Source: an uncultured Gammaproteobacteria bacterium | Lineage (GTDB): Bacteria; Patescibacteriota; Patescibacteriia; UBA1558; S5-K13 | Length of the DNA: 64,000 bases | Assembly: GCA_964640635.1 (NCBI GenBank) | Contig: CAZXFD010000002.1 | Coordinates: 26,153 to 90,152, forward strand | Direction: 5' to 3' | Part shown: positions 1 to 64,000 of the stretch, piece after piece | Layout: each line of letters begins with the position of its first letter | How positions within the stretch are numbered: position 1 is the first letter of the stretch | Position numbers and translations under genes: made by a program | Notes under the pieces: generated by a model | The model's input: only the letters and a program-made list of their open reading frames with translations | Told to the model about the DNA's origin: nothing | The model's database searches: none

Positions 1-132
1 AAATGACTTGGTTTAACAAAAGAAAAGATATTACTTGGATAAAAAATGAGAAAGAGGCTAAAAAATTAATTAAACAGTTTCTTATGTTCTAAGATTTTAA
101 AATATATAGGAAATAATTAAAAATAAAAAAAT

Positions 133-606
133 ATGGCATTTATTTATGAAACTAAAAATTTTATAGTTGAAGCCCCAGATAAACCTCATATCACAAGAAC
201 TGACGGTGGTCACATCAAAATTACACCAAAAATAAAAATTACTGATCGTACAGAATTAAATCCTAAATTAGCAATTGAATTAATGAGATTAACAATTATT
301 ACTGGAAAAGCTTTTAAAGTGGCAATGACAAATCTTGGTATAGAAATAATGCGCATTAATTATCAAGATATGGGAAATTGGGCATACAAAAAAAATGAAA
401 AGCCATACTTTCATATTCATTTATATGGCAGATCAAAAAATGCAAAATTTCAACCATATTATGAAGCGGTTTATTTGCCAGATAGAGATACTAAATTCTA
501 TGACAATTTTGAATCATTAAATGACGACGATATAAAAGAAATACAGAAACAAATTAAAATTATTTCACAAGAAGAAAAATATCAAAACAAAGAATGGGGC
601 TTATAG
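133..606 (+). CDS. HIT-like (histidine-triad superfamily) domain protein with a degenerate triad motif (FHIHLYGR)
   Basis: 157-aa ORF. The C-terminal PYFHIHLYGR resembles the HxHxHxx HIT motif with one His replaced by Tyr. An N-terminal TDGGHIKITPK beta-strand region precedes it, as in HIT folds. A terminator hairpin follows. Confidence 0.4.
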   Translation: MAFIYETKNFIVEAPDKPHITRTDGGHIKITPKIKITDRTELNPKLAIELMRLTIITGKAFKVAMTNLGIEIMRINYQDMGNWAYKKNEKPYFHIHLYGRSKNAKFQPYYEAVYLPDRDTKFYDNFESLNDDDIKEIQKQIKIISQEEKYQNKEWGL

Positions 607-622
607 GCCCTGTTTTTTTGTG
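594..622 (+). terminator. Rho-independent terminator candidate (GGGC-ttatag-GCCC stem then T-run)
   Basis: A GC stem overlaps the TAG stop and is followed by tgtttttttg. Confidence 0.4.
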
Positions 623-795
623 TGCCACAAACTATTTACAAAACATGTCATGTGTGGTATAAATTTTTATTATTTGCAACTATCATAATAAACATCGAGC
701 TAATACAACGAAAAATCAAAAATAAACTTGATATAAAATAAATATATCGAACAAAAAAACAGTGTCTATAAACTCTGTTTTTTAATACCCTATAT

Positions 796-824
796 TTGAC
801 AAAACAAAAATATAGTGATATAGT
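796..824 (+). promoter_or_regulatory. Sigma70-like promoter: TTGACA, 17 nt spacer, TATAGT, overlapping an inverted repeat tagtgatat/atatcacta
   Basis: TTGACA at 796-801 and TATAGT at 819-824. A GGGAGG RBS lies 6 nt before the ATG at 857. The inverted repeat could be an operator. Confidence 0.5.
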
Positions 825-856
825 CAAATATCACTAAAAGATTCTGGGAGGAATAG

Positions 857-1396
857 ATGAAAGAATTCATAAAAAAGCTATTTGCGTGCTTTTTTTGTTG
901 GCGTAGAGAACATATCACAAATGATGAATTGGCTGGATCACCCATTATCGTTGCCTTTTCATTTGGTGGAAGATTTTATGGAACTGGAAAAAGCAATAGA
1001 TTTTTAATCGATTTTGCCTCTAGCTTATTTGAACAATACAGAACGCCTATAATAGCCCAGTGGGAAATAGGTGAATATGTTAAAAACGGTATAATCCAAA
1101 CAATAAAAAAAAGCCGAGTTGCTGGTCAATATTTAGATACATATGAAGTTGCCTATCAAGCAACTGAAGTATGCGAGAAACTTGGAATTAAAAAAGTCCT
1201 TGTACTAGCCCATCCGCATCACACATTAAGATGCAAATGGACATTAGAAAAATTAGGATTAAAGGCCTTCTTGATAGACACTACCAACTGTCCATATGAT
1301 CCAAAATCAAATCAGACATGGACAAGAAATGCCTTAAAGTTTATACCGAGAGAAATCCTTGCCAGATTAATGTATCTGGTAAAAGGATATATATAA
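857..1396 (+). CDS. DUF218/YdcF-like protein (SanA/ElyC superfamily), function unknown
   Basis: 179-aa ORF with a strong RBS. SFGGRF and LVLAHPHHTLRC segments resemble YdcF/DUF218 conserved blocks. The call is tentative. Confidence 0.4.
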   Translation: MKEFIKKLFACFFCWRREHITNDELAGSPIIVAFSFGGRFYGTGKSNRFLIDFASSLFEQYRTPIIAQWEIGEYVKNGIIQTIKKSRVAGQYLDTYEVAYQATEVCEKLGIKKVLVLAHPHHTLRCKWTLEKLGLKAFLIDTTNCPYDPKSNQTWTRNALKFIPREILARLMYLVKGYI

Positions 1397-1408
1397 TTTA
1401 AAAACACA

Positions 1409-1445
1409 AAGGGCAAGTCGAATGACTTAATGCCCTTTTTTTGTT
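1409..1445. terminator. Bidirectional intrinsic terminator between convergent genes (agggca...tgccct hairpin, T-run on + strand, A-run upstream)
   Basis: The hairpin 1409-1437 is followed by ttttttttg on the + strand and preceded by aaaaacacaaa, which gives the minus strand a T-run. Confidence 0.5.
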
Positions 1446-1454
1446 TATAAAAAA

Positions 1455-2411
1455 TTATTTTACTAAATCTTCTTTTTCAAGCAACCACATTATAATAGCT
1501 TTTTGAATATGCATTCTATTTTCAGCTTGATCAAAAATTACTGAATTTTTATGATGAATTGCGTCACTTGTTATCTCATAATCAATATGACATGGCATGC
1601 AATGCATTATCTTTACATTACTACAATATTTATCAACCATATCTGCATTTATCTGATATGGTAAAAAAACTTGTTTTCTTCTTTCAAATTCTGTTTCATA
1701 TTCTGGTTTTATTTTTCCGTTTTCAAAAAACTCCATATCCATCCAAGTATCAGTATGAATATAATCCGCATCTTTAAGAGCACTTTCTAAATTTAAATCA
1801 TTAGATACCAACCCTGTATCATTAGCAATTTTATTTAATTCTTCATCAATGCTTATTTGATGCGCCTCTGGGGAACACAATACAAAATTAATTCCGAGTT
1901 TGACACAAAGTAGTTTCAAAGTATTAGAAACATTATTTTCTATTCCAAGCCACACCACCTTTTTTATATTTTCTATATCACCTGAATGTTCAATCATTGT
2001 AAGCATATCCCCAAGTGCTTGGCATGGATGATACTTTTCACTACAAGCATCAATAACTGGTATTTGATTAAAAGATGATGCTTTTATTACACTTTCTACT
2101 TTTTGAGCTCTCATCATAATAATTTGACCAAATCTCATAACAGCTTGAATCTCATCTCCATAATCAGTAAGGGCAAACTGTGTTGTTTTTTGATCCAAAA
2201 AAATTGCATGCCCACCAAGCTCTGTCATTCCAGCTTCAAATGAAAGTCTTGTTCTTGTAGAAGATTTTTGAAAAAGCATCAAAAGGGTTTGATTTTCTAA
2301 ATAATTTGTTAACTCTCCTCTATTTCTTTTTTCTTTTATTTTTTGAGCGAGCTCAATAATTTTTAAAAGATCTTCTTTGGTTTGTTCTTTTAACGATATT
2401 AAATGTCTCAT
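1455..2411 (-). CDS. Ornithine-carbamoyltransferase-family transcarbamylase (divergent; SMG ornithine-binding motif replaced by MDM)
   Basis: STRTR carbamoyl-phosphate motif, HPCQ, an HCMP(C) motif resembling OTCase HCLP, and a C-terminal ENRMHIQKA helix. The DxxxSMG motif reads DTWMDME. The gene lies 24 nt downstream of pyrI. Confidence 0.75.
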   Translation of the reverse strand: MRHLISLKEQTKEDLLKIIELAQKIKEKRNRGELTNYLENQTLLMLFQKSSTRTRLSFEAGMTELGGHAIFLDQKTTQFALTDYGDEIQAVMRFGQIIMMRAQKVESVIKASSFNQIPVIDACSEKYHPCQALGDMLTMIEHSGDIENIKKVVWLGIENNVSNTLKLLCVKLGINFVLCSPEAHQISIDEELNKIANDTGLVSNDLNLESALKDADYIHTDTWMDMEFFENGKIKPEYETEFERRKQVFLPYQINADMVDKYCSNVKIMHCMPCHIDYEITSDAIHHKNSVIFDQAENRMHIQKAIIMWLLEKEDLVK

Positions 2412-2435
2412 TTTATTAGCTTAAATTATTTTTTA

Positions 2436-2900
2436 TTATATACTTATTTCAACCTCATCTATAATATATTTTTTCTCACAATAGGTACATCTTACTTTTA
2501 TGGGATTTTTTTCTGGAATAAAAAACCTGGATTTAATATGTTCCGTATTTGTAATACATTTTGGATTTGGACAAATAATAAATCCTTCAATCAAATTTGG
2601 AATATCTGCTTTTAATTTTTTTACTACAGCACTATTTTCAATAATTGAAACTGTAACATCTGGTGCAATAAGTGCTATTGTATCAAATTCATCTTTTGAT
2701 AATTCTTTGTCTGATATCTTTATCAAATCTTTTTTTCCAAACTTAGTACTTTCTAAATTGATACCAACTATTACCTGATTATCATTTTTTAGGCTTAACA
2801 ATTTTAAAACTTTCATAGCACAATTTTCTGGAATATGATCTATAACAGTTCCATTTTCTATTGCGCGAGCAACGTTTTTGACATCATTTAATTCACTCAT
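2436..2900 (-). CDS. pyrI: Aspartate carbamoyltransferase regulatory subunit
   Basis: NGTVIDHIP N-terminal motif and C-terminal zinc-binding CxxxxC...CxxC (ICPNPKC...CTYC). The gene sits 2 nt downstream of pyrB. Confidence 0.85.
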   Translation of the reverse strand: MSELNDVKNVARAIENGTVIDHIPENCAMKVLKLLSLKNDNQVIVGINLESTKFGKKDLIKISDKELSKDEFDTIALIAPDVTVSIIENSAVVKKLKADIPNLIEGFIICPNPKCITNTEHIKSRFFIPEKNPIKVRCTYCEKKYIIDEVEISI

Positions 2901-2902
2901 AT

Positions 2903-3823
2903 TTATATTCCTTTCAATAAAATAGAAATTATAGCTTGACGCATATAAACTCCATTTTTTACTTGTTCAAAATAATACGCATACTTTGTCTTATCAACTG
3001 CAAGAGTAATCTCATTTACCCTTGGTAGTGGATGCATGATCTTAAAACTATCTTTCACATTTTTAAGAAGTGGCGTATCTACAATATACAAATTTTTTAC
3101 TTTTTCATATTCTTCTGGATCTGTAAATCTTTCTTTTTGAATTCGTGTAACATACATAATATCTAATTTATCAATTACATCTTCTATTTTATCGTGTTCC
3201 GAAAAATTAACATTTTTTAATTTTAAATCATTTTTTATATGCTCTGGCATTTTCAAATGTCCTGGAGAAATAAAATATAAGTTTGGCGAAAAATCAGATA
3301 GTGCCTGAGAAAGAGAATGAACAGTGCGCCCAAATTTCAAATCTCCAACCATGGCAATATTAAGATTATCTAGCCTTCCTTGTGTTTTCATTATTGAATA
3401 CATATCTAAAAGTGCTTGTGTGGGGTGTTGATTTGCACCATCTCCTGCATTTATAACTGGAATATTTAAAATCTCTGACGCATAACGAGCTGAGCCCTCA
3501 ATAGGAGATCTCATTATCACAAGATCAACATACTGACTTATAGTCATCAATGTATCGTGCAGTGATTCACCTTTTTTCAAAGATGTTTGTTCTGCGTCTT
3601 TAAGAGATAATGCCGTACCTCCAAGTTTTTTCATTGCTGTTTCAAAAGAAAATTTTGTTCTTGTAGATGGCTCAAAAAACAAAAGCGCTGCAAGCTGACC
3701 ATTTAGATCTGGGGTAAGCTTACCGCTTTCTATTTTCTCTGCCACATCCACAAAATGCAAGATATCTTCTTTTGAAATATCCTGCATTGAAATAAGATGT
3801 TTCATTTTTTTCTTGTTCCACAT
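2903..3823 (-). CDS. pyrB: Aspartate carbamoyltransferase catalytic subunit
   Basis: STRTKFSFE, HPTQ and YVTRIQKERF motifs. The true start may be the second Met at 3805 (MKHLISMQDIS). Confidence 0.9.
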   Translation of the reverse strand: MWNKKKMKHLISMQDISKEDILHFVDVAEKIESGKLTPDLNGQLAALLFFEPSTRTKFSFETAMKKLGGTALSLKDAEQTSLKKGESLHDTLMTISQYVDLVIMRSPIEGSARYASEILNIPVINAGDGANQHPTQALLDMYSIMKTQGRLDNLNIAMVGDLKFGRTVHSLSQALSDFSPNLYFISPGHLKMPEHIKNDLKLKNVNFSEHDKIEDVIDKLDIMYVTRIQKERFTDPEEYEKVKNLYIVDTPLLKNVKDSFKIMHPLPRVNEITLAVDKTKYAYYFEQVKNGVYMRQAIISILLKGI

Positions 3824-3849
3824 TGTGCGGAAAATTAATTATTATGTAT

Positions 3850-3875
3850 AAAAAAATAACCCTCTTACAGAGGGT
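3850..3875 (-). terminator. Candidate intrinsic terminator on the minus strand (accctct-tac-agagggt hairpin plus T-run)
   Basis: The hairpin 3859-3875 has a T-run on the minus strand (RC of aaaaaaata 3850-3858). It lies downstream of gatB and upstream of pyrB. Confidence 0.35.
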
Positions 3876-4043
3876 AAATAAATAAAGACAATGTGCCTAC
3901 AGGAATTTGATTGATTTTATGTCTATTTATATTCATATTAAAAATAATTATAGCACAAATATTTACTTACAAAAAGAAAGTTATCCACAACAAAAAACAA
4001 CCCCCATATAGAGATTGTTTTATATTGTAATTCATCGAGATTA

Positions 4044-5531
4044 CTAGCTCAATTTATCCTTAAACAGTTTCTCTACCATAACTGGATTTGCTCGTCCACG
4101 AGTTTCTTTCATAGCAACACCTACAAAATATTTCATCAAATTTTCCTTACCAGATTTATACTGACTAACCTGTTCTTCATTGTCTAAAATAATTTTATTC
4201 ACCAAAGATTCCAATATACCCTCATCACTTTCCTGTAATAAGTCTTGTTCTTTCGCAAATTGAAGTGGATCTACTCCAGTTTCAAACATTTGTTTTAATA
4301 TAAGCTGTCCTGCAGAACTATTTATTTGATTTTCATACAACATTGCTATCATCTGACCCATGTTCTCAGCACTAATCTTCATATTTTCAAAAGTAGTCCC
4401 AGATTGATTAACAAGCTTAAAAATTTCTGAACAAATCCATCCACTTATAATTCTAACACAATCCTTTTTTATTAATTTCCAATCTCTTTTGTCTCCTAAT
4501 TCCAAAATCCATTCTCTAAATTCTGAAATAACAGCTTCAAAATAATCCGCTACATTTTTTGAAACTATCAAAGCTTCTGCTGATTTAATATCTAATTCGT
4601 ATTGACTAACAAATCTTTCAAGTTTTTGATATGGAAGCTCTATCATATCTGATTTTATCTTTTCTATTTTTTCATCACTAATTATAAGGGCCTTTAAATC
4701 TGGTTCCTTAAAATATCTATAATCATTTGCCTCTTCTTTAGAACGTTGCAATACTGTAATTTGTTTATTTTCATCCCAACCTCTTGTTGTTTGCTCACGT
4801 GGAATTTTATTATTATTCCAAGAAATACTTTGTCTTTCTATTTCGTATTTTATCGCCCCCTCCACAGAACGGAAAGAATTGAGATTCTTTACCTCTGTTT
4901 TTGGATAAAGATTATCATCCCCCACTGGACGAAGCGACACATTGACATCACATCTCAAATTACCCTTCTCCATGTCAGCATCTGAAACTCCTAAATATCT
5001 ACAAATTTGCCTCAAGTCTTGTAAAAAAATTCTTGCTGCTTCAGCACTTTTAATACTAGGGCGAGTTACAATTTCAGCAAGCGGTGTTCCTGCACGATTA
5101 AAATCAATCAAAGAGTGATTATCTTTGTGTAAATTTTTAGCAGAATCATTTTCTATATGCAATTTTTCTATTTCAACTCTTACTTTTTTATCACCATCTT
5201 TTATAATCAAAAATCCATCTCTAGATAGTGGCTCATCAAGCTGAGTAATTTGATAGCCCTGAGGAAGATCTGGATAAAAATAATTTTTTCTTTCAAACAC
5301 ACTTTTTTGATTTATTTTCAAATTAAGTGCTAGGGCAAGTTTCACTCCCAAATCTACAGCAGACTCATTTAGCGTAGGAAGTGTTCCTGGATGTCCCATA
5401 CAAATTGGACAGACAACACTGTTTGGTTTAATGTCGTCAGCTACATTGGAACAACTACAAAACATTTTTGACTTTGTTTTTAGCTGAACATGTATTTCTA
5501 ATCCTATTATTGGCTCTAACTTTGTATTCAT
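4044..5531 (-). CDS. gatB: Asp-tRNA(Asn)/Glu-tRNA(Gln) amidotransferase subunit B
   Basis: The EPIIGLEIHVQL N-terminal signature and length fit GatB. No gatA or gatC is adjacent. Confidence 0.9.
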   Translation of the reverse strand: MNTKLEPIIGLEIHVQLKTKSKMFCSCSNVADDIKPNSVVCPICMGHPGTLPTLNESAVDLGVKLALALNLKINQKSVFERKNYFYPDLPQGYQITQLDEPLSRDGFLIIKDGDKKVRVEIEKLHIENDSAKNLHKDNHSLIDFNRAGTPLAEIVTRPSIKSAEAARIFLQDLRQICRYLGVSDADMEKGNLRCDVNVSLRPVGDDNLYPKTEVKNLNSFRSVEGAIKYEIERQSISWNNNKIPREQTTRGWDENKQITVLQRSKEEANDYRYFKEPDLKALIISDEKIEKIKSDMIELPYQKLERFVSQYELDIKSAEALIVSKNVADYFEAVISEFREWILELGDKRDWKLIKKDCVRIISGWICSEIFKLVNQSGTTFENMKISAENMGQMIAMLYENQINSSAGQLILKQMFETGVDPLQFAKEQDLLQESDEGILESLVNKIILDNEEQVSQYKSGKENLMKYFVGVAMKETRGRANPVMVEKLFKDKLS

Positions 5532-5594
5532 AATATTTTTTAAAATTATATTATCTCACTTGCATTCAATATTCGTATAATTAGCATGCATTAG

Positions 5595-5618
5595 TACCTG
5601 CCTACCGGCAGGCAGGTA
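5595..5618. repeat. GC-rich near-perfect palindrome tacCTGCCTaCCGGCAGGCAGGta
   Basis: It has one mismatch relative to the perfect copy at 7356-7375. It lies between the argS stop and the gatB start, so it probably acts as a terminator or attenuator. Confidence 0.6.
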
Positions 5619-5631
5619 TTAGCATCGCTTG

Positions 5632-7317
5632 CTACATCTTATCCACTGTCTCAATTCCAAGAAGTTCTAATCCATTTTTTATTACCTGAGAAACACAGAA
5701 AACAAGTAAAATTTTGTTCTTCATTTCCTTTTCAGATCCTGATAAAACTCTACAATTATTATAAAATTCATTAAAAATCTTTGCCAACTCTATCAAATAA
5801 TTTGCTAAGTGACTTGGCCTATAACTCTCTGCAGATTTTATAATTATTTCCTTAAATAAGCTAATCTGTTTTATTAAATTAATTTCTTCTTTTGTGGTGA
5901 AGCTAAAATTTATATCAACATCTGGAATTAATTTATATTCTTTCTTTGCTTTCTCTAAAATACTACAACACCTGACAAATGTATATTGTAAATATACAGA
6001 ACTATCTCCATCAAAAGACAACATTTTAGACCAATCAAATATAACATTTCTTGCCCTGTCAGTTGATAAATCATTAAATATCACAGCACCTATTCCTATT
6101 TTTTTTGCAGTATCGTCAATATTTTTGACTTGAGATTTCTTTTCCTCTAGTATCTTGGTAGATAATTTTATTGATTCATCAAGAACTTCTTCAAGTGCAA
6201 TAGTCTTGCCATCGCGCGTAGACATCTTTCCATCTTTAAAAGCAAACATTCCAAATTCAACATGAACAAATCTATTTTTATTCATACCCATAAGATCAAG
6301 CACCCTAAACAATTGCTCAAAATGAAGTTTTTGATCTATCCCAACAACATACAAAAGCTTTTCTGGTTTATATTGCTCTAATCTATACAAAGCAGCTGCG
6401 AGATCTCTAAGATGATAACTACTCGTTCCATTTGATTTAATTGCAAAAAATGGTGGCATGCCATAGTTTTCTAAATCGACTATTAAAGCTCCTTCAGAAA
6501 CAACTGTTTGTGTTTTTTTCTTTAAAGTTTTCAAAGTGCTCTCAAGTTTTGAAATATAAAAAGCCTCTCCATCATAATGATCAAATTTTATCTTTAACAT
6601 CTTATAAATTTTATCAAACTCTTCTAAGCTTAATTTTCTGAACTCTTTCCATAGCTCTAGATTTTTTTTATCATTGTTCTCTAATTTCTGAAATTCATCT
6701 CTTGCTAGATCATCTAGTTTTGGATTGTCTTTTGCTTCTTGATGAAATTTCACATATAAAAATAATAGGTGTTTAATTGCGTCTTTTTTTAATTCCTTCA
6801 CATTGCCCCAATTTTTATAGGCATAAATTAATTTGCCAAATTGAGTTCCCCAATCTCCCAAATGATTTACAGAAATTGTTTTATAACCAAGGTTTTTGTA
6901 AATTTTATAAAGTGATCCGCCTATCACAGTGCTTCGCAGATGCCCTATTCCAAGTGGTTTTGCAATATTAGGACTAGAGATATCCATAACAACTGTTTTG
7001 TTTTTTCCTATATTTTGTTTTCCAAAAACATTTTTTTCTGTATAAATTTCTTTTAACAGCGTTTTTGCATATTTATTATAATCAATAAAAAAATTTAAAT
7101 ATGGGCCAGTTGCTTTAATTTCTTTCAAAAAAATAGGTTTTTTTATTTTCTGACATAATTCAATCGCAATTTCAGCTGGTGATTTTTTCATTGCTTTAGA
7201 AAGCTCAAAACAAGGAAAAGCAAAGTCACCCAATTCATTATTTGGTGGAAGCTCCACTGATGGATTTTTAATTCCAGAATATTGTTCTATTAATTTTTTT
7301 ATTTTTTCTTGAAACAT
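5632..7317 (-). CDS. argS: Arginine--tRNA ligase
   Basis: 561 aa with an N-terminal GDFAFP motif, a class I catalytic core (GHLRS) and a C-terminus ending in M, as is typical for ArgS. Confidence 0.9.
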   Translation of the reverse strand: MFQEKIKKLIEQYSGIKNPSVELPPNNELGDFAFPCFELSKAMKKSPAEIAIELCQKIKKPIFLKEIKATGPYLNFFIDYNKYAKTLLKEIYTEKNVFGKQNIGKNKTVVMDISSPNIAKPLGIGHLRSTVIGGSLYKIYKNLGYKTISVNHLGDWGTQFGKLIYAYKNWGNVKELKKDAIKHLLFLYVKFHQEAKDNPKLDDLARDEFQKLENNDKKNLELWKEFRKLSLEEFDKIYKMLKIKFDHYDGEAFYISKLESTLKTLKKKTQTVVSEGALIVDLENYGMPPFFAIKSNGTSSYHLRDLAAALYRLEQYKPEKLLYVVGIDQKLHFEQLFRVLDLMGMNKNRFVHVEFGMFAFKDGKMSTRDGKTIALEEVLDESIKLSTKILEEKKSQVKNIDDTAKKIGIGAVIFNDLSTDRARNVIFDWSKMLSFDGDSSVYLQYTFVRCCSILEKAKKEYKLIPDVDINFSFTTKEEINLIKQISLFKEIIIKSAESYRPSHLANYLIELAKIFNEFYNNCRVLSGSEKEMKNKILLVFCVSQVIKNGLELLGIETVDKM

Positions 7318-7355
7318 GGGATAGTGTTTAGTATATATTCTAATCTTTTGACATT

Positions 7356-7375
7356 CCTGCCTGCCGGCAGGCAGG
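7356..7375. repeat. Perfect 20-bp GC palindrome CCTGCCTGCCGGCAGGCAGG
   Basis: The sequence is its own reverse complement. It sits between the glycosyltransferase stop and the argS start and is a sister copy of 5595-5618. Confidence 0.7.
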
Positions 7376-7376
7376 C

Positions 7377-7411
7377 GTCATTTGTCATTTGTCATTTGAC
7401 ATTTGTCATTT
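7377..7411. repeat. Tandem heptamer repeat (GTCATTT)x5 abutting the palindrome
   Basis: gtcatttgtcatttgtcatttgacatttgtcattt. It overlaps the stop of the upstream glycosyltransferase gene. Confidence 0.7.
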
Positions 7412-8578
7412 GAAATTAACAATGTGCTCCATCATTTGATCTACCTTTTTTTTCCAAGTATGTTCTTTTATAGCATCTAGTCTTGTTTCAATTTTCTCTG
7501 GGCTATTATTTAATTCTTCATTAATGCATGCATTAAATCTTTCAAAGTCATTAGCAACACTTACGACACTTCTAAATTGTTCTATACCCGGAGCATCTGT
7601 CGTAACAACTGGAATTCCACACGCCAAATATTCATATAATTTCATAGGACAGGTATATTTTATAAAATCATTTATATAGTGCGGAATTATTCCCACATCA
7701 AATCTACTTATATAATCCGGAGCCTCATTGTATTCTTTTGCTCCCAAAAGATAAATATTGGAAAATCTACGAAGTCTCTCTTCATCTTCTTTTCTCCAAA
7801 TAGGTCCAACAAGCACAATCGATTTATCTAAATTCTTTTTTGCAATATACTCAATCATGTCTAAATTAACCCTATTTTCTTGAATTATTCCCAAATAACC
7901 AATAATTGGTCTAGAAATCTTGGCTATATCATTATTTATTACCTTGTTTTTATTTGCATAATGAGCAAGATCAATTCCTTGAGTAATGTGATATATTTTA
8001 TCTGTTCTTGGATAAAAAATCTTTTCACTCTCTTCCGACAAAACAAAAATAATATTTGCTTTATCTCTTATTGTTTTATAGTTTTCTTCTAATTTTGTTT
8101 TTATATTTTTATAACTAGCATGTTCTGCCCAATTATCTACAGTATCAAAAACTGAGATGTCATATTCTATTTCATTAAAATATTCAACGTCAATAGGATA
8201 ATATGACCATAAAATAATATTTTTATAATTTTCTTTTTTTAAATATTCATCTATTTCTTTTAAATATTTTTTATGACCAAAAATATTTTGCACAGTTGAA
8301 TATACAAACACATTTTCTTCTGGACTATAAATCCTTGTAAAAGGTGATAATTTTATAGTTTTTCCTATATTATTTAAAAATATATTTTCCTTCCAATTAC
8401 GTAATGCTCTTTTTTTGGTTTGAGGAAGATAGTCAATTAGAAGTATTCTATTTACAAAATTATTAGATTTCAAAGAATTAAAAACTTGGAAGTTTCTATT
8501 ACTTATTCCTCTTTCCCAGTCTGTAAAACTAGACATAGAAAACATTACAATGTCATATTTCTTATCTTTTCTTATCAT
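7406..8578 (-). CDS. Glycosyltransferase family 1/4-like (GT-B fold)
   Basis: The C-terminal EYLACGIPVVTTDAPG block is typical of GT1/GT4 donor-binding domains. Its start overlaps the upstream gene by 4 nt (ATGA). Confidence 0.65.
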   Translation of the reverse strand: MIRKDKKYDIVMFSMSSFTDWERGISNRNFQVFNSLKSNNFVNRILLIDYLPQTKKRALRNWKENIFLNNIGKTIKLSPFTRIYSPEENVFVYSTVQNIFGHKKYLKEIDEYLKKENYKNIILWSYYPIDVEYFNEIEYDISVFDTVDNWAEHASYKNIKTKLEENYKTIRDKANIIFVLSEESEKIFYPRTDKIYHITQGIDLAHYANKNKVINNDIAKISRPIIGYLGIIQENRVNLDMIEYIAKKNLDKSIVLVGPIWRKEDEERLRRFSNIYLLGAKEYNEAPDYISRFDVGIIPHYINDFIKYTCPMKLYEYLACGIPVVTTDAPGIEQFRSVVSVANDFERFNACINEELNNSPEKIETRLDAIKEHTWKKKVDQMMEHIVNFK

Positions 8579-9699
8579 AAATTACTTTCTAATTTTTTAT
8601 AAATACCTTCCCACAAAAAACTATTTACTATTCTTTTATATGCATTTTCTCCTAATTCATTTCTAAATATAGGGTCATTCAATAAATACAAAATAGCATT
8701 CATTGCCTCTTCTTGATTATTTTCATCTATCAAAATCCCTGTCTTTCCATCTACAACAGCTTCAGCTCCTCCGCCAACCCTTGAAGCAATGCATGCTTTT
8801 TTAAATATACCAGCTTCAAGGTACACTATTCCAAAACCCTCTACATCTTCTTTACTTGTGCGACTTATCATTGCAAAAATATCTGATATAGCATAAAAAT
8901 ATGGAAGGTCTTCATCAACGACATTATCTAAAAATAAAATATTCTTTTCTAAATTTAAATCTTTTGCTTTTTGTTGCAAATATTGTAAATTTTCTCCACA
9001 CCCTATTATTAAATAAACCAAATCTTCTATATCTTTGTGGCGTCTTATCAAATTAATTGCATCAATAATAAGTTCATGATTTTTTCTTTTTACAACTCTG
9101 CCTACAGATAAGATGATTTTTTTATTTTTCAAATTATATTTATTTATAAGATTTTCTTTTTTGATTTCATCAATACGAAAAAAATCTTGACTAATACCTG
9201 GATAAAGTAATACTATTTTTTTAATTCGACCGGATAACTGGGTGAATCTATTCACCAATTCTAATGTTGTTTGACTATTTACAGTAATAAACTCTGCGTT
9301 TTGTAAAATTATTTTTGTAAGCACTTTTTTTCTACTACTGCTAGATGCTAACTTTATATCTAATCCATGAAGTGATACAAAATATGGAACTCTAAAAAAT
9401 ATTTTTAGTAAAAATGCACAAAAACCCAGTGGCAAAATATTGCCCACCCAAACTATTTCTATTTTTTCTTTTTTTGCTGTTTTTATAAGCTCAAAAAAAG
9501 ATTTAAGCCATTTTGGCCAAATAAATCTATATAATAGTTTTTTATATATAATCTTAAAACCTACCCCTCCACTTGGTTTTATATTAGACAAAACAACTAT
9601 TTTGTCTTTTGGGAACAACCTTGCTAGATTATAATAATAATTGCTTACTCCGCCTATATTTGGCCAGAAATCTAGGCTAATGAGAAGAGTTTTCTTCAT
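8575..9699 (-). CDS. Glycosyltransferase family 4
   Basis: EGFGIVYLEA (EX7E motif), GKTGIL, and an N-terminal DFWPNIGGVS like the GT4 N-domain. Confidence 0.8.
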   Translation of the reverse strand: MKKTLLISLDFWPNIGGVSNYYYNLARLFPKDKIVVLSNIKPSGGVGFKIIYKKLLYRFIWPKWLKSFFELIKTAKKEKIEIVWVGNILPLGFCAFLLKIFFRVPYFVSLHGLDIKLASSSSRKKVLTKIILQNAEFITVNSQTTLELVNRFTQLSGRIKKIVLLYPGISQDFFRIDEIKKENLINKYNLKNKKIILSVGRVVKRKNHELIIDAINLIRRHKDIEDLVYLIIGCGENLQYLQQKAKDLNLEKNILFLDNVVDEDLPYFYAISDIFAMISRTSKEDVEGFGIVYLEAGIFKKACIASRVGGGAEAVVDGKTGILIDENNQEEAMNAILYLLNDPIFRNELGENAYKRIVNSFLWEGIYKKLESNL

Positions 9700-9762
9700 T
9701 TGTATTAAAAAATTCTTTGTTAAAGACCTTTTTATTATATCATACCAAAAATCTTTCAGCTA

Positions 9763-9791
9763 TTGACAAATTATTTTTTTATTGTTAATAT
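9763..9791 (+). promoter_or_regulatory. Sigma70-like promoter (TTGACA, 17 nt, TAATAT) driving a non-coding transcript
   Basis: -35 at 9763-9768 and -10 at 9786-9791. No ORF with an RBS lies downstream before the terminator at 9999-10030. Confidence 0.4.
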
Positions 9792-9797
9792 GCATAT

Positions 9798-10030
9798 TAA
9801 TTAAGGTTCTTCCTCCTCCTTATTCTTAATTAGAGCCTAAATTAAAACAGGTCTTAGAACAAAAGGCCCAAAAGGCTGGGTATTGTCTATGACCGAGAGA
9901 AGCAACCAAGCTAAAATTTGCTGATATTGCGTTATTTTAATGCGATTAAAGCAATTTATGCTCAACCTCCTCCTTACTGCTTCGGCAACTTCTCGCGTGG
10001 GGTTCTAAATTAGAACCCCATTTTTTATTT
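9798..10030 (+). ncRNA. Candidate ~230-nt small RNA, promoter-to-terminator, with two CCUCCUCC(UU) anti-Shine-Dalgarno-like motifs
   Basis: The GC content is above the local background. There is no ORF longer than 22 codons and no RBS. CCUCCUCC occurs at 9812-9820 and 9967-9975. The transcript ends in a strong intrinsic terminator. Confidence 0.3.
9999..10030 (+). terminator. Strong intrinsic terminator (GGGGTTCTA-aat-TAGAACCCC then ATTTTTTATTT)
   Basis: Perfect 9-bp stem, 3-nt loop and a T-run. Confidence 0.7.
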
Positions 10031-10068
10031 GAAAAAATCTCGCGCATAAAGCGAGCTTTATACTTTTA

Positions 10069-10077
10069 TGATATAAT
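10069..10077 (+). promoter_or_regulatory. Extended -10 promoter element TGATATAAT only 6 nt upstream of the ATG (leaderless or near-leaderless mRNA)
   Basis: TGnTATAAT at 10069-10077 with the ATG at 10084. There is no room for an SD. A ctcgcgcataaagcgagc hairpin lies at the -35 position. Confidence 0.35.
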
Positions 10078-10083
10078 ATATAT

Positions 10084-11103
10084 ATGCAAAAAGCTTTATT
10101 ATACAAGAAAATAAAAAGTGGCGCTGTCCAATGTAGATTGTGCAATCATTTTTGTAAAATAGAAAATGCTTGTCTTGGTTTTTGTTGTACAAGAAAAAAT
10201 ATAGATGGTGACTTATATGTTCTCAATTACAACAAATTAATAGCAAAAAATGTCGACCCTATTGAAAAAAAACCACTCTTTCATTACATGCCATCTTCTC
10301 TTACTTATTCAATAGCTTGTATGGGTTGTAATTTAGCATGTTCCAATTGTCAAAACTGGCAAATATCACAAATAAATAAAATTGAAAAGCTTGATGAAGA
10401 ATTTCCAGGGGAAAATATTGAACCGTGTGATATTATTAATCTTGCAAAAAAAGAAAATTGCCCAACAATAGCATACACTTACAGCGAACCAACCATTTTT
10501 TTAGAAACAGCACTACCCATAATGAAGCTTGCACATACCAGTGGCCTCAAAAATATATGGGTTTCAAATGGATTTATGAGTAAAGAATGTCTTGATCTTA
10601 TATGTCCATATTTAGATGCCATAAATATAGATCTCAAATTTTTTAGTGAAGCAAAATACAAAAAAATAACAAACGCATCTTTGAAGCCAATACTAGATAA
10701 TCTAAAATATTTAAAATCAAAAAAAATATTTATAGAAATAACAACACTTCTTATTCCTGGAGAGACAAATACAAACAAACAATTGGAAAAAATAGCAAAA
10801 TTCATATACACAAATATTGGAAAAAATACCCCTTGGCACATATCCGCCTTTTCTCCAGAAATATCATTCAAACTACTTTCTAAAAAATCTAGTTCCATGA
10901 AAGAATTAGAATCCGCTTACCAAATAGGAAAAAATGCCGGATTAGAATTTGTATATCTTGGAAATATAGCCTCTGATACAAGAGAAAATACATATTGTCC
11001 CGCATGTGGATTTTTAAATATAGAAAGACAAGGATACATTATAACACGAGATGACAATAGTGGGCTTTGTCAAAACTGTAAATATAATTTAAACATCATA
11101 TAA
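10084..11103 (+). CDS. AmmeMemoRadiSam-system radical SAM enzyme
   Basis: VQCRLCNHFCKI...GFC N-terminal Cys motif, DPIEKKPLFHYMP, and a GCNLACSNCQNWQIS radical-SAM CxxxCxxC cluster. Together these match the family signature closely. Confidence 0.8.
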   Translation: MQKALLYKKIKSGAVQCRLCNHFCKIENACLGFCCTRKNIDGDLYVLNYNKLIAKNVDPIEKKPLFHYMPSSLTYSIACMGCNLACSNCQNWQISQINKIEKLDEEFPGENIEPCDIINLAKKENCPTIAYTYSEPTIFLETALPIMKLAHTSGLKNIWVSNGFMSKECLDLICPYLDAINIDLKFFSEAKYKKITNASLKPILDNLKYLKSKKIFIEITTLLIPGETNTNKQLEKIAKFIYTNIGKNTPWHISAFSPEISFKLLSKKSSSMKELESAYQIGKNAGLEFVYLGNIASDTRENTYCPACGFLNIERQGYIITRDDNSGLCQNCKYNLNII

Positions 11104-12530
11104 TGAAAAAAACGTTTATAATATCAATAGCAATTTTATCTATTTTTTTTGTAAAAAGTGCAAACTCGCAATGGTTTGATCCAGACTTTAATCCAAACTA
11201 TATTATATCCGACTTTGAACTTACGGATTATTCTTCCATGAGTATAAATGACATAAGATATTTCTTAAATCAAAATAATGGAATCCTAAAAAAATACACT
11301 GTTAAAAATCCGTCAAATGGGAAAACTATTGATGCTGCTGAAGTAATTTATAATGCATCAAAAGCATACAAAATAAACCCAAAATATATACTAGTATTAC
11401 TACAAAAAGAACAAAGTCTCATAACAGATCCAAGCCCAACACAAAAACAACTCGACTGGGCAACTGGATATGCTGTCTGTGATTCTTGTCTTATGACAGA
11501 TAATGAAATACAAAAATACAAAGGATTTTATAATCAAGTTACAAACGCTGCAAAAAGAAATAGATTTTATATAGACAACAAAAATACTCCTTGGTTTTTC
11601 CAAGCACAAAGCTATTACTCAATAGACGGACAAAGTGTTTCTCCTATAAACCAAGCTACAGCAAGTTTATATAATTATACCCCACATATAAATGGTAATT
11701 ATAATTTTTGGAAAATATGGCAAAAATGGTTTGCAAAAAAATACCCAAACGGATCCATAATCAAGGAAAATGGATCTCAAACAATCTGGCTTATAGAAGA
11801 TGATAAAAAAAGACCCTTTACAACATGGACATCTTTTATAAGTAGATACAAAAAAAACGATGTAATCAATGCAAATCATAGCGATCTTGCACAATATCCA
11901 ATAGGAATATCAATAAATTTTGAAAATTATTCATATCTTAGAACGCCCGATAAAAAAATTTACATGCTCGATAATGACAAGCTTCGAGAATTTGAATCAA
12001 GTGAAGTAAGTCGTTACTTTGGGATAAATCCTGAGGAGTTAATAGACATAACCTGGGAAGATTTCTATTATTATAGTCTTGGTGATAAAATTACTATGAA
12101 AAGCACGTATCCTAGCGGAGCCGTTATAGAAAATAAAGATGACAAAAAATTATATTATGTTAAAAATGGTTATAAGCACGAAATACAAGACAAAAGAATA
12201 TTAGAAACAAACTTCTCAAATCAATTCAAGTTAATATTAAGTAAAGATGAGGTAAATAATCTAGAAAATGCAGAACCCATAAAATTCAAAGACGGAACAC
12301 TAATCAAATCAAATATGGGTAATATAGTATTTATGGTCTCTGAAGGAAAAATCAAACCCATTAAAAACGAAAATAGTTTCAATGGACTTGGATATAAATG
12401 GACAAATATAATATCAGTTAGTGATAATCTATTAAAACAATATGAAGTCGGAGAAACAATAGAAATAAAAATAGAAGAGATAAAACCAGAAGATTTACTT
12501 CCTGAGACTAAAACAGAAAAACCATTATGA
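11103..12530 (+). CDS. Secreted hypothetical protein (signal peptide; weak lytic-transglycosylase-like LLQKEQS motif)
   Basis: The MKKTFIISIAILSIFFVKSANS signal peptide. The ATG overlaps the upstream stop (TAATG) and the downstream ATGA overlap indicates translational coupling. No AMMECR1 RGCIG motif is present. Confidence 0.6.
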   Translation: MKKTFIISIAILSIFFVKSANSQWFDPDFNPNYIISDFELTDYSSMSINDIRYFLNQNNGILKKYTVKNPSNGKTIDAAEVIYNASKAYKINPKYILVLLQKEQSLITDPSPTQKQLDWATGYAVCDSCLMTDNEIQKYKGFYNQVTNAAKRNRFYIDNKNTPWFFQAQSYYSIDGQSVSPINQATASLYNYTPHINGNYNFWKIWQKWFAKKYPNGSIIKENGSQTIWLIEDDKKRPFTTWTSFISRYKKNDVINANHSDLAQYPIGISINFENYSYLRTPDKKIYMLDNDKLREFESSEVSRYFGINPEELIDITWEDFYYYSLGDKITMKSTYPSGAVIENKDDKKLYYVKNGYKHEIQDKRILETNFSNQFKLILSKDEVNNLENAEPIKFKDGTLIKSNMGNIVFMVSEGKIKPIKNENSFNGLGYKWTNIISVSDNLLKQYEVGETIEIKIEEIKPEDLLPETKTEKPL

Positions 12531-13336
12531 CAAAAATTAAAACAATATTAATACCACATAACCCACTTGTTATTTCAAAAATTGGAGGTAAGTATTCCGA
12601 CACATTGAAATCCTCTATGGATGCAATGAAAAAAATTAGACAATCCATATATGAATTCAAACCAAAAAAAATAATTATAATAACTCCCCCAATAAAAGAT
12701 TTACAAAAAATATCAATACACCAAAAAGAAAAATATCATATTAATCTTAAAGATTTTGGTGATTTATCTATGGAGTTTGAAGTAAGTGGAGATATGGATT
12801 ATTCCACAAGACTAAAATATTTCTTAAGAAAAAATAATTTTGATGTCAATATGTTCTCTGGTGAAAAAACATATTATCAAAGCTTTGTACCATTGTATTA
12901 CTTGAATCAATTTCATATATCCTCAAAAGGCTTTGAAAATGAACTCAAAAAAGATGAAACTCTCAAGTCTGAATTTATAATAATCCACAGTTCAAATGAC
13001 ACAATAGATTATCATCTAAAATTTGGCAATTTGCTTTATGAATTCTTAAGAGACACAAAAGACAATATTTTAATTATAGCTTGCGGTGATTTCGCAAAAA
13101 AATCAGCACACGAGGAAAATGAAGATCTACCCAAATTAAGCTACAAACTTATAGACCTCATAAAATCAAAAAGCTTTGATGAAATCCTAAACATGAAAGA
13201 AGAATTAAAAAATGGCTATCCGTGGATAAAACCATTTGCTTCTATACTTCATTTTATAAACAAAAGCAAACGAAAACCCGTTATTTTATCTCTAGACAAA
13301 GAATTTCAAGAAATGTATATAACTATAGAGTTTTAA
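12527..13336 (+). CDS. Memo-like (AmmeMemoRadiSam protein B-like) protein, apparently degenerate
   Basis: IPHNPLVISKIGG resembles the vPHAGyvYSG block, KKIIIITPP resembles vvilGPsH, and FIIIHSSNDTIDYH resembles vvSSDlSHy. Several presumed metal ligands are substituted. Confidence 0.45.
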   Translation: MTKIKTILIPHNPLVISKIGGKYSDTLKSSMDAMKKIRQSIYEFKPKKIIIITPPIKDLQKISIHQKEKYHINLKDFGDLSMEFEVSGDMDYSTRLKYFLRKNNFDVNMFSGEKTYYQSFVPLYYLNQFHISSKGFENELKKDETLKSEFIIIHSSNDTIDYHLKFGNLLYEFLRDTKDNILIIACGDFAKKSAHEENEDLPKLSYKLIDLIKSKSFDEILNMKEELKNGYPWIKPFASILHFINKSKRKPVILSLDKEFQEMYITIEF

Positions 13337-14186
13337 GTTTTTTTGAAGAAGGGCAATTAGGAGGAAAAACTTTTCCTCTATTTTTTTTGATATAATAAAG
13401 CCAGCTTTTTATATGCGCTCTTGTAAGCTTATTAAACAAAATTGAAAACAATACATTTGTTTTGTTTTTTGAAGCTTGTTGATGCAAATGAATAGCGCAA
13501 ACACCACCCAAATAATACACCGAATATCCAGATTCCCACATTCTTCTGCAAACATCTATATCCTCTAAATACAAAAATATTCCTTCATCAAAATAATTGA
13601 TGTTTTCATAATTCTTTTTTCTTGTCATATAGCATGATCCCATGACCCAATCCACTTCTTGAATAGACTCATGATTTACATCTCTCATCAAAAAATTATC
13701 TAACCATTTTTTGCCTACATTTGTTTTTGATAAAATAGTTCTTCTAAATAAAGGGTAAAAAATATTTGGAAATCTAAAACATGTTTCTTGAAGTGTAGAA
13801 TCTCCATTCGTAAGTCGCGGAGCAACAATCCCGACCTTATCATGATTTTTCAAAAAATTATACATATACTCAATAGTCTCTTTTGATATCCTAATATCTG
13901 GATTTAAAATCAAAATATACTCACCCTTGGCTTGTTTTATGGCTACATTATTACCAGCACCACAACCCTTATTTACTCCTGTTTGAATAAATTTCACCCC
14001 TTCAAACTCCTTCATTACGATGTCTATATTGTCATGGGAGTTATTATCTACAACAATAATTTCTACATCAAAATAAAAGCTATAAGTAACCAATTTTCTT
14101 AATTGATACTTTATCAGATTTGCTAACTTGTAATTTAATATTATGATTGACAACATATATTTAATGAAGAAGTACAAAGTTATCAA
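13323..14186 (-). CDS. Glycosyltransferase family 2
   Basis: VEIIVVDNNSHD, a GxGxGNN segment and a YLEDID (DxD-like) motif. The N-terminal extension is atypical, so the true start may be internal. It overlaps the convergent + strand gene by 14 nt. Confidence 0.75.
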   Translation of the reverse strand: MITLYFFIKYMLSIIILNYKLANLIKYQLRKLVTYSFYFDVEIIVVDNNSHDNIDIVMKEFEGVKFIQTGVNKGCGAGNNVAIKQAKGEYILILNPDIRISKETIEYMYNFLKNHDKVGIVAPRLTNGDSTLQETCFRFPNIFYPLFRRTILSKTNVGKKWLDNFLMRDVNHESIQEVDWVMGSCYMTRKKNYENINYFDEGIFLYLEDIDVCRRMWESGYSVYYLGGVCAIHLHQQASKNKTNVLFSILFNKLTRAHIKSWLYYIKKNRGKVFPPNCPSSKKLKTL

Positions 14187-14230
14187 GTAAGAATTTTATT
14201 CCTTAAAACTTTATACTTTAAACTTTTTAC

Positions 14231-15247
14231 TTATTTATACCATTTATAAAGCTCTCTGCTTCTAATCTTCACGATATTTTTGAAAATAAACTTTCTTTTT
14301 TTAAACATTTTTTTATATTTATCATGACTTTTCCAAAAAAATTTTAGCGTGCTTCTTTCAAAAAGCAATACATAAATAAACTTTTTAAACTCATAGATAA
14401 ACAATGGGAAAAAACATCTAATAAAATTCATTGTAGACTCATTTTTAATAAGCAAATAAATATGATTTCTATAAGAATACTCATTTACCCAAGATGACTT
14501 GTTTTTTCTATTCTCTACCACACTCAAACCCCCACGAACAGATCTATCATGATAACAAATCATATCTGCTAAAAAATAGCTCTTGAATCCTGCTAAACGC
14601 AATCTAAATGCCAAATCAACATCTTCTTTATAGCTAAAAAAATCTTCATCAAAATATTCATTATTAATCTTAACATCTTCTAGTGCTTTTTTTGCATATA
14701 TGGGGCAAGCACCACATGGACCAAATATTTCTCTAGTTCTTGAAAATTCAACAGAATCCTCTTTCAATTGACCAAAATCTACAACCTTATGATTCTTAAA
14801 AACTTCAAAGCCACATGTATCTATAATATTTGTTTTTCCTTGCTTATCTGCATTGTATGGATCTTCATTATTGAACTTCCACTGATATAGTTTTGGCTCT
14901 ATTGATCCAATAGAATCCTTATCTTCTTGATTATCTATGAAATAAAATAGATTATCTAAAAAATCAGACTCAATAATCATATCTTGATTGAGGCACATTA
15001 TATAATCCGACTTTGCCCAATTCATTAATCTATTATGGGCTTTTGCAAAGCCAATATTTTCTTTATTTATAATTACTTTAAATTGAGGAAAATATTTATT
15101 TATCACAGCTACCGTATTATCATTTGAGCCATTATCCATTATGTTGAGCTCAAAATCTTTAAAATTTTGCTTTAAAACAGAATTAATACAGTGTTTAATG
15201 TATTTTTCTCCGTTCCATGTAACTAAATTTATACTTATTCTAGACAT
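14231..15247 (-). CDS. Glycosyltransferase family 2 (rhamnosyltransferase-like)
   Basis: ISINLVTWNGEKYI...DNGSNDNT N-terminal GT2 signature and an internal DxD-type region. Confidence 0.8.
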   Translation of the reverse strand: MSRISINLVTWNGEKYIKHCINSVLKQNFKDFELNIMDNGSNDNTVAVINKYFPQFKVIINKENIGFAKAHNRLMNWAKSDYIMCLNQDMIIESDFLDNLFYFIDNQEDKDSIGSIEPKLYQWKFNNEDPYNADKQGKTNIIDTCGFEVFKNHKVVDFGQLKEDSVEFSRTREIFGPCGACPIYAKKALEDVKINNEYFDEDFFSYKEDVDLAFRLRLAGFKSYFLADMICYHDRSVRGGLSVVENRKNKSSWVNEYSYRNHIYLLIKNESTMNFIRCFFPLFIYEFKKFIYVLLFERSTLKFFWKSHDKYKKMFKKRKFIFKNIVKIRSRELYKWYK

Positions 15248-15251
15248 TATT

Positions 15252-16724
15252 TTAGCTTGCAGCTGTCAGCTCTCGACCTTCAGCTAATTCGATTATACAA
15301 ATTATTAAAATCACAAAACCAATTCCTAGTGGATGATCTAAGTAAGGTGAAAAAATGTGAACCGCCAAAACGGCTAAAAAAGAAAGTAATAATGAAATAA
15401 AAATTACATTATTAGTCCTTATCAATCTAACAGAATCTCGCATTATTTTCAAGCTCAGAGAAATATAAAATATAAGCCCAAAAATACCCATTTTAAGCCA
15501 AAAGCTAAGCCATCCCCATTCAAAACTATATGTTGTTGTAAGTCCTGTTGGGTTGAAAACATTTTTATTTCTTGGGTCAAGGGAATAATAACTAATTTCA
15601 TGACCCATGCCGTATCCAATTATTGGAGAATTTTTTATATCCCTTAGCATGGGGTGCAATAATTCCATTCTTGAGTTACTACTAGAGTCTCCTTCACTTA
15701 CACGACCAGAGAGCATATCTGCAAAATTAATATGAGTATTTGGAATTTTCAGTAATATAAAAATTAATAATATTGAAAGAACAATAACCCCAAACAATTT
15801 TATATAATTTAAAAAAATTATTTTTATCTTTTGTTTTTGAAAAACTAGAATAAAAAATAAAAAAATAAATGCAATCACGACTCCAAGCCAATAACTACGA
15901 GAAAAACTAACAATAATTGCTGACAAATTTAATATCGATAAAGTATAAAAAAATATTTTATCTTTCTTTTGTAATTTAGAGGTCATTAAAACGACTGAAC
16001 TAATTACAAATGAAATCATTAAATATATTTGACTCTGAAAAAATATTCTATAAAAATGTTCATTCATCTTTGTAATCTCCCCCACCCTTGTATCTCTAAG
16101 CCATTTGTACAAAGTTGTATAGTCTATAAAACTAAATTGTTGAGAGAATAAATAAAATACAATAATTGTCTTTAGTGAAAAGAAAAGTGATGCGGAAAGA
16201 AATATATAAAACAAATTTGCGAAAACTTTCTTATCTTTTATAATTTGATAATAAATTGGCAGTATCAAAAAGAATAAAAAGTTATTAATATCAAAAAATA
16301 TGTTTGAGGGTTTTGTTTTGTTAAGCAGTGCTATTAAAACACCAAATACTAAAACTAAAATATAAACAACATAAAACCATATATACTTACTTTTTATAAA
16401 GTCTAACTTATTTTTTTTATATAAATAAATAAGTCCGGCTATAAAGGCAATTATAAAAATAAGCATTCTAAGAGACAATGAAAAACCAAACATATCAACA
16501 CTTATCAATCGTCCCTGAGATCCCACAAAAAGCTCTATAAAGCTTAAATATACCGCCCATTTAATATCTCTCGCTATTAAATATATAATACTTAATGCAA
16601 TTAATATAAAAGCAATAATTCCAAAAACATAAAATTGATGCGCAAAGAAAAATACTGAGTCCATTATTATAAGACCCAGAAATGTGATACGGAAATAATT
16701 GTTTTTTAAAATGTTAAAACTCAT
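15252..16724 (-). CDS. Polytopic membrane protein, O-antigen ligase / Wzy_C-like (could be a polymerase, ligase or O-oligosaccharyltransferase)
   Basis: About 11-12 predicted TM helices with a large loop containing NxxxG and H motifs, consistent with the Wzy_C family. Confidence 0.5.
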   Translation of the reverse strand: MSFNILKNNYFRITFLGLIIMDSVFFFAHQFYVFGIIAFILIALSIIYLIARDIKWAVYLSFIELFVGSQGRLISVDMFGFSLSLRMLIFIIAFIAGLIYLYKKNKLDFIKSKYIWFYVVYILVLVFGVLIALLNKTKPSNIFFDINNFLFFLILPIYYQIIKDKKVFANLFYIFLSASLFFSLKTIIVFYLFSQQFSFIDYTTLYKWLRDTRVGEITKMNEHFYRIFFQSQIYLMISFVISSVVLMTSKLQKKDKIFFYTLSILNLSAIIVSFSRSYWLGVVIAFIFLFFILVFQKQKIKIIFLNYIKLFGVIVLSILLIFILLKIPNTHINFADMLSGRVSEGDSSSNSRMELLHPMLRDIKNSPIIGYGMGHEISYYSLDPRNKNVFNPTGLTTTYSFEWGWLSFWLKMGIFGLIFYISLSLKIMRDSVRLIRTNNVIFISLLLSFLAVLAVHIFSPYLDHPLGIGFVILIICIIELAEGRELTAAS

Positions 16725-16727
16725 TTA

Positions 16728-19700
16728 TTATTTACTTCCCCTTATTATAACTTCATGCATTGTATCATTTCCCACCATATAGGTATTTGTCTCTTTTGCT
16801 TCAAACTTGACCCCTGTATCTTTACTTAGTTTTTCAAGTTGTTTCATAATTATCTGATATGATGTTTGCTCTCTAAATTGAGCAAATATAGGAATTATAT
16901 TATCTTTTTCAATATAATTTACCTTGTATGCTTCTACAAAAGCTAATATTAATGATCCTCCCGCTCTAGAATTTCCATCTGAAGCAAGATCTGATACATA
17001 TACAATATTTTCCGAATCCTTATCGTCTTTGTCCATTTTACCTTCATAAGCAAGAATATAGCCGTGCATTTTTTTGTCTTCTCCGGTATATTTAAAACTC
17101 ATCTCTGGTCTATTTTTTATCATATTATTAACATCTTTTGCAATGAGGGCATTTTCCATATTATGCAAATATTGAATCAATTTTTGATTATCTTTATATG
17201 CCTTTCCCTCAATATACGCAACCTTTATTGAATCTTGAAATGTAAGACTACTAATACCCCTTGGTAACTTCAATTCTAATCTTTTTAAATTTATTTTTTT
17301 CTTTTCTTGCATACCAGTAACTCTTGATAAAATAATCCCTTCTTTTTCCTCCTTAGATATATCTAACAACATTGATTCACCAAAATTTACATTATCACTA
17401 TAACCAACCGGAGCCTCTGGTACGGTTGTGTTTGCTATTCTATCAAGAGATATATTTGCATCAGTATACCCAAGACCTACTAATACCTTATTTTCATCTA
17501 AATTATATTTTTTTGCGAATCTTCTTATATATTCTTTAAAAAAATTAGCGTATAGAATTTTTAATACCTCTGTATTATTTCTTTGTGATTTAAAATTAGG
17601 TGCAACCTCTATATTATCGCATGTAATTATGCTCTGTTTATCTATTAAAACATCGTCGCTTACAATATCATGCATATGGGCCTCGAATTTATTTAGTTGG
17701 GCCACTACTTCTAATATATTTTTTTCTATATCAATATTTTTTGTAAGGACACTTTGAGCAATAGTTCTCCAATTTTTTTGTTTATTATTATCGCTAGATT
17801 CGGTCAATCTTTGAATAGTAAATAAAGAACATATGGGATTGAATGTGTATACATTACTTTTTCCGCTTCCAAATGGCATACAACAAGAAGTATCATTTCC
17901 AGCAACCACTCCATTAGGGTCTGATTTTAAATTTATTTTTGCACGATACTCTTCAATTATTCTATCATCTTCAAGTCCACTGTTCTGATTATATATTATA
18001 TTTAATATCTGATCCTTAATACTTTCTAATACCTGGGCTTTGTCTTCTTCTATTTTTCCAGACTGAAGATAAGGAACAATATTAATTTTGTTTTCTTTAA
18101 AAATCTTTTGTAGTTCAGAAAATAATTTATCCGGATTTTTTGCTTCCCCTAGCACACCCTCTCTTCTTTTTCCGATTGCTTTTAATATTAATTCGTTTAA
18201 TTCCAAGCTTCCGTATTTACCGCTAGATATCATTAATTTATAATCTATTTCTAAAGGTTCAAATACTTGTAAATTATCATAATCCCCCTCCACAAGAGCA
18301 TCTCTTAAATCATCCGAGGATAAATCTAGGTGTGAAATTACTATATAATTTGATGGCTTTTTTCTATCATGAACCTCTCTTGGTGTATGACTATCTGATA
18401 ACTGCAAAAATCTTCCTGAATTTTTCCAAAACTCCATCACTTTTTGCATTTCAATATTAGGATGAAACGCGAGTTTTTCAATATAATTATATAAATTTAT
18501 TTTTCCAATACTCTTCAACTCTTTTAGCTGATCCAATATTTCTTTTCTATTTAAAATTTGACATAAATCATTATATTTCCTAAGCATTTTCCAAGAAGAA
18601 AATACATCTCCAACGCTTCGTATTTCTTTTAGTAATTTATCTAGAGTTGGCAAACCGTATTCTTTTGCTTGAGACAATGTTTCTTCTAAATTGGAATTAA
18701 TATTGCGAGAAATGCTATTTAATACATGATATGAGCTACCAATTTCATAAACAGCTGTATCATCTTTTATTTGTTTTAATATATTATTATAAAATTCATT
18801 TGCAGATAATCCAGAAACATTGTATAAGTCTATTATTTTCAAAAAATTATGAAGAGCATCATGCTTAGAAATATTGGGCCTTTCAATATAATTGAACATT
18901 TTAGAATAACCAAATATCTTAGCCCCTGTTTCAAAAGGAATTAATATATTTTGTTCATCTATCCAGTTTTCATGTTTTCTTTTCAGTTTGTCAAATATAT
19001 ATTGACTTTTCACCTCACTTCCCATTGTTCTTATCTTATCTAAATCATCTTTAATGAAATAGAGCTCCGATGGTAATAAATTTAAATTCTTTGCATCATC
19101 AAATATGTAATCGCAATCTTTTGAAAAAAATCCATGTCCATTATCAATGCTCTTAAAATAAGATTTTTCAATGCAATAATCTAAATCACCCTTAGATAAA
19201 ACCACATTAAACTCTTCTTTAATTTTTGAGGCTTTATCTATATATAGCAACAAACACCTTATCATACCCTCTTTAGCAGCCTCAATGACAAGCTCTTCTG
19301 ATACATTAAATTTATCTTTTATTAAAATACCTGCATCAAAGTTTCCCTCAGAAAATCTATTTACCATTCCTTCTTTTGCATATTGTTGTATTTTTGAAGA
19401 TGCAATCATTTCATCGCTAATATTATATTTCTCTATTATACTTATTGCATTATAAATCATTCTCGAAGCTACGGAGATTTTCGATATCGCTTGAACTACA
19501 GCATCCAAAATAGTTTCTTCATTTAGATGAAACGTGTCTATTATTTCCTGTACAAAATCACGCCTTAAATCATTCGATAGAGCCCACGCAATTACTTCTT
19601 TTGCGGCATCCGAAACAATTTCTTCATTTACATGAAACCTATTAATTAGCTCTATAGTCTCCTTTATTCCCTTTGTCCGAAGTAAATCTATTACTATTGG

Positions 19701-22493
19701 TAACATTAATTTTTGCGTTTCTTCAGATTCTAATACTTGGGGAGAAACTTTAAATATATCTATAAAAATTAAGGGGTCTTTTGTTTGTGCATTTTTTAAG
19801 CAACATGATAATCCATTTTGGATAGCAGTCTGAAAGTCTTGAGATTCAAAAAATTCATTAGGAAAATTATATTCCCTTTGTATATCAATTGCAGTAAATA
19901 CATCTACTAGGTTACACATTGGGGACAAGAGCGTTATCATTTTTAATTTTATTACATCTTGCACTTCTTGAGACTGCAATATATCACTCGACAAATTAAA
20001 TTCTTTTTTTAATTTTACTAAATTGTGAGTATCTAAATATACTGATGTATTGAGTATTCTAGCCTTAATAGCAAATTGTATTTCTTGGGACTGTAGAATA
20101 TCATCTGACGCTGATAATATTTGTCTTATATGAATTGCTCTATCTATTCTATTATCCGAAAACTCTGCTATTATTGCCGATTTTATAGCATTTATAATTT
20201 CTTGAGACTGCAATACATCCTCTGATACATAAAATTCTTCTTTTATTCTTAATATACCGTTTATATTTTTACTCAATAAAAACTGTAACATACATATTTT
20301 TACAGCGTCCTGCATTTCTTGAGACTGCAATACATCCTCTGATACATAAAATTCCATTTTTATATTTATTGCTTCATCTATGTCTCCGACAGAAATTTGT
20401 CTTATAATTTGTTCTTTGGCGGCTTCTTGAATCTCAGAAAATTTACAAATTCTCTCTACAGATGGTTCACTTTCTACATTATCATTTATTAACTCTTCAT
20501 CAATAAGGCCCTCTGCTTCTACTATAATAGGATCATCTATTACTATAAATCGTTTCTTAATTTTTATTGCTTCATATACTTTTCCTGATGATAAATATTG
20601 TATTATTCCTATTTTTACCGCATCTTGCATTTCTTGAGATTGTAATATCTGAAAAGAGAGATGAAATTTATCTTGTATGTTTATTGCCTCGTATAAGCCT
20701 CCCGATGACAAAAGGTGAATTATTACTAATTTTACACAATCATCCATATCATCTTTTGAAATGCCCACTTTTTCTTGAAGTTCTCTGGCTCTATATAAAT
20801 CTCGATGAGGATATAAAAAGCTACGTATTATTTTTTTTGCAATATTTTGAAAAACTTCTTCTGATATTCTAAGTTTTTCTTTAATTTTTATTGCGCTATC
20901 TATAGAATTATTGTGCATAAGACGTGATATTGCATTTTCTCCAGCATACTGCACTTCCTTAGAAAATAATATTTCATCCGTAATTTGAAATTTTTCAAAA
21001 AACCCAATTACTGTATCTATATAATATGAAGCTTCATTTAATAATCCTATCAATCCAATTTTTACGGCATCCTGCACCTCTTTAGAAAGTATCACCTCGC
21101 TAGAAACTTGAAACTTATCTATAATTTTGATTGTTTCATGTGTAAACTTCTTCGTAAGAGAATTTATTAACCCTTTTTTTATTGCATCATCAATTCCATC
21201 TGTTATTTCTATGTCAGTAGATAATTTAAATACACTTCTTAGTCTAATAACTAAATCTGAATTATAACCACTAGATAAAATATTTATTACATTTTGTTTT
21301 GCAAGCGATTGAAGATCTTCAGATAATATAACCTCCTCTGATATTTGAAATTTTTCTATAATTTGAAGGACTGTATTTACATAATTTGTTGACTTTCCAA
21401 GTAGGCTAATTATTGTTTGTTTTGCTGAATCTTGAATTTCTTTAGACTTTATTACTTCGTCTGGGATTTGAAATCTATTTACAAATTCTACTGCATGATC
21501 GACGCCATATGCACTAGATAACTTATTTGCCATTCCTTTTCTTGCAGCATCTTGAATTTCTTTAGACTTTATTACTTCTTCTGAGATTGGAAATTTTGTT
21601 ATAATTTCTAAAGCTCGAACAATGTTAAAATTCCAATTAGATAAACACATCATTATTGCTTGTTTTGTATATTTTAATATAGAATCTTTAGAGATACTTA
21701 ATTTTTCTAACAACTTCTCCAGATCATCTAAATTACTATAATATAAAGCATTAGCCATACCCTTATCCGCTGCATCTCTGAGCTTTTTAGATGTTAATAT
21801 TTTTTCTGATACATCAAACTCTTCTATAAGTTCTAGAATTTTATTTGCATCAGCCCCTACTGATAACTCGCTTATAATTTTATTAACCACAGCCTTTTGA
21901 ATTTTCTCTAAATATGTATTTTCTTGTATATTAAATTTCTTTTTTAGCTCTATTACACCGTGAACATAGTCCCCTTTACCAGTTTCAAGTGAATCTATAA
22001 TAGATTTTTGCGTGGCCTTTTGCATACTTGACTGTTTTATAACATCTTCTGAAATATTAAATTCTTCTTTAATTTTTATTGCATTTTCTAAATCATTATT
22101 CGACAAACGATTTATTATTTCTTTACTAGCCATGCTCTGTATTTCTTGAGATTCCAATACCTCTGGCGATATATTAAATTTTTCTTTTATATTTAAAGCA
22201 CCCCATATATATCCTTCCGATAAACAGTTTATTATTCCCTTTTTTGCAGCATCCTGAACCATTGGGAAATTAATTAGAGTTTCAGAAAAATTATTTTTTT
22301 CTAATATATCTATGGCATTTTTGTTTTCTCCCCAATCTGATAATTTTGAGATCATTTCTTCTAAATCTTCTTTTTGTTCTTCTGACAAACTTAAATATTC
22401 ATCTAATTCATAGAGGCTTTTAGGCGTATCATCTTTTTCTAAGTTTTTTAATTCTATGTCCTCAATATTTATTTGTTGTGGCTTTTCTAACAT
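16728..22493 (-). CDS. Giant (1,921 aa) cytoplasmic tandem-repeat protein of unknown function; ~25-30 copies of a 39-40-aa helical repeat plus a ~700-aa non-repetitive C-terminal region
   Basis: Repeat consensus roughly F-[NQ]-[IV]-S-E-[ED]-V-[IL]-x-S-[KQ]-E-[IM]-Q-D-A-x-K-x-G-[MI]-[IA]-N-x-L-S. DNA repeats with periods of 117 and 120 bp occur, e.g. 20198-20237 vs 20315-20356. There is no signal peptide. The C-terminal tail has a GNAT-like Rx(x)GG segment, which is weak evidence. Confidence 0.8.
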   Translation of the reverse strand: MLEKPQQINIEDIELKNLEKDDTPKSLYELDEYLSLSEEQKEDLEEMISKLSDWGENKNAIDILEKNNFSETLINFPMVQDAAKKGIINCLSEGYIWGALNIKEKFNISPEVLESQEIQSMASKEIINRLSNNDLENAIKIKEEFNISEDVIKQSSMQKATQKSIIDSLETGKGDYVHGVIELKKKFNIQENTYLEKIQKAVVNKIISELSVGADANKILELIEEFDVSEKILTSKKLRDAADKGMANALYYSNLDDLEKLLEKLSISKDSILKYTKQAIMMCLSNWNFNIVRALEIITKFPISEEVIKSKEIQDAARKGMANKLSSAYGVDHAVEFVNRFQIPDEVIKSKEIQDSAKQTIISLLGKSTNYVNTVLQIIEKFQISEEVILSEDLQSLAKQNVINILSSGYNSDLVIRLRSVFKLSTDIEITDGIDDAIKKGLINSLTKKFTHETIKIIDKFQVSSEVILSKEVQDAVKIGLIGLLNEASYYIDTVIGFFEKFQITDEILFSKEVQYAGENAISRLMHNNSIDSAIKIKEKLRISEEVFQNIAKKIIRSFLYPHRDLYRARELQEKVGISKDDMDDCVKLVIIHLLSSGGLYEAINIQDKFHLSFQILQSQEMQDAVKIGIIQYLSSGKVYEAIKIKKRFIVIDDPIIVEAEGLIDEELINDNVESEPSVERICKFSEIQEAAKEQIIRQISVGDIDEAINIKMEFYVSEDVLQSQEMQDAVKICMLQFLLSKNINGILRIKEEFYVSEDVLQSQEIINAIKSAIIAEFSDNRIDRAIHIRQILSASDDILQSQEIQFAIKARILNTSVYLDTHNLVKLKKEFNLSSDILQSQEVQDVIKLKMITLLSPMCNLVDVFTAIDIQREYNFPNEFFESQDFQTAIQNGLSCCLKNAQTKDPLIFIDIFKVSPQVLESEETQKLMLPIVIDLLRTKGIKETIELINRFHVNEEIVSDAAKEVIAWALSNDLRRDFVQEIIDTFHLNEETILDAVVQAISKISVASRMIYNAISIIEKYNISDEMIASSKIQQYAKEGMVNRFSEGNFDAGILIKDKFNVSEELVIEAAKEGMIRCLLLYIDKASKIKEEFNVVLSKGDLDYCIEKSYFKSIDNGHGFFSKDCDYIFDDAKNLNLLPSELYFIKDDLDKIRTMGSEVKSQYIFDKLKRKHENWIDEQNILIPFETGAKIFGYSKMFNYIERPNISKHDALHNFLKIIDLYNVSGLSANEFYNNILKQIKDDTAVYEIGSSYHVLNSISRNINSNLEETLSQAKEYGLPTLDKLLKEIRSVGDVFSSWKMLRKYNDLCQILNRKEILDQLKELKSIGKINLYNYIEKLAFHPNIEMQKVMEFWKNSGRFLQLSDSHTPREVHDRKKPSNYIVISHLDLSSDDLRDALVEGDYDNLQVFEPLEIDYKLMISSGKYGSLELNELILKAIGKRREGVLGEAKNPDKLFSELQKIFKENKINIVPYLQSGKIEEDKAQVLESIKDQILNIIYNQNSGLEDDRIIEEYRAKINLKSDPNGVVAGNDTSCCMPFGSGKSNVYTFNPICSLFTIQRLTESSDNNKQKNWRTIAQSVLTKNIDIEKNILEVVAQLNKFEAHMHDIVSDDVLIDKQSIITCDNIEVAPNFKSQRNNTEVLKILYANFFKEYIRRFAKKYNLDENKVLVGLGYTDANISLDRIANTTVPEAPVGYSDNVNFGESMLLDISKEEKEGIILSRVTGMQEKKKINLKRLELKLPRGISSLTFQDSIKVAYIEGKAYKDNQKLIQYLHNMENALIAKDVNNMIKNRPEMSFKYTGEDKKMHGYILAYEGKMDKDDKDSENIVYVSDLASDGNSRAGGSLILAFVEAYKVNYIEKDNIIPIFAQFREQTSYQIIMKQLEKLSKDTGVKFEAKETNTYMVGNDTMHEVIIRGSK

Positions 22494-22497
22494 ATAT

Positions 22498-23394
22498 TTA
22501 TAAGTATTTTTTCTTTTTAGGTAATATTTTTAGTTTTGCGCCCACTACAACAAGTCGGACAATAAACCAATTTAAAACAATAAAAAATTGCAAAATTAAA
22601 ATCTGTAATTTACTTTTATGCTTTTTGAAATATACTGATAAGCTTTTATTAAATGTTTTTTGATTTTTTAATATTTTTTCTTGTTTAAAGCTTTCGCCTT
22701 TGTGATGCTTAATAGAGGTAATCGGTGTAAAAATTATATCAAGACCAGCCTCTTTAATTCTTGCACAGAGATCTACTTCTTCAAATAAAAGCCAGTAATC
22801 CTCGTCTAAAAGTCCTCCGACTCGCTCAACAACATCCTTTCTTGTTAGTAAAAATGCACCCATTACTTGTTCTACTTTTTTTTCACTATTATAATCAAAA
22901 TCCAGCATATAATATTTTTTTATAGCTGGAATAAGATATGGAAAAAAATTGTGCAGTTTTAATAACACAAAGATCTGAGATGCTAATGTAGGAAGTCTAC
23001 GGCAAGATGATTGAAGTGTAGAATCACTATTTAATAATTTACATGCCACTGCTCCAATATCAACGCGCGAGTCAAATAACTCAACAAGTTTCTTTAAGCT
23101 TCCATCTTCTATAAATTCTGTGTCTGGATTAAGTAGTAATACATGTTCATGTTTTGATAGTTTATAGCCAATATTATTTGCCTTTGCAAAACCAAGATTC
23201 CCACCTGATTGTATATATCTAGCTTGAGGATATTTACTATTTACCATGTCCTCGCTTCCATCATTTGAGTCATTGTCAATTACAATCACATCTAAATCAA
23301 TGTCAGTATTAAATCTAAACAAAGATTCAAGAGCTTTGTCTAGTAAATCTTTTACTTTATAATTTACGATAATTACAGATATTTGATTCAACAT
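22498..23394 (-). CDS. Glycosyltransferase family 2
   Basis: ISVIIVNYKVKDLL and IVIDNDSNDGS motifs, with a DxD region. Confidence 0.8.
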   Translation of the reverse strand: MLNQISVIIVNYKVKDLLDKALESLFRFNTDIDLDVIVIDNDSNDGSEDMVNSKYPQARYIQSGGNLGFAKANNIGYKLSKHEHVLLLNPDTEFIEDGSLKKLVELFDSRVDIGAVACKLLNSDSTLQSSCRRLPTLASQIFVLLKLHNFFPYLIPAIKKYYMLDFDYNSEKKVEQVMGAFLLTRKDVVERVGGLLDEDYWLLFEEVDLCARIKEAGLDIIFTPITSIKHHKGESFKQEKILKNQKTFNKSLSVYFKKHKSKLQILILQFFIVLNWFIVRLVVVGAKLKILPKKKKYL

Positions 23395-23417
23395 ATTTTA
23401 AGTAATTTGAAATTAAT

Positions 23418-24416
23418 CTACAATCTCTCACACAACTCAATCATCCTATTACTAAATCCCCACTCATTGTCATACCACGCAATAAGTTTTACTAAATTTC
23501 CATCCATTACATTTGTAAGTGACAAATCAAAAATTGATGAGTATGGATTTCCTATAATATCAGATGATACAATTTTATCAGTCGTTGTCATTAGTATTCC
23601 CTTGAATTTTTTATCCTTAGACATCTTTATAAACAATTCATTTATTTTTTCAATACTCGTATTTTCTTTTATCTTTATTGTGACATCAGAAAGTGAACCA
23701 TCGACAACTGGAACTCTTATTGCAAGTCCATCAAATTTTCCCTTGAGCTTTGGAATAGCATTTGTAACAGCTATCGCAGCACCAGTTGAAGTAGGAACAA
23801 TGTTTTGCGCTGCTGCCCTTGCGCGACGTAAGTCGCTATGAGGACCGTCAACAAGATTCTGATCTGCAGTATAAGCATGAACTGTTGTCATAAAAGCTTT
23901 TTCTATTGTAAAATTATCACTCATTATTTTCATAACAGGTGCAATACAATTTGTTGTACAAGATGCTAGATCATATACATCAATTGTTTTCTTAATTTTT
24001 TCATCATTTACACCAAGAACTATTGTCTGAACATTTTCACCTTTTGCAGGAGCTGAAATTATAACTTTTTTTGCCCCAGCTTTCATATGCTTTTGTGCAT
24101 CCTCATACGTTCTAAATATTCCTGTGCACTCTAGTACTATATCAACTTTCAAATCCTTCCATGGTAAAAGCGTAGGATCTTTTTGAGCATAAACTGGATA
24201 TAGTTTTCCATCAACAACAATTCCGTTCTTATTTGATGATACTTTATTCTCAATTCTCTTTTGCGCAGTGTCATACTTTAATAAATGAGCAAGAGTTGCA
24301 CTGTCTGTAAGATCATTGATAGCAACTACTTCAATATTTTTTTTATTTAGTGCGATTCTAAATGCAGCACGACCTATACGACCGAAGCCATTAATTGCTA
24401 TTCTTTTTTTTGCCAT
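23418..24416 (-). CDS. gap: Glyceraldehyde-3-phosphate dehydrogenase
   Basis: INGFGRIGR Rossmann motif and ASCTTNCIAP catalytic-Cys signature. Confidence 0.9.
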   Translation of the reverse strand: MAKKRIAINGFGRIGRAAFRIALNKKNIEVVAINDLTDSATLAHLLKYDTAQKRIENKVSSNKNGIVVDGKLYPVYAQKDPTLLPWKDLKVDIVLECTGIFRTYEDAQKHMKAGAKKVIISAPAKGENVQTIVLGVNDEKIKKTIDVYDLASCTTNCIAPVMKIMSDNFTIEKAFMTTVHAYTADQNLVDGPHSDLRRARAAAQNIVPTSTGAAIAVTNAIPKLKGKFDGLAIRVPVVDGSLSDVTIKIKENTSIEKINELFIKMSKDKKFKGILMTTTDKIVSSDIIGNPYSSIFDLSLTNVMDGNLVKLIAWYDNEWGFSNRMIELCERL

Positions 24417-24572
24417 ATAATTTTATTTTTAATAATTATTTAATTTTATAATAAATTTTTGCCACACTATGTATATCGTCATCCTGAATTTATTTCAGGA
24501 TCTTTAGGTGATTGCCTATAATTAAGAGATTCTGAGATAAACTCAGAATGACAACAAGGCAAAAATTTTTAA

Positions 24573-25139
24573 TTATTTTATCAAACCATACCCAAGTCCA
24601 ATCGCCTTATCATTTAACACTTTTAGCTCTGGTTTCTGCACATATTTACTTTCAAACTTATGGTCAATTGATTTTTGTGCGTCTTTAATATCAACAAACT
24701 CTTTTATTGTTTTGATAATTGCACCCAACACTATCATATTCATAACGCGCTGAGATCCCACTTCTTTTGATAGAGTATCAAATGCAAATCCAGATGAGTT
24801 TTTTATTTTCTTAATTTCTGGATCTTTTATCAAATCAGTATTATAAATTACAATAGAGTCTTTATTTATATAGTCATCTGCACGCTTGAAAGCGCGCTCA
24901 GATAAAATTATCATAATGTCCGCCTTTAAAAATTTTGGGTAATATATATTTTTATTTGCTTCATCCCGCCTTGGCGGGATAAATTGTATATAACCGAGAG
25001 ATACACCACCGCGTTGTTCTACTCCGTAATTTGGCACAAAACTAATTTGATAATTTTTTGTATTTAGTATATCAAGCAAAATTTTACTAATTGTTTGAAC
25101 TCCTTGACCACCCTCACCTGCAATAAGAATTTTTTTCAT
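24573..25139 (-). CDS. 2-oxoacid:ferredoxin oxidoreductase gamma subunit
   Basis: IAGEGGQG N-terminal motif typical of PorG/KorC-type gamma subunits. Confidence 0.8.
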   Translation of the reverse strand: MKKILIAGEGGQGVQTISKILLDILNTKNYQISFVPNYGVEQRGGVSLGYIQFIPPRRDEANKNIYYPKFLKADIMIILSERAFKRADDYINKDSIVIYNTDLIKDPEIKKIKNSSGFAFDTLSKEVGSQRVMNMIVLGAIIKTIKEFVDIKDAQKSIDHKFESKYVQKPELKVLNDKAIGLGYGLIK

Positions 25140-25269
25140 AATATTTTAATTTTATGTTTATTTTAAAATTCTAATATCGAAACTCTAAATTATAAACAAA
25201 TTTCAATATTTAAATTCTAATGTTTCAAATTTACTATTTATTATTTTGAATTTGTTTAGAATTTAATGC

Positions 25270-25998
25270 TTATAATTTCGTGCTTAATTCCCCAATAGGA
25301 TAAAATTCTTTAAGTTTCTTCATAAAATCCAATGTATTTTTAGCATCTGTTTTCCAGTTTGTAGGACAAAATGACAATATTTCAACAAATGAAAATCCCT
25401 TCCCTTGCATCTGAAATTCAATTGCTTTTTTAATAAAACCTTTAAGTTGTATTGGGTTATCAACAGAGCCTCTTGCTATATAAGCAGGCGTTTTAGATGC
25501 ATTAAAAAGCAATTCAGGGCCCTGCAAGAAGTATTCATCTGCACCATGCTGAGTTGTTGCTGTAATCTGCCCCTTAATTGTAGTTGGTGCTTCTTGTCCT
25601 CCTGTCATGCCATAATTTGCATTATTTACAATAATAACAGTAATATTTTCATTTCTTATTCTTGCGCTTATCAAGTGTTGCATTCCTATTGCATATGCAC
25701 CTCCATCTCCCAAATATGCAATTGCAACAATATCTTTTTTTGCTCTCTTTGCACCTGTTACGACTGGTATTGTTCTTCCATGATGGGTTTGAATTGTGTC
25801 AACATTAAAAAAATTCCAAGCCAAAAGTGAGCACCCAATATCTATTCCAAATAAAGTATTATTTTGGATACCGAGCTCATCAATAATAAATCCCAAATTT
25901 TTTAGAATTATAGGATGACCACAACCAGGACAAAAATTATGTGGCTTAGAAGATTTTTTCCAGCATATTGGCCAAGCTAATGTATTTTCTTTATTCAT
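25270..25998 (-). CDS. 2-oxoacid:ferredoxin oxidoreductase beta subunit (TPP-binding)
   Basis: CPGCGH, and GDGG...NNANYGMTGGQ TPP-binding motif. Confidence 0.85.
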   Translation of the reverse strand: MNKENTLAWPICWKKSSKPHNFCPGCGHPIILKNLGFIIDELGIQNNTLFGIDIGCSLLAWNFFNVDTIQTHHGRTIPVVTGAKRAKKDIVAIAYLGDGGAYAIGMQHLISARIRNENITVIIVNNANYGMTGGQEAPTTIKGQITATTQHGADEYFLQGPELLFNASKTPAYIARGSVDNPIQLKGFIKKAIEFQMQGKGFSFVEILSFCPTNWKTDAKNTLDFMKKLKEFYPIGELSTKL

Positions 25999-26075
25999 AA
26001 TAATTATAATTATTTTATAACAATCCCTTTATAAACGTATTTATTGAAATTTTGAAGTTTGAAATTTATTTGTCA

Positions 26076-26146
26076 TTTTTCGCCAGAGGCGAATCAGCCT
26101 TTGGCTGAGAAATTTACCTATCTCGCCAAAGCTTTAGCGAAGGCGG
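26076..26146. repeat. Diverged member of the GC-rich intergenic repeat family (ttttcgccagaggcgaatcagcctttggctgag...gcgaaggcggat)
   Basis: It shares ttttcCGCCAG...GCGgATCAGCCTTTGGCTGAag with the copies at 29013 and 39311 but lacks their central hairpin. It lies between the alpha and beta oxidoreductase genes. Confidence 0.5.
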
Positions 26147-26147
26147 A

Positions 26148-27209
26148 TTATTTGGAATTTTTAATGACTTCTATTATTTCTTCAGATGTTATTCCAAACG
26201 CTGGCTTGTTATAAGTTTTTATAGGAATATTTAATCCATACAGATTTTCTTTTACAAGTTTTAATAATTGATTTTCCGCTGACTCTGTTACAATAATTTG
26301 TTTTATTCCTTTTAATTCTTTCTTTAATGCGTCTACCGGAAATGGATTAAGGGTTATTGGTCTAAACAATTTTACAGATTTTTTCTTAGTGTCTGAAAGC
26401 GCTTGCTTTACAGATGATGCAACTATTCCATGAGCTATTATAAGAGTATCTTTTGCCGACTTGTCATAAGAGAAAACTTCATGCTCGCTTATCTCACTTT
26501 TTATTTTATTCCACTTTTCGATTAAGATTTTATTGTTATCAAAACACTCTTCTTCTACTGAATATGTGTTTCTAAGATTTACATAATTTGATTCTTGGCG
26601 ATTATTTCGTTTGAGGGATTTCAAAACTATTGGTTTACTTATTTCTAATTTTGTAGGCTTTTTTAATTCAACATTTGTTCTAGTCTTTAAAGTATAACCA
26701 TCAGTAAGTACAAAAGTTGGAATCATATAGTGCCATGCTGTATTAAATGCCTTAATTGTATAATCATATAATTCTTTTATGCTTGATGGTGAATAAACAA
26801 TACGATATCCCTCTCCATTTCCACCAAATGCAGTGAGTGTTACTTCTTGCTGAGAATATATTACTGATGCAGTAGATGGCCCTCCACGCTGACCAATAAT
26901 AGCAACTATTGGCAATTGCATTGCTTCAGCCATTGAAAAGGCATCTTGCATTAATATGTTTCCGGGACCAGCTGTTGCCGTAAAAGCTTTGATACCAGTC
27001 AAAATTGCACCTATTGTTGCAAAACCCGCAGACATCTCATCTTCTGTTTGTAAAAAAATTAATTTCTCAGGATTCTTTTCGTAATTTGTATCCCACTCTG
27101 ACATAATTTCTGTTGTTGGTGTAATAGGATAACCAAAAAAAGCACTTACACCTGCATCAAGCGCAGCACGCACAACCACTTCATTTCCTGTTAATAGTTC
27201 TTTTGCCAT
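26148..27209 (-). CDS. 2-oxoacid:ferredoxin oxidoreductase alpha subunit
   Basis: The N-terminal GNEVVVRAALDAGVSAFFGYPITPTTEI matches alpha-subunit signatures. Confidence 0.85.
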   Translation of the reverse strand: MAKELLTGNEVVVRAALDAGVSAFFGYPITPTTEIMSEWDTNYEKNPEKLIFLQTEDEMSAGFATIGAILTGIKAFTATAGPGNILMQDAFSMAEAMQLPIVAIIGQRGGPSTASVIYSQQEVTLTAFGGNGEGYRIVYSPSSIKELYDYTIKAFNTAWHYMIPTFVLTDGYTLKTRTNVELKKPTKLEISKPIVLKSLKRNNRQESNYVNLRNTYSVEEECFDNNKILIEKWNKIKSEISEHEVFSYDKSAKDTLIIAHGIVASSVKQALSDTKKKSVKLFRPITLNPFPVDALKKELKGIKQIIVTESAENQLLKLVKENLYGLNIPIKTYNKPAFGITSEEIIEVIKNSK

Positions 27210-27240
27210 ATATATTTATATAAATTTTAATAAAAAATTT

Positions 27241-27275
27241 GCCTGAAAGCTGATAGCTAATCGCTAATAGCTAGT
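27241..27275. repeat. Intergenic repeat gcctgaaagctgatagctaatcgctaatagctag, related in inverted orientation to 32111-32143
   Basis: Its reverse complement is about 80% identical to tagctgttagctattagcttttagctttcaggc at 32111-32143. Confidence 0.5.
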
Positions 27276-27864
27276 TATAAAGAATCTCATCATCATCACT
27301 TTCCTCTTCACTATCTACTAAGTTGTCATTATCCTCTCCAATTACTGGAATCTTATAACTAACATCTTCTCTATTTATATCATTAATGTCATCATCTAAA
27401 ATTTCTTCATCTTCTACAACGCTCTCTGCATCCTCTTCTTCGTCACTTATTTCCTCTTTTTCTTCTTCATAAATATTATTGTCTATATTTTGAAAAGATC
27501 TTCTTCTATAAGAGTCCATTTGTTCTTTCATTTCCCCAAGGCGTTTAAATAAATTTATAAGAATAAGAAAGATCAAAACAACTGAAACGAGAAGAACCCA
27601 AAAATGAACTTTGGTATAATCAAAATAATCCTCGAAATTAAAAGAATCTTCAGAGGTAGTATCCTCTGGAATGTTGCTCATATCAGTACCTAATTTTCCA
27701 TCTTCTAACTTATTATAAAAATTATCTATTTGTTCTGTTGTGCTGGCATCTAATTCACTTGCTTCTAAATTGGCTTCGCTATATGCTGCCATACAATTAA
27801 AAGACATGGCCAAAAACAAAACTAATGAAATTGGAAGTATATATAATTTTATTTTATTTTTCAT
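27271..27864 (-). CDS. Membrane protein with signal peptide, one internal TM helix and a highly acidic (Glu/Asp-rich) C-terminal tail
   Basis: N-terminal signal peptide, TM FWVLLVSVVLIFLILINLF, and a C-terminal EEEKEEISDEEEDAESVVEDEE...SEEESDDDE tail. Confidence 0.55.
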   Translation of the reverse strand: MKNKIKLYILPISLVLFLAMSFNCMAAYSEANLEASELDASTTEQIDNFYNKLEDGKLGTDMSNIPEDTTSEDSFNFEDYFDYTKVHFWVLLVSVVLIFLILINLFKRLGEMKEQMDSYRRRSFQNIDNNIYEEEKEEISDEEEDAESVVEDEEILDDDINDINREDVSYKIPVIGEDNDNLVDSEEESDDDEILYN

Positions 27865-27893
27865 ATATTTACTTGTCCCACAAAATGGCGGGA

Positions 27894-29009
27894 TTATTTA
27901 TTTAAAGAGAGTACCATATTTTTTTCTTCATCACAGGACACGACAATGACTTTTAATCTATTAAAATGCTTATTACTCATTATCAAATCTCTTATATCAC
28001 TATTTCTCTCCCCTATTCCACCTGAGAAAACAACCGCATCAACATTATCTAACAATGTCATATATGAAGAAATATATCTTTGTATTCTATAAATAAACAT
28101 ATCCAAGGCTAATTTAGCCATTTTTTTGTTTTCTCTATTACCTATCACATTTGATTTGTATCCTGGAATTTTGTAAGCATTTAAAATCATAACATCACGA
28201 AGATCAGAAATTTGACTTATTCCTTTTATACCTGAATTAAAATTTAATTCATTGAAAATAGACTCAATATCATTTCCATATGATAATAAATATTTCACTA
28301 TAGAAGCGTCTATATCACCACATCGCGTCATCATCATAAGACCTGATAACGGAGAAAAACCAAGTGACGTATCAATAGCCTTGCCATTTTTTATAACTGA
28401 TATACTAGATCCCCCTCCCAAATGACAAGTTATGATATTTGTATTAGATATTTTTTTCTTTAATTCCTTAGATGCCTCAACAAGCATTCCTTGATGAGAA
28501 AACCCGTGAAAACCATATTTTCTTATTTCCTTATATTTATTTAAATATTTTTGAGATATAGGATAAGAGAAAACACGTTCTTCTAAATCACAAAAAAACA
28601 TTGTGTCAAATACTCCAATGTGTTTTGCCTTTTTCCAAATACCAATAGATGACTTTGCAACTGACAAATTAATAGGGTTGTGAAGTGGTGCTAAGTCATT
28701 ATATTTTGATATTTTAGAAATGATAGATGAATTCAATATAACTGGCTTTGTAAATTCTATTCCACCATGAACGATTCTATGAACTATTTTTTCTATATCT
28801 TCTTTTAGATTAATCTTCAAAAAATTATAAACAACGTCAAGCGCTTCTTTGTGTGATAAAATTTCTTGATTAGACAATAAACCATTTAAATTAATTATAG
28901 AATTATTACTTCCTATTTTTTCTATTAAGCCAAAATAAATCTGATTTAATTTTTTATCAAATAATTTAAACTTCAGTGATGTGCTCCCACTATTTAAAAC
29001 TAGTATCAT
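27894..29009 (-). CDS. ackA: Acetate (or propionate) kinase
   Basis: VLNSGSTSLKFKLF N-terminal ASKHA motif and the internal H..FHGFSHQ segment. Confidence 0.85.
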   Translation of the reverse strand: MILVLNSGSTSLKFKLFDKKLNQIYFGLIEKIGSNNSIINLNGLLSNQEILSHKEALDVVYNFLKINLKEDIEKIVHRIVHGGIEFTKPVILNSSIISKISKYNDLAPLHNPINLSVAKSSIGIWKKAKHIGVFDTMFFCDLEERVFSYPISQKYLNKYKEIRKYGFHGFSHQGMLVEASKELKKKISNTNIITCHLGGGSSISVIKNGKAIDTSLGFSPLSGLMMMTRCGDIDASIVKYLLSYGNDIESIFNELNFNSGIKGISQISDLRDVMILNAYKIPGYKSNVIGNRENKKMAKLALDMFIYRIQRYISSYMTLLDNVDAVVFSGGIGERNSDIRDLIMSNKHFNRLKVIVVSCDEEKNMVLSLNK

Positions 29010-29012
29010 TTG

Positions 29013-29095
29013 TTTAGTATTTAGTGTTTAGTATTTTCCGCCAGCCAGCCCCGCTACGCGAAGCATGACCGGGGAGGCGGATCAGCCTTTGGCTG
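29013..29095. repeat. GC-rich ~83-bp structured intergenic repeat (copy A), bounded by agtgtttag direct repeats
   Basis: About 96% identical to 39311-39392. It contains a ccccg-16nt-cgggg hairpin and a cagcc-ttt-ggctg hairpin. It lies between pduL and ackA on the strand opposite to both genes. Confidence 0.7.
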
Positions 29096-29129
29096 AAGTG
29101 TTTAAAAATTACTTATTTACATTAAACTG

Positions 29130-29711
29130 TTAGTCGATTAAAATAATTCCTTGCTCTCCCTGAGATATTCCACAAGCATTTGCTTCATCTAAATCAATAT
29201 GTGCTCTTGAATTAAATTTTTCATCAACTCTTACTATAACATTATCAAATATAACTCCTCTTTCTCTGCCAACCTTCAATTTTACAATTGCCCTATGTTC
29301 TATTCCCAGGCTCTGAGCCTCTAGACTAGATATATGAATATGTCTCTTTGCAACTATGACACCACTTTCCAAATTAACCTCATCTATTGGGCCAACGACT
29401 TTTAATCCAGGAGTATCATCTATATCTCCAGAAACTCTTATTGGGGCCTTTATTCCTAGCTTAAAAACGTCTGACAACAATATTTCTATTTGTGTTTTTT
29501 CTCTCTCGGGCCCTATCATTCTAACATTTTCTATAGACCCGTTTGGTCCTATTAACTGGACTACTTCTTGTGCTGCAAAATCATCCCCTTGAGATAATTT
29601 CTTTTCGCTTTGAAGCTCATACCCCTCTCCAAATAATTTTTCAACTAATTCTCGACTAGGGTGTATGTGCCTATTTGAATACTCGACTTCAATATTAAAT
29701 TCTTTTGCCAT
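29130..29711 (-). CDS. pduL: PduL-type phosphate acyltransferase (phosphotransacetylase/propanoyltransferase)
   Basis: Two PduL half-domains, each with an RHIH motif (SNRHIHPS and AKRHIHIS). Confidence 0.8.
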   Translation of the reverse strand: MAKEFNIEVEYSNRHIHPSRELVEKLFGEGYELQSEKKLSQGDDFAAQEVVQLIGPNGSIENVRMIGPEREKTQIEILLSDVFKLGIKAPIRVSGDIDDTPGLKVVGPIDEVNLESGVIVAKRHIHISSLEAQSLGIEHRAIVKLKVGRERGVIFDNVIVRVDEKFNSRAHIDLDEANACGISQGEQGIILID

Positions 29712-29721
29712 ATTTTTATAG

Positions 29722-30741
29722 TTATATTTTAAATTTTATTAATTGTTTTTTGTTTAGAAGACCTACCTGTGCTCCGATTTTTGTAATTACATTACAACTT
29801 CTTATCATAGCCAATCTTAAACTTTTTTTGATATCATAATCTAGAATAAGTCCAGATACAAAACTTGAACCAAATGCATCTCCTGCTCCTGTTGTATTTA
29901 TACTTTTTACCTTTAGTATTTTTTCATGAATCACTTCTTTGCCATCATAGACATACGCACCCCTATGACCACATGTAATACTAACAATCTTAGGTCCCCA
30001 AGAATAAATAGCTTCTAACAGAATATCTATTTCGTTGACTTTTTTAGAGCTTGATCCACACAAAGCTCTTGCTTCTTCTATATTTATATTAAAAAATTCT
30101 ATTTGCTTTAAATATTTTTTAAAATATTTACTACCCTTTTCTAATTGTAAGACACCCGGATTCCATGCTACTTTTATTTTTTTCTTTTTTGCATACGACA
30201 AAATAGTTTTGATATTTTTTTCAACCAATGAATCTTTACCACTAAGGGACGCAATATAAAACCATTTTGTGTCGATACCTTTCAAGTCATATGGCGTAAT
30301 ATTTAAAACCGAATTAGCTCCACGATGTGTAAAAAGAACATGTTCATGATAATTTCCATAATTTACAATAAAAGAAAAACCAGAATGTATTCCGCTGAAA
30401 ATCTGTAAATTATCTGTATTGATATTATTTTTCTTAAGTTCTTTTACTATAGAGCTAGCAAACCAATCATCTCCCAAACTAATAAAAGATGCTGTTTTTA
30501 AACCCATCAAAGAAAAACTAACGGCCGTGTTCATTCCACCTCCGCCATATGTAAAACTCACATCTTCTGAAGAAATCTTTGAACCATATCGAAAAGCCAA
30601 AAACTCTTCTAGGTTTTTACCATGTTTTATAAGCTTAGCATCATCAGTATAATACATTATATCCTGCGTTGCTCCACCAAATGTTACAATGTCAAATTTA
30701 GGCATAAATAATACAAAAAATGTTAATAAATTATTTATCAA
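29722..30741 (-). CDS. PfkB-family carbohydrate/nucleoside kinase
   Basis: The C-terminal TTGAGDAFGSSFVSGL anion-hole motif and the N-terminal GGG..N motif. The start may be Met13 (30705). Confidence 0.8.
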   Translation of the reverse strand: MINNLLTFFVLFMPKFDIVTFGGATQDIMYYTDDAKLIKHGKNLEEFLAFRYGSKISSEDVSFTYGGGGMNTAVSFSLMGLKTASFISLGDDWFASSIVKELKKNNINTDNLQIFSGIHSGFSFIVNYGNYHEHVLFTHRGANSVLNITPYDLKGIDTKWFYIASLSGKDSLVEKNIKTILSYAKKKKIKVAWNPGVLQLEKGSKYFKKYLKQIEFFNINIEEARALCGSSSKKVNEIDILLEAIYSWGPKIVSITCGHRGAYVYDGKEVIHEKILKVKSINTTGAGDAFGSSFVSGLILDYDIKKSLRLAMIRSCNVITKIGAQVGLLNKKQLIKFKI

Positions 30742-30827
30742 TACCTTATTATTATATCAAAAATTGAACAATAAATAAAACAAGTAAAATTGTCTTTACT
30801 TGTCTACATAATAAGCCTAAAATTGGG

Positions 30828-31331
30828 TCAATTCTTTAAAAACCACTGCATTGTATAACCATTTGGAGCGTCACTTACAAAGTCTTTTTTTGGACAAGAT
30901 CCAGAACCATGATTGCTGCTTTCTGTTTCAAAAGAAGATACTTGAAATATGGCAAAGCTTTCCTCACAACCATATTCTCCAGCATTAAACTTGTGATATC
31001 TATAATAATATTTATGATCATTTAATGGATCAAAAATAGGAGAATCAAAAATACCTTTTTCAAACAAATTATATAAAACAAATTTTGATTCGTTTTTTAG
31101 CTTATATCCATAGTCCCAAGCATCTAAACTAATATTATCTGGCAAAGCATTAAAATCTTGAACATACACACTTATAGCCATTTGTATAGTTGAAATATCT
31201 GTGCTTCTTCTAATATCTCTTATATGCTTCCATTGATTGGTCATATAAATACCCATAACAATAGACCAAAAAGCGATCATAAAAACTAAAAAAGTTGTAG
31301 TAAAAAATAAATTTATCTTTTTTTCTATCAT
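30828..31331 (-). CDS. Hypothetical N-terminally membrane-anchored protein
   Basis: 167 aa. The N-terminal hydrophobic helix FTTTFLVFMIAFWSIVMGIYM is followed by a soluble domain. Any pilin-like character is speculative. Confidence 0.5.
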   Translation of the reverse strand: MIEKKINLFFTTTFLVFMIAFWSIVMGIYMTNQWKHIRDIRRSTDISTIQMAISVYVQDFNALPDNISLDAWDYGYKLKNESKFVLYNLFEKGIFDSPIFDPLNDHKYYYRYHKFNAGEYGCEESFAIFQVSSFETESSNHGSGSCPKKDFVSDAPNGYTMQWFLKN

Positions 31332-31460
31332 GGTATTATTATATCTAAATATATCTCTAAATACAAAACCTCCTCCATAAAAATATTACGATACGAAAAA
31401 AACACGGCTCATTGTTATGAACCGTGTTTTATAAATACTGTTTTTTCTATAAGTGAATAA

Positions 31461-32105
31461 TTATTTTTTTTCTTCTGTCTTTTCTTCTGTCTTTTCTTCC
31501 TTAGGAGCTTCTGTGCTTACAAGAGTTTCTTCAACAACAACCTTTTCTTCTTCATAAGGAACTGCTGATGCAATTGCCTGATCTTCTGGATTTAATATCT
31601 TAATTCCCTTTGGAACCTTGATACTTGATACAAAAATAATATCGTTTATATTTTCAAGCATAGAAAGATCTATTTCTATTTCATGAAGCATGTCTTCTGG
31701 AAGACATTCAATTTCTATATGATCTATGTCTCTACTAAGAACAGCTCCAAGCTCTTTTACAGCCTTTGATTCCCCAATAAATTTCAAAGGAATTTCTGAC
31801 TTAAGTTTGTGTAACTTACTAAATTCATAAAAATCTGCATGTAAAATCTTATTTGTTCTTGGATCTCTAAAAACATCGTGAATAAAAACAGGAACTACTT
31901 TATCTTCTAAATTAATACTTATTATAGTATTTTCACCAGCATCAGAAAGTGATTTCAAAAAATCATGCATTTTGATCTTTATAGTCTTGGTTTCTTTCTG
32001 AGGTCCATATATAACTCCTGGCAAATATCCTTCTTCAATCAAATGTTTTGCCTTTTTATCTGTTTTAATGTCTCTTATTTCTGCTTTTAATGTTAGTTCT
32101 GTCAT
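31461..32105 (-). CDS. rplY: 50S ribosomal protein L25 / general stress protein Ctc
   Basis: bL25 N-terminal fold pattern (LKAEIRD...GYLPGVIYG) and a long-form C-terminal extension ending in KTEEKTEEKK repeats. Confidence 0.85.
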   Translation of the reverse strand: MTELTLKAEIRDIKTDKKAKHLIEEGYLPGVIYGPQKETKTIKIKMHDFLKSLSDAGENTIISINLEDKVVPVFIHDVFRDPRTNKILHADFYEFSKLHKLKSEIPLKFIGESKAVKELGAVLSRDIDHIEIECLPEDMLHEIEIDLSMLENINDIIFVSSIKVPKGIKILNPEDQAIASAVPYEEEKVVVEETLVSTEAPKEEKTEEKTEEKK

Positions 32106-32110
32106 TGTAT

Positions 32111-32177
32111 TAGCTGTTAGCTATTAGCTTTTAGCTTTCAGGCCTGATGGCTGATTGCTGATGGCTGATTGCTGATT
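32111..32177. repeat. Inverted copy of the 27241 repeat followed by a 14-bp tandem repeat (ctgatggctgattg)x2.5
   Basis: 32111-32143 is the inverted copy of the 27241 repeat; 32144-32177 is the 14-bp tandem. The element is intergenic between tgt and rplY. Confidence 0.5.
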
Positions 32178-32241
32178 AATAATTGTTAGTCATATCATTG
32201 TAAAACAAGTTTGATTTTATGTCAAGCTAAAATAAATCATT

Positions 32242-33342
32242 CTAAAATTTACCTGCCTTTATAGATACCCTTATTTTTTTCATCATTTCAAGATAAAATT
32301 CAATATTATTTAAGGTAGAAAGACGAAGAGCTAGTGGATCTTGAACTCTAAAAATATGATGTAAATAAGCCTTTGAATAAGTTCTTAATTCTTCTATTTT
32401 GGAGTTACTATTTATAGAGCTTTTGTCATTTGCAAATTTTGCATTGGTTATGTTTATTGTTTTATAAAAACCTTTGTTTAAATTATCATTCTTAAAAAAA
32501 TACATTCTTCCATGTCTTGCTTCGCGACTTGGTATAACGCAGTCAAACATATCAACTCCATTTTTTACAGCTTCAATAATATTTTCTGGATATCCTACTC
32601 CCATTAGATATCTTGGACTTTGTTGAGGAATTTCTTTTACTATGTGATTTAAAATTTCATACATTTCATCGTTGGTTTCTCCGACTGCAAGTCCTCCAAT
32701 TGCATAGCCATCAAAATCAATATCAACAAGTTCCCTAAGGCTTTTAGATCTCAATTCTTTATTTAATCCCCCCTGCACTATTCCAAAAAGAAGATTTTTG
32801 TTCTTTGGGTCTAATTTTTTCTTAGCAACTTTACATTTTTTTGCCCAAAGACTTGTTATCCTAAGCGCTTCTTCTAATTTCTTTTTATCTGATTTTGAGT
32901 CCAGACAAACATCTAATACCATCTGAATGTCTGAGTCCAGCACACTTTGAGTTTTCATAACCGACTCTGGTGTAAAAAAATGCTTTGAGCCATCATATGT
33001 TGACTGAAATTCTACACCACCCTCCATTAATTTCCTTATTTTTGAAAGAGAAAAAACCTGAAAACCACCTGAGTCTGTTAGCATTGGTTTTTTATAATTC
33101 ATAAAATTTCTAATTGATCCAAATTTTTTGATGATTTGAAGTCCTGGTCTTAGGTATAAATGATATGTATTTGCCAAAATAATTTCTGGATTTAATTTTT
33201 TTATATCCAAATAACTAAGAGATTTTATTACCCCTCGAGTAGCAATTGGCATAAAAACAGGCGTATGAATTTCGCCTGATTTTGTTTTGAGTATTCCAAG
33301 TCTTGCATTACTAATTTTTGATTTTTTTAAAATCTTGTACAT
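32242..33342 (-). CDS. tgt: Queuine tRNA-ribosyltransferase
   Basis: LTDSGGFQVFSL signature, and VGYP...DMFDCV with its catalytic Asp. Confidence 0.9.
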   Translation of the reverse strand: MYKILKKSKISNARLGILKTKSGEIHTPVFMPIATRGVIKSLSYLDIKKLNPEIILANTYHLYLRPGLQIIKKFGSIRNFMNYKKPMLTDSGGFQVFSLSKIRKLMEGGVEFQSTYDGSKHFFTPESVMKTQSVLDSDIQMVLDVCLDSKSDKKKLEEALRITSLWAKKCKVAKKKLDPKNKNLLFGIVQGGLNKELRSKSLRELVDIDFDGYAIGGLAVGETNDEMYEILNHIVKEIPQQSPRYLMGVGYPENIIEAVKNGVDMFDCVIPSREARHGRMYFFKNDNLNKGFYKTINITNAKFANDKSSINSNSKIEELRTYSKAYLHHIFRVQDPLALRLSTLNNIEFYLEMMKKIRVSIKAGKF

Positions 33343-33349
33343 ATTTAAT

Positions 33350-35362
33350 TTAATTTACAACTTTTCCTTTCGGAGAAGCTTTCTTGTCAGAAAAGCACTC
33401 TGTTGTTAATGGATTCTTTTTTATAATAACTGGGGAATTAGAAAACACGTCCGTTGCTGAAAAATAAATAATTGAGCTAAGTGGAGCGAATTTAGAAACA
33501 TCCCCCTTGCCAGGAGTAACCATCAAATTGAAGGTTATTGTATTGTCCTTATTCTTATCTGAACTAGAAACCTGCCAACTCAATTGTCTATTATTTTCAT
33601 CAAATTTTATATTTTGACCATCCTGTATACCAACACTTTCAAAATCAACATTTGCTGGGAGGGTTGTTTTTATCAATATATCTTTTATATTATTCAATTT
33701 CGAGTTAAATTTCCAAACAACTCTATAGCCTGTGAGTTCTCCAACCATTGGTGGAAGTGGTCCTGAACCAATCTGAGCGCCTGATTCATCATAATACCTA
33801 CAATCACTAAAAAAATCAATTGGCGTATTAATCTTACTACTTATTATATTTGATTGAACTTGAGATTCATCACCGCCATAATATAAAGAAGACATAGACT
33901 GAATTGTATAATTATTTTTATCTATAAAATCTGTTTTAAATCCCAAGATTTTTATCTTGAAGCTGAGTCTAGATTCTTGACCTGGCTTTATTTGAGCAAG
34001 CGATGCAACGGAGTTTTCGTCCCAAGTGATTGTTTTATTTTCTTTATCTATTACTGCATTATAATTATTAGAAACCAAATCAAAATCAACATATTGCGAA
34101 TCTATTTTAGTAACTATTCTGACATTATTCATAGCACTCTCTCCTGAATTTCTATAAATAACTTGATAACTCAACTCATCTCCAAAATTATACGCTTCAT
34201 CTGTAAATTTTTCATTTATAAGTGTTTTCAAATTAATTTTATTTGCAATAAGATTAATTTGTTTTTTAGCTTCTTTATAAGGAATCCAGGTAGAATTATC
34301 GCCATCACTAACTGATATTTCTTGAGCTAATGATTTTATCTCCAGTATCGCCTTTATGCTAGAAGAACTACTTAAATCAGAATTAAAAAATCCAGAAATT
34401 GTAATATTTTTTTCTTCATTACTTTTCAAGTTATCTATAAACCAAATATTATCTGATATCAATTTAGCATCGCCACCTGACTCTATTGCTATAAAATTAT
34501 CTCCATAATCTAATTTAATACGAAAATTATCAAGACTATTTTTGGAAATATTTTTATATTTTATTTTATATTCGACCTTATTATTACTTTGAACTTGCTC
34601 TGGGGCTTCTAATGAAAAATCTATTAGTGTGTCTGATATAGACACCTCCTTTGAAGCTTTGCTTTCTAAAATAGAACTAAAATTGGCAGGCTCATAATAA
34701 AGAACTGCATCTAATAAAAGTTTTTGATCCTTGTCTCCTATAAGCTGTGCGTACAAATCCACTTCTCCCGACTGACCTGGACGCAAATCTTTCAATTTCC
34801 AAACGTTCAAAGACAAGGTGCTTGCGCTTGGATCTGCTTTTATATAATTAAAACCACTTGGGTAGCTAATTCTAAGCTCTAGATTTTTTATTTTTATATT
34901 TTGTTTGTTGTAATATTTAATTTTATATTTTGCTTGAGTTCCCGAAACAAAGCTATCGTCAGATGTAATTTCTACAATAACCCCTTCACCCTCAACAGTT
35001 TTTGTATTATTAAAATAAACTATAGTAAAAAATATTCCTGCAAATATTGCCATAAAAATAAGAAAGGAAATAAGTTTCCCTTTGCTTTTTTTTGGTGTTT
35101 CAAAATTTTCAAGACTTGTCTTGTTTTTCCAAATATTATCTATATCTTCTGTAAAATTAACCCTGTCTTTATTGAAATCCCTTATATTTTCAGTCTTTTT
35201 TCTTATTGGAATACGGGGTTTTATATCATAATTTTTCCTTTGAGTTTTTTCAATTTTTACAACATTTACTCCTTCACTTAAATTTGGCTTAGCATCTCGA
35301 AGATTTAGTACGTGATCTTTTTTCAATCCATTAGATATTCCTTTGTTTTTTATTTCTATCAT
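33350..35362 (-). CDS. Membrane-anchored protein with a Lys-rich N-terminal tail, one TM helix and ~4 DUF11/CARDB-like Ig-fold repeats
   Basis: TM LISFLIFMAIFAGIFFTIVYF. Recurring blocks [KE]Y[KQ]I.Y.N.....[LN].......[ID] are spaced about 100 aa apart. Confidence 0.6.
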   Translation of the reverse strand: MIEIKNKGISNGLKKDHVLNLRDAKPNLSEGVNVVKIEKTQRKNYDIKPRIPIRKKTENIRDFNKDRVNFTEDIDNIWKNKTSLENFETPKKSKGKLISFLIFMAIFAGIFFTIVYFNNTKTVEGEGVIVEITSDDSFVSGTQAKYKIKYYNKQNIKIKNLELRISYPSGFNYIKADPSASTLSLNVWKLKDLRPGQSGEVDLYAQLIGDKDQKLLLDAVLYYEPANFSSILESKASKEVSISDTLIDFSLEAPEQVQSNNKVEYKIKYKNISKNSLDNFRIKLDYGDNFIAIESGGDAKLISDNIWFIDNLKSNEEKNITISGFFNSDLSSSSSIKAILEIKSLAQEISVSDGDNSTWIPYKEAKKQINLIANKINLKTLINEKFTDEAYNFGDELSYQVIYRNSGESAMNNVRIVTKIDSQYVDFDLVSNNYNAVIDKENKTITWDENSVASLAQIKPGQESRLSFKIKILGFKTDFIDKNNYTIQSMSSLYYGGDESQVQSNIISSKINTPIDFFSDCRYYDESGAQIGSGPLPPMVGELTGYRVVWKFNSKLNNIKDILIKTTLPANVDFESVGIQDGQNIKFDENNRQLSWQVSSSDKNKDNTITFNLMVTPGKGDVSKFAPLSSIIYFSATDVFSNSPVIIKKNPLTTECFSDKKASPKGKVVN

Positions 35363-35422
35363 ATAATTTTTGTTTTTGTATATTTTGAAGATAATTTACA
35401 AATTATAATTATCCAATAAATT

Positions 35423-36058
35423 TTAACTAAAGCTATTTAATTTGTGTTCCAAAATAGATTCAAAATAATGTCTCAACCATTTTTTTATTAATATCAAATC
35501 ACTAGTCTCTATATCTAATTTTAGCATGAGCTCAATGTTTTTTAAATAGTCATTTTCTGCAAATACACTTAATTCATTTCCATATTTTTCTATACCAAAA
35601 AAATTATTTGGCATAAATCCAAAATGCTTTAAAATAGAAAAAAAATAAACTATTTGAAGTTTTAATTTATCTAACAAATCCTTGTGAGAAATAAAATCCT
35701 CCAAAAAAACTATAGTATCGTTGTATAAATCTGTCTCCTCTAAATCTTGTTTTAAAAAGCCCGTTAATATTTCTGATACTTGTGAAAAAAACTTGAAATC
35801 TACATTATCAAAAAAACTCGCGAAATAGCTCTTCACGGTTTTAACTTGAGCTATTTTATCAATGTCATTGCCATGGGCCAACATAAAAATACACAAATTA
35901 CCAGGTATTAAAAATCCAGATAATTTACTCTTGGCAGATGCCACGGATTTTCCTACAGCTACAACAAGGCCTCGCTCGAAAGAAAATATATGATAAAGTC
36001 TGTCTTCATTTCTAAACTTTTTGGCAGATAAAATAATTCCTTGAGTTATGTATTCCAT
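35423..36058 (-). CDS. recO: DNA repair protein RecO
   Basis: The N-terminal OB-fold pattern (GIILSAKKFRNEDRLYHIFSFERGLVVAVGK) resembles RecO. Its length is right and the context is housekeeping. Confidence 0.55.
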   Translation of the reverse strand: MEYITQGIILSAKKFRNEDRLYHIFSFERGLVVAVGKSVASAKSKLSGFLIPGNLCIFMLAHGNDIDKIAQVKTVKSYFASFFDNVDFKFFSQVSEILTGFLKQDLEETDLYNDTIVFLEDFISHKDLLDKLKLQIVYFFSILKHFGFMPNNFFGIEKYGNELSVFAENDYLKNIELMLKLDIETSDLILIKKWLRHYFESILEHKLNSFS

Positions 36059-36102
36059 GGGGATAATTAGGAAATTAGTAGGATTAGGAAATTAGGAAGT
36101 TA

Positions 36103-36153
36103 GCCCCGCCTCCATATAGTTTATAATTGTTGCGGGATCCCGCTTCGCGGGAG
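36103..36153. repeat. GC-rich palindromic element (ccccgcctcc ... gcgggatcccgcttcgcggga), a distant relative of the 29013/39311 family
   Basis: It shares gcttcgcg and ggaggcgg-type cores in the opposite orientation. It is intergenic between ileS and recO and flanked by attaggaaa repeats. Confidence 0.4.
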
Positions 36154-36199
36154 AAACTAGGAGATCAGGAGATTAGGAAAATTATGAGATTGAAAAAGA

Positions 36200-39088
36200 T
36201 TACTTACCTATGGAGATATCCATTTCTATTTCATTTGATTTGATTCTCTTTGAAATAATAATATTCTCTAGACTTTCGTTAAATACAATATTATCTGCTA
36301 AAACATCTCTCATCAATGACTCTCTATTATCATTTATAAGCTGAACAAAATTATTGTTCAATATATTTATATAAACAATTACTCTGTCTGAGATAGTAAG
36401 ACCCGCTTCTTTTCGAAGAGAATTTATATTTCTTACAAGTTCTCTCAAATCACCCTCATCCTTTAGCTCTTTATTAATATTTGTATCCAAATATGTATCT
36501 TCAATACCTTTGTCATACTCAACAGATTTTACATTGACCTCACTAGCTATAATGTCTTCAAACTCTTTTCTTAGTTTTTTACCAAAATTATACTTTAGCA
36601 AAAATAGTGGCTGTCTTACTTTTATAGCTGATTGATCTCTCAAATTATGAGTCTTTTCAACGACAAGTCTTGCTCTTTTCATTTCATCCAATACTTCTAT
36701 TTGTTTTGGATCAAGTTCAGATGTCTTTGGCCAGACTTCCAAATGAACGGACTCTTTCTTTCCATAGACTTCTTTATATAAATATTCTGCCGTAAAAGGA
36801 ATAAATGGTGCTATTATCTTACTAAATTCTAAAAATACTTTATTTAAAGTTTTGGGTGCGTTTTCGTCTCCATCTTTGAATCTATCCCTTGATCTTCTTA
36901 AATACCATGTTGAAAGTTCTAATATAAACTCTGAAATATTGTCTGATGCTTTTTTGAGGTCATACAAATCCAAAGCGTTTGTAACGTCTATTTTTAATTC
37001 CTCTGTTTTTATAAGTATCCATTTGTCCAAAATATTATCGCTATCTACAAACTCTGTATCACTTTCTTTTTTATACATATTATAAAAAGATACAATGTTC
37101 GAAAGTGTCAAAAAATATCTTGCATAAGTACCACTTAAATCTTTTTCACTAAAACACAAATCCCCGCCACGTACAACTGGTGAGCTAAGAAGATAAAACC
37201 TCAAAACATCTGCGGAGTATTTCTTTATCAAATAATTTGGTTCTGGATAATTCTTTAAGCGCTTTGACATTTTCTTTCCGTCTTCTGCTAAAACCATTCC
37301 ATTTACTACAACGTTTAAAAAAGCTGGTTTATTAAATAATGCAGTGGCTAACACCATAAGCGTATAAAACCAACCACGTGTTTGATCTTGTCCCTCTGCT
37401 ATAAACTGTGCAGGAAAATTATCTTCAAACCATTTTTTATTCTCAAATGGGTAGTGAACTGATGCATAAGGCATAGACCCCGACTCAAACCAACAATCAA
37501 ATACCTCTGGAATTCTAGTAGCCACGCCACCACACTTTGGACAAGTTATTTCAATATCATCTACAAAATGCTTATGTAAATCATCTATTTTTTGACCACT
37601 AGCTATCTCTAACTCTTCTTTTGAACCATATACAATTACTTCTCCACAAGAACACTTCCAAACAGGAATTGGTGTTCCCCAAAAACGATTTCTAGATATT
37701 GACCAATCTCTTGCACCTTCAAGCCATTTTCCAAATCTTCCTTCTTTAAAGCTGTCTGGAATCCAATTTGTTTTTTGATTTGCTTTTACTAAATTATCTT
37801 TAATTTTTGTAACTTCTACAAACCAAGATCCTGTTGCATAATTTAGTAGTGGTGAGTCACACCTCCAACAATGTGGATATGAGTGTTCGTATTTTTCTTT
37901 TGAAAAAACAAAGCCTTTCTGAGATAAATATTTAAGTATCTCTATGTCAGCACCTTGATGATCATCCTTTTTCTTTACATCAATCCCTGCAAAATCAATT
38001 ACATCACTAGTAAATTTTCCCTCTGGAGATACATGCTGGATAAATGGTAAATGATTTTCTTTTGCAAGATTCATATCATCTTCACCAAATGCAGGAGCAA
38101 TATGTACAATTCCTGTTCCATCTTCCGTAGTAACAAAATCAGCTCCATAAATTTTATAAATATTTTCATAGTTATCTAATTTTTTATTCACAAAATAATC
38201 AAACAATGGCTTGTATGATTTTCCAACTAGTTTTTTGCCCTTAAACTCTTCAACTACTTCATCACCTTCAAAATTGTTTTTCAAAAATTCATATCTTTCC
38301 TTTGCAATAATATAATATGAATCACTTAATTTAATTTTTATATATTGTATTTTTTCGTTTATCGCAAGCGCTACATTTCCAGGAAGTGTCCATGGAGTTG
38401 TAGTCCATGCAAGTATATATGTTTCTGGTTCATCGACAAGTTCAAATTTTGCAGTGACTGAAATATCTTTTATATCTTTATATCCTTGAGCAACTTCAAA
38501 GTTTGATAATGTTGTACCACATCTTGGACAAATATGCATTGACTTGTAGCCTTCATATATAAGTCCTTTTTTATGAAGTTCTTTGAAGACCCACCAAACA
38601 GACTCCATATAATTTATATCCATTGTCTTATAATCATCTTCCATATCAACGAAACGGCCAATCATAGGAACAAATTTTCTCCACTGGTCTGCATATTTCA
38701 TCACACTGGTTCTACATAGCTCATTAAATTGGGAAATAGAGTATTTATCCAAAATTTCTTTTTTTCCATTTAATCCCAATTCTTTTTCAACTTCATTTTC
38801 AACGGGAAGTCCATGACAATCCCATCCCCATTTTCTTCGGACGTTATATCCATTCATTGTCTTGTAACGTGGAATAACATCTTTTATAACTGATGCGACA
38901 ATATGACCATAGTGAGGAAGACCATTTGCAAATGGAGGTCCATCATAGAAAGAAAAATCTCCTTTTTCTCCTTTATTTAAAGACTTTTTAAAGATTTCAT
39001 TATCTTCCCAAAATTTCAAAATTTCCTGTTCTTTTTGAAACAATTTTGATTGTTGACTGTTTTCAGTATCTTTGTTTTTTTCAGACAT
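36200..39088 (-). CDS. ileS: Isoleucine--tRNA ligase (type 2-like)
   Basis: PFANGLPHYGH (HIGH-class motif in IleRS form), KMSKR (KMSKS), the CP1 editing domain and a WCISR-like segment. The protein is 962 aa. Confidence 0.9.
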   Translation of the reverse strand: MSEKNKDTENSQQSKLFQKEQEILKFWEDNEIFKKSLNKGEKGDFSFYDGPPFANGLPHYGHIVASVIKDVIPRYKTMNGYNVRRKWGWDCHGLPVENEVEKELGLNGKKEILDKYSISQFNELCRTSVMKYADQWRKFVPMIGRFVDMEDDYKTMDINYMESVWWVFKELHKKGLIYEGYKSMHICPRCGTTLSNFEVAQGYKDIKDISVTAKFELVDEPETYILAWTTTPWTLPGNVALAINEKIQYIKIKLSDSYYIIAKERYEFLKNNFEGDEVVEEFKGKKLVGKSYKPLFDYFVNKKLDNYENIYKIYGADFVTTEDGTGIVHIAPAFGEDDMNLAKENHLPFIQHVSPEGKFTSDVIDFAGIDVKKKDDHQGADIEILKYLSQKGFVFSKEKYEHSYPHCWRCDSPLLNYATGSWFVEVTKIKDNLVKANQKTNWIPDSFKEGRFGKWLEGARDWSISRNRFWGTPIPVWKCSCGEVIVYGSKEELEIASGQKIDDLHKHFVDDIEITCPKCGGVATRIPEVFDCWFESGSMPYASVHYPFENKKWFEDNFPAQFIAEGQDQTRGWFYTLMVLATALFNKPAFLNVVVNGMVLAEDGKKMSKRLKNYPEPNYLIKKYSADVLRFYLLSSPVVRGGDLCFSEKDLSGTYARYFLTLSNIVSFYNMYKKESDTEFVDSDNILDKWILIKTEELKIDVTNALDLYDLKKASDNISEFILELSTWYLRRSRDRFKDGDENAPKTLNKVFLEFSKIIAPFIPFTAEYLYKEVYGKKESVHLEVWPKTSELDPKQIEVLDEMKRARLVVEKTHNLRDQSAIKVRQPLFLLKYNFGKKLRKEFEDIIASEVNVKSVEYDKGIEDTYLDTNINKELKDEGDLRELVRNINSLRKEAGLTISDRVIVYINILNNNFVQLINDNRESLMRDVLADNIVFNESLENIIISKRIKSNEIEMDISIGK

Positions 39089-39310
39089 AAAATTAAAATA
39101 TAAGTGATTATTGGCTTATTTTACTATATTTAGAAATAAAATCAACTAAAACAACAGAGATCTAATATACTCAAAAACACCCCTATCTGGTCTCTTTACA
39201 TTTCTCGAAATAACTCGTGTTCTATTTCTCATCTCTTGCTTCATCCAGTCAAAATTTTGACATCTTGAATAGTTTAGCATTTGTTTTGATTCGTTTTTTT
39301 TCATACATTT

Positions 39311-39392
39311 AGTGTTTAGTCTTTTCCGCCAGCCAGCCCCGCTACGCGAAGCATGGCCGGGGAGGCGGATCAGCCTTGGGCTGAAGTGTTTA
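39311..39392. repeat. GC-rich ~82-bp structured intergenic repeat (copy B)
   Basis: Near-identical to 29013-29095, with 3-4 differences. It lies between the small merR-like gene and ileS. Confidence 0.7.
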
Positions 39393-39438
39393 GTAATTAG
39401 AACAAGTCTAAATCCTAATTACTAAAAACTAAAATCTT

Positions 39439-39663
39439 TTATTTATTTTTAAAATAATTTTTTATTTCTTGTATTGTCCACCTTTTTTGGGTTTGTAATT
39501 TTTCTATTTCTCTAACTTTTTGTAAGGCATTATTTTTTTCATATAAACGATACCCGCCTTGAGTATATGAGTCGGGTTTTAATAATCCTTCCTGAGTATA
39601 AAAATGAATGGTCGAAGGCAACCTATTTAATTCTACCGCTAGTTCTCCTATTTTTAATAACAT
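39439..39663 (-). CDS. MerR-family HTH-only transcriptional regulator (74 aa, no effector domain)
   Basis: LKIGELAVELNRLPSTIHFYTQEGLLKP...GGYRLY matches the MerR HTH consensus. The protein ends after the first coupling helix. Confidence 0.7.
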   Translation of the reverse strand: MLLKIGELAVELNRLPSTIHFYTQEGLLKPDSYTQGGYRLYEKNNALQKVREIEKLQTQKRWTIQEIKNYFKNK

Positions 39664-39679
39664 TATTTTAATTTCTCAG

Positions 39680-39695
39680 CTGCGTAGCTACGCAG
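39680..39695. promoter_or_regulatory. Perfect 16-bp palindrome CTGCGTAGCTACGCAG 17 nt upstream of the merR-like start, a candidate operator
   Basis: The sequence is its own reverse complement. Its position in the 5' region of a MerR-type gene suggests autoregulation. Confidence 0.4.
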
Positions 39696-39854
39696 TTAAT
39701 TGAGTAATTATGTAAATACTTAAAAACACTTGATTAACTATGAAACCACGAGACTAACAAGCTAACCACTTTTCCACAGTCCTCTGCATTAATTATATAG
39801 TAAAATTTATAAAGTGTGAAGTATAAAGTAATGCTTTATAGTTCATAGTTTAAT

Positions 39855-39890
39855 AAAACAAAAAACCCAGCTCTGAAATAGAACTGGGCT
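39855..39890 (-). terminator. Intrinsic terminator for the 39907-40419 gene (cccag...ctggg hairpin, T-run on the minus strand)
   Basis: The hairpin 39866-39888 is preceded on the + strand by aaaacaaaaaa, which gives a T-run on the minus strand. Confidence 0.45.
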
Positions 39891-39906
39891 CTTTAAAAAA
39901 TAAACT

Positions 39907-40419
39907 TTATTTTACTGCTTTTTGATCTTCTATGTATTTTTCAATTGCTTTTACAACTTTTCCATCTGTCTTTAGATCTTCTATAAATAATACGTGATCT
40001 CTATTTATCTTCATTTCGTCTTTTGGACCATGGAGTTCATTGCCAAGCTTTACAAGTGAAAGCTCTCCTTGTTGTTCTGTTGATGGTGTTCCATCTGGTT
40101 GTAATGCTTGAGTTACTTGAAGATAATAAATGTTTTTAACGGTAATTGTATCATTGTTTATACTTGATGCTTGACCAAAATAAACCTGGCCATTTGATAA
40201 AAATACTGCTTGCCACTGACCACCGTTCTTATCAAGTCCTAGAATGTTTAGCTTTGTCATCTTTGAAATGCCATAAAGGCCAGCAAAGATTACAAGAACT
40301 ACAACAACTAAGACGACTGCCCATCTTACAATAGATGGCTTTTTTTTCTCAGAAACTGTTGGTTTTTCTAGTTCCATTTCTGAAACAGAATCTGTTTCTG
40401 ACCCAAATTTTCTGTCCAT
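39907..40419 (-). CDS. Hypothetical single-pass membrane protein
   Basis: 170 aa with a charged N-terminus, TM WAVVLVVVVLVIFAGLYGI and a C-terminal soluble domain. Confidence 0.55.
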   Translation of the reverse strand: MDRKFGSETDSVSEMELEKPTVSEKKKPSIVRWAVVLVVVVLVIFAGLYGISKMTKLNILGLDKNGGQWQAVFLSNGQVYFGQASSINNDTITVKNIYYLQVTQALQPDGTPSTEQQGELSLVKLGNELHGPKDEMKINRDHVLFIEDLKTDGKVVKAIEKYIEDQKAVK

Positions 40420-40653
40420 ATTTTTGTCCTTTCTTATTACTTATATCCCATTGGATTATACAATAATTATATCATTTTTCATCTATTTTTCAAAGGTTTT
40501 GTATGTGCACATTATTGGCTTGTTTAAGAGAAAATACGAATACAAAACGATGTCAATATACAAATGTGGGTTAGTAAGATTAGAAAACTAGAATAATTAG
40601 AAAATAGGTTAAATTTATTTTTCTAATTACCCGATCCTTCTAATCCTACTAAC

Positions 40654-43600
40654 CTAATTAAATTTTATTGCACTACCAGCATAGTCTAACTTAACTTGTT
40701 CTGGAGTAAATGCATAATTAAATATTTTTAAATCATCTATTTTTCCACTAAAAAAATCTCCGTGAATACGTCCTTTATAAGAAGCTCCTATAAGCATTTC
40801 GTCGGACACTTTATAAATATCAGAATCAACCAAAAATTGATCAACGCCATCAACATAAATTTTTTTGTTTGCGACATCCAGAACAGCATAATGCCATAGA
40901 CCATCATTAAATTTATTTATTGTTATTTTTGCATAATTATTTTGAGAATAAAAAATAAGACCCTTATCCAAACCAATGCTATCTAAAACATCCGTACCAC
41001 CGGCCCCATTTGCAAAAATTACCATTTCAGAATTATTTGAAGTCGTATTGAACCAAAAAGAAACACTAATATTGCTAGTATACCCATTTGTTGTAATATC
41101 AACGTAATCATCACTTCCGTCAAAGTTTAAACTTGCCTTACGTTTTCCATTTCTTCCATTGTACCATGCAGAAGCTGTGTTATTATCAGTACAAGTACCA
41201 GCGGCACTTTGAGACCCATCTGTGCCAATTGTAATAGTACCATCTAGACCATTTCCTGATTCATCATGAAGAACAACATCCGAACATTCATCAAATTTGT
41301 AATGAGCAATTGGGGCTCCCTTATTATAATCCCAAGCAATTTGCGCTGGTGTGCGAGCATAATTATAAATACGCACATCATCAATATCCCCATTAAAACC
41401 AGAACTATTATTATACCTTATAAAAAAATTACTCCTTGCAACAGGATCTTCGGTTGAAATTGTAGCATCCGCGGGAATGTTATTATTATCAATATATAAT
41501 TTTGAATTTAATATGTCAGGAGGCTTTGTTCCAGCAATATATACTACCAAATGATGCCACCTGCCATCAAGATAATTTTGAGCAGAAGAATTAAAATATC
41601 TAAAATTATTATTGGCTAAATACAATATTGGTCTATTATTAAGCCAATTAAAAGCAAAATGACCACGACTATTAGTTCCATTTATATCAAAAATAATCTT
41701 TTGAGATTCAGCGTCGGAATTTTTGAACCACATTGATACTGTAATTTCTCCACTAGTTGCAATAGTTCCACAATTTATATAATCATTACCATCAAAACTC
41801 ATAGCACTACCAAATTTACCCATTACTGAATTAGCACCAAAGATTTCTCCGTTCTTATTATTTCCACTTGTATCATATGCAAGGGTTCCTGATTTTTTTT
41901 CAAACTTATATTCTGCTACAGGGGGTGCACAAAAGCTCGTATCTCCTGGAATACAATAATCTGAACTGGCGCTCGTGTTTGTTCCGGTAGAACCCATTAC
42001 CATTGTCATGCCCTGATTATAATCTACCTTTACTTGACTCTCTGATAAAGCATAATCATAAACCCTTACTTCATCTAGCAAACCATATATTCCAAGACCA
42101 TCATCATGAAATTTTCCTAAATACATAATTGAACCTACATTCATATTTCCAACCGTACCAATATAAATTGTTAAAAGCTTTCCATCTATATAAACATTTA
42201 GATTATCTCCTACACCTGTTTTTGCAATAACAATATGATACCACCTACCCAATGTAAAATCATACGGATAGGTTCTCCAATCATAGTTTATAATATTATT
42301 TGGAACATATGAAACATCAAGACCACTCCTAGTTAACTTAATAAAACTATAAGCATCTTGCTCATTTCCACCCATATCAAACATAACCCCGTCAGATGTT
42401 GGTTTTACCCAAAAAGAAATTGTATGTGTATTATCTCCAGAAATAACATTTGGAATAGATACATAGTTATCGGCACGCTCATAAAAACTAAGCGCCTTTC
42501 CAAATTTTCCATCACTTGTCCAAGAGGCTCCGTATATTGTTCCACTATTTGTAGTTGTTCCATAATTATAAGTAGTTGTCCCATATCCTTCATCAAAATT
42601 ATAATACAAAATTGGTGGTGTAAGTGTCTCAATACGTGATCCAAGTTTTGCACTAACCCCTGCTATTCCAAGTGCCAATTCTTGACCACTGAAAGCTCCC
42701 ACACTTACATCATCATATGAGAGATAATCTTCTTTGATATAAATATTTTCTATCTTTGAAGTCATATTCATATCATTACAAGACAATCCTAGCGCTGGGC
42801 CACTAACGCTAGTTCTATTTTTTCTTCTACTTATCAATTCAAATGATCTTTCGCTTACTACATTATATATCCCGTAATTTTCTGCTGTATCATCACAACG
42901 TGTAAGAGGTGGAATAACAAATTGAGGATCTTCACAAGATAAAACACAATTTTGAACAACATCAGTACCGACTAAAAAAGTTTCTAAATTACTATTTGTT
43001 CTCTGTCCTCCATAATTTCCTGTTCCATCCATTGACCAACAATAAGACTTTCCATTGACTAAACTATGTTTTGCCCTTACTTTATCCCATTGAATAGTAC
43101 TTGTAACTTGTACCGTAGCTCCCGTATCATTATTATCACAACCAACATCTTGATGAGTAAATATATAAAACACCCCACCATTTGAATCTGTTTCTGTGTG
43201 AACTTCAACATATCTTGAAATAACTGAAGAAATCATTTCTGGTTCAACAAGCATCCAGCCTCCATCATTATCAGTCATATCACAATACACTTCTTGTTCA
43301 TCAGCTAAATATCCATTTGTAAAATCTACAAAATAAGCTCCTGATCCTGTAGAACTGCCACTTGCAAGTATTGATTTACAACTTAGGGCTGGAAAACTAG
43401 ATGTTCCTATGATTGATTTTCCAGGACTCGCAATAGAATTTCCATAATACATATACACGCTTATTCCTGACTCTGGAATACTTGCAATCCTCAACCATAC
43501 ATCTACACTCGTTGAAGTAGTATCTTCTATCCAATATGAAAGTAAATTTCCATTTATATCTGTGAATCTAAGATCATTTAAATTGTCTTGAATTTTTCCT

Positions 43601-43836
43601 AAACTAATCTCTGATGACAAATCTAGATTATTAAAAATCTGGACCTGATAATTAACGAGAGGGGTTCCTGATGAGTTTGTAATTCCAATTGATTTGCGAT
43701 AAAGCCAAGAAGCATCCCACCAAGAAGCTTGGACTGAATTATTAACGCGGAGTAAATAAATCACGCCGAAGACAATCATGATGCCGATGACTATGGCTGA
43801 GATGTAGAATTTGTAATTTATTGATTTTAATTTCAT
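40654..43836 (-). CDS. Secreted/anchored DUF2341-domain protein with three LamG-type (concanavalin-A-like lectin) domains
   Basis: N-terminal TM/signal, then WLYRKSI...LRFTD..GNLLSYWIED (DUF2341 signature). Three LamG_3-type blocks each end in D[DE]VR[VI]Y[DN]YA.[ST].EQ[IV]..DY. Confidence 0.75.
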   Translation of the reverse strand: MKLKSINYKFYISAIVIGIMIVFGVIYLLRVNNSVQASWWDASWLYRKSIGITNSSGTPLVNYQVQIFNNLDLSSEISLGKIQDNLNDLRFTDINGNLLSYWIEDTTSTSVDVWLRIASIPESGISVYMYYGNSIASPGKSIIGTSSFPALSCKSILASGSSTGSGAYFVDFTNGYLADEQEVYCDMTDNDGGWMLVEPEMISSVISRYVEVHTETDSNGGVFYIFTHQDVGCDNNDTGATVQVTSTIQWDKVRAKHSLVNGKSYCWSMDGTGNYGGQRTNSNLETFLVGTDVVQNCVLSCEDPQFVIPPLTRCDDTAENYGIYNVVSERSFELISRRKNRTSVSGPALGLSCNDMNMTSKIENIYIKEDYLSYDDVSVGAFSGQELALGIAGVSAKLGSRIETLTPPILYYNFDEGYGTTTYNYGTTTNSGTIYGASWTSDGKFGKALSFYERADNYVSIPNVISGDNTHTISFWVKPTSDGVMFDMGGNEQDAYSFIKLTRSGLDVSYVPNNIINYDWRTYPYDFTLGRWYHIVIAKTGVGDNLNVYIDGKLLTIYIGTVGNMNVGSIMYLGKFHDDGLGIYGLLDEVRVYDYALSESQVKVDYNQGMTMVMGSTGTNTSASSDYCIPGDTSFCAPPVAEYKFEKKSGTLAYDTSGNNKNGEIFGANSVMGKFGSAMSFDGNDYINCGTIATSGEITVSMWFKNSDAESQKIIFDINGTNSRGHFAFNWLNNRPILYLANNNFRYFNSSAQNYLDGRWHHLVVYIAGTKPPDILNSKLYIDNNNIPADATISTEDPVARSNFFIRYNNSSGFNGDIDDVRIYNYARTPAQIAWDYNKGAPIAHYKFDECSDVVLHDESGNGLDGTITIGTDGSQSAAGTCTDNNTASAWYNGRNGKRKASLNFDGSDDYVDITTNGYTSNISVSFWFNTTSNNSEMVIFANGAGGTDVLDSIGLDKGLIFYSQNNYAKITINKFNDGLWHYAVLDVANKKIYVDGVDQFLVDSDIYKVSDEMLIGASYKGRIHGDFFSGKIDDLKIFNYAFTPEQVKLDYAGSAIKFN

Positions 43837-43850
43837 TGATTTGCTAAGAG

Positions 43851-43887
43851 CCCAACCCTGGGTTGCCGAATAGTCAACCCAGGGTTG
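43851..43887. repeat. Perfect 14-bp inverted repeat CCAACCCTGGGTTG - 9 nt - CAACCCAGGGTTGG between the giant gene stop and the LamG gene start
   Basis: A GC-rich hairpin in a 59-nt intergenic spacer, with no clear T-run. It may be an attenuator, an RNA-processing site or a stabilising structure. Confidence 0.5.
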
Positions 43888-43895
43888 GTGTTATA

Positions 43896-46800
43896 TTAGT
43901 TGTTATTTTTATTACTATTTCCGCTTGCTAAATCTCTTCTATAAACATATTCTACTGTAATCGTAAGTTGTGATGGACCTTCAGATTCCTCTCCTCCGCC
44001 TGATATTTGAGTTACTACAACATGCATTCCATCTTCACTTGTTAGATTTATATTTAAATCACCAGATTCAATATTTGCATAACCATTTGAACAATTTCCA
44101 CCAGATATTATTGCAAGCTCACTATTGTTTTTGTCTTCTAATCTGAGAGTTATACTTCCACCATCACCACACTTGTACTGTGCTTTAAGTTTCAAAATCT
44201 TAATATCCTCAGCCGGTTTCCATGAGTTTTCACCATTTCCCCAAACGCGAGTATCAACACGTGGTACATCAACATAAGCAGTGATAGTATCTCTTACCGC
44301 TGAATCAGGTAATATATAAGCAACCCCTTCAACATTTAGATCAACTGTATCTCCAGATTTTCCAACCTGCAACTTGTTTCCATTTGCTGAGATTACACCG
44401 TCAGAACTAAACATAAGTTCTGCAATACCAGATGACGTTCCACTTGCATTAAGTGTTGGCGAAATTACGACTCTTCCAAAAAAGTTTGCAGCAATATTAT
44501 TTTCACTAGCAACGACTGTCAAAGTAGTTGATGAAATATTTTGTGACATTGAAAAACTATCTAGAGCAACATTTTGTGGACTCATTAAAATATTTCCATT
44601 TCCATTTACCGACATTATTCTTGAACCATTGTTTTGTAAGACCCATAAATCATCATACTGTGCAACATTTCTATTGAAATCGTTTAGAATAAGCGCATTT
44701 GACCCTACAACTTTTCCATAATTGTCATGGCTTGTTGTAAGCTTTGTGCCACTTCCTAAATCAAAACTTAAATTACTTCCTGAATATAAATTGTAAGAAG
44801 ATGAAATAAGTGAAACTGCATTTATTGTTTCAAGATATTCAGTTGAACTTATGATATCACCAGTAAATGCTCTTGTTCTAATATCAGAATAATTTGAAGA
44901 TAAACGAGAATTCGAGATATCAATATGACTTAACAATCTTGAAGTTGAAGTTGCGCTCCAATTTTCATCATATAAATTCCAATTGATTGCAATGTCAGCA
45001 TTTCTTGTTTCAACAGAATTTAATTTCAAATCAACTAGACTTACGCTTGAAGTTGAGCCGGATGATAGATTTTCATTATCAAGTCCTGAGGTAATTTTTA
45101 TAGCAGATGATGAAGCATAATTTGGTGCAAAAGAAGATTTGTTATAATCAACTAATACGTTTGTCATTGCAAAACTAAATTTATCATATTCCGTGCTTGT
45201 TACTGATACTGCATTTATACTAACAACTTCTTGACCAATTTCGTCAGCATAGTTTGCAAGAGTAATGTTTGAAATAGAAGACTTGCTTGCTGCGACAACA
45301 GCTGGACGATTGATCTGGGTAATTCTTGTATTTTCTCTGCCTGAACCGACAATGTCAACAAATGGAATAAGTGTAACTTGTTCATTATATATTCCCGGCT
45401 TTACTGTAATGAGCCAACGATTGTTTGCACTGTTTAATTTTATCTTTGACAGAGCTTCACTGATACTTGTATAATCTCCACCTTGTTTTGCAACTACAAC
45501 TTCGTTTTGTCTATCGTTTGAAATAGCAAGAATTGAAGATGCGTCTGTTTTTGCAGTTGAAAGCAATACTTTATTTTCATCACTTCTCTCGCTAGTTACA
45601 AGTATTTCTCCAAGATTACTTATATAAATATAATTATCAACATTTGGAAGTAATGTAATTTGTTTAATTGGTTTTATAGAAATATGCGTTCCATTTACAT
45701 AAGCTTCGCCAGATGACAAGCTAGCTACAAGTGAATTTATACTCGTGGACTCCAACATAAATCCATCAATTACATAATGAGCAAGCTTGTTTCCATTTCC
45801 TGTAAAATCAATAAATGTTCCTATGTTTTCTAGAGTTTCAAACTTATCATTGGTGCTAAATAATTTTCCATTCTCACCAATATTTATATCAACGAGCATT
45901 CCTTTGAAAATATTACCACTTGATGTGATAACTCCATTTAAAGTTGCAATAGCAGATCCTGTTACATTTTGAATATTGTTGTTCATCACAATCATATCGT
46001 TGTCAGATGCAAAATTTACAATACCCTGACTCATCGAACCAATAAATTCATTTTCTGAAATTACAGGAGAAATTTTTCCAGCTGTTGTGTTTTCAATATT
46101 TATACCAACACCACTAGCTACTTCAGATATTATTCTATTATTGTTTATTACTGGGCCTGATCCTGCTATAGATACGACTGAAACATTACTTGCGGAGCCA
46201 ATTGACTTTAGAGAACAATTTTCAATTCTTGAATTATTTGCACCTATTACTGCTGGTGCGCTACTGCCAATAATTATTGTGCTAGAACTATTTTCACAAA
46301 TTACATCAACATAAGGTTTTAGAGTTATTGTTTCGCTATATTCACCTGATTTTATATTTATTACATATCTCTTTGATTCGCTATTGTCTGTAATTGATGA
46401 CATAGCAGACAAAATATTATCAAAATCTCCGCCAGTTTTTGCAACCTCTATTGTGTTTACATGATTGTTGAAATATCCAATTTGAACACTTATTGCAATT
46501 TGATCATGACCGCCCTCCATATCTTCCATTGCGATACCAATAACTCCTGCACCAAGCTTACTTGCCTTTTGAGCTTTTCCAGGTTCATTTGATGTAGTCA
46601 AATAATCACCCTTTTTAATAAGCCCATTTGATGCTGTAACATTTACCAGGCTTGCGCCCATTGTAACTATTGGCTTACCGGTTTCAGAATTTCCAGAAAT
46701 AAATGCCGGCTTCTCAGCTATTATTCCCAAAATATTTGAACTATTTGCGCGATCAGAAAGTTTTACACTATTGCCTTCATTAAGAACTACTACATCACCA

Positions 46801-49800
46801 TACTCAAAGTTTGAGTTCGTAAGCTCCATCATCTGAGCATAACCTGAGTTTGATGATTTAAACGATCCACTAGAGTATATATCACCGATTACAAGTAAAT
46901 CACCTAAAAATTCTGCATTTCCTTTGACACTCAAAGCACCATCTACAAACATATTTCCACCAATTCCAATATCACCCTTAACAAATAAATCATCGCCAGT
47001 CATATTAAACTCAGTCCATGATAATACTGGCACCTCTGATCCTACTAATACGTTATCACCAAAGTAAGATTTGCCACCAAGGTTGTCTACAAATATTGCC
47101 CAGTTGGTTGTAGATGCACTATTTAGATTTATGTATTGACCAATTTGAGTGCCAGCCTTTGAGTCACTAGCTGAGACAATATAAGATCCATAATTTACAT
47201 CTACCTCATCAGATGTTTGAAGCTCTGTGTAATTTCCAAACGCTGTTTGAGCTTTTCCGTCATACACTGTAGATAGTTTATTGTAAATTGAATATCCTGT
47301 TGCATTTTCTCCGGTTACATATATGTCATTAAAATCTCCAAATCCATAGCTATTTGCTGTCTGTAAGTTTACTTGATAAAGATTTCCCATTGAGCTAGCG
47401 TCACTTATAAAGTCCCAAACATTTGTCTTATAATCAAGTCCTTTTAATTTATTTATTTCATCTGCCAAAATTGCAACAGTATCACTGGTTTGATCTAGTG
47501 AGCTATAAACAGTAGCTAAAGAATCATTTATTAATATTTGTGTTGTGCTTGCAAAGTTATAAGAACCTATTGCATTTGAAATCATAATTGCAACTTCATC
47601 TTCTATTTCCATATTTGCAATTCTATCAGTAATTTGAGATTCAATTTGCTCTACTGTAAGAGATTTGTTTCTTCTTGAAATAAGCACATTAATACTTCCT
47701 TCACTGGCACTGAGTGATTCAAGCGCAATTCCTACTGTAGAGTCGCCTGGGTTTGCCTTCATTAAATATCCTGAACGTGAGCCAGATGTAAGTGAGTCAC
47801 CTGGATTTATATTTCCATTTTCGTTTGATACGCGACCTGGAATCTGACCAAGAAGAGCTATCATCTTGTAATTATTATTGTCACGATATTCTTCTTTTGC
47901 ATTTCCTAATAACGCTGGTTTGGTTGAAACAACTCCCATGATATTTGTATCACTTGATCTGTTACATCTTATTACAGAATTATTTCTTGAGACATCAATA
48001 CAAACTACTTCGCCAGATACCAAATCAATATTGGTTGTATAAAAATATTCTGCATAATCGGCGGATGGCGAAGATCCAGTTCCATCATAAAAATAATCCC
48101 CTTCTGCATCGACAGAAAATCTTGATGCATTTCCAGATGTACCTATATTAAATAATCTTTGATTTGCACTTGGCGAAGCTACATATACATCTAGTTTTGA
48201 TGATGGACTAGAAGTTCCAACTCCCAAATTTCCATTTACTGCTATTGCTCCTGCAGTAGTTCCAGATAAATATGCTGTTGAATTTAAATATAAATTGTCA
48301 CTATAAGTATTTAACCAATAAGCAGTTGATGTACCTAAATTATATGTGCTATCAGCACTTGTATACAAATTATTACTTGTAATATTTCCACTTACAATAA
48401 CAGACCCAGAAACAGTTCCACCAGATACCTGTAAATATCTATCATCATGGGTATGAGTGGATGTAACTGCAAGGCTAATTTTTGTATCAATATCTTCTAA
48501 TCTTAAATCGAGGGAACCAAATATTCCATAGGAAGAAGAGTTTCTTGCCTGGAGCACTTCTGTTTCTACAGTGTTTGATCCTTCTCCTGCCCAAGTATCC
48601 CCATCAAAAGCTGTCACAGTAATTCCTCTGATAATAGGTGTGGTTCCGACTCCCGCAGTCATCACAGCTTTTGCTTTCACTTGAGTTCCAATATTTGTAA
48701 ATTCCCACAAAACATTTGGCGTAACAGGTCCTTCCCAATGAACCCCATTATCAGCAGATAAATACCAATTAATGCTATTACCCGTACCAACTCCACCACT
48801 ATAGGTAAGCTTTGCACTTGTAATATTATTTGCTGAACTTACGATAACATTTGTTTCAAATATATTACTTGCTTCATAGGCGAGTTGACTCTTATAAATA
48901 TCTGCGAAAGCATAAATAGAAAAGTAATAATATCCATTATAGTATAAAGGTCTTTGATGATAACTTGAAGTAAATATTGCATTTCCCAAAATCTTTTGAG
49001 TACCTGAAATAACAAAATAATTTTCCGCATTTAAATCATATACCAAATATCCATCTGGCCTATAAGAAGAATATCCACCAAACCATAGCTGACCTCCTAT
49101 TTTTCTTATCCAATACAAAGAAGTATTCAAACTAATTTCTTGATCTACTCTATGAAATTCTTGCCAACCATTTGTTTTTGAAAGTTTTTGCCAAGAAGAA
49201 GCACTAGAAAGCCAAACAATATCTGAATCATCTGGATCCTGCCAAGAAGAATAGATAACATTTGTATAATTATACAATCCTTGAGGACCGTTTGAATAAT
49301 ACCTCTTTACAAGCGTATCTGTATCCATATTCCAAATATAAAAACCTACTGAAGTTGAAATATGTAATTCATTTCCATAGGCTTGCACATCATAATAACT
49401 ACCAGATGGTAAACCGCTATCAGGACTGTTGTCGTAATCTGTAAATGTTCCACTTACTACATTAAACACCTGCATATAACTTCCCGATGGAAATAAATAC
49501 ACCTTACCATTGTAATACTGCATCACGTTTCCAAGCTGATTACCAATAGTATTTGATTTTAAGCCGTTTGCTGTTGTATATGTTGTAATAGTATTTGCAT
49601 CTACATCTATCTTAACAAGTCCAGGACCAGCTGAATAAAACCCTGCATAAATATCATTTCTATCATAATCATAAGCTATACTCGTAAAATTGACCTGAGC
49701 AAGAGAAGGTGTAGAGGTTGCGGTCCATTGACCGACAATGGCCTCTGTATCAAGATTAAGCACTTTTATACCATAACCATAAGTAGCTACATATAATTTA

Positions 49801-52800
49801 TTTCCATAAACGATTGTTCCTGAAATTGATCTTATATTATCTCCCGTTCCATAATTAATATCAATTTTTGTCCATGCATCGGTATTATTTTGTATTGTGC
49901 CTATCATAGAATTATATGCTGCTGTTGTATTTGATGTATTTACATTAGTAGTCGTCTGAAAACTATCACTAAACAAAGATGCGTTAGAGAGTATTGAAGA
50001 ATAATTTGCTGTGATAGCATTGAATCTATCATTTAAAGAATTGTAGGTGCTTCTTCCAGAGACTACTTCGTCCACCCTATCACCAGATATATTTCCCAGA
50101 GCATTAACTACCGTGGTATTTCCAACAGCAAAACCATTTGAACTTGTGACTGTTCCTCCGACATTTATACTTGTATTAAAATTTACTACTGTATCTGCCA
50201 TGATATTTCCATCACCATCAAATTGTATATTTCCATTTAGTGTAAGTGCCTGAGATGGTGTAGTTGTTCCTATTCCCAAATACCCCGTATCAGTCATCAC
50301 AAATTGCGAGATACCATTTCCACTAGGATTAAATGACAAATAATTACTTGTTGTGCTATATCCCAAAAGTGCATAATTCCCTGCTACTCCAATATTAATA
50401 CTATTTGGTCCAAGATATAAATCTTTCCATCTATTGGTATCTGATCCTAGAGTATAAATATTATCAGCTGATGGTAAAATATTTCCAGTAAATGTTGCAT
50501 TTCCACCCACTGATAAATCTCCACTTATTGAGATGCTGTTATTTGAAAGCGTTAATAAATTTGCATTACTAGCTAATCCAATATTATTACCTGCAATTTG
50601 TACATTTCCGAAAGTAGATGTTCCAGCGACTGTCAAATCAGAGAATAAATTTACATTTCCACTTACAGCAAGCGTTCCTGATGCTGATATTTTTCCAACT
50701 GTCGTAATGTCACCACTTGACGCAGTAATAGTTGCACGTCCTCCTACTGATATATCTCCAGAAAAATTGGCACCCGAAAGAAGCGCATATGAAGAAGATG
50801 CAGCCATCCATATAGGATCTGATTCTGCTCCTGAGCCAACAGCACTTCCATTCCAATAAAGATTTCCTCCCAAATTATACAATGTATTTGTTGTTATTAT
50901 TGGTGTAGATGATGAAATACTTACGCCATTGTTTGATGCTATTAATCCCGTTACTGTTGTAGTTGCAAATGTTGCTATACCAGTAGATGTAATAGTTGCA
51001 CCACTTCCTATTATTAAGTTATTAGAAAATAAAGAATTACTATTTGCTTCATCTATAAGTAAAGCTCCATTTCCATATGTATAAGTTTGATCTGTTATAT
51101 TAATTTCAGCTAAAACTTGATCGCCCGTGCTAGAATACAGACCAATTATATTTTTGCCAGTTCCCTGAATATCTCCGACTATATTTACACTATCTACAGC
51201 AGCCGGCGCAAAAGTAATCATATTTCCACTTGGACTAATTACTAGATTTCCATAATTATCTGTTGCAAGAGTTGAATAATTTGAACTGTCATAACCCAAT
51301 GTTAATTGTGTTGTTGAAGTTACAATGTGAAGTCCTGCGTTTGGAGTAGTTGTTCCTATTCCGACATTTCCAGTATTGTAATAAATACTATTTCCATTTG
51401 ATGTCCATTGAGATCCTATATACTTAGAACCATTTACGTATAGATCTGTTGCATTTACAATACCATTTACGTCAAGTGTAAATGCTGGTGTGGTTGTTCC
51501 TATTCCTACGTTTCCAGTGCTTGGATTTACAGATATATTATTATAATGTATTACATCGTTCATTGAATCAGGTGAAGCTTCATAAACTACTAGTGGCATA
51601 TCTCCACCAGCATCATACAAACCAAATTCATCAGTAGAATATGAATTGTTATTACCCAGATATAAACCACCTCTACTAGAATCAAAACTTGTAAATCTAG
51701 CAGCTATTGAATCACTACTTGAAACATGTAAAGTGTTGCCAGGATCTACGGTTCCTATTCCAACATATCCATTTAATGGATTTACATATAACTGATTTGT
51801 GTTAACGCTAAAGCTTCCTGCGATCGTTGTAGAAGCAAGTGTTGTATTTCCAAGCATTACCAAACTATTTGTGCCAGTAGCATTTGTAAATGCAAGATTT
51901 GATATTGTTGATGAACTAAAATATCCATTTCCTATATCGACTCCGTTTAATATAAACGATCCTGTAATAGTTGTGCTAGCTAAATTTGTAATACCAAGAA
52001 CTGCTAAATTTCCAGTTGTAGTTGCGTTTGTTACTTGTAAATTAGCAAGAGTTGAAAGTCCTGAGACATTTAATGCTGACCCAATATAATAAGATCCCGT
52101 CGTTGTTCCATTTCCATATAAAAGCGCGTCTCCAGACACTGTTAATCTTGATAATGGCGTTGTTGTTCCTATTCCAATATATCCAGAATTAATATTTACA
52201 GAGATACCCGCATCGTCACTATATCCACCAAACTTATAAGCAGTTTGAGCTGAGTTCACACCAACTATTAATTCATCATTTACATTCCAACTCATGCCAA
52301 TCTCGCCACCTAATATATCATATCCAACATTTACATAATTACTTGTATATCTGTCACCAAAAATTCCATGATTAGCACGTAACTGACCTAAATAGTTATC
52401 TGATGAATAAACATCTAATGCATATTGTGGGCTTGTAGTACCAATACCCACATAACCATTTAATGGATTTATATATAACTGATTTGTATTTACTGCGAAA
52501 GCGCCCGTCACCGTTGTACTAGCAAGAGTTGATACTCCTAATACATTTAGATTATTTCCTACCACTAAATTATTAGTCACATTACTATTAGTTGAAGTAA
52601 CAACACCGCTAATGTTTAATCCACTTGTTAAAAGTGTTAATAAATTTGCATTACCAGATAGTCCAATATTATTTCCTGCAATTAACATATTACCCAGTGT
52701 CGATGTACTTGTTACTATTAAGTTTGTTGTTGTTACTGTATTTGATACCGTTAAAGAGTCAAGCATTGAAACTCCACTTACATTAAGTGATTCTGTTATT

Positions 52801-55800
52801 AAATTATTAATATAATGACTTCCTGTTGTTGTAGCATTTCCATATAAAAGCGCATCTCCAGACACTGTTAATTTAGATGTTGGTGTTGAAGTTCCAATTC
52901 CGACGTTACCATTATTGATAAATAGTCCGTCGCTAGAACTAAATGCTCCCCCATATTGATAAATACCTGTATTATAATTTTTACCAGCTATCATAAAATC
53001 ATTTGATACATCATAAAGACCGAGATCATCTCCATAAAAATCCCCACCAATATATAATTCTCCGACATAAGGATTTCCAACAAGAGCACTTGCTCCTGTA
53101 ATATTTCCTCCTTGTCCATCAAGCGTTATAAAATCTCCCACTGATAAAACAGCTGCAACCTTAAGATTATTATTAATCTGAAGATTATTACTAATAAATT
53201 GATTGCCCGTTATCGTAGAATTTCCCGTTATTGATAAATTGCCTGTGATTGTCGTACTAGCAAGCTTTGTAAATCCTGAGACTACTAAATTTCCAGTCGT
53301 TGTTGCATTTCCATATAACAGTGTGTCGCCAGATACTGTCAGTTTAGATGTTGGTGTTGAAGTGCCAATTCCAATATCTCCTAAGTTGATAGTTAATGCC
53401 CTACCTCCATACACAAATCTATTATCATCATAATCAAATCCAGCTATAACACCATCTCCATTGACCTCATAAAATCCTCCCTCATTTATATCTGAAAAAC
53501 TCCCAATATCTAATCCATCATTACTATTAAAACTAAATCTAGTGTAAGGATGATTTACTGCTGGTGCATAAGTATGAATATCTAGTCCACCACCACTATT
53601 CTGAAAATTTGTATAATTTAAAGAATCATAACCTAATTTAAGTTGCGCATTAGCGTTTAATATGTGAAGTGCTGATGATGGCGTTGTTGTTCCTATTCCA
53701 ACATATCCATTTGAATGATTTACGAATAAATCATTTGCACCAACTAAGAAATTATTTACTACCGTAGTTGTGTTTCCATTAAATATTGCATTACCATTTA
53801 CTGTAGTTGTGGCAAGAGTTGTATTTCCTAATATTACTAAACTTTGTGTTCCAGTTGCATTTGTAAATGCAAGATTTGATATTGTTGATGAACTAAAATA
53901 TCCATTTCCTATATCTACTCCGTTTAATATAAACGATCCTGTAATAGTTGTGCTAGCTAAATTAGTAAATCCAAAAACTGCTAAGTTTCCAGTTGTAGTT
54001 GCGTTTGTCACTTGTAAATTGGCAAGAATTGAAAATCCTGAGACATTTAATCCATTTGTTACTGCAAGTTGAGAAATTGTTGAAGTTGCAAGTGTACTAG
54101 TACCAACGACTGTTAATGTTCCTGTAAAGTTTGCGGAAGACGAAATTGTTTGACCATTTATAAGACCTGAGCTTATTGTTCCAATATTTACAAGATTACC
54201 ACTTGCATCAATTCTTTGTGTTCCAGAGTCTGCTCCAGTATTAATTCCTGTTGTACCATTGATTACAGATCCAGTAATTGTATTATTTGTAAGTATGGTT
54301 CCAAATCCTGTATTAATAGATCCTGAATTTAATACTCCTACTCCAGTTAAAGATGAATTTACAATATTTGACGGCAATGTTGTTGTGCTAAACCATGTTG
54401 ATAATGATAAATATATTGTAGAGGCCGTAGAGCCTAATAAGTATCCTGCATCTGCATGATTGCCCCATCCATATGCACTATTCCAGTTCATTGAATTACC
54501 GCCAAAAGCAGAAATAATTCCAGTTGCATCAAATGTTCCTGCGACTGATGTGCTAGCTAAACTTGTATTTCCTGATACATATAGATTGGTACCGGTTGCA
54601 CTTCCAAATGTTAAATTAGTAAATGTTGATGATGTGCTAATAAACGACCCATTAATAGTTCCGCCCACCGTTAAATTTCCACTTACCGCTTGATTACCAG
54701 TTGTCGTTGCATTACCATTTACTACCAATGTTCCATTTATTGTAGTCGTAGCTAGAGTTGAGGTTCCAGTGACAATAAGTGTATCATCAACTATTACATC
54801 ACCCAGGTTTGCAGCTGATAAGACAAGATTCAAATCAAGATATGCAGAATTCGTTTGAACATATAATGCTGACTCGCTCTTTATATAACTTGCACTGCTA
54901 TTTGTAAATATCAAATCATTTGCAATTGCAACATTTCCTACCGCTTCAAATGATACAGGATTAAACATACTTATTTGAGTATCTGATATTCTCATTGCTT
55001 CATTACTTCCTGCTGTAATACTTATTGTATTATCAGAGTATCTATAGAATCCTGTATCAGGATCTCCTATAAACGCAATTGAAGGAGTTGTTGAAGAACC
55101 ATCACTTACAAAAAGCGTTCCCGCTACTACCGCATTACCACTTACATACATTTGAGTTGAAGTAACTATTCCATCTATTTGAAGGCCACTATTTGCAAGT
55201 GTTAGTAAATCTGCATTTCCTACTAGTCCAATATTATTTCCTGTAATTTGTACATTTCCTAGTGTACTTGTTCCTACAACTCTTAAATCAGAATGCATAG
55301 TTGCATTTCCAGTTACTGCGAGCGTTCCTGATGCTGATAAAGTTCCTAGTGTTGTAATATCACCCGATGAAACTGTAATTGTTGCGCGTGAGCCAAGTCC
55401 GATAATTGTTCCATTGTCATATACTGATGAAGTTGCTGTTGTAGTTGCCGTGACATATCTTAATAAATAATTTGCGACTCCTGCTCCTGATAGTTTGTTA
55501 TTAAACATTGACCAATCAGAATTTTGAAGCTGACCAGTATTTACGGATGATGCTATTGGCATATTAAATGTATGAGTAGAACCAGATGAGACAATGTTAA
55601 AAATATTTCCGCTTGTTCCTGTTGCAAAATTCTGAGCTGAGCTTGTAAGACCATTTAAATTAACTAGTGCATTTCCTCCTACTATTGTAGAAGTAGATAC
55701 CCACTGCGTGCTAGTTCCTGTAGATCTTAAAACCATGCCATCTGATCCCGCACTATTTGTCGAATCATTGAGTGACCCTGAAAGTGACAAAGATGCAATT

Positions 55801-58800
55801 GTCGTCGTAGCTAAAGTTGATATCCCAGATACATTTAGATTTCCAGAGACTATTTGATTTCCTGATGTTGTAGCATTGCCTGATACTACTAATCCTGATG
55901 TTATTCTAAGAGATCCTACGATTGTTGAACTTGCACCACTTGGACTTACTGTCAAAAATCCATTCGCATTTGTATTTATATTTGTATAATTTCCTGCACT
56001 ATTTTCTAATGTCAATTGTGTTGTTGTTGTAACCACATGAAGACCTGCATTTGGAGTAGTTGTTCCTATTCCTACATTGCCAATATTATAATAAATACTT
56101 GCTCCGTTTGTAGTCCATTGAGATCCTATGTAAGGTGATCCATTTACATATAATGCTGTTGCATTTACAACTCCATTTACGTCAAGTGTAAATCTAGGAG
56201 TAGTTGTTCCTATTCCTACATTGCCATCACTATTTACTACAAATATTCCTTGATTTGTAGTTGTTGCAATTTGTAATAGATTTTCAGTTGAGCTAGAGCT
56301 TACTACTGATAATTTGTAATTTGGTGTAGTTGTGCCAATGCCTATAAAACCTGTTGATCCAGCAGTATCTGCATATAACACATCTGTAACAGAAGTTCCG
56401 TTATATCCTCTTATTCTAAAATCCGCATTAGGAGAATATGCTCCCCAAACACCAGACGACAAATATCCCATTCTAGATCCACCCGTATCACTAACATATC
56501 CATTTGCTCCAACTCTTATAGATCCATTAATCTCTAATGCTAGCGCTGGATTGGCGATACCAATTCCAACTCTATTATTTACACTATCAATAACTAAGGT
56601 ATTTGAATCAAAATTAACATCTCCACCTATCGTAGTTGTTACCGTTCCATTTATTACTACGGCTCCCGCGATAGTTGTGCTAACTAAATTCGTAAATCCC
56701 AATACTACTTGATTACCAGTTGTTGTTGCATTTCCATTAACTTGTAATGTTCCATTTATTGTAGTCGATGCAAGTATTGTATTTCCTAAAACCATTAATG
56801 CTCCTGAGTTATAAATTCCAGTAGATGTGACAACTCCACCTATTGCAATTCCTGTATTTGATAATGTTAATAAATTTGAATTTCCGCTCACTGCGATATT
56901 TAATCCATTAAACAATAAACCGTTGATTGTTGTTGTAACTCCTCCATCAACAATCAAATTTGAAATAGTGGTTGTTGCAAAATCACTTGTTCCATCTACT
57001 ATTAAATTTCCTGTCATTGTATCACCTGAGACATTTACAAATAATGAATCTGCGGAACTCGTTGTATGATATCTATTATCTAAACTTGTTGAAGAAATTG
57101 TTGATATATGACCATAGTTATCAAGAGCTATACTTTGAATTACTGTGCCACCCAAATTTGTCTGTCCTAGTGCAGAAGAAACCGCGTGATTTATTGCAAT
57201 TGATCCTGCGCCATTTACTATTGAAATAAGTGACCCCTGAGTAAGCGTTCCTATAGTAGGGGCTCCCGTTCCATCTCCAATTAATAATTCACCATTTGCA
57301 AACACTCTTGTTGCATTTATTTCACCCGTTCCATTTCCTAATAATATTCCGCCAGACGTAAATGTTGTTGTTCCTGTTCCACCGTATGGAACCCCTATAA
57401 TATTTCCGCCCCAAGTAGCGTTTGTAATTGTTCCAGTAACTGACAAACTACCATGAATATTTGTGGTGCCATATAAGTCAATCGTTGGAGCTGTAAGTGC
57501 TATTCGTAAACCAGCACGACTTAAGATTTGTGAAGATCCATCAAGAGCTGATAAAGTAATACTTCCCCCAGAAGAATTTGTTTGTATAGATATTCCCTTA
57601 CCATCCAAATCATTTGGAACTAAAAGACTTATACTCTCTTTTGAATTCATTGAAAGAGTGCTACTAGAGTTTAATGATATTGTATGTTGAGATTCCAATC
57701 CCAAAGCTCCAAGATTTCCAGATGTTATAACTTTCAAAGATTGATCCGGACTTGTTGTGAAATTCATAACATTAGAATTGTCTTGAATAACCTTTTTTCC
57801 ATTTACATATAAAGAGCTTGGTCCTAAATGTAATTCATCAGTGTAAATATCTTTAAACTGATGTGTTTCATCACCCAACATTATAAGAGACACATTTGTT
57901 GTAACACTTCCTGTCATGTCAGGTATTACATTTCTTGTAAGGGTTGTTGTTGCAAGTGTCGTGTATCCCGTCACTACCAAACTTTGTGTTCCAGTTGCAT
58001 TTGCAAAAACTAGATTATTAATCGTAGATGAGGTAAATAATCCAGTTCCAATAACCGTTCCATTGATTGTTAAATTTCCATTAATTGTTGTAGTTGCTAA
58101 ATTGGTAAATCCTACTACTGCAAGATTTCCAGTTGTTGTAGCATTTGTAACTTGTAAATTTTGTAAATTACTTGTTCCAGTTACAAATAAATTACTTGCC
58201 AAGGTTGTTGTTCCACCATTTGGGGTAACGCGTAAATCGCCGAATGAATTTGTTCCAAATGTTACATATTTACTTTCGCTATACCCTAGCGTAAATTGTG
58301 TTGTTGAGTTTGATACAACATGAAGGGTTGAAGATGGTGCTTCTATACCTATTCCAATTCTGCCACCTACAATTGGCGTTGGGTTTGTTGCATCATGATT
58401 ATATATTCCTGTTCCATATAATACATTTCCAATATTTAATTGTCTCTCTGCGCTATTTGCTGTTCCACGACCAATAGCAATACTATCTGAATATCCTCCT
58501 GTAGAAGTGTATCTGCCTATAAGAATTGATGTTCCGTAATTTTGGGTGTTATCAACTCCATCATTATTACCTGCATTTGTTCCTATAAAAATAGAGTCGC
58601 TTGCATTTATTGCTCGAGAACCTGCATAATAACCCAGAAAGTTTGAGTTAGATGCATTTGTTGCTTCAGCACCAGCAGCCTGTCCAAAGAAGTTTGAGTT
58701 AGATGCATTTGTTGCTTCAGCACCAGCAGCCTGTCCAAAGAAGTTTGAGTTAGATGCATACTCTGCACGAGCACCAGCAGCCTGTCCAAAGAAGTTTGAG

Positions 58801-61800
58801 TTAGATGCATTTGTTGATCTATCACCAGAATATTGTCCGAAGAAGTTTGAATCAGCTGCATTTTCTGCACGAGCACCTGAATATTGCCCAAGAAAATTTG
58901 AGTTAGATACACTTGATGCACCAAAGCCAGCATCACTACCAACAAATAAATTTGTGCCGTCTGCTGATATATTTACTATTGTATTTCCTAGCAATATCTT
59001 TCCACTAGCTGAGGTTGCTACAAGATCTCCACTTGAGTTTGTTGAAAGAGTTGAATAATTTGAACTGTCATAACCTAATGTTAATTGTGTTGTTGAGGTT
59101 ACAATATGTAGTCCTGCATTTGGAGTAGTTGTTCCTATTCCTACATTTCCAGAATTATAATAAATACTATTTCCAAATGTTGTCCATTGAGACCCTGTAT
59201 ACTGAGAACCGTTTACGTATAAATCTTTTGCATTTACAATACCATTTACATCAAGTGTAAATGCTGGAGTAGTTGTTCCTATACCAATTCTTCCATTTAA
59301 TACATTTGCAAATAATAAACTTGTTCCAACTAAGAAATTTCCAGTAACTGTAGTAGATGATAATGTTGTTGTTGCAAGCGTACTTAATCCGGTAACTGTT
59401 AAATTAGAAATTGAGGTGCTAGCTAAAGTTGAGGTTCCAAATACATTTAAATTATTTCCCACTATCAAATTATTTGTTACATAACTATTTGTTGAAGTAA
59501 CGACACCAGTAATATTTAATCCACTATTTGAAAGCGTCAATAAATTTGCATTTCCAGATAAACCAATACTACTTCCTGATATTTGAATATTTCCCAATGT
59601 GCTTGTTGACACAACAGAAAGAGATCCTACTGTTTCAATATTTCCACTAATTGCAGAAATTGTTGCATTTGCTCCTATGATTAAGTCAGAGGACGCATAT
59701 AATTTTCCTGTTATATATGTATTAAGCCCCGATGGTGCAATTGTAAGATTTCCAGTACTGCTTACAGTAAACGAAGAATAATTTGATACATCATAGCTAA
59801 GTCTTAGTTGTTCTGTCGTACCACCAACATTAAGTCTTGCAAGGGGTGTTGCAACGTTTACACCAACATTTCCATTTGAATCAACTTTTATTCCTTCATT
59901 GCCACCATCACCAGAAAGCCAATAATTTCCAAGTCTAATATTTTGAGTTGCTATATGAGTTCCAAAATCATCACCAGTTGAAGTTGCAGTTCCACAATCT
60001 CCCGATTTTGCCAAAATATCTCCATCTGGACTAACATACAAACAACGATTTCCTAATCCTTCACCAGCAAGATCTGTTGTTCTAATAGTTCCAGCAACAT
60101 TTAATGCTTGAACCAATGAACTTGTTCCAATACCAACCTTATGATTTACTGAATCAACATAAAGCGTATTATTATCAACTACAAATAACGTCCTCGTTAT
60201 AGTAGCATTTCCACCTATGTATGCTGAATTAGTTACAGACAATTGTGAAATTGTTGTACTAGCTAAATTTGTAAATCCTAATACTACAAAGTTGTTTGAT
60301 ATTGTTGAACTTGCAACTGTAAGTTCGTTTAAGTTTGTTGACCCTGAAATATTTAAACTTGTTCCCGAAATAGCTGCAAGATTTGATGTACTTGATACCG
60401 TAAGACTTGATAGTGCAAGTGTTGTTCCTGTTGCGCTTGTATAAGTTAATGATTGAAGTGTTGTATTTCCTTGAATTTGTAAATCACCAGAAGCAATAAT
60501 ATTTCCTGCTAAATTAATTGTTCCTGTTGCAACTATTCCACTAGTAACCGCTAATTGTCCGTTTACTGTTGTGCTTGCAAAAGTAGCAATTCCATTTAAT
60601 AGGATAGAATAATTATTTGCTAATATAGAATTATTACCAATTTCTAAATTATTATTAAATGTCGATACTCCATTAACTAATAAATTTGAAATTGTTGTAG
60701 ATGCCAATGTGCTTGTTCCATTTACCGTTAGGTTTCCAGAAATTGTTCCACCACCTAATCCTAAATACATTGAACTAGCTGTAGCTACTGTTAAGTAATC
60801 TGCATCATTTGTCCATTGTCTAATTGTTGATGTTGCAAAATTTGAAACTGATAAGCTTGTTGAGACGGCAGACCAATATGGATCTGATTCTGTATATGAT
60901 GTTAAGTATCCTGCGAGTGAATGGTCACCCCAACTATATGCATCGTCCCAAAAAGATGAAGATGCTGAAACTATATTATATGACTCATTCCATTGTAATG
61001 AATTACCACCTATTACTGATATAAGATTTGATACATACAGATTTGTCCCTGTTGCAGATGTGAAGTTTAGTGTTGTAAGTGTAGTAGATGATAATGTTGT
61101 AGTAGCTAAATTCGTAATTCCAAGTGAGGTAAGTGATGAAGTAACTGTTGCGGTTCCTGCAACTAATTCTGTTGATGTTGTATGCTCTGATTCTAAATTT
61201 GTAAATCTTCCGATTAATGCTGTGATGGTGTTTTCTATTGTTGCATTTACTGCTCGTAGTATAGAAGCAAATAAATTTGTTGAAGTTACGCTTATTCCTG
61301 ATGCATTTCTAAATGTTAAAGTATCTATATTTAAATTTGTTCCTGTTGCTGAATTGAATGTAAGGTTTGTAATTGATGTAGATGCAATTGTAATATTTCC
61401 TAAATTTAGACCTCCTGTGATTGCAAGATTGTTTAATGTTGTTGTGCCAAATACATTCAAGTTTCCTGATACAACTTGATCTCCTGTTGTTGTTGTATTA
61501 CCTGATACTATTAAACTTGAAATAGTTGTGCTAGCTAAATTTGTAACTCCTAATACTACAAAGTTGTTTGATATTGTTGAACTTGCAACTGTAAGTTCGT
61601 TTAAGTTTGTTGACCCTGAAATATTTAAACTTGTTCCCGAAATAGCTGCAAGATTTGATGTACTTGATACCGTAAGACTTGATAGTGCAAGTGTTGTTCC
61701 TGTTGCGCTTGTATAAGTTAATGATTGAAGTGTTGTATTTCCTTGAATTTGTAAATCACCAGAAGCAATAATATTTCCTGCTAAATTAATTGTTCCTGTT

Positions 61801-63977
61801 GCAACTATTCCACTAGTAACCGCTAATTGTCCGTTTACTGTTGTGCTTGCAAAAGTAGCAATTCCATTTAATAGGATAGAATAATTATTTGCTAATATAG
61901 AATTATTACCAATTTCTAAATTATTATTAAATGTCGATACTCCATTAACTAATAAATTTGAAATTGTTGTAGATGCCAATGTGCTTGTTCCATTTACCGT
62001 TAGGTTTCCAGAAATTGTTCCACCACCTAATCCTAAATACATTGAACTAGCTGTAGCTACTGTTAAGTAATCTGCATCATTTGTCCATTGTCTAATTGTT
62101 GATGTTGCAAAATTTGAAACTGATAAGCTTGTTGAGACGGCAGACCAATATGGATCTGATTCTGTATATGATGTTAAGTATCCTGCGAGTGAATGGTCAC
62201 CCCAACTATATGCATCGTCCCAAAAAGATGAAGATGCTGAAACTATATTATATGACTCATTCCATTGTAATGAATTACCACCTATTACTGATATAAGATT
62301 TGATACATACAGATTTGTCCCTGTTGCAGATGTGAAGTTTAAGTCAGAAATAGTGGTTGAAGCAAATGTTAAATTCCCAAGAGTTGTATTTCCATTAATA
62401 ACTAAATTATTTAAAGTTGTTGTTCCACTGACTGTCAAGTCCGTAATTGTTGTTGTTGCAAGAGTGCTCGTTCCAGTTACGGTAAAATCTCCATCAACAA
62501 AAGATGAAGAAGCAACTCCAGTTCCAACTCCAACAGGATCTCCATTCCAATAAAGAATTCCGTTTATATTATAAAGTGTGTTTGCTGTAACAAGTGGCGT
62601 TGAAGATGCAATTGTAATTCCATTTTGCATCACACTAATTTCTGATGCAATTATATTTGCAAAAGTTGAAGTGCCACTTACTGTCAAATCATTACTTATG
62701 CTTGTTGTAGAAAGATTCGTTATTCCAGAGACTGCCAAATTTCCAGAAATATTTTGGTTGCCAGAAATATTTATAGCATTTGCAAATGTAACATTTCCAT
62801 TAAATATTACATCGTCTTCAAATCTAGCACGAGCTGTTACTATAACCCCTGCATTTGTATCGCTTGATACTGTAAGCGCATCTGAAACAGATAAGTTTTC
62901 TACTGCTAAAAAACGCGAAACGCTCAAATCCCGCATTAGAACTTGAGCTGTATATGTATTTGTATTAGTCCATGTATTATTTGACTCCAGTGACGCACCA
63001 TTTTGAATAATAGTTGTAGAACCACCACCTGACCCACTAGGTCCCATTGGACCCGCCGGACCAGTAGCACCAATATCTCCTTTTGCTCCTTTATCTCCTT
63101 TGGTGCCATTATTACCTGCAACTCCTCTTGGTCCCATTGGACCAGCAATACTAATTCCCTCAGATTTAACAACATTTTGAATAATTGTATCTCCATAACT
63201 ATTACTATAATAATTTTGAATAATAGGAGCATCTGGATTATATGAATAAAAATTTTGAGATTTTTCTAAATCTGCAAGATCAGTTATTGAATTTGCAAAG
63301 TTTTTCCAAAAAGCTAAATTTGCATTCTCACTTCTTTTTGTAAGTTGTATAGAAAATCTATAAGGACTCTGTCTATAAAAATTAATTTTATCTAAAATAT
63401 TTAAAACTATATTTGTCTGACTAAGCTTTACACCATTTTTAGAAAAAACTGATTCTTTCATTCCCAATACTCGAGATTTATTTTGATCGTTTTCTAGATT
63501 AGAGCTATAAGATAAAAATTTATTTTGTAATTTATTAACATTAACTTTTCCATTTTCAAGAACATTAAAATCTTCTGAAATTTTTACAAGATTATTTTTA
63601 TAAGAATCAATTTGATAATCAGATGAATTAAAAACAAAATATACTTGCTCTGGAGTTTCAATATATTTTGATTTTAGAGATTCATTAAACAAACCAACTT
63701 TCTCAAATAAATTTTCTAAATTATTTTTATAAGAATAAAAAAGTTTGTCTACTGCAACCTGAGTAGATTCTTTTATTGAGTTTTCATTTTTGGAGAAACT
63801 TGCAATTGCAAGGGGAGAAAAAGTTTTTGTGATAATAAGAATTGCAACAAGTGCAACAGAAAAATTTAGAGATCTAATAAATTGATCTAGGGAATAATTT
63901 TTATTAAATTTAAAAGTTGGTAATTTTTTATCTTGAGAGATTTTTGCAAAACTAATATTTCTAAAATTATTACCCAA
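43896..63977 (-). CDS. Giant (~6,693 aa or more) cell-surface fibre/adhesin-like protein: N-terminal signal anchor, collagen-like Gly-X-Y segment, very long Thr/Ser/Gly/Asn-rich beta-helical repeat array with tail-fibre-like motifs, a beta-propeller-like region, and C-terminal pectin-lyase-fold (PbH1) beta-helix domains
   Basis: A single uninterrupted 20,082-nt ORF. The annotated start is a TTG at 63977, but the frame stays open to the window edge, so the gene may begin beyond 64000. Also: TM LNFSVALVAILIITKTFSPLAIASF; GPMGPRGVAGNNGTKGDKGAKGDIGATGPAGPMGPSG; recurring NVGIGTTTPNAGLHIV...LTLGYDSSNYS modules; C-terminal GGD[FY]..I..A......[ST]....R[WY][LV]I.[IV]K.G.Y.E.[IV]TL and NNNRII...G.GI.I.N pectate-lyase-like turns. 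Confidence 0.85.
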   Translation of the reverse strand: MGNNFRNISFAKISQDKKLPTFKFNKNYSLDQFIRSLNFSVALVAILIITKTFSPLAIASFSKNENSIKESTQVAVDKLFYSYKNNLENLFEKVGLFNESLKSKYIETPEQVYFVFNSSDYQIDSYKNNLVKISEDFNVLENGKVNVNKLQNKFLSYSSNLENDQNKSRVLGMKESVFSKNGVKLSQTNIVLNILDKINFYRQSPYRFSIQLTKRSENANLAFWKNFANSITDLADLEKSQNFYSYNPDAPIIQNYYSNSYGDTIIQNVVKSEGISIAGPMGPRGVAGNNGTKGDKGAKGDIGATGPAGPMGPSGSGGGSTTIIQNGASLESNNTWTNTNTYTAQVLMRDLSVSRFLAVENLSVSDALTVSSDTNAGVIVTARARFEDDVIFNGNVTFANAINISGNQNISGNLAVSGITNLSTTSISNDLTVSGTSTFANIIASEISVMQNGITIASSTPLVTANTLYNINGILYWNGDPVGVGTGVASSSFVDGDFTVTGTSTLATTTITDLTVSGTTTLNNLVINGNTTLGNLTFASTTISDLNFTSATGTNLYVSNLISVIGGNSLQWNESYNIVSASSSFWDDAYSWGDHSLAGYLTSYTESDPYWSAVSTSLSVSNFATSTIRQWTNDADYLTVATASSMYLGLGGGTISGNLTVNGTSTLASTTISNLLVNGVSTFNNNLEIGNNSILANNYSILLNGIATFASTTVNGQLAVTSGIVATGTINLAGNIIASGDLQIQGNTTLQSLTYTSATGTTLALSSLTVSSTSNLAAISGTSLNISGSTNLNELTVASSTISNNFVVLGVTNLASTTISSLIVSGNTTTTGDQVVSGNLNVFGTTTLNNLAITGGLNLGNITIASTSITNLTFNSATGTNLNIDTLTFRNASGISVTSTNLFASILRAVNATIENTITALIGRFTNLESEHTTSTELVAGTATVTSSLTSLGITNLATTTLSSTTLTTLNFTSATGTNLYVSNLISVIGGNSLQWNESYNIVSASSSFWDDAYSWGDHSLAGYLTSYTESDPYWSAVSTSLSVSNFATSTIRQWTNDADYLTVATASSMYLGLGGGTISGNLTVNGTSTLASTTISNLLVNGVSTFNNNLEIGNNSILANNYSILLNGIATFASTTVNGQLAVTSGIVATGTINLAGNIIASGDLQIQGNTTLQSLTYTSATGTTLALSSLTVSSTSNLAAISGTSLNISGSTNLNELTVASSTISNNFVVLGFTNLASTTISQLSVTNSAYIGGNATITRTLFVVDNNTLYVDSVNHKVGIGTSSLVQALNVAGTIRTTDLAGEGLGNRCLYVSPDGDILAKSGDCGTATSTGDDFGTHIATQNIRLGNYWLSGDGGNEGIKVDSNGNVGVNVATPLARLNVGGTTEQLRLSYDVSNYSSFTVSSTGNLTIAPSGLNTYITGKLYASSDLIIGANATISAISGNIETVGSLSVVSTSTLGNIQISGSSIGLSGNANLLTLSNSGLNITGVVTSTNSYVTNNLIVGNNLNVFGTSTLASTSISNLTVTGLSTLATTTLSSTTVTGNFLVGTSLLFANVLNGRIGIGTTTPAFTLDVNGIVNAKDLYVNGSQYTGSQWTTFGNSIYYNSGNVGIGTTTPNAGLHIVTSTTQLTLGYDSSNYSTLSTNSSGDLVATSASGKILLGNTIVNISADGTNLFVGSDAGFGASSVSNSNFLGQYSGARAENAADSNFFGQYSGDRSTNASNSNFFGQAAGARAEYASNSNFFGQAAGAEATNASNSNFFGQAAGAEATNASNSNFLGYYAGSRAINASDSIFIGTNAGNNDGVDNTQNYGTSILIGRYTSTGGYSDSIAIGRGTANSAERQLNIGNVLYGTGIYNHDATNPTPIVGGRIGIGIEAPSSTLHVVSNSTTQFTLGYSESKYVTFGTNSFGDLRVTPNGGTTTLASNLFVTGTSNLQNLQVTNATTTGNLAVVGFTNLATTTINGNLTINGTVIGTGLFTSSTINNLVFANATGTQSLVVTGYTTLATTTLTRNVIPDMTGSVTTNVSLIMLGDETHQFKDIYTDELHLGPSSLYVNGKKVIQDNSNVMNFTTSPDQSLKVITSGNLGALGLESQHTISLNSSSTLSMNSKESISLLVPNDLDGKGISIQTNSSGGSITLSALDGSSQILSRAGLRIALTAPTIDLYGTTNIHGSLSVTGTITNATWGGNIIGVPYGGTGTTTFTSGGILLGNGTGEINATRVFANGELLIGDGTGAPTIGTLTQGSLISIVNGAGSIAINHAVSSALGQTNLGGTVIQSIALDNYGHISTISSTSLDNRYHTTSSADSLFVNVSGDTMTGNLIVDGTSDFATTTISNLIVDGGVTTTINGLLFNGLNIAVSGNSNLLTLSNTGIAIGGVVTSTGIYNSGALMVLGNTILASTTINGTLQVNGNATTTGNQVVLGFTNLVSTTIAGAVVINGTVTTTIGGDVNFDSNTLVIDSVNNRVGIGIANPALALEINGSIRVGANGYVSDTGGSRMGYLSSGVWGAYSPNADFRIRGYNGTSVTDVLYADTAGSTGFIGIGTTTPNYKLSVVSSSSTENLLQIATTTNQGIFVVNSDGNVGIGTTTPRFTLDVNGVVNATALYVNGSPYIGSQWTTNGASIYYNIGNVGIGTTTPNAGLHVVTTTTQLTLENSAGNYTNINTNANGFLTVSPSGASSTIVGSLRITSGLVVSGNATTSGNQIVSGNLNVSGISTLATTTIASLSLSGSLNDSTNSAGSDGMVLRSTGTSTQWVSTSTIVGGNALVNLNGLTSSAQNFATGTSGNIFNIVSSGSTHTFNMPIASSVNTGQLQNSDWSMFNNKLSGAGVANYLLRYVTATTTATSSVYDNGTIIGLGSRATITVSSGDITTLGTLSASGTLAVTGNATMHSDLRVVGTSTLGNVQITGNNIGLVGNADLLTLANSGLQIDGIVTSTQMYVSGNAVVAGTLFVSDGSSTTPSIAFIGDPDTGFYRYSDNTISITAGSNEAMRISDTQISMFNPVSFEAVGNVAIANDLIFTNSSASYIKSESALYVQTNSAYLDLNLVLSAANLGDVIVDDTLIVTGTSTLATTTINGTLVVNGNATTTGNQAVSGNLTVGGTINGSFISTSSTFTNLTFGSATGTNLYVSGNTSLASTSVAGTFDATGIISAFGGNSMNWNSAYGWGNHADAGYLLGSTASTIYLSLSTWFSTTTLPSNIVNSSLTGVGVLNSGSINTGFGTILTNNTITGSVINGTTGINTGADSGTQRIDASGNLVNIGTISSGLINGQTISSSANFTGTLTVVGTSTLATSTISQLAVTNGLNVSGFSILANLQVTNATTTGNLAVFGFTNLASTTITGSFILNGVDIGNGYFSSSTISNLAFTNATGTQSLVILGNTTLATTTVNGNAIFNGNTTTVVNNFLVGANDLFVNHSNGYVGIGTTTPSSALHILNANAQLKLGYDSLNYTNFQNSGGGLDIHTYAPAVNHPYTRFSFNSNDGLDIGSFSDINEGGFYEVNGDGVIAGFDYDDNRFVYGGRALTINLGDIGIGTSTPTSKLTVSGDTLLYGNATTTGNLVVSGFTKLASTTITGNLSITGNSTITGNQFISNNLQINNNLKVAAVLSVGDFITLDGQGGNITGASALVGNPYVGELYIGGDFYGDDLGLYDVSNDFMIAGKNYNTGIYQYGGAFSSSDGLFINNGNVGIGTSTPTSKLTVSGDALLYGNATTTGSHYINNLITESLNVSGVSMLDSLTVSNTVTTTNLIVTSTSTLGNMLIAGNNIGLSGNANLLTLLTSGLNISGVVTSTNSNVTNNLVVGNNLNVLGVSTLASTTVTGAFAVNTNQLYINPLNGYVGIGTTSPQYALDVYSSDNYLGQLRANHGIFGDRYTSNYVNVGYDILGGEIGMSWNVNDELIVGVNSAQTAYKFGGYSDDAGISVNINSGYIGIGTTTPLSRLTVSGDALLYGNGTTTGSYYIGSALNVSGLSTLANLQVTNATTTGNLAVLGITNLASTTITGSFILNGVDIGNGYFSSSTISNLAFTNATGTNSLVMLGNTTLASTTIAGSFSVNTNQLYVNPLNGYVGIGTVDPGNTLHVSSSDSIAARFTSFDSSRGGLYLGNNNSYSTDEFGLYDAGGDMPLVVYEASPDSMNDVIHYNNISVNPSTGNVGIGTTTPAFTLDVNGIVNATDLYVNGSKYIGSQWTSNGNSIYYNTGNVGIGTTTPNAGLHIVTSTTQLTLGYDSSNYSTLATDNYGNLVISPSGNMITFAPAAVDSVNIVGDIQGTGKNIIGLYSSTGDQVLAEINITDQTYTYGNGALLIDEANSNSLFSNNLIIGSGATITSTGIATFATTTVTGLIASNNGVSISSSTPIITTNTLYNLGGNLYWNGSAVGSGAESDPIWMAASSSYALLSGANFSGDISVGGRATITASSGDITTVGKISASGTLAVSGNVNLFSDLTVAGTSTFGNVQIAGNNIGLASNANLLTLSNNSISISGDLSVGGNATFTGNILPSADNIYTLGSDTNRWKDLYLGPNSINIGVAGNYALLGYSTTSNYLSFNPSGNGISQFVMTDTGYLGIGTTTPSQALTLNGNIQFDGDGNIMADTVVNFNTSINVGGTVTSSNGFAVGNTTVVNALGNISGDRVDEVVSGRSTYNSLNDRFNAITANYSSILSNASLFSDSFQTTTNVNTSNTTAAYNSMIGTIQNNTDAWTKIDINYGTGDNIRSISGTIVYGNKLYVATYGYGIKVLNLDTEAIVGQWTATSTPSLAQVNFTSIAYDYDRNDIYAGFYSAGPGLVKIDVDANTITTYTTANGLKSNTIGNQLGNVMQYYNGKVYLFPSGSYMQVFNVVSGTFTDYDNSPDSGLPSGSYYDVQAYGNELHISTSVGFYIWNMDTDTLVKRYYSNGPQGLYNYTNVIYSSWQDPDDSDIVWLSSASSWQKLSKTNGWQEFHRVDQEISLNTSLYWIRKIGGQLWFGGYSSYRPDGYLVYDLNAENYFVISGTQKILGNAIFTSSYHQRPLYYNGYYYFSIYAFADIYKSQLAYEASNIFETNVIVSSANNITSAKLTYSGGVGTGNSINWYLSADNGVHWEGPVTPNVLWEFTNIGTQVKAKAVMTAGVGTTPIIRGITVTAFDGDTWAGEGSNTVETEVLQARNSSSYGIFGSLDLRLEDIDTKISLAVTSTHTHDDRYLQVSGGTVSGSVIVSGNITSNNLYTSADSTYNLGTSTAYWLNTYSDNLYLNSTAYLSGTTAGAIAVNGNLGVGTSSPSSKLDVYVASPSANQRLFNIGTSGNASRFSVDAEGDYFYDGTGSSPSADYAEYFYTTNIDLVSGEVVCIDVSRNNSVIRCNRSSDTNIMGVVSTKPALLGNAKEEYRDNNNYKMIALLGQIPGRVSNENGNINPGDSLTSGSRSGYLMKANPGDSTVGIALESLSASEGSINVLISRRNKSLTVEQIESQITDRIANMEIEDEVAIMISNAIGSYNFASTTQILINDSLATVYSSLDQTSDTVAILADEINKLKGLDYKTNVWDFISDASSMGNLYQVNLQTANSYGFGDFNDIYVTGENATGYSIYNKLSTVYDGKAQTAFGNYTELQTSDEVDVNYGSYIVSASDSKAGTQIGQYINLNSASTTNWAIFVDNLGGKSYFGDNVLVGSEVPVLSWTEFNMTGDDLFVKGDIGIGGNMFVDGALSVKGNAEFLGDLLVIGDIYSSGSFKSSNSGYAQMMELTNSNFEYGDVVVLNEGNSVKLSDRANSSNILGIIAEKPAFISGNSETGKPIVTMGASLVNVTASNGLIKKGDYLTTSNEPGKAQKASKLGAGVIGIAMEDMEGGHDQIAISVQIGYFNNHVNTIEVAKTGGDFDNILSAMSSITDNSESKRYVINIKSGEYSETITLKPYVDVICENSSSTIIIGSSAPAVIGANNSRIENCSLKSIGSASNVSVVSIAGSGPVINNNRIISEVASGVGINIENTTAGKISPVISENEFIGSMSQGIVNFASDNDMIVMNNNIQNVTGSAIATLNGVITSSGNIFKGMLVDINIGENGKLFSTNDKFETLENIGTFIDFTGNGNKLAHYVIDGFMLESTSINSLVASLSSGEAYVNGTHISIKPIKQITLLPNVDNYIYISNLGEILVTSERSDENKVLLSTAKTDASSILAISNDRQNEVVVAKQGGDYTSISEALSKIKLNSANNRWLITVKPGIYNEQVTLIPFVDIVGSGRENTRITQINRPAVVAASKSSISNITLANYADEIGQEVVSINAVSVTSTEYDKFSFAMTNVLVDYNKSSFAPNYASSSAIKITSGLDNENLSSGSTSSVSLVDLKLNSVETRNADIAINWNLYDENWSATSTSRLLSHIDISNSRLSSNYSDIRTRAFTGDIISSTEYLETINAVSLISSSYNLYSGSNLSFDLGSGTKLTTSHDNYGKVVGSNALILNDFNRNVAQYDDLWVLQNNGSRIMSVNGNGNILMSPQNVALDSFSMSQNISSTTLTVVASENNIAANFFGRVVISPTLNASGTSSGIAELMFSSDGVISANGNKLQVGKSGDTVDLNVEGVAYILPDSAVRDTITAYVDVPRVDTRVWGNGENSWKPAEDIKILKLKAQYKCGDGGSITLRLEDKNNSELAIISGGNCSNGYANIESGDLNINLTSEDGMHVVVTQISGGGEESEGPSQLTITVEYVYRRDLASGNSNKNNN
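58590..58900. repeat. 51-bp tandem repeats (~6 units) inside the giant gene encoding the 17-aa repeat NSNFFGQAAGAEATNAS
   Basis: Units start at 58641, 58692 and 58743; adjacent units are nearly identical. The protein reads DSNFLGQYSGARAENAA / DSNFFGQYSGDRSTNAS / NSNFFGQAAGARAEYAS / NSNFFGQAAGAEATNAS x2 / NSNFLGYYAGSRAINAS. Confidence 0.8.
60217..62760. repeat. Tandem direct duplication of ~1,272 bp (two ~424-aa protein repeats) inside the giant gene, near-identical
   Basis: The identical antisense pseudo-ORFs 60824-61024 and 62096-62296, and 60259 vs 61531, are all offset by exactly 1272 nt. There is one visible substitution (VNPNTT vs VTPNTT). Confidence 0.8.
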
Positions 63978-64000
63978 GTCTGAAAATAATTTTTGTGACA

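What the first reader, a model, noticed from the sequence alone, without database searches (positions are those of the whole stretch)
16728..22493. 1,921-aa cytoplasmic protein built from ~25-30 tandem 39-40-aa helical repeats, embedded between a Wzy_C-like protein and a GT2
Most of the protein is an array of 39-40-residue units with a conserved core (F.[IV]SE[ED]V[IL].S.E[IM]QDA.K.G[MI].N.LS), visible as 117- and 120-bp DNA periodicity (20198-20237 = 20315-20356; 21428 = 21548). It has no signal peptide. The last ~700 aa are non-repetitive and carry Cys-containing and Rx(x)GG-type segments that might form an enzymatic (GNAT-like?) domain. A HEAT/PBS-lyase-like solenoid of this size, translationally linked (3-4-nt gaps) to glycosylation enzymes, is unusual. 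It could be a scaffold that organises the glycosylation machinery or a large adaptor for the surface fibre.
Basis: partly seen in the sequence, partly recalled or inferred. Interest (0 to 1): 0.6.

Follow-up and report, generated by a model that had tools for sequence, protein, structure and literature searches.

The report
Repeat-expanded Patescibacteria protein with GNAT-fold end
This 1,921-residue cytoplasmic protein is the most repeat-rich member sampled of a large, unnamed protein family found mainly in Patescibacteria (CPR) genomes, joining a variable helical-repeat arm to a strongly conserved module that ends in an acetyltransferase-like fold; its position among sugar-transferase genes is a local arrangement, not a family trait.

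Summary
The ORF 16728-22493 (-) encodes 1,921 aa. It has 26 tandem units of about 39 aa (aa 59-1081), no signal peptide or transmembrane segment, and 4- and 3-nt gaps to a GT2 and a Wzy_C gene.

- **Repeats:** they are predicted as three-helix units. They match no Pfam repeat family, HEAT and PBS-lyase included, and no solved structure significantly.
- **C-terminal module:** the last ~760 aa define an uncharacterised family with 962 clusters at 50% identity and 36-76% identity to the 69 aligned relatives, across many Patescibacteria lineages. Pfam, NCBIfam, PADLOC and PHROGs give no significant hit.
- **Structure:** AlphaFold (pLDDT 89) shows an all-alpha domain, then a central alpha/beta domain carrying the invariant KSDP..AGNDT.CCMPFGSGK motif, then a C-terminal GNAT fold. 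Foldseek matches Naa10/Ard1/RimI at E 5e-4.
- **Gene context:** the GT2/Wzy_C neighbourhood recurs only in the closest syntenic relative. Among 111 flanking genes from about 70 other loci, no Pfam family occurs more than twice.
- **Repeat number:** it varies from 7-16 units in close relatives to 26 here.

Most likely this is a cytoplasmic GNAT-type acyltransferase with an evolvable binding arm. Its substrate is unknown.

The parts
16728..22493 (-). Complete CDS, 1,921 aa plus stop; the repeat-richest member sampled of an uncharacterised family found mainly in Patescibacteria
22320..22493 (-). Acidic N-terminal leader, aa 1-58 (31% D+E, net charge -11). Conserved with close homologue P0002. No signal peptide.
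19203..22319 (-). Array of 26 tandem units of about 39 aa, aa 59-1097. Each unit is predicted as helix (~9 aa), short helix (4-5 aa), long helix (~16 aa). Some units are a shorter two-helix variant lacking the 'QSQEIQ' segment.
18267..19202 (-). Linker plus conserved all-alpha domain, aa 1098-1409. Family-conserved from about aa 1160 (motifs PFE.GA..FGY.KMF, SRHDALH, HTP.EVH.RKKPSNY, LDLTAE.LRDALVEG).
17262..18266 (-). Central alpha/beta domain, aa 1410-1744, the most conserved part of the family. The secondary-structure order from aa ~1512 follows a GNAT-like beta1-alpha1-alpha2-beta2-beta3-(insert)-beta4-alpha3-beta5 pattern. Only weak fold matches were found (GNAT toxins AtaT and 7byy, prob ~0.9, E 0.4).
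17835..17927 (-). Family signature KSDPNGVVAGNDTSCCMPFGSGKSNVYTFNP, aa 1523-1553. Invariant in 70 aligned members: K, P, A, G, D, T, the second C, M, G, G, K, Y, N. Candidate active-site loop with an invariant Cys (aa 1538).
16731..17261 (-). C-terminal GNAT-fold domain, aa 1745-1921 (beta1-alpha1-alpha2-beta2-beta3-beta4-alpha3-beta5-alpha4-beta6-beta7). SRAGGSLI lies in the beta4-alpha3 loop.
22498..23394 (-). Upstream neighbour, GT2 glycosyltransferase (298 aa), 4-nt gap. Context only, not a conserved partner.
15252..16724 (-). Downstream neighbour, Wzy_C / O-antigen-ligase-like membrane protein (490 aa), 3-nt gap. Context only.
13323..15247 (-). Two further GT2 genes downstream (338 and 287 aa). 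Context only.

Best explanation
The gene encodes a cytoplasmic multidomain protein of a large, so far unnamed family found mainly in Patescibacteria (CPR).

The conserved part is the C-terminal ~760 aa. It comprises an all-alpha domain, a central alpha/beta domain with an invariant Cys-containing loop (AGNDT.CCMPFGSGK), and a terminal GNAT-fold domain. I infer that this module is an acyl-CoA-dependent (or otherwise GNAT-type) acyltransferase, possibly built from two GNAT-like halves.

The N-terminal part is a lineage-variable arm of three-helix repeats, 39 aa here. I infer that it acts as a binding or spacing platform for the enzyme's partner or substrate. In this organism the arm has been amplified to 26 units, against 7-16 in close relatives.

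Shown:
- the ORF and the repeat array;
- family membership and family breadth;
- the predicted folds;
- the lack of a conserved gene neighbourhood.

Inferred:
- catalytic activity;
- the acyl donor and acceptor;
- the role of the arm.

The tight packing between GT2 and Wzy_C genes is a local operon arrangement shared with the nearest relative. It is not the family's defining context.
For: - **Family breadth:** the C-terminal query finds 157 proteins at 37-76% identity over more than 88% of 822 aa. Named sources include Dojkabacteria, Komeili-, Wolfe-, Kerfeld-, Falkow-, Magasanik-, Morani-, Berkel-, Doudnabacteria and SR1. A profile search of 1.84 billion representatives gives 962 hits at E<=1e-3 and 415 at E<=1e-30. 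Seventy-nine loci in GTDB species genomes are mostly labelled Patescibacteria lineages.
- **Architecture:** the domain is always C-terminal, preceded by 0-1,800 aa of variable sequence.
- **Structure:** AlphaFold of aa 1100-1921 gives pLDDT 89.3 and pTM 0.82, with GNAT topology at the end. The top 50 Foldseek PDB matches are all GNAT acetyltransferases, best E 5.2e-4, TM(target) 0.56-0.64.
- **Motif A region:** the only sequence-level PDB hit is the GNAT BH1408, aligned on beta4-alpha3.
- **Conservation:** invariant polar residues cluster in the central domain and the GNAT, as expected of an enzyme rather than a pure scaffold.
- **Repeats:** 26 units against none in shuffles. They are predicted with pLDDT 80-93. 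The same unit occurs in 64 of 199 family N-termini, the window protein has the most (23-26, next 17), and a reversed-sequence control gives 0. Units usually resemble each other more than orthologues' units.
- **Context:** it is variable.
Against: - No sequence method links any part to GNAT or any other known family. This covers Pfam, NCBIfam, PADLOC, PHROGs, PDB profile searches and hhalign.
- The GNAT motif A (Q/RxxGxG/A) is only partly kept. One Gly is near-invariant and the Arg is not conserved across the family. Cofactor binding is therefore unproven, and the domain could be a pseudo-enzyme.
- The GNAT-like reading of the central domain rests on secondary-structure order and weak Foldseek hits (E 0.26-0.6).
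- The local operon-like packing with glycosylation genes is conserved in the nearest relative. A lineage-specific link to envelope glycan synthesis is therefore not excluded.
Confidence: 0.6

Rival explanations
1. Glycosylation scaffold or adaptor. The repeat arm organises the neighbouring GT2 and Wzy_C enzymes, or links them to the giant surface protein encoded 21 kb away.
For: All genes lie on the same strand with 3-4-nt gaps. GT2-X-Wzy_C-GT2-GT2 is conserved in the nearest syntenic relative L086. Another close relative (P0002) lies between RmlB-like and RmlD-like genes, near GT4 and PMT_2 genes.
Against: Outside these close relatives the orthologue sits in unrelated contexts: mraY-murD-ftsW, SecA/HPF, RecO, and MgtC/T2SS. 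The most frequent blastp neighbour cluster occurs in 6 of 86 loci. No Pfam family occurs in more than 2 of 111 immediate neighbours. The conserved part of the protein looks enzymatic, not scaffold-like.
Confidence: 0.12
2. NatA-like protein N-terminal (or lysine) acetyltransferase. In this reading, a fused helical-repeat arm plays the role of Naa15 and docks the GNAT onto the ribosome or another large complex.
For: The best fold matches are Naa10/Ard1, the NatC and NatE catalytic subunits, and RimI. Architecture of a long helical arm followed by a GNAT. Some loci lie near translation or secretion genes such as HPF, RRF, SecA, SecY, ribosomal proteins and LepA.
Against: GNAT top hits are generic, and EctA and polyamine acetyltransferases score similarly. 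The repeats are not TPR. The arm is acidic, with net charge -40. That is unfavourable for rRNA contact. The translation-related neighbours are not recurrent.
Confidence: 0.15
3. Tandem-GNAT transferase of the FemABX, MprF or L/F-transferase type. It would use aminoacyl-tRNA or another non-CoA donor to modify a cell-envelope precursor.
For: Two consecutive GNAT-like alpha/beta units are predicted. The weak hits are to tRNA-acting GNATs, AtaT with Met-tRNA. One orthologue lies directly upstream of mraY-murD-ftsW-murG-murC-murB. The window copy sits among envelope glycan genes.
Against: There is no Pfam FemAB, DUF2156 or Leu_Phe_trans signal. The fold evidence for the central domain is weak (E>0.2). 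The mur adjacency was seen in only one lineage (L004, which is the same contig as L028).
Confidence: 0.08
4. Non-enzymatic structural or regulatory protein. The GNAT-like domains would be degenerate ligand-binding modules, and the protein would act purely as a large cytoplasmic scaffold.
For: Motif A is incomplete, and no sequence similarity to active GNATs was found. The repeat number is highly variable.
Against: Conservation is very high: 36-76% identity to the 69 aligned relatives from distant lineages. There are 36 invariant, mostly polar or Gly/Pro, positions, including a Cys. This pattern is typical of catalytic sites.
Confidence: 0.05

Closest known systems
GNAT superfamily N-acetyltransferases (Naa10/Ard1, RimI, EctA)
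   Same: The predicted fold and strand/helix order of the last ~175 aa match. A Gly-containing beta4-alpha3 loop sits at the CoA-pyrophosphate position. Foldseek gives E 5e-4 to 1e-2, prob 1.00, TM(target) ~0.6.
   Different: No Pfam or HMM signal. Sequence identity is 8-18%. Motif A is only partly conserved. The domain is fused behind ~1,750 aa of other domains. The substrate is unknown.
Eukaryotic and archaeal NatA/NatB/NatC complexes (helical-repeat auxiliary subunit plus GNAT catalytic subunit)
   Same: The overall logic is the same: a long alpha-helical repeat platform combined with a Naa10-like GNAT.
   Different: Here everything is in one polypeptide. The repeats are a novel 39-aa three-helix unit, not TPR. 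A large extra conserved module lies in between (all-alpha domain plus Cys-loop alpha/beta domain). Ribosome association was not tested.
HEAT, PBS-lyase HEAT-like and ARM alpha-solenoid repeats
   Same: The period is about 39 aa. The units are all-helical with amphipathic helices and probably form a continuous helical arm. The weak Foldseek matches are to designed helical repeats, PPR proteins and the Slt70 superhelix.
   Different: No Pfam HEAT, HEAT_2, HEAT_PBS or Arm match even at E<=1. The predicted unit has three helices in the order medium-short-long. No significant structural match.
Tandem-GNAT enzymes (FemX/FemA, MprF C-terminal domain, N-myristoyltransferase, MshD, Eis)
   Same: Possibly two successive GNAT-like alpha/beta units form one catalytic module.
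   Different: No sequence relationship was found. The GNAT nature of the central domain is only weakly supported. The invariant AGNDT.CCMPFGSGK loop has no counterpart that I could find in Pfam or in PDB sequences.

Membership tests
GNAT superfamily (fold level), C-terminal domain aa 1745-1921 | Mixed alpha/beta fold with order beta1-alpha1-alpha2-beta2-beta3-beta4-alpha3-beta5-alpha4-beta6(-beta7) | tested here: met
   The DSSP order of the AlphaFold model (pLDDT ~85-95 there) fits. All 50 listed Foldseek PDB matches are GNAT-type acetyltransferases; best E 5.2e-4, prob 1.00.
GNAT superfamily (sequence level) | Significant match to a Pfam or PDB GNAT profile (Acetyltransf_1, _7, _10 and so on) | tested here: not met
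   Zero Pfam families at E<=1 for the whole protein. None of 27 family GNAT segments hits a GNAT Pfam model at E<=10. The best PDB sequence hit is BH1408 at E 0.45.
GNAT superfamily | Motif A Q/R-x-x-G-x-G/A in the beta4-alpha3 loop, which binds the CoA pyrophosphate | tested here: inconclusive
   The window has S-R-A-G-G-S-L at that position. Across the family only one Gly is at least 90% conserved, and the Arg is not.
GNAT superfamily | Acyl-CoA binding and acyl transfer | not testable with these tools
   Needs biochemistry.
HEAT / PBS-lyase HEAT-like repeats | Match to the HEAT, HEAT_2, HEAT_EZ or HEAT_PBS profiles | tested here: not met
   No Pfam family at E<=1.
HEAT / PBS-lyase HEAT-like repeats | Unit is a two-helix antiparallel hairpin stacked into a solenoid | tested here: inconclusive
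   Full units are predicted as three helices (9, 4-5 and 16 aa) and short units as two. Coordinates could not be inspected. Only weak, non-significant matches to helical-repeat proteins.
Wzy-dependent or GT2 glycan-assembly operon component | Conserved co-localisation with Wzy_C or glycosyltransferase genes across relatives | tested here: not met
   Conserved only in L086, with partial sugar context in L001. Absent in L004-L006 and L087. No Pfam family occurs in more than 2 of 111 flanking genes.
Unnamed Patescibacteria family defined here by the C-terminal ~760-aa module | Full-length match to the module, including the KSDP..AGNDT.CCMPFGSGK, ACDNIEVAPN, APVGYSD, VAYIEGKAY and LHNMENALIAKD motifs | tested here: met
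   The window protein aligns over aa 1160-1919 with 36-76% identity to 69 members and carries all 36 invariant residues.
FemABX / aminoacyl-tRNA-dependent tandem-GNAT transferases | Two GNAT-like domains plus a match to the FemAB profile | tested here: inconclusive
   There is no FemAB Pfam match, so the sequence feature is not met. A second GNAT-like domain is only weakly suggested. hhalign between the two domains is not significant.

The most novel reading that the evidence does not exclude
The conserved C-terminal module is a previously unrecognised, Patescibacteria-wide enzyme class. It would be a two-lobed GNAT-derived transferase with a catalytic Cys loop (AGNDT.CCMPFGSGK). Its target would be selected by a rapidly evolving helical-repeat arm, and arm length (7 to 26 or more units) would tune reach or valency towards a repetitive or very large partner. 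That partner could be the ribosome or nascent chains, an envelope precursor polymer, or a host-interaction structure. This would make it a hallmark housekeeping function specific to this ultra-small-cell lineage.
Probability: 0.25. Interest if true: 0.75.

Novelty: new variant of a known kind. Interest (0 to 1): 0.55.

Why it matters
Patescibacteria make up a large share of bacterial diversity. They have tiny genomes, and many of their conserved genes have no known function.

This family comprises hundreds of 50%-identity clusters. Its ~760-aa module keeps 36-76% identity to the 69 aligned relatives, and no Pfam, NCBIfam or PDB counterpart exists at the sequence level. A protein kept this conserved in such reduced genomes is likely to do something important.

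Three results make it experimentally approachable. It ends in a GNAT fold. It carries an invariant Cys loop. It has a repeat arm whose length varies between close relatives. These point to acyl-CoA binding assays, Cys and GNAT point mutants, and partner pull-downs with the arm.

The analysis also corrects a tempting but unsupported annotation, 'glycosylation scaffold', that would otherwise be spread by guilt-by-association from this one locus.

Tried and rejected
- **Whole-protein homology search.** It returned only 2 hits, because the 8,000-candidate word filter was saturated by the repeat-rich, low-complexity part. Repeating it with the C-terminal 822 aa solved this.
- **Tandem Repeats Finder on the DNA.** It found nothing, because the repeats are too diverged. 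Protein HMM iteration and the repeat finder were used instead.
- **Family and structure libraries.** The following gave no significant match:
  - Pfam, NCBIfam, PADLOC and PHROGs on the whole protein. The one PADLOC hit, DpdF at E 0.026 over 24 aa, was rejected as chance.
  - Pfam on 27 GNAT segments and 18 central-domain segments.
  - PDB sequence searches with three profiles.
- **Exact look-up of the window protein's contig.** Nothing is on record, so the organism name was not obtained. The family distribution, 29% GC and the closest named hit (Dojkabacteria, 68% identity) suggest a Dojkabacteria-related Patescibacterium.
- **HExxH motif.** I considered a metalloprotease motif in the N-terminal extensions of some long relatives. 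It occurs in only 7 of 199, so it was rejected as a family feature.
- **Literature searches.** No description of this family was found. The AGNOSTOS paper (PMC9132574) mentions two phylum-specific unknown gene clusters in Patescibacteria. Whether this family is one of them could not be checked.
- **Nucleic-acid binding by the arm.** Considered unlikely, because the arm's net charge is -40.
Full report
**1. Observation**

The ORF listing gives one uninterrupted ORF at 16728..22493 on the minus strand, 1,921 aa with an ATG start (translation).
- A GT2 gene (22498-23394) precedes it. Its stop codon is 4 nt (ATAT) upstream of the ATG.
- A Wzy_C gene (15252-16724) follows. Its ATG comes 3 nt after the stop.
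- Pfam confirms the neighbours: GT2 upstream, then Wzy_C, GT2, GT2 downstream. GAPDH, three pyruvate:ferredoxin oxidoreductase subunits and acetate kinase lie further upstream.
- The window has about 29% GC.

**2. Repeats**

BLOSUM62 autocorrelation of aa 1-1150 peaks at offset 39 and then 78. The last 770 aa show no periodicity.

A repeat HMM iterated to convergence finds 26 units between aa 59 and 1081, mostly 39 aa start to start.
- The consensus is NAIEIIEKFNISEEVLQSQEIQDAAKKGIINLLSNGNIDE.
- Fifty shuffles of the region give on average 0.02 hits.
- The best-conserved positions are hydrophobic (I3, I5, F9, I29/I30, L33) plus S12, S18, Q22, A24 and K26.
- Some units (aa 945-974, 983-1004, 1056-1081) are a shorter form lacking the 'QSQEIQ' segment.

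Identity is only 60-82%, and Tandem Repeats Finder sees nothing. The array is therefore old and diverged, not a collapsed or expanded assembly artefact.

The protein has no hydrophobic 19-mer above 1.47 on the Kyte-Doolittle scale. Its N-terminus is acidic, and the repeat region has net charge -40. It is cytoplasmic by sequence.

**3. What the protein belongs to**

Pfam (E<=1), NCBIfam and PHROGs give nothing. PADLOC gives only one chance-level hit (DpdF, E 0.026 over 24 aa).

A homology search with the whole protein was swamped by its low-complexity repeats and gave 2 hits. The C-terminal 822 aa alone retrieved 157 proteins at 37-76% identity, usually over more than 88% of the query.
- Where named, they come from Dojkabacteria, Komeili-, Wolfe-, Kerfeld-, Falkow-, Magasanik-, Morani-, Berkel- and Doudnabacteria, SR1 and 'Patescibacteria group'.
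- Almost none carries any precomputed Pfam domain.
- A profile search of 1.84 billion 50%-identity representatives finds 962 proteins at E<=1e-3 and 415 at E<=1e-30.
- A scan of GTDB species genomes returned 79 loci, mostly labelled as Patescibacteria lineages. These include Microgenomates (Collier-, Shapirobacteria), Peregrini-/Peribacteria, Gracilibacteria and SR1.

In all members the conserved module (query residues ~60-820, that is aa ~1160-1919 here) lies at the C-terminus. It is preceded by a variable N-terminal region. A 70-sequence alignment has 36 invariant and about 100 near-invariant positions.

**4. Structure of the conserved module**

AlphaFold2 with that alignment gives pLDDT 89.3 and pTM 0.82 for aa 1100-1921. 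Three parts are visible.
- **An all-alpha domain**, model residues ~1-310.
- **A central alpha/beta domain**, model residues ~315-640. It carries the family's most conserved stretch, KSDPNGVVAGNDTSCCMPFGSGKSNVYTFNP (window 17835-17927).
- **A terminal domain**, model residues 648-821, with the canonical GNAT order beta1-alpha1-alpha2-beta2-beta3-beta4-alpha3-beta5-alpha4-beta6-beta7.

Foldseek against the PDB returns only GNAT acetyltransferases in its top 50. The best are Naa10 in NatA, Naa30, Ard1, RimI and EctA, with E 5.2e-4 to 1.5e-2, prob 1.00, about 175-185 aligned columns and TM normalised to the target of 0.56-0.64.

At the sequence level the link is not significant.
- The only PDB hit of a profile of this domain is the GNAT BH1408, at E 0.45. 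It aligns 'YVSDLASD..AGG.LI' to the beta4-alpha3 motif A region.
- No GNAT Pfam model is hit by any of 27 members.

**5. Central domain**

Its secondary-structure order from aa ~1512 also follows a GNAT-like pattern.

In a second model that lacks the terminal GNAT (aa 865-1745; pLDDT 88.9), the only enzyme-like Foldseek matches are weak. They are the GNAT toxins AtaT (7chd) and 7byy (prob ~0.9, E ~0.4, TM target 0.40-0.43), and a ~250-column match to a 90S pre-ribosome chain whose identity I did not verify.

Profile searches of this domain against PDB sequences and Pfam, and hhalign against the terminal GNAT, found nothing significant.

A tandem-GNAT core is therefore a reasonable but unproven reading. 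More sensitive fold libraries were not available.

**6. Structure of the repeats**

In the second model the six C-terminal units are predicted with pLDDT ~80-93.
- A full 39-aa unit forms a ~9-residue helix, a 4-5-residue helix and a ~16-residue helix.
- The short units form two helices.

No PDB structure matches at E<1e-3. The best, non-significant matches are designed helical repeats, PPR proteins and the Slt70/LtgA superhelical domains.

The array is therefore a helical-repeat arm, probably solenoid-like. It is not a detectable member of the HEAT, PBS-lyase, ARM or TPR families.

**7. The arm is the variable part of the family**

With the same HMM, the close relatives P0002 (1,205 aa), P0003 (1,294 aa), P0004 (1,386 aa) and P0009 (1,411 aa) have 7, 9, 13 and 16 units, against 26 here.

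A generalised HMM gives these counts:
- The unit is found in 64 of 199 family N-termini.
- Thirty-nine of them have at least 3 units.
- A reversed-sequence control gives none.
- The window protein has the most (23 by this stricter count), and the next has 17.

Other members show periodicities of 28, 34, 44 or 56 aa, or none detectable. In one of them (P0215) the 34- and 39-aa forms alternate.

Units of the window protein are usually more similar to one another (up to 59%) than to units of orthologues. This is consistent with amplification or homogenisation within this lineage.

The total length is not unique. Family members of 1,911-2,549 aa exist, and one of 5,715 aa. Four long relatives likewise have no Pfam domain.

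**8. Gene context**

The nearest syntenic relative (L086, P0004, 74% identity in the module) has the same order: PTA, AckA, POR subunits, GAPDH, GT2, X, Wzy_C, GT2, GT2, and then the LigB / unknown / radical-SAM trio. P0002 lies between RmlB-like and RmlD-like genes.

Further away the context changes completely:

| Orthologue | Neighbours |
|---|---|
| Komeilibacteria | NifU/NifS on one side, mraY-murD-ftsW-murG-murC-murB on the other |
| Falkowbacteria | HPF and SecA |
| P0121 | RecO and YdjM, near SecY and ribosomal genes |
| P0009 | MgtC and an unknown gene |

Two wider tests agree.
- Clustering all ORFs in 86 loci by blastp, the commonest neighbour cluster (a LepA-like GTPase) occurs in 6 loci.
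- Scanning the 111 immediate neighbours from about 70 loci against Pfam, no family occurs more than twice.

The link to glycosylation genes is therefore a feature of a narrow clade, not of the family. The answer comes out the other way round: the protein is present almost everywhere without such loci.

**9. Best explanation and rivals**

The conservation pattern has many invariant polar, Gly, Pro and Cys residues in the two alpha/beta domains. It points to an enzyme, and the terminal fold points to GNAT-type acyl transfer. The variable, acidic helical arm is most simply a partner- or substrate-binding platform whose length evolves quickly.

I put 0.6 on this overall reading. I am much more confident in the architecture and family assignment than in catalytic activity. 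The rivals are:
- a local glycosylation scaffold (0.12);
- a NatA-like protein acetyltransferase with a fused docking arm (0.15);
- a Fem/MprF-like tandem-GNAT transferase acting on envelope precursors (0.08);
- a non-catalytic scaffold (0.05).

**10. Novelty**

No description of the family was found in three literature searches. The AGNOSTOS study reports two phylum-specific unknown gene clusters in Patescibacteria, without details that would allow a match (PMC9132574).

I classify the protein as a new variant of a known kind: a GNAT-fold enzyme in a novel, lineage-wide multidomain architecture with a new helical repeat.

The finding as written, an unusual repeat protein tied to glycosylation, is less special than it looked.

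Noticed in passing
window 43896-63977 (-), and 40654-43836 (-): A 6,693-aa ORF; its first 3,000 aa give only a sub-threshold Pfam hit, a collagen triple-helix repeat. It is followed by a 1,060-aa protein with three Laminin_G_3 domains and DUF2341.
   Followed up: partly
window 10084-13336 (+): A trio on the opposite strand: a radical-SAM protein (339 aa), a 475-aa protein with no Pfam hit, and a LigB/Memo-like protein (269 aa). The same trio is conserved next to the glycosylation genes in relative L086. It resembles an AmmeMemoRadiSam-type set; that comparison is from my own knowledge and was not tested.
   Followed up: partly
L068 (1.35-Mb contig labelled Drouetiella sp.), L043/L055/L078 (Obscuribacterales), L074/L077/L079/L083/L084 (Bdellovibrionota/-ales): Divergent family members (31-39% identity) lie on contigs binned to non-Patescibacteria taxa with 37-55% GC. 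L083 sits next to an Aas-like MFS-acyltransferase-AMP-binding gene, which I take from general knowledge to be typical of Gram-negative bacteria. The family may extend beyond CPR, or these contigs may be binning errors.
   Followed up: partly
P0122 (5,715 aa, ENA contig of 42.6 kb): This is the top hit of the representative search. It matches the family profile in 4 stretches, with the best at residues 239-1394. It may be a fusion or multi-copy member, or a gene-calling artefact.
   Followed up: no
L022 / L023 (JAAZJX010000069.1, 58,642 bp): The family gene appears at both ends of the same contig, in opposite orientation and with identical match coordinates. This suggests a terminal inverted duplication or a palindromic assembly artefact.
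   Followed up: no
window 27271-27864 (-): A 197-aa ORF between acetate kinase and the POR alpha subunit has no Pfam hit. A 171-aa gene without Pfam hits sits at the same position in L086.
   Followed up: no
P0011 and P0215 (JGI annotations): Source annotations for family members, 'FtsZ-interacting cell division protein YlmF' and 'predicted nucleic acid-binding protein', look like spurious automatic names. Faint precomputed Pfam hits (HTH_11, Sigma70_r4, Peptidase_M78) fall on the repeat-containing proteins P0007-P0009.
   Followed up: no

Follow-up and report, generated by a model that had tools for sequence, protein, structure and literature searches.

The question raised by this locus is what two near-identical GC-rich repeats, lying 10.3 kb apart in a 64,000-nt stretch of DNA (the window), represent and how they came to be there. 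The initial annotation had proposed that they were mobilised like a MITE or REP-type element, or that they were paralogous small structured RNAs. Alignment by blastn of 29019-29104 with 39307-39392 (86 nt, 96.5% identity, 3 mismatches) confirmed the two repeats, referred to here as copies A and B, and all of the pairings described for them (tccgcc...ggcgga, the inner ccccg...cgggg and cagcc-ttt-ggctg) were found. A core 30-mer occurs exactly twice in the window, with 0 occurrences expected from 100 shuffles, and the two copies are the strongest GC islands of a window of ~30% GC. The annotation counted only these two copies, but a third, short copy (C) lies at 26079-26108, and a possible fourth was seen. 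The features are as follows:

26079-26108, minus strand: copy C, the short canonical form, in the spacer separating the PFOR alpha and beta subunit genes
29013-29036, no strand assigned: heptamer tract beside copy A, TTTAGTA/TTTAGTG x3.4 on the plus strand (TRF), ACTAAAC/ACTAAAT on the gene strand
29037-29096, minus strand: copy A, long form, between the stop of a pduL-type phosphotransacylase gene (29130) and the start of ackA (29009)
29097-29104, no strand assigned: single tract-like word AGTGTTTA on the plus strand, the right-hand 'bounding repeat' of copy A
36122-36154, no strand assigned: a fourth copy may be present here in degenerate or partial form (GCGGGA-TCCCGC-TTC-GCGGGA), within the ileS-recO spacer; weak (E 0.22 and 0.66 with model R1, below)
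39308-39322, no strand assigned: remainder of a heptamer tract, separating copy B from the ATG of a 52-aa ORF
39325-39384, minus strand: copy B, long form with the architecture of copy A, between the stop of a MerR-family gene (39439) and the start of the 52-aa ORF (39304)

All window copies are intergenic. The canonical unit has two hairpins, TCAGCC-AAA-GGCTGA-TCCGCC-TCT-GGCGGA, and in copies A and B its second loop is enlarged by a GC-rich extension of 33 nt; on the minus strand of copy A these parts are TCAGCC-AAA-GGCTGA (29096-29082), TCCGCC (29081-29076), the extension (29075-29043) and GGCGGA (29042-29037). Copy C reads TCAGCC-AAA-GGCTGA-TTCGCC-TCT-GGCGAA on the minus strand, and differs from copies A and B in one pair of the second stem, where C-G is replaced by U-A, a compensatory change. 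The 52-aa ORF beside copy B is conserved and lies upstream of ileS. The GC-rich insert of the ileS-recO spacer, which holds the possible fourth copy, is missing in two related loci (L004 and L005).

These repeats are not an isolated pair without structured counterparts elsewhere. The 21-nt core TCAGCCMAAGGCTGATYCGCC was found at at least 118 loci in representative-genome contigs, where ~1 match would be expected by chance according to our own estimate, which assumes uniform base composition. The core loci listed span Patescibacteria, Ignavibacteria, Omnitrophota, Planctomycetes, Gammaproteobacteria MAGs and other groups, and their consensus is YY-TCAGCC-AAA-GGCTGA-TCCGCC-TCT-GGCGGA-AA (~30-34 nt). 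Membership in the family was judged by the core TCAGCCMAAGGCTGATYCGCC...GGCGGA and by two adjacent 6-bp GC-rich hairpins with 3-nt loops; the exact core is present in copies A, B and C. Among 117 regex-matched elements from the listed loci and the window, 105 have a 3-nt second loop and 12 a longer one, including the two long window copies. A covariance model (R1), seeded on elements found by a protein search and not by a DNA search, matched copy A (29035-29098, 37.2 bits, E 6.4e-7, the loop of hairpin 2 carrying a 32-nt insertion) and copy B (39323-39386, 38.2 bits, E 3.8e-7), as well as copy C, which was itself in the seed (45 bits, E 8.6e-9). Covariation was measured on sequences preselected by a hairpin filter. 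Both partners vary in 11 of the 15 pairs, and the score was 0.43, a value reached by 0 of 500 shuffles (0.125) and compared with at most 0.10 for slid partners. The loops covary as well, so that the whole 30-mer is palindromic. The window copies thus belong to a large cross-phylum family of elements, and we found no published description of this double hairpin in the literature.

Family members are found in ORFs and in tRNA gene fragments, in either orientation, and their targets are sites prone to become single-stranded DNA, i.e., hairpin loops and tandem tracts. Orientation relative to the flanking genes is balanced among the listed loci (20 antisense to both, 17 sense to both, 7 and 7 mixed). 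The window repeats had been described as opposite to their flanking genes, but this label is arbitrary because the core is quasi-palindromic and the model matches both strands; the minus, gene-sense strand folds better. The element forms an in-frame 10-codon insert in RsmH of L028, where it occupies aa 253-263, inside the PF01795 domain (aa 5-325). Another such insert lies between the domains of a PyrK-like gene in L043; the inserted peptides are PPEADQPLAE or QPKADPPLAE. Copies also lie within ORFs, outside the matched domain, in Wzy of L012 and in a Peptidase_S11 (PBP5-like) gene of L062. Direct repeats of at least 6 nt flank the element in 24% of cases among the listed loci, versus 2.9% for shuffled flank pairings. 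Their length ranges from 0 to 12 nt and is greater at tRNA genes, and ~43% of cases have none of 4 nt or more.

Comparison with relatives indicated that the orthologous sites are empty. Gene order is conserved in L003-L006, and the pduL-ackA spacer measures 28 nt in L003 and L005, 36 nt in L004 and 120 nt here. In the relatives, the merR-ORF52 spacer has 81 nt and its heptamer tract is intact, versus 134 nt and a split tract here, and alignment of copy B with L005 and L006 showed the tract to be conserved apart from a clean indel of ~65 nt. The copy C junction corresponds to a 4-nt spacer in the closest relative, L002. Model R1 had no match in 99 kb of the relatives' loci, among which L003 and L005 overlap. 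The orthologous sites are empty in syntenic relatives, so these alignments support insertion of the copies, while presence and absence alone would also be compatible with precise loss in the relatives.

The agtgtttag words that had been said to bound the repeats are indeed at the start and end of both copies, but they belong to a tandem tract of 7-nt units that the element splits, and are not a clean target-site duplication. The tract at 29013-29036, with plus-strand units GTTTAGT/ATTTAGT, lies immediately upstream of the ackA ATG and supplies the left-hand word of copy A; together with the word at 29097-29104, it gives the 8-nt direct repeat TAAACACT. At copy B, the word at 39308-39322 is repeated on the far side at 39385-39394, giving the 10-nt direct repeat ACTAAACACT. 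The tract is uninterrupted at the orthologous site in relatives, and in L002 at least 11 of its units precede ackA. The flanking repeats in the window may therefore simply reflect insertion into a pre-existing tandem tract. Tracts of 7/8-nt units upstream of start codons are ubiquitous.

With their shared orientation and a spacing of 10.3 kb, the two direct repeats could also be read as attL and attR of an integrated island. The interval between them encodes housekeeping functions (pduL, PfkB kinase, L25, TGT, a DUF11 protein, RecO and IleRS). It contains no integrase, and the third copy lies outside it. It is not a mobile island, since relatives without the repeats keep this gene order across both sites, and synteny thus rules this reading out.

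A different partner was found for the element: it and genes for single-domain GIY-YIG nucleases adjoin each other whichever is used as the query. In loci retrieved by DNA, 7 of 11 GIY-YIG ORFs lie within 150 nt of an element, and in a clustering of neighbouring ORFs five GIY-YIG ORFs, all co-oriented with the element, formed the largest recurrent neighbour family. Conversely, a protein search showed that 14 of the 15 closest GIY homologue loci carry the element. Overall, it lies 7-33 nt upstream of the GIY ATG in 15 loci, and all 10 GIY-YIG ORFs tested match Pfam PF01541. These genes encode ~80-aa proteins whose nearest PDB structures are the UPF0213 proteins BH0048/EF2693 (E 4e-13) and SLX1. 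They are typically located upstream of tRNA-Ser, where the cassettes sit inside duplicated 5' fragments of the tRNA gene, and one locus (L129) has a hairpin-GIY-hairpin layout. Only ~6% of the retrieved elements have an adjacent GIY ORF, and there is no GIY-YIG gene in the 64-kb window.

The closest known system is that of the Ssn nucleases and their hairpin repeats (NTS/SRM). Single-domain GIY-YIG Ssn proteins cut ssDNA next to hairpin repeats flanking their genes, and the repeat-gene-repeat layout has been compared to an insertion sequence (Chenal et al., Nat Commun 2025, PMC11893778). Both systems have GC-rich, strand-foldable ssDNA hairpins scattered through the genome (NTS/dRS3 in the Ssn case) and concentrated beside a ~80-95-aa single-domain GIY-YIG gene, sometimes on both sides. 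They differ in that two adjacent hairpins here form a 30-nt palindrome without a GTC-containing 5' flank, and that the cassettes here lie upstream of tRNA-Ser, in duplicated 5' tRNA fragments. The published SRM pattern, HGTCWYN(0-2)YYVSBRHN(0-5)WNVSBRGN(0-2)RNCYNB, matched an NTS positive control but had 0 matches on either strand of the window and in 0 of 122 elements with their flanks. Furthermore, the hosts here are mainly Patescibacteria and other uncultured phyla, which are absent from the main text of Chenal et al. (PMC11893778).

Other families of small repeats share some of these properties. Like MITEs (Correia/CREE, ERIC, RUP), the element is small and non-autonomous, occurs in many copies, is polymorphic for presence or absence and is flanked by direct repeats. 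In contrast to MITEs, it has no terminal inverted repeats matching a DDE transposon, only outer hairpin stems (TCAGCC / GGCGGA, 5/6 complementary), and its variable flanking repeats do not amount to a target-site duplication of fixed length. The proposal of a mobilised MITE/REP-type element is supported by the empty orthologous sites, the many copies and the enriched flanking repeats, but not with respect to MITE-type ends, to the flanking words, which belong to the heptamer tract, or to the neighbouring gene, which encodes a GIY-YIG protein. Rickettsia palindromic elements (RPEs) are about 100-150 bp long and restricted to Rickettsia. As in RPEs, palindromic selfish repeats here occupy a reduced, AT-rich genome and are found in intergenic regions, near or in RNA genes and in-frame in coding genes, the last in family members (RsmH, PyrK-like, Wzy and Peptidase_S11) and not in the window. 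The unit here is 30 nt (10 codons) and cross-phylum, which RPEs are not.

Could a RAYT/TnpA-type Y1 (HUH) transposase mobilise the repeats instead, as REP/REPIN or IS200/IS605-derived elements? They resemble the REP/BIME/REPIN sequences of Enterobacteria and Pseudomonas, which are short GC-rich extragenic palindromes in intergenic or intercistronic spacers, with a nuclease gene flanked by repeats and possible effects on mRNA. Their ssDNA-prone targets, and the fact that the better-folding strand is the G-rich (leading-strand) sequence, fit this idea as well. However, the search for a cognate TnpA(REP)/IS200-like gene suggested by the initial annotation revealed no transposase or integrase in the window (ORFs of at least 100 aa), and no recurrent transposase among 169 ORFs next to the listed family members. 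The partner is a GIY-YIG hydrolase and not an HUH/Y1 transposase, the element also occurs inside ORFs and RNA-gene fragments, and its core is identical across phyla, whereas REPs are species-specific. Mobilisation by a Y1 transposase is therefore very unlikely.

Two further explanations place the function in RNA. A role as mRNA stabiliser, processing site or attenuator has been proposed for some REP elements, and the repeats might act in cis in this way, possibly as exapted sequences, on the minus strand of the pduL-ackA and merR-ORF52-ileS transcripts. RNA folding of copies A and B exceeded that of shuffled sequences on the minus strand (z-scores of -4.4 and -3.5) but not on the plus strand (-0.9 and -1.4). 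The extension has 3-4 G-U pairs favouring the gene-sense strand, and all three differences between the copies (U-G to C-G, one loop change and one single-stranded change) preserve the minus-strand fold. All three window copies are in gene orientation, with A and B located 20-28 nt upstream of an ATG. However, the G-U pattern carries no evidence of selection, because there are only two sister copies, and the relatives conserve the genes while their orthologous spacers lack the element. In the wider family there is no orientation bias, and copies occur inside ORFs. As DNA, either strand of the double hairpin folds into the same shape (z-scores of -4.5 and -4.2 for copy C). The hairpins are not followed by the U-run of an intrinsic terminator on either strand (AAAAUAC or AAAAGAC on minus, AAGUGUUUA on plus), and Rfam 15 gave no match in the window at gathering thresholds. 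We consider a cis-acting RNA unlikely to explain the repeats. The other proposal of the initial annotation was paralogous small RNA genes, which would be transcribed independently. Compact, well-folding, GC-rich intergenic sequences in an AT-rich genome would suit such genes. Yet Rfam searches around copy A at E up to 10 returned chance-level matches only, and those of 18 canonical loci only tRNAs; no terminator follows the element, its core is a two-fold symmetric palindrome matching both strands, syntenic relatives lack it, and family members show either orientation and are found in-frame in ORFs as well as within fragments of tRNA genes. This proposal is extremely improbable.

Altogether, copies A and B are probably recent sister copies of a non-autonomous, selfish REP/MITE-like DNA element, with copy C belonging to the same family. 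The basic unit would be a ~30-34-nt sequence of two-fold symmetry that forms two adjacent hairpins. The 33-nt extension would have arisen in the second loop within this lineage, and the enlarged version would have spread to at least two intergenic sites, both within 7-nt tandem tracts that lie shortly before a start codon. We infer that the element acts as folded single-stranded DNA, e.g., at replication forks. By analogy with Ssn nucleases and their hairpin repeats, a GIY-YIG nuclease may recognise or cleave it; this gene is presumed to reside elsewhere in the source genome because none is present in the 64-kb window. Breaks made by the nuclease might be repaired by host recombination or template switching, copying the element into ssDNA-prone targets such as hairpin loops and short tandem tracts. 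This copying step is speculative because, to our knowledge, GIY-YIG hydrolases have no strand-transfer activity. Any effects on the pduL-ackA and merR-ileS transcripts, e.g., through a stable intercistronic hairpin, would be a by-product.

A broader hypothesis, which we put forward tentatively and regard as rather doubtful, is that the ~34-nt double hairpin and the ~80-aa GIY-YIG ssDNA nuclease constitute a minimal, horizontally spreading mobile system with a mechanism that is neither DDE nor HUH. Such a system would home to short tandem tracts, to terminator loops and to the D-loop and anticodon loop of tRNA-Ser genes. Insertion would duplicate target sequence at the flanks, and ORFs would tolerate the element as an insert of 10 codons. 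The long form in the window would then be a lineage-specific derivative, with 7/8-nt tracts as possible landing pads or footprints.

Genomes of the candidate phyla radiation are regarded as streamlined and repeat-poor. The element described here is a selfish palindrome in such a genome, with activity so recent that relatives differ in its presence, and it splits operon spacers of genes for central metabolism and translation. Its 30-nt core is common, base for base, to distant phyla, and a tiny GIY-YIG nuclease gene travels along with it. If this nuclease recognises the double hairpin, the partnership of Ssn ssDNA nucleases with hairpin repeats would come to include a motif of different architecture and hosts from uncultured phyla. 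Recognition would also provide a defined new substrate for ssDNA-specific nucleases, of biotechnological interest, and would explain some assembly breaks and the odd 10-residue inserts in MAG proteins.

The window has a GC content of about 30%, and its minus strand holds nearly all of the genes. The initial annotation reported two near-identical structured repeats, and blastn bore this out, aligning 29019-29104 with 39307-39392 over 86 nt at 96.5% identity (3 mismatches). The core 30-mer occurs exactly twice in the window and in none of 100 shuffles, and these two copies (A and B) form the GC-richest islands of the window. Folding recovered the hairpins that had been described, with z-scores against shuffles of -4.4 and -3.5 on the minus (gene-sense) strand and of -0.9 and -1.4, not better than shuffles, on the plus strand. 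The minus strand folds better because its inner helix has 3-4 G-U pairs, and all 3 differences between A and B keep the minus-strand fold intact. A sensitive search revealed a 30-nt third copy (C) in the PFOR alpha-beta spacer:

29037-29096, minus strand: copy A, long-form double hairpin
39325-39384, minus strand: copy B, long-form double hairpin
26079-26108, minus strand: copy C, TCAGCC-AAA-GGCTGA-TTCGCC-TCT-GGCGAA

Copies C and A share an identical hairpin 1; hairpin 2 of copy C keeps the closing stem apart from one compensatory change, and its loop is 3 nt long where copy A has the 33-nt extension. The extension 23-mer GCCAGCCCCGCTACGCGRRGCAT had 0 exact matches in genome contigs and 0 in metagenome contigs, and the 33-nt extension is therefore lineage-specific. 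More GC-rich hairpins that are missing in relatives were seen at 36100-36175 and 26122-26147; one of this set, TCCCGC-TTC-GCGGGA, resembles the Neisseria NTS core, and another begins directly after the PFOR alpha stop codon.

The host belongs to the Patescibacteria (CPR). The best named homologues of its acetate kinase and IleRS come from Patescibacteria, Komeilibacteria and Falkowbacteria MAGs, and "Candidatus Komeilibacteria bacterium S5_K13" is one syntenic relative. The 10 kb between copies A and B encode a PduL-type phosphotransacylase, a PfkB kinase, L25, TGT, a DUF11 protein, RecO and IleRS. No transposase, integrase or nuclease was found among window ORFs of at least 100 aa, so that the cognate TnpA(REP)/IS200-like transposase for which the annotation proposed a search did not appear among them. 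This housekeeping interval, together with the lack of an integrase among ORFs of that size, rules out a reading of the copies as att sites.

Four syntenic loci of relatives were fetched, with AckA 78-90% identical and IleRS 85% identical. The pduL-ackA spacer was 28 nt (L003 and L005) or 36 nt (L004) versus 120 nt in the window; the spacer between merR and ORF52, a conserved 52-aa ORF, was 81 nt (L005 and L006) versus 134 nt; and the PFOR alpha-beta junction, the site of copy C, had a 4-nt spacer in the closest relative. The window sites are thus insertion polymorphisms with respect to the relatives. Assemblies also break at the element, L001 beginning within copy A. ORF52 (39146-39304, minus strand) lies between the MerR-family gene and ileS, occupies the same place in L003-L006 and had no Pfam match. 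Between PFOR alpha and beta, where the window has copy C, two relatives have an additional ORF of 407 aa that matched no Pfam family (L003:12994-14217 and L004:12982-14205). Two large minus-strand ORFs, one of 6693 aa packed with internal repeats of families D1-D20 (43896-63977) and one of 1921 aa without a Pfam match (16728-22493), look like typical giant CPR surface proteins.

At the site of copy B, L005 and L006 have an unbroken tract of six heptamers (CTAAACA/CTAAATA) that ends at the ATG and aligns unambiguously; its counterpart in the window is interrupted by ~65 nt: CTAAACACT / TCAGCC...GGCGGAAAAG / ACTAAACACT. Upstream of ackA, L002 has at least 11 heptamers before its contig stops. 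The agtgtttag direct repeats noted in the initial annotation are therefore present as units of a tandem tract, and not necessarily as a target-site duplication. AT-rich tracts of period 7-8, with locus-specific repeat units, stand directly upstream of many minus-strand start codons:

7377-7412, 14208-14232, 24416-24452, 26044-26067: period 7-8 tracts
27248-27273, 29013-29036, 32110-32177, 36065-36103: period 7-8 tracts

Unit number varies between relatives (ackA, 3 in the window and at least 11 in L002; ORF52, 6 in L005), and no Shine-Dalgarno sequence is evident upstream of ackA or recO. These tracts could be repeats of the contingency or translation-leader type, or the element may use them as landing pads.

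Copies A, B and C belong to a widespread double-hairpin family. Their common 21-nt core, TCAGCCMAAGGCTGATYCGCC, was found at 118 or more loci in one-genome-per-species contigs, where ~1 match is expected by chance as estimated for uniform base composition. Hosts among the matches listed include many Patescibacteria classes, Ignavibacteria, Omnitrophota, Planctomycetes, Binatia and Dehalococcoidia, as well as deltaproteobacterial and gammaproteobacterial MAGs, and several matches sit on contigs of 200-840 kb. A scan of viral contigs for the core gave a single match, indicating that the element is not mainly phage-borne. Among 117 regex-matched elements from all fetched loci and the window, loop 2 was 3 nt in 105 and was longer, with unrelated sequences, in the other 12, copies A and B included. 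The flanks prefer YY at the 5' side and AA at the 3' side, which extends the symmetry.

Clustering of neighboring ORFs gave one recurrent candidate partner, a single-domain GIY-YIG protein of ~80-90 aa (Pfam PF01541). Among the 118 core-matched loci, 7 of 11 GIY-YIG ORFs lay within 150 nt of the element (estimated binomial probability ~5e-6), and the five recovered in the clustering were all co-oriented with it. In the reverse test, 80 metagenome loci were fetched by the GIY protein alone, using an alignment of 3 sequences. The double hairpin was present in 14 of the 15 loci of the closest GIY homologues and lay 7-33 nt upstream of the GIY ATG in 15 loci overall; R1, a covariance model seeded on elements found through this protein search, matched 19 of the 80 loci, almost always adjoining the GIY gene. 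The element and the GIY-YIG gene are thus reciprocally linked. The hairpins of these cassettes lie in the D-loop or anticodon loop of a 5' tRNA fragment, which they split, and 11 of 12 loci have an intact tRNA-Ser downstream of the nuclease gene:

L125, L128-L139 (e.g. L128:2944-3338): double hairpin in a duplicated 5' tRNA fragment, followed by the GIY gene

Such an arrangement is reminiscent of a homing cassette by which the target gene is restored. In L129 a hairpin stands on either side of the GIY gene (hairpin-GIY-hairpin); at L129:3260-3400, beside two intact tRNA-Ser genes, a near-complete tRNA-Ser-like sequence, not called by ARAGORN, carries a 30-nt double hairpin in its D-loop. More distant GIY-YIG ORFs (L161/L162, L163, L192 and L198) are found inside a 16S rRNA 5' region or immediately ahead of an RNase P RNA-like GGAAAGTCCGG motif; the ORFs of L163 and L192 have inverted repeats on both sides and so sit in the loop of a long hairpin.

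The protein-anchored elements revealed stem variants related by compensatory change (TCAGCC/GGCTGA, TCCGCC/GGCGGA, TCGGCC/GGCCGA, CCAGCC/GGCTGG, CCCGCC/GGCGGG and TCATCC/GGATGA). In 17 sequences, 11 of 15 pairs were changed on both sides. The covariation score, for a set chosen with a hairpin filter that nearly all of the closest loci passed, was 0.43 versus 0.125 in shuffles (0 of 500 reached 0.43) and at most 0.10 with slid partners. The loops pair with each other, position 1 of loop 1 with position 3 of loop 2 and position 3 of loop 1 with position 1 of loop 2, which makes the 30-mer a near-perfect palindrome of two 15-nt sub-palindromes; both strands of the double hairpin fold alike. Model R1 matched copy A (E 6.4e-7) and copy B (E 3.8e-7), with the extension as a loop insertion, and had no match in 99 kb of relatives' loci, of which L003 and L005 overlap.

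We considered whether the element corresponds to a known system. A tRNA/tmRNA scan of the window gave none, and Rfam searches at gathering thresholds and at E up to 10 returned nothing relevant. Hammerhead and other ribozyme cores, integron attC sites, DGR TR/VR pairs and T-box leaders were rejected because inspection of the sequence showed their core motifs to be missing, and these readings had no supporting Rfam match. Literature searches with element sequence strings retrieved unrelated primers only, and neither topic searches (CPR, GIY-YIG and tRNA) nor the RepRanger REP survey turned up an account of this element. The closest known system is Ssn/SRM. Ssn proteins are single-domain GIY-YIG proteins that make site-specific ssDNA cuts beside hairpin repeats (NTS/SRM), which flank Ssn genes and occur in Neisseria, Wolbachia and Rickettsia as hundreds of dispersed copies; the paper points out an IS-like layout and the REP/RAYT analogy, and CPR hosts are absent from its main text (Chenal et al. 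2025, PMC11893778). However, the published SRM pattern matched 0 of 122 double-hairpin elements while the NTS positive control passed, so the motif is different. The solved structures nearest the GIY nucleases are UPF0213 proteins and SLX1. REP/RAYT, MITEs and RPEs each have some traits in common with the element, but it departs from each in a defining feature. The earlier MITE/REP-type reading named the correct kind of element but erred in the details.

The behavior of the family fits selfish DNA better than a sense-strand RNA signal. The element is independent of orientation, with flanking genes both antisense in 20 cases, both sense in 17, and mixed in 7 and 7 (crude ORF calls of at least 110 aa). 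Direct repeats of at least 6 nt flank the element in 24% of cases versus 2.9% with randomly paired flanks, and inverted repeats of at least 7 nt enclose it in 4.4% versus 0.6%; copies thus often lie within short tandem tracts or loops of pre-existing hairpins. Several copies are housed in sequences that partly repeat the 5' portion of a tRNA gene lying downstream. Others lie in frame within real genes, encoding PPEADQPLAE or QPKADPPLAE depending on orientation:

L028:3569-3602: RsmH/MraW, aa 253-263, inside a Pfam domain spanning 5-325
L043:7009-7042: PyrK-like protein
L012:3634-3667: Wzy ligase
L062:3126-3159: Peptidase_S11, PBP5-like peptidase

Balanced orientation, flank repeats, and tRNA-fragment and in-frame copies all fit selfish DNA. 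At L095:120-230 and L024:5001-5104, double hairpins are tandem or closely spaced, in a BIME-like clustering.

We infer that the element would act as folded ssDNA and would be the recognition or cleavage site of a GIY-YIG nuclease, whose gene would sit outside the window. Breaks made by this nuclease would, on host repair, copy the element into ssDNA-prone targets. The copying step is the weakest link, because to our knowledge a GIY-YIG hydrolase by itself performs no strand transfer. One plausible by-product is that the pduL-ackA and merR-ileS transcripts carry stable hairpins, and the element may have been exapted at the RNA level there. Altogether, the family draws more interest than the window copies, because it spans phyla, is linked to GIY-YIG genes and targets tRNA-Ser genes.

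Follow-up and report, generated by a model that had tools for sequence, protein, structure and literature searches.

The 1,060-aa open reading frame analysed here appears to encode an exported, modular, lectin-like surface protein (hereafter the lectin) of a Patescibacteria (CPR) bacterium, belonging to the family annotated as 'DUF2341 domain-containing protein', whose gene would be transcribed by read-through from a giant fibre-like gene across a generic REP-like hairpin. We give this joint explanation, with surface lectin, read-through and generic hairpin taken together, a probability of roughly 0.6. All the genes treated here are on the minus strand of the window, i.e., the whole stretch of 64,000 nucleotides (64 kb) that was analysed, and their features are collected in Table 1. 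The lectin ORF starts with an ATG at 43836. Though another pipeline called a later start with a product of 1,041 aa (P0001), the ATG at 43836 is supported by two homologues (P0002 and P0010), in which the entire N-terminus, MKQTNYKYYISAIVIG..., is retained.

Table 1. Features of the lectin gene, its product and its surroundings in the 64-kb window.
Feature	Position	Strand	Remarks
Giant fibre-like gene, 6,693 aa	43896..63977	(-)	Directly upstream of the lectin
Intercistronic spacer, 59 nt	43837..43895	(-)	No promoter-like site, no Shine-Dalgarno sequence
Perfect 14-bp GC-rich hairpin, 9-nt loop, no U-tract	43852..43888	(-)	Starts 7 nt past the fibre stop, ends 15 nt ahead of the lectin ATG
Lectin ORF (DUF2341 / fibrinogen-like / 3x LamG surface protein)	40654..43836, stop codon included	(-)	1,060 aa
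Probable Sec signal peptide, aa 1-37	43726..43836	(-)	Basic n-region, 20-aa hydrophobic helix, V-Q-A; predicted cleavage ahead of SWWD
DUF2341 beta-sandwich, aa 39-140	43417..43722	(-)	WWDxxWxYRK ... LRFTD ... YWIED ... YMYYGN
Cys-rich fibrinogen-like / COLFI-like module, aa 141-400	42637..43416	(-)	8 Cys; SCKSIL ... YCDMTDNDGGWMLV ...
LamG module 1, aa 405-612	42001..42624	(-)	Pfam; ends DEVRVYDYALSESQVKVDY
LamG module 2, aa 637-840	41317..41928	(-)	Pfam; ends DDVRIYNYARTPAQIAWDY
LamG module 3, aa 841-1060	40657..41316	(-)	Pfam; ends DDLKIFNYAFTPEQVKLDY
Long imperfect AT-rich inverted repeat, 36-nt arms, 81% complementary	40569..40654	(-)	Begins at the lectin stop codon; no U-tract
Next transcription unit after the lectin	39859..40493	(-)	Promoter-like site, Shine-Dalgarno sequence, gene and terminator
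Strong promoter-like site of the next unit	40493..40466	(-)	11/12 matches plus TG
170-aa membrane-protein gene of the next unit	39907-40419	(-)	Shine-Dalgarno sequence present
Canonical U-tract terminator of the next unit	39895..39859	(-)	

The original prediction, made from the sequence alone, had described a DUF2341 domain followed by three LamG modules, and both families were recovered by Pfam above their cut-offs. DUF2341 (PF10102) scored 43.1 bits at aa 86-138 against a gathering threshold of 23.4 bits, with the signature reading WLYRKSI at aa 44 and LRFTDINGNLLSYWIED at aa 89; this part of the lectin model has a pLDDT of 81-91, and a BFVD search with the lectin matched DUF2341 proteins (E = 8.8e-7). 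Laminin_G_3 (PF13385, concanavalin A-like) scored 178.2 bits over three stretches, with a gathering threshold of 27.6 bits. The three LamG modules share pairwise identities of 28-30%, and the first of them gave an arabinanase CBM-like match (5hon, E = 4e-6). The motif D[DE]VRIYNYA..[ST]..Q[IV]..DYN, which had been said to close each module, has no match in its literal form, though all three modules end in a relaxed version of it (aa 588, 819 and 1034).

A module of 260 aa between DUF2341 and the first LamG had been overlooked, and its fibrinogen-like character strengthens the earlier lectin-like reading. NCBIfam NF040941 (GGGWT_bact, the fibrinogen-like YCDxxxxGGGW domain) scored 48.9 bits at aa 152-197, with a curated cut-off of 30 bits, while COLFI (PF01410) at 25.5 bits and Fibrinogen_C (PF00147) at 17.7 bits fell under their cut-offs of 26.2 and 22, respectively. 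Sequence matches to tenascin FReD were obtained, together with weak fold matches to FIBCD1, ficolin, intelectin and procollagen C-propeptide that are strongly enriched for the fibrinogen-type superfamily. The best fibrinogen-type PDB fold match was FIBCD1 (E = 0.023, probability 0.90), no match reaching E ≤ 1e-3 in the PDB fold search with this module, and residues 272-343 of the lectin model have a pLDDT below 50. A complete fibrinogen-like fold behind the N-terminal signature observed is putative. The module shares with the fibrinogen-related lectins (ficolins, FIBCD1, tachylectin 5A and intelectins), COLFI and GGGWT_bact the SC...YCDxxxxGGGW pattern, the richness in Cys and, as predicted, the extracellular location; it differs from these in that only its N-terminal sub-domain is detectable by sequence, aa 200-400 being divergent and partly unmodelled, and in being a bacterial module sandwiched between DUF2341 and LamG.

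The N-terminus had been taken for a membrane anchor. The hydrophobic segment is indeed there, with a helix predicted by AlphaFold2 at aa 8-30, but the conservation of an [AV]-x-A site among homologues makes a signal peptide preferable to an anchor. A37 forms an invariant alignment column, the lectin reading V35-Q36-A37 followed by S-W-W-D; counting back from the first W in 72 homologues, Ala occupies the second position in 70 of them, and the fourth holds A or V (54 homologues) or T or S (11 homologues). Judged by this conservation, the N-terminus most likely serves as a Sec signal peptide that can be cleaved off, though the 20-residue hydrophobic stretch is long and could keep the lectin anchored in the membrane. 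The eight Cys of the middle module also speak for export. Cleavage would probably occur after V-Q-A37, leaving a mature protein with a DUF2341 beta-sandwich, a disulfide-rich fibrinogen-like module and three LamG jelly-rolls, in that order. At the cell surface, these carbohydrate-binding-type modules may hold host cells or polymers, a role in line with the concanavalin-like lectins proposed for the attachment of episymbiotic Patescibacteria (PMC12911398).

DUF2341 also occurs in predicted pilus-tip adhesins of archaeal type IV pilus loci (Makarova et al. 2016, PMC4858521), such as Methanococcus MMJJ_08210 (PMC10133366), which have in common with the lectin the domain and a predicted adhesive surface role. 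The lectin differs from them in carrying a Sec-type signal rather than a class III (prepilin) one, and a type IV pilus-associated adhesin was rejected: on inspection its N-terminus lacks the prepilin G/A-F/M...E motif, and Pfam scans of the large ORFs across the 64-kb window detected only housekeeping, fermentation and glycosyltransferase genes, with no pilin, ATPase or TadC.

The family to which the lectin belongs is very large, has been annotated before, and has had an adhesive role proposed for it. A word-indexed search found 123 homologues; all 22 with a taxon-bearing source name are assigned to Patescibacteria or member lineages (Komeilibacteria, Shapirobacteria, Woesebacteria and Moraniibacteriota) except one Nonomuraea protein, and most of these are annotated as 'DUF2341 domain-containing protein' or LamG. 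With the first 420 aa of the lectin as query, 5,473 cluster representatives were retrieved at E ≤ 1e-3, and matches of the family to the lectin range from E = 0 to 1e-100. The lectin has the layout kept in this Patescibacteria DUF2341-LamG (LamG-like jellyroll) surface protein family, namely an N-terminal signal, [AV]-x-A, a WW[DN]xxWxYRK...LRFTD...YWIED...YYGN core, a variable middle module, a SEE..P.P..YWKFDEG linker and a LamG array. With three LamG modules in 1,060 aa, it is shorter than most members, a typical one having five or six modules in ~1,700 aa. The fibrinogen-like version of the middle module is found in the lectin and in only a minority of the motif-bearing homologues sampled, others having a 'FEFFDDF' module, a glycine-rich module (PF21722) or something else in this region, and one inspected homologue (P0022) having no middle module.

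A comparison with the closest relative, locus L002, revealed fast evolution of the lectin. The identities to L002 are 84-92% for IleRS, MerR, RecO and TGT, 71% for the fibre C-terminus and 61-71% for DUF2341 and the fibrinogen-like module. The LamG modules, whose number also differs between the two lectins, reach 34-41%. The LamG array is the fast-evolving part of the protein, and this pattern of divergence suggests that it may also set binding specificity. How ultrasmall Patescibacteria, a huge and mostly uncultivated lineage, recognize and attach to their hosts is a central question, and the locus offers a clean example of a modular build, in which signal and DUF2341 are conserved, the middle module can be exchanged and the LamG array diverges fast, in a surface-gene neighbourhood beside a giant fibre. 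With this build and neighbourhood, the locus lends itself reasonably well to studies of binding and to imaging. The observation is genuine yet not very unusual, since both the protein family and the kind of hairpin described below are common in these genomes; it refines known ideas and opens no new one.

The giant protein encoded upstream carries a signal or anchor at its N-terminus and includes a short G-X-Y stretch of collagen-like type; its body abounds in S, T, G and N and contains internal repeats. Near its C-terminus, a sequence search gave a weak pectinesterase-like match (E = 0.0085), while Pfam and NCBIfam returned no pectin-lyase or depolymerase-type domain, and no FhaB or DUF2341 match was found in it. 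The structure model has a pLDDT of 38, so its tailspike fold matches (E = 3e-5, TM ~0.13) are unreliable. The depolymerase-like tip that had been attributed to the fibre is, on these results, conjectural. DUF2341 has been reported within giant proteins of Patescibacteria, as in the giant FhaB/DUF2341 proteins of Patescibacterium danicum (PMC11809585). The P. danicum giants resemble the present locus in combining very large surface proteins with lectin-type modules in a reduced-genome symbiont with proposed host contact. The same resemblance holds for the nanohaloarchaeal SPEARE, which are giant adhesin-like proteins of ultrasmall symbionts. The present locus differs from both in that DUF2341 and LamG are carried by a separate 1,060-aa polypeptide beside the giant rather than being part of it.

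The strand and the 59-nt gap between the giant stop and the lectin start are as had been reported, and so is the perfect 14-bp stem without a T-tract: the arms 43852-43865 and 43875-43888 pair at 14/14 positions, and the tail, GCUCUUAGCAAAUCA, has no U run. Each arm is itself palindromic, CAACCC(W)GGGTTG. The hairpin folds at -30.1 kcal/mol (z = -6.2, with 0/200 shuffles folding as well); no other 50-nt segment of the window's minus strand folds as stably (mean -5.1, sd 3.1). Its earlier description as unlike a terminator holds for the canonical intrinsic type, as it lacks a U-tract and was not listed in the minus-strand terminator scan; three canonical U-tract terminators were found in the window, which indicates that the organism does use them. 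Because the distance from stem to ATG is just 15 nt and the spacer contains no promoter-like site, the lectin gene could be expressed only by polymerase read-through, which favours the co-transcription that had been considered probable. The spacer also lacks a Shine-Dalgarno sequence, as do most genes of this genome.

At least seven GC-rich, U-less hairpins, the one in the spacer included, are located at co-directional gene boundaries in the window, also between unrelated housekeeping genes (ArgRS/GatB, glycosyltransferase/ArgRS, PTAC/acetate kinase and MerR/IleRS), and this number rules against a device specific to the fibre-lectin pair. In L002, another GC-rich, U-less hairpin follows the orthologous fibre stop, its sequence not being conserved, and the corresponding spacers of several relatives bear palindrome arrays or selfish genes (see below). 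Among the intercistronic REP (repetitive extragenic palindromic) hairpins of enterobacteria, including E. coli, the malE-malF REP stabilises the upstream mRNA. Such hairpins resemble the present element in being GC-rich perfect palindromes without a U-tract, placed between co-directional genes just past the stop with several comparable elements nearby, and differ in that the palindrome here is single-copy in the 64-kb window with no RAYT transposase nearby. The term REP-like refers therefore to likeness in kind to the other hairpins. By this analogy, the hairpin is most likely a generic REP-like stabiliser or attenuator, acting on RNA as a 3'-exonuclease barrier or partial attenuator, and it would stabilise the upstream fibre message and reduce the dose of the downstream lectin message.

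A closer relationship between the two genes is conceivable, in which the lectin docks through its N-terminal DUF2341 on a trimeric giant fibre to form a two-component attachment organelle and the hairpin, inside a single operon, adjusts the proportion of fibre to lectin; we consider this unlikely, though it fares best among the alternatives. The collagen-like stretch suggests a trimeric fibre as far as sequence can tell, and because signal cleavage appears to release the lectin from the membrane, it would need other means of retention. The expected co-occurrence of the gene pair was observed in L002. Fibre and lectin are syntenic only in this closest relative; two loci with the same fibre C-terminus have other genes downstream, a PT-HINT protein in L067 and an AAA ATPase with an Lcl_C protein in L066, and the closest lectin homologues (L069, L071 and L072) have housekeeping or LamG genes and no giant fibre directly upstream. 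Fibre-like ORFs do adjoin DUF2341 genes repeatedly: in L004, L024 and L031, unrelated ones bearing the trimer-chaperone domain Peptidase_S74 immediately precede them at a distance of 1-31 nt, an arrangement that also favours read-through, and large ORFs sharing repeats with the giant of the window lie just upstream in L003, L023 and L034 and farther upstream, beyond a LamG-only ORF, in L008. This recurrence in several lineages could reflect a real functional partnership. Against it, about nine loci have tandem DUF2341-LamG paralogues or LamG-only ORFs in place of a fibre. The fusion of DUF2341 inside giants of 4,500-6,800 aa in other organisms also speaks for the organelle, but those giants have no detectable similarity to the fibre of the window, and the hairpin is of a generic kind in this genome. 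Local synteny makes a physical complex of fibre and lectin no more than possible.

The bolder form of this idea is less probable still. The collagen-motif giant fibre and the signal-cleaved lectin would build a single host-attachment appendage of an episymbiotic Patescibacterium, with DUF2341 docking and the LamG array and the swappable middle module setting host specificity, much as in phage tail fibres, where receptor-binding proteins are exchanged. If it were true, the S74 fibres repeatedly paired with DUF2341 in other CPR lineages would be signs of an adhesion system in two parts that is widespread and so far undescribed.

It is doubtful, to a greater degree than for either form of the fibre partnership, that the hairpin terminates transcription efficiently, with the help of a factor or as a lineage-specific U-less intrinsic type, ending the fibre transcript and leaving the genes functionally uncoupled. 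The very stable GC-rich stem stands 7 nt past the stop codon and is like the U-less hairpins between unrelated housekeeping genes, where termination would make sense and where promoter-like -10 boxes follow near the next ATG in some cases. At this locus, a promoter would not fit between stem and ATG and none was detected in the spacer, so full termination would silence an intact, conserved 1,060-aa gene; moreover, canonical U-tract terminators stand at unit ends in the same genome, and a U-less hairpin also separates PTAC from acetate kinase, which are typically co-expressed. As a counterpoint to the read-through explanation, U-less hairpins could terminate efficiently in this little-studied lineage, in which case the lectin would be poorly expressed.

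The reading least favoured, which we regard as very improbable, gives the palindrome no role in expression, and takes it either for a selfish but neutral insertion of REP- or MITE-like kind or for a protein-binding site on the DNA that consists of two copies of the CCWGG-containing palindrome CAACCCWGGGTTG: the sequence is not conserved in L002, the equivalent spacers of relatives (L002, L023, L067, L068 and L069) hold palindrome arrays or selfish genes (DUF559, Y1_Tnp and 23S-IVP-type), and the identical two-arm palindrome is a dispersed repeat with variable loops in an unrelated organism of ~64% GC (metagenome LNFM01; 12 matches on 11 contigs), but the window has one copy in 64 kb and encodes no RAYT or Y1 transposase, and a stem of -30 kcal/mol, once transcribed, affects RNA decay or the passage of polymerase and ribosome whatever its origin. 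The centre-to-centre spacing of the two palindromes is 22 bp in the window and 25 bp in LNFM01, which argues against a fixed dimer-of-dimers operator.

The 1,060-aa product of the lectin gene is a member of the annotated DUF2341/LamG family of Patescibacteria and belongs to a kind already known; the observation that had drawn attention to it was confirmed, and its interpretation was supported in part. A database look-up with the exact 1,060-aa sequence gave no match, a 1,041-aa start variant being present instead. The predicted DUF2341 and three LamG modules were recovered, all above the Pfam cut-offs, with DUF2341 at aa 86–138 (43.1 bits; cut-off 23.4) and Laminin_G_3 over three stretches (178 bits in total), and the DUF2341 signature strings read from the sequence were found at aa 44 and 89. 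The motif proposed to end each LamG module had no match in its literal form, though a slightly relaxed form was found at aa 588, 819 and 1034. With the first 420 aa as query, the family comprises 5,473 cluster representatives at E ≤ 1e-3 and 1,828 at E ≤ 1e-10; the names of the homologues are overwhelmingly Patescibacteria or CPR. Members are typically 1,600–2,000 aa in length, and some giants of 4,500–6,800 aa carry several DUF2341 copies. Concanavalin-like lectins have been proposed earlier as attachment factors of Patescibacteria episymbionts (PMC12911398), and earlier work records DUF2341 both in giant proteins of Patescibacteria (PMC11809585) and in archaeal proteins predicted to be pilus-tip adhesins (PMC4858521, PMC10133366). 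The lectin differs from the latter in lacking the pilus context at its locus, with no type IV pilus genes, transposase or phage genes found in the 64-kb window by Pfam scans.

Comparison of the homologues revealed a common blueprint of signal peptide, DUF2341, variable middle module, a conserved linker (SEE..P.P..YWKFDEG) and a LamG array. This middle module is fibrinogen-like in the lectin and fibrinogen-like, 'FEFFDDF', glycine-rich or of another type among the homologues, one of which (P0022) has none. The N-terminus had been described as an anchor, a reading that now seems the less likely one. In the AlphaFold2 model a hydrophobic helix (aa 8–30) is followed by V-Q-A-S-W-W-D, and an Ala stands two residues before the first Trp in 70 of the 72 homologues, while the residue four before it is A/V in 54 and T/S in 11 of them. 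This pattern is consistent with the -3/-1 rule of signal peptidase I, so the segment is better read as a cleavable Sec signal peptide than as an anchor; A37 is an invariant alignment column, though the site is unstructured in the model (pLDDT 47). A signal peptide nearly identical to that of the lectin (LKFYISAIIIGIMIVFGVIYLLRVNK...) was also observed in P0010, a DUF2341-LamG protein of 1,083 aa from a Logan contig that has no fibrinogen-like module. P0010 probably represents a paralogue, encoded either by the same genome or by a sister one, and would fit cassette-like evolution behind a conserved leader.

The stretch from aa 141 to 400 forms an eight-Cys module that was absent from the original prediction. 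The NCBIfam model NF040941 ('fibrinogen-like YCDxxxxGGGW') matched the lectin with 48.9 bits (cut-off 30), Pfam COLFI and Fibrinogen_C both scored slightly under threshold on this module, and tenascin fibrinogen-like domains were weak PDB sequence matches. The AlphaFold2 model of aa 1–420 has a mean pLDDT of 70, with DUF2341 confident and aa 272–343 not. A PDB fold search with this model gave no significant match, and the weak matches were strongly enriched in FIBCD1, ficolins, intelectins, tachylectin 5A, angiopoietins and the procollagen C-propeptide. Among viral models, its best matches were archaeal-virus proteins with DUF2341 (E = 8.8e-7), and weaker ones were fibrinogen-like and collagen-NC1 proteins of cyanophages (E = 1.4e-3 to 1.9e-3).

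The lectin gene lies on the strand of the giant fibre gene, as had been stated, and starts 59 nt past its stop. The co-conservation of the pair predicted for related genomes was borne out only in the closest relative, L002 (GCA_019248545.1), where fibre and lectin are syntenic and the order giant, DUF2341-LamG, 172-aa protein, MerR, IleRS and RecO is kept. Three loci with homologues of the fibre C-terminus speak against a unit: downstream, L067 has genes for a Y1 transposase and for a PT-HINT protein, L066 has genes for an AAA ATPase and for an Lcl_C protein, and in L068 nothing but palindromic repeats fills the ~1 kb left before the contig end. Also against it, the closest homologues of the lectin that share its middle module have other upstream neighbours: in L069 an 806-aa LamG protein and a 23S-IVP gene, in L071 housekeeping genes and in L072 a ComM-like gene. 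In favour of a unit, many DUF2341 genes in the species-representative genomes scanned are directly preceded by a same-strand ORF of >1,000 aa; about nine of these upstream ORFs are tandem DUF2341-LamG paralogues or LamG-only, which counts against it. Two further observations favour a unit. In L004, L024 and L031, fibre-like ORFs with Peptidase_S74, the intramolecular chaperone of trimeric tail fibres, sit immediately ahead of DUF2341 genes, the gaps being 1–31 nt. In L003, L023 and L034, large ORFs with repeat-level similarity to the giant are found close ahead of DUF2341 genes, and in L008 an ORF with giant-like repeats sits farther upstream, past a LamG-only ORF. The comparison indicates a clustering of genes for large surface proteins in these genomes, with conservation of this particular pair reaching no further than close relatives; the physical fibre-lectin two-component apparatus originally envisaged is possible. 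A gene-fusion ('Rosetta stone') link was tried and rejected, the DUF2341-bearing giants (2,600–6,800 aa) having no detectable similarity to this fibre.

The 6,693-aa giant begins with a hydrophobic segment terminating in A-I-A, contains internal repeats and is composed of about 46% S+T+G+N (12.6, 11.8, 10.9 and 10.8%, respectively). A short collagen-like G-X-Y run at aa 279–318, with weak matches to Collagen and streptococcal Scl, suggests a trimeric fibre. Weak similarity to the collagen C-propeptide (COLFI) is also seen in a module of the adjacent lectin, perhaps by coincidence. The depolymerase-like tip ascribed to the fibre retained one weak pectinesterase match (E = 0.0085) near the C-terminus, where a 'GGDYTSISEAL...VKPGIYNEQV' motif is present; the beta-helix was unconfirmed, and because the model of the last 640 aa is poor (pLDDT 38), its tailspike/depolymerase fold matches were discarded as evidence. 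With the last 1,000 aa as query, a word-indexed search gave no homologues, probably because the low-complexity composition swamped the candidates, and the last 350 aa as query gave only three short homologues with 52–55% identity.

Substantial variation in divergence from L002 was observed across the neighbourhood. Identities are 84–92% for IleRS, MerR, RecO and TGT, 89% for the 170-aa protein and 71% for the C-terminal part of the giant (~2,800 aa), while within the lectin they are 71% for the fibrinogen-like module, 61% for DUF2341 and 34–41% for the LamG modules, whose number is unequal between the two; in L002 the gene is broken into two parts. The lectin gene, and its LamG array above all, is by far the fastest-changing gene of the neighbourhood, which is compatible with a role in surface recognition.

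The perfect 14-bp stem without a T-tract that had been reported between the two genes was found as described. The hairpin, with the palindrome CAACCCWGGGTTG, has a 9-nt loop, folds as RNA with -30.1 kcal/mol (z = -6.2), is the most stable 50-nt minus-strand fold within the window and is followed by no U-tract. The stem ends 15 nt before the lectin ATG and a scan found no promoter-like site in the spacer, so the lectin would be expressible only through polymerase crossing the hairpin, which favours the proposed co-transcription. Such read-through rules out an efficient terminator, provided that the intact, conserved lectin gene is used. Most likely the hairpin would act as a 3'-exonuclease barrier or partial attenuator, by analogy with the intercistronic REP elements of enterobacteria, and the upstream (fibre) message would then be favoured. 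The earlier doubt about a terminator is supported in that the U-less stem is not a canonical intrinsic terminator. An overlapping promoter was also sought: a TTGACT sits where the 5' arm meets the loop, yet neither inspection nor scan found a usably spaced -10 box. Translational coupling across the hairpin was considered for a lectin gene without a Shine-Dalgarno sequence and dropped, since about 29 of 35 window genes also have none and its absence is uninformative. The neighbouring 74-aa MerR-type regulator was dropped as a possible binder of the two palindromes because its homologues among the fetched loci are limited to L001 (the same sequence) and L002, and the MerR domain of L024 did not match it at E ≤ 1e-3.

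Positions, strand and characteristics of the window features
Feature	Position	Strand	Characteristics
Perfect U-less palindrome, ArgRS/GatB and glycosyltransferase/ArgRS spacers	5596-5617 and 7355-7374		CCTGCCTGCCGG(C/T)AGGCAGG
ArgRS to GatB spacer		-	GC-rich U-less stem ACCTGCCTGCCGGTAGGCAGGT
Glycosyltransferase to ArgRS spacer		-	GC-rich U-less stem CCTGCCTGCCGGCAGGCAGG
Example gene starts, survey of Shine-Dalgarno sequences and -10 boxes	10084, 30741, 31331
Large ORF	16728-22493	-	1,921 aa, no Pfam match
Spacer of two POR-type (TPP enzyme) subunit genes	25999-26147	-	GC-rich U-less stem
PTAC to acetate kinase spacer		-	GC-rich U-less stem
~100-nt element, PTAC/acetate kinase	29005-29135	-	-32.5 kcal/mol
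IleRS to RecO spacer		-	GC-rich U-less stem
MerR to IleRS spacer		-	GC-rich U-less stem
~100-nt element, MerR/IleRS	39300-39440	-	-35.2 kcal/mol
Membrane protein gene	39907-40419	-	170 aa, single-pass
Lectin gene	40654-43836	-	1,060-aa ORF
Giant to lectin spacer	43837-43895	-	GC-rich U-less stem
Hairpin arms	43852-43865 and 43875-43888	-	Perfect 14-bp inverted repeat
Giant gene	43896-63977	-	6,693-aa ORF
Collagen-like run of giant	~63020-63140	-	G-X-Y, aa 279-318

Every minus-strand co-directional spacer in the window was folded, and the U-less stems detected are listed in the table. Canonical terminators with a U-tract follow the 170-aa gene, L25 and GatB, so the organism uses both hairpin kinds; the giant-lectin hairpin is real and strong, and its kind is not unique within the window. 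The sole orthologous spacer, that of L002, has a different GC-rich, U-less hairpin after the fibre stop and an inserted DUF559 gene between CCCTCTCCC/GGGAGAGGG palindromes. Each arm of the window hairpin is itself palindromic and contains CCWGG. The arms CAACCCTGGGTTG ... CAACCCAGGGTTG recur as a dispersed variable-loop repeat in one unrelated organism of ~64% GC from metagenome LNFM01, with 12 matches to the exact two-arm palindrome on 11 contigs (within L053–L065) and one in another assembly; it is absent from all other Patescibacteria loci, and its presence in LNFM01 could reflect coincidence, convergence or transfer.

Two further repeats were observed. The two ~100-nt GC-rich elements share a nearly identical 75-nt core, had no Rfam match and may represent either a REP-like repeat or a structured RNA not yet recognised. 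The 20-mer palindrome of the ArgRS spacers also occurs upstream of a DUF2341 gene in the unrelated CPR locus L039, with a variant in L068, which suggests a palindrome family common to Patescibacteria. Small selfish genes and arrays of palindromes are concentrated in the spacers by DUF2341/fibre genes of L002, L023, L067, L068 and L069: the DUF559 gene in L002, a Y1_Tnp (IS200/RAYT-like) gene in L067 and L069, a 23S-rRNA-IVP-type four-helix protein gene in L023 and L069, and dense palindrome arrays in L068. A reverse-transcriptase gene (RVT_1, 421 aa) was also found in L069 (GCA_021735685.1, ~16800–19750), ~8 kb from its DUF2341-LamG gene.

The 305-kb source contig is carried by samples that include SRR10083296. 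The window has a GC content of ~30%, and Rfam (gathering thresholds) and tRNA scans of it gave no match at the hairpin or elsewhere. A TATAAT-like -10 box lies ≤ ~10 nt from the start codon, or abuts the ATG, in several genes; together with the frequent lack of Shine-Dalgarno-like sequences, this suggests that leaderless or short-leader mRNAs are widespread in the source organism. Pfam scans assigned the remaining genes to housekeeping or envelope functions, namely IleRS, the MerR-type protein, RecO, TGT, ribosomal protein L25, PfkB kinase, PTAC phosphotransacylase, acetate kinase, pyruvate:ferredoxin oxidoreductase subunits, GAPDH, ArgRS, GatB, aspartate carbamoyltransferase, several glycosyltransferases and an O-antigen-ligase-like protein. 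The 1,921-aa ORF, located among GT2 glycosyltransferases and the O-antigen-ligase-like (Wzy_C) gene, encodes a further large envelope protein of unassigned kind. The 170-aa membrane protein is without a Pfam or NCBIfam match, and its gene is equipped with a strong promoter-like site, a Shine-Dalgarno sequence and a canonical terminator of its own. In the Komeilibacteria locus L008 a homologue with 47% identity immediately precedes a DUF2341 gene, and the protein may be a third component associated with the pair.
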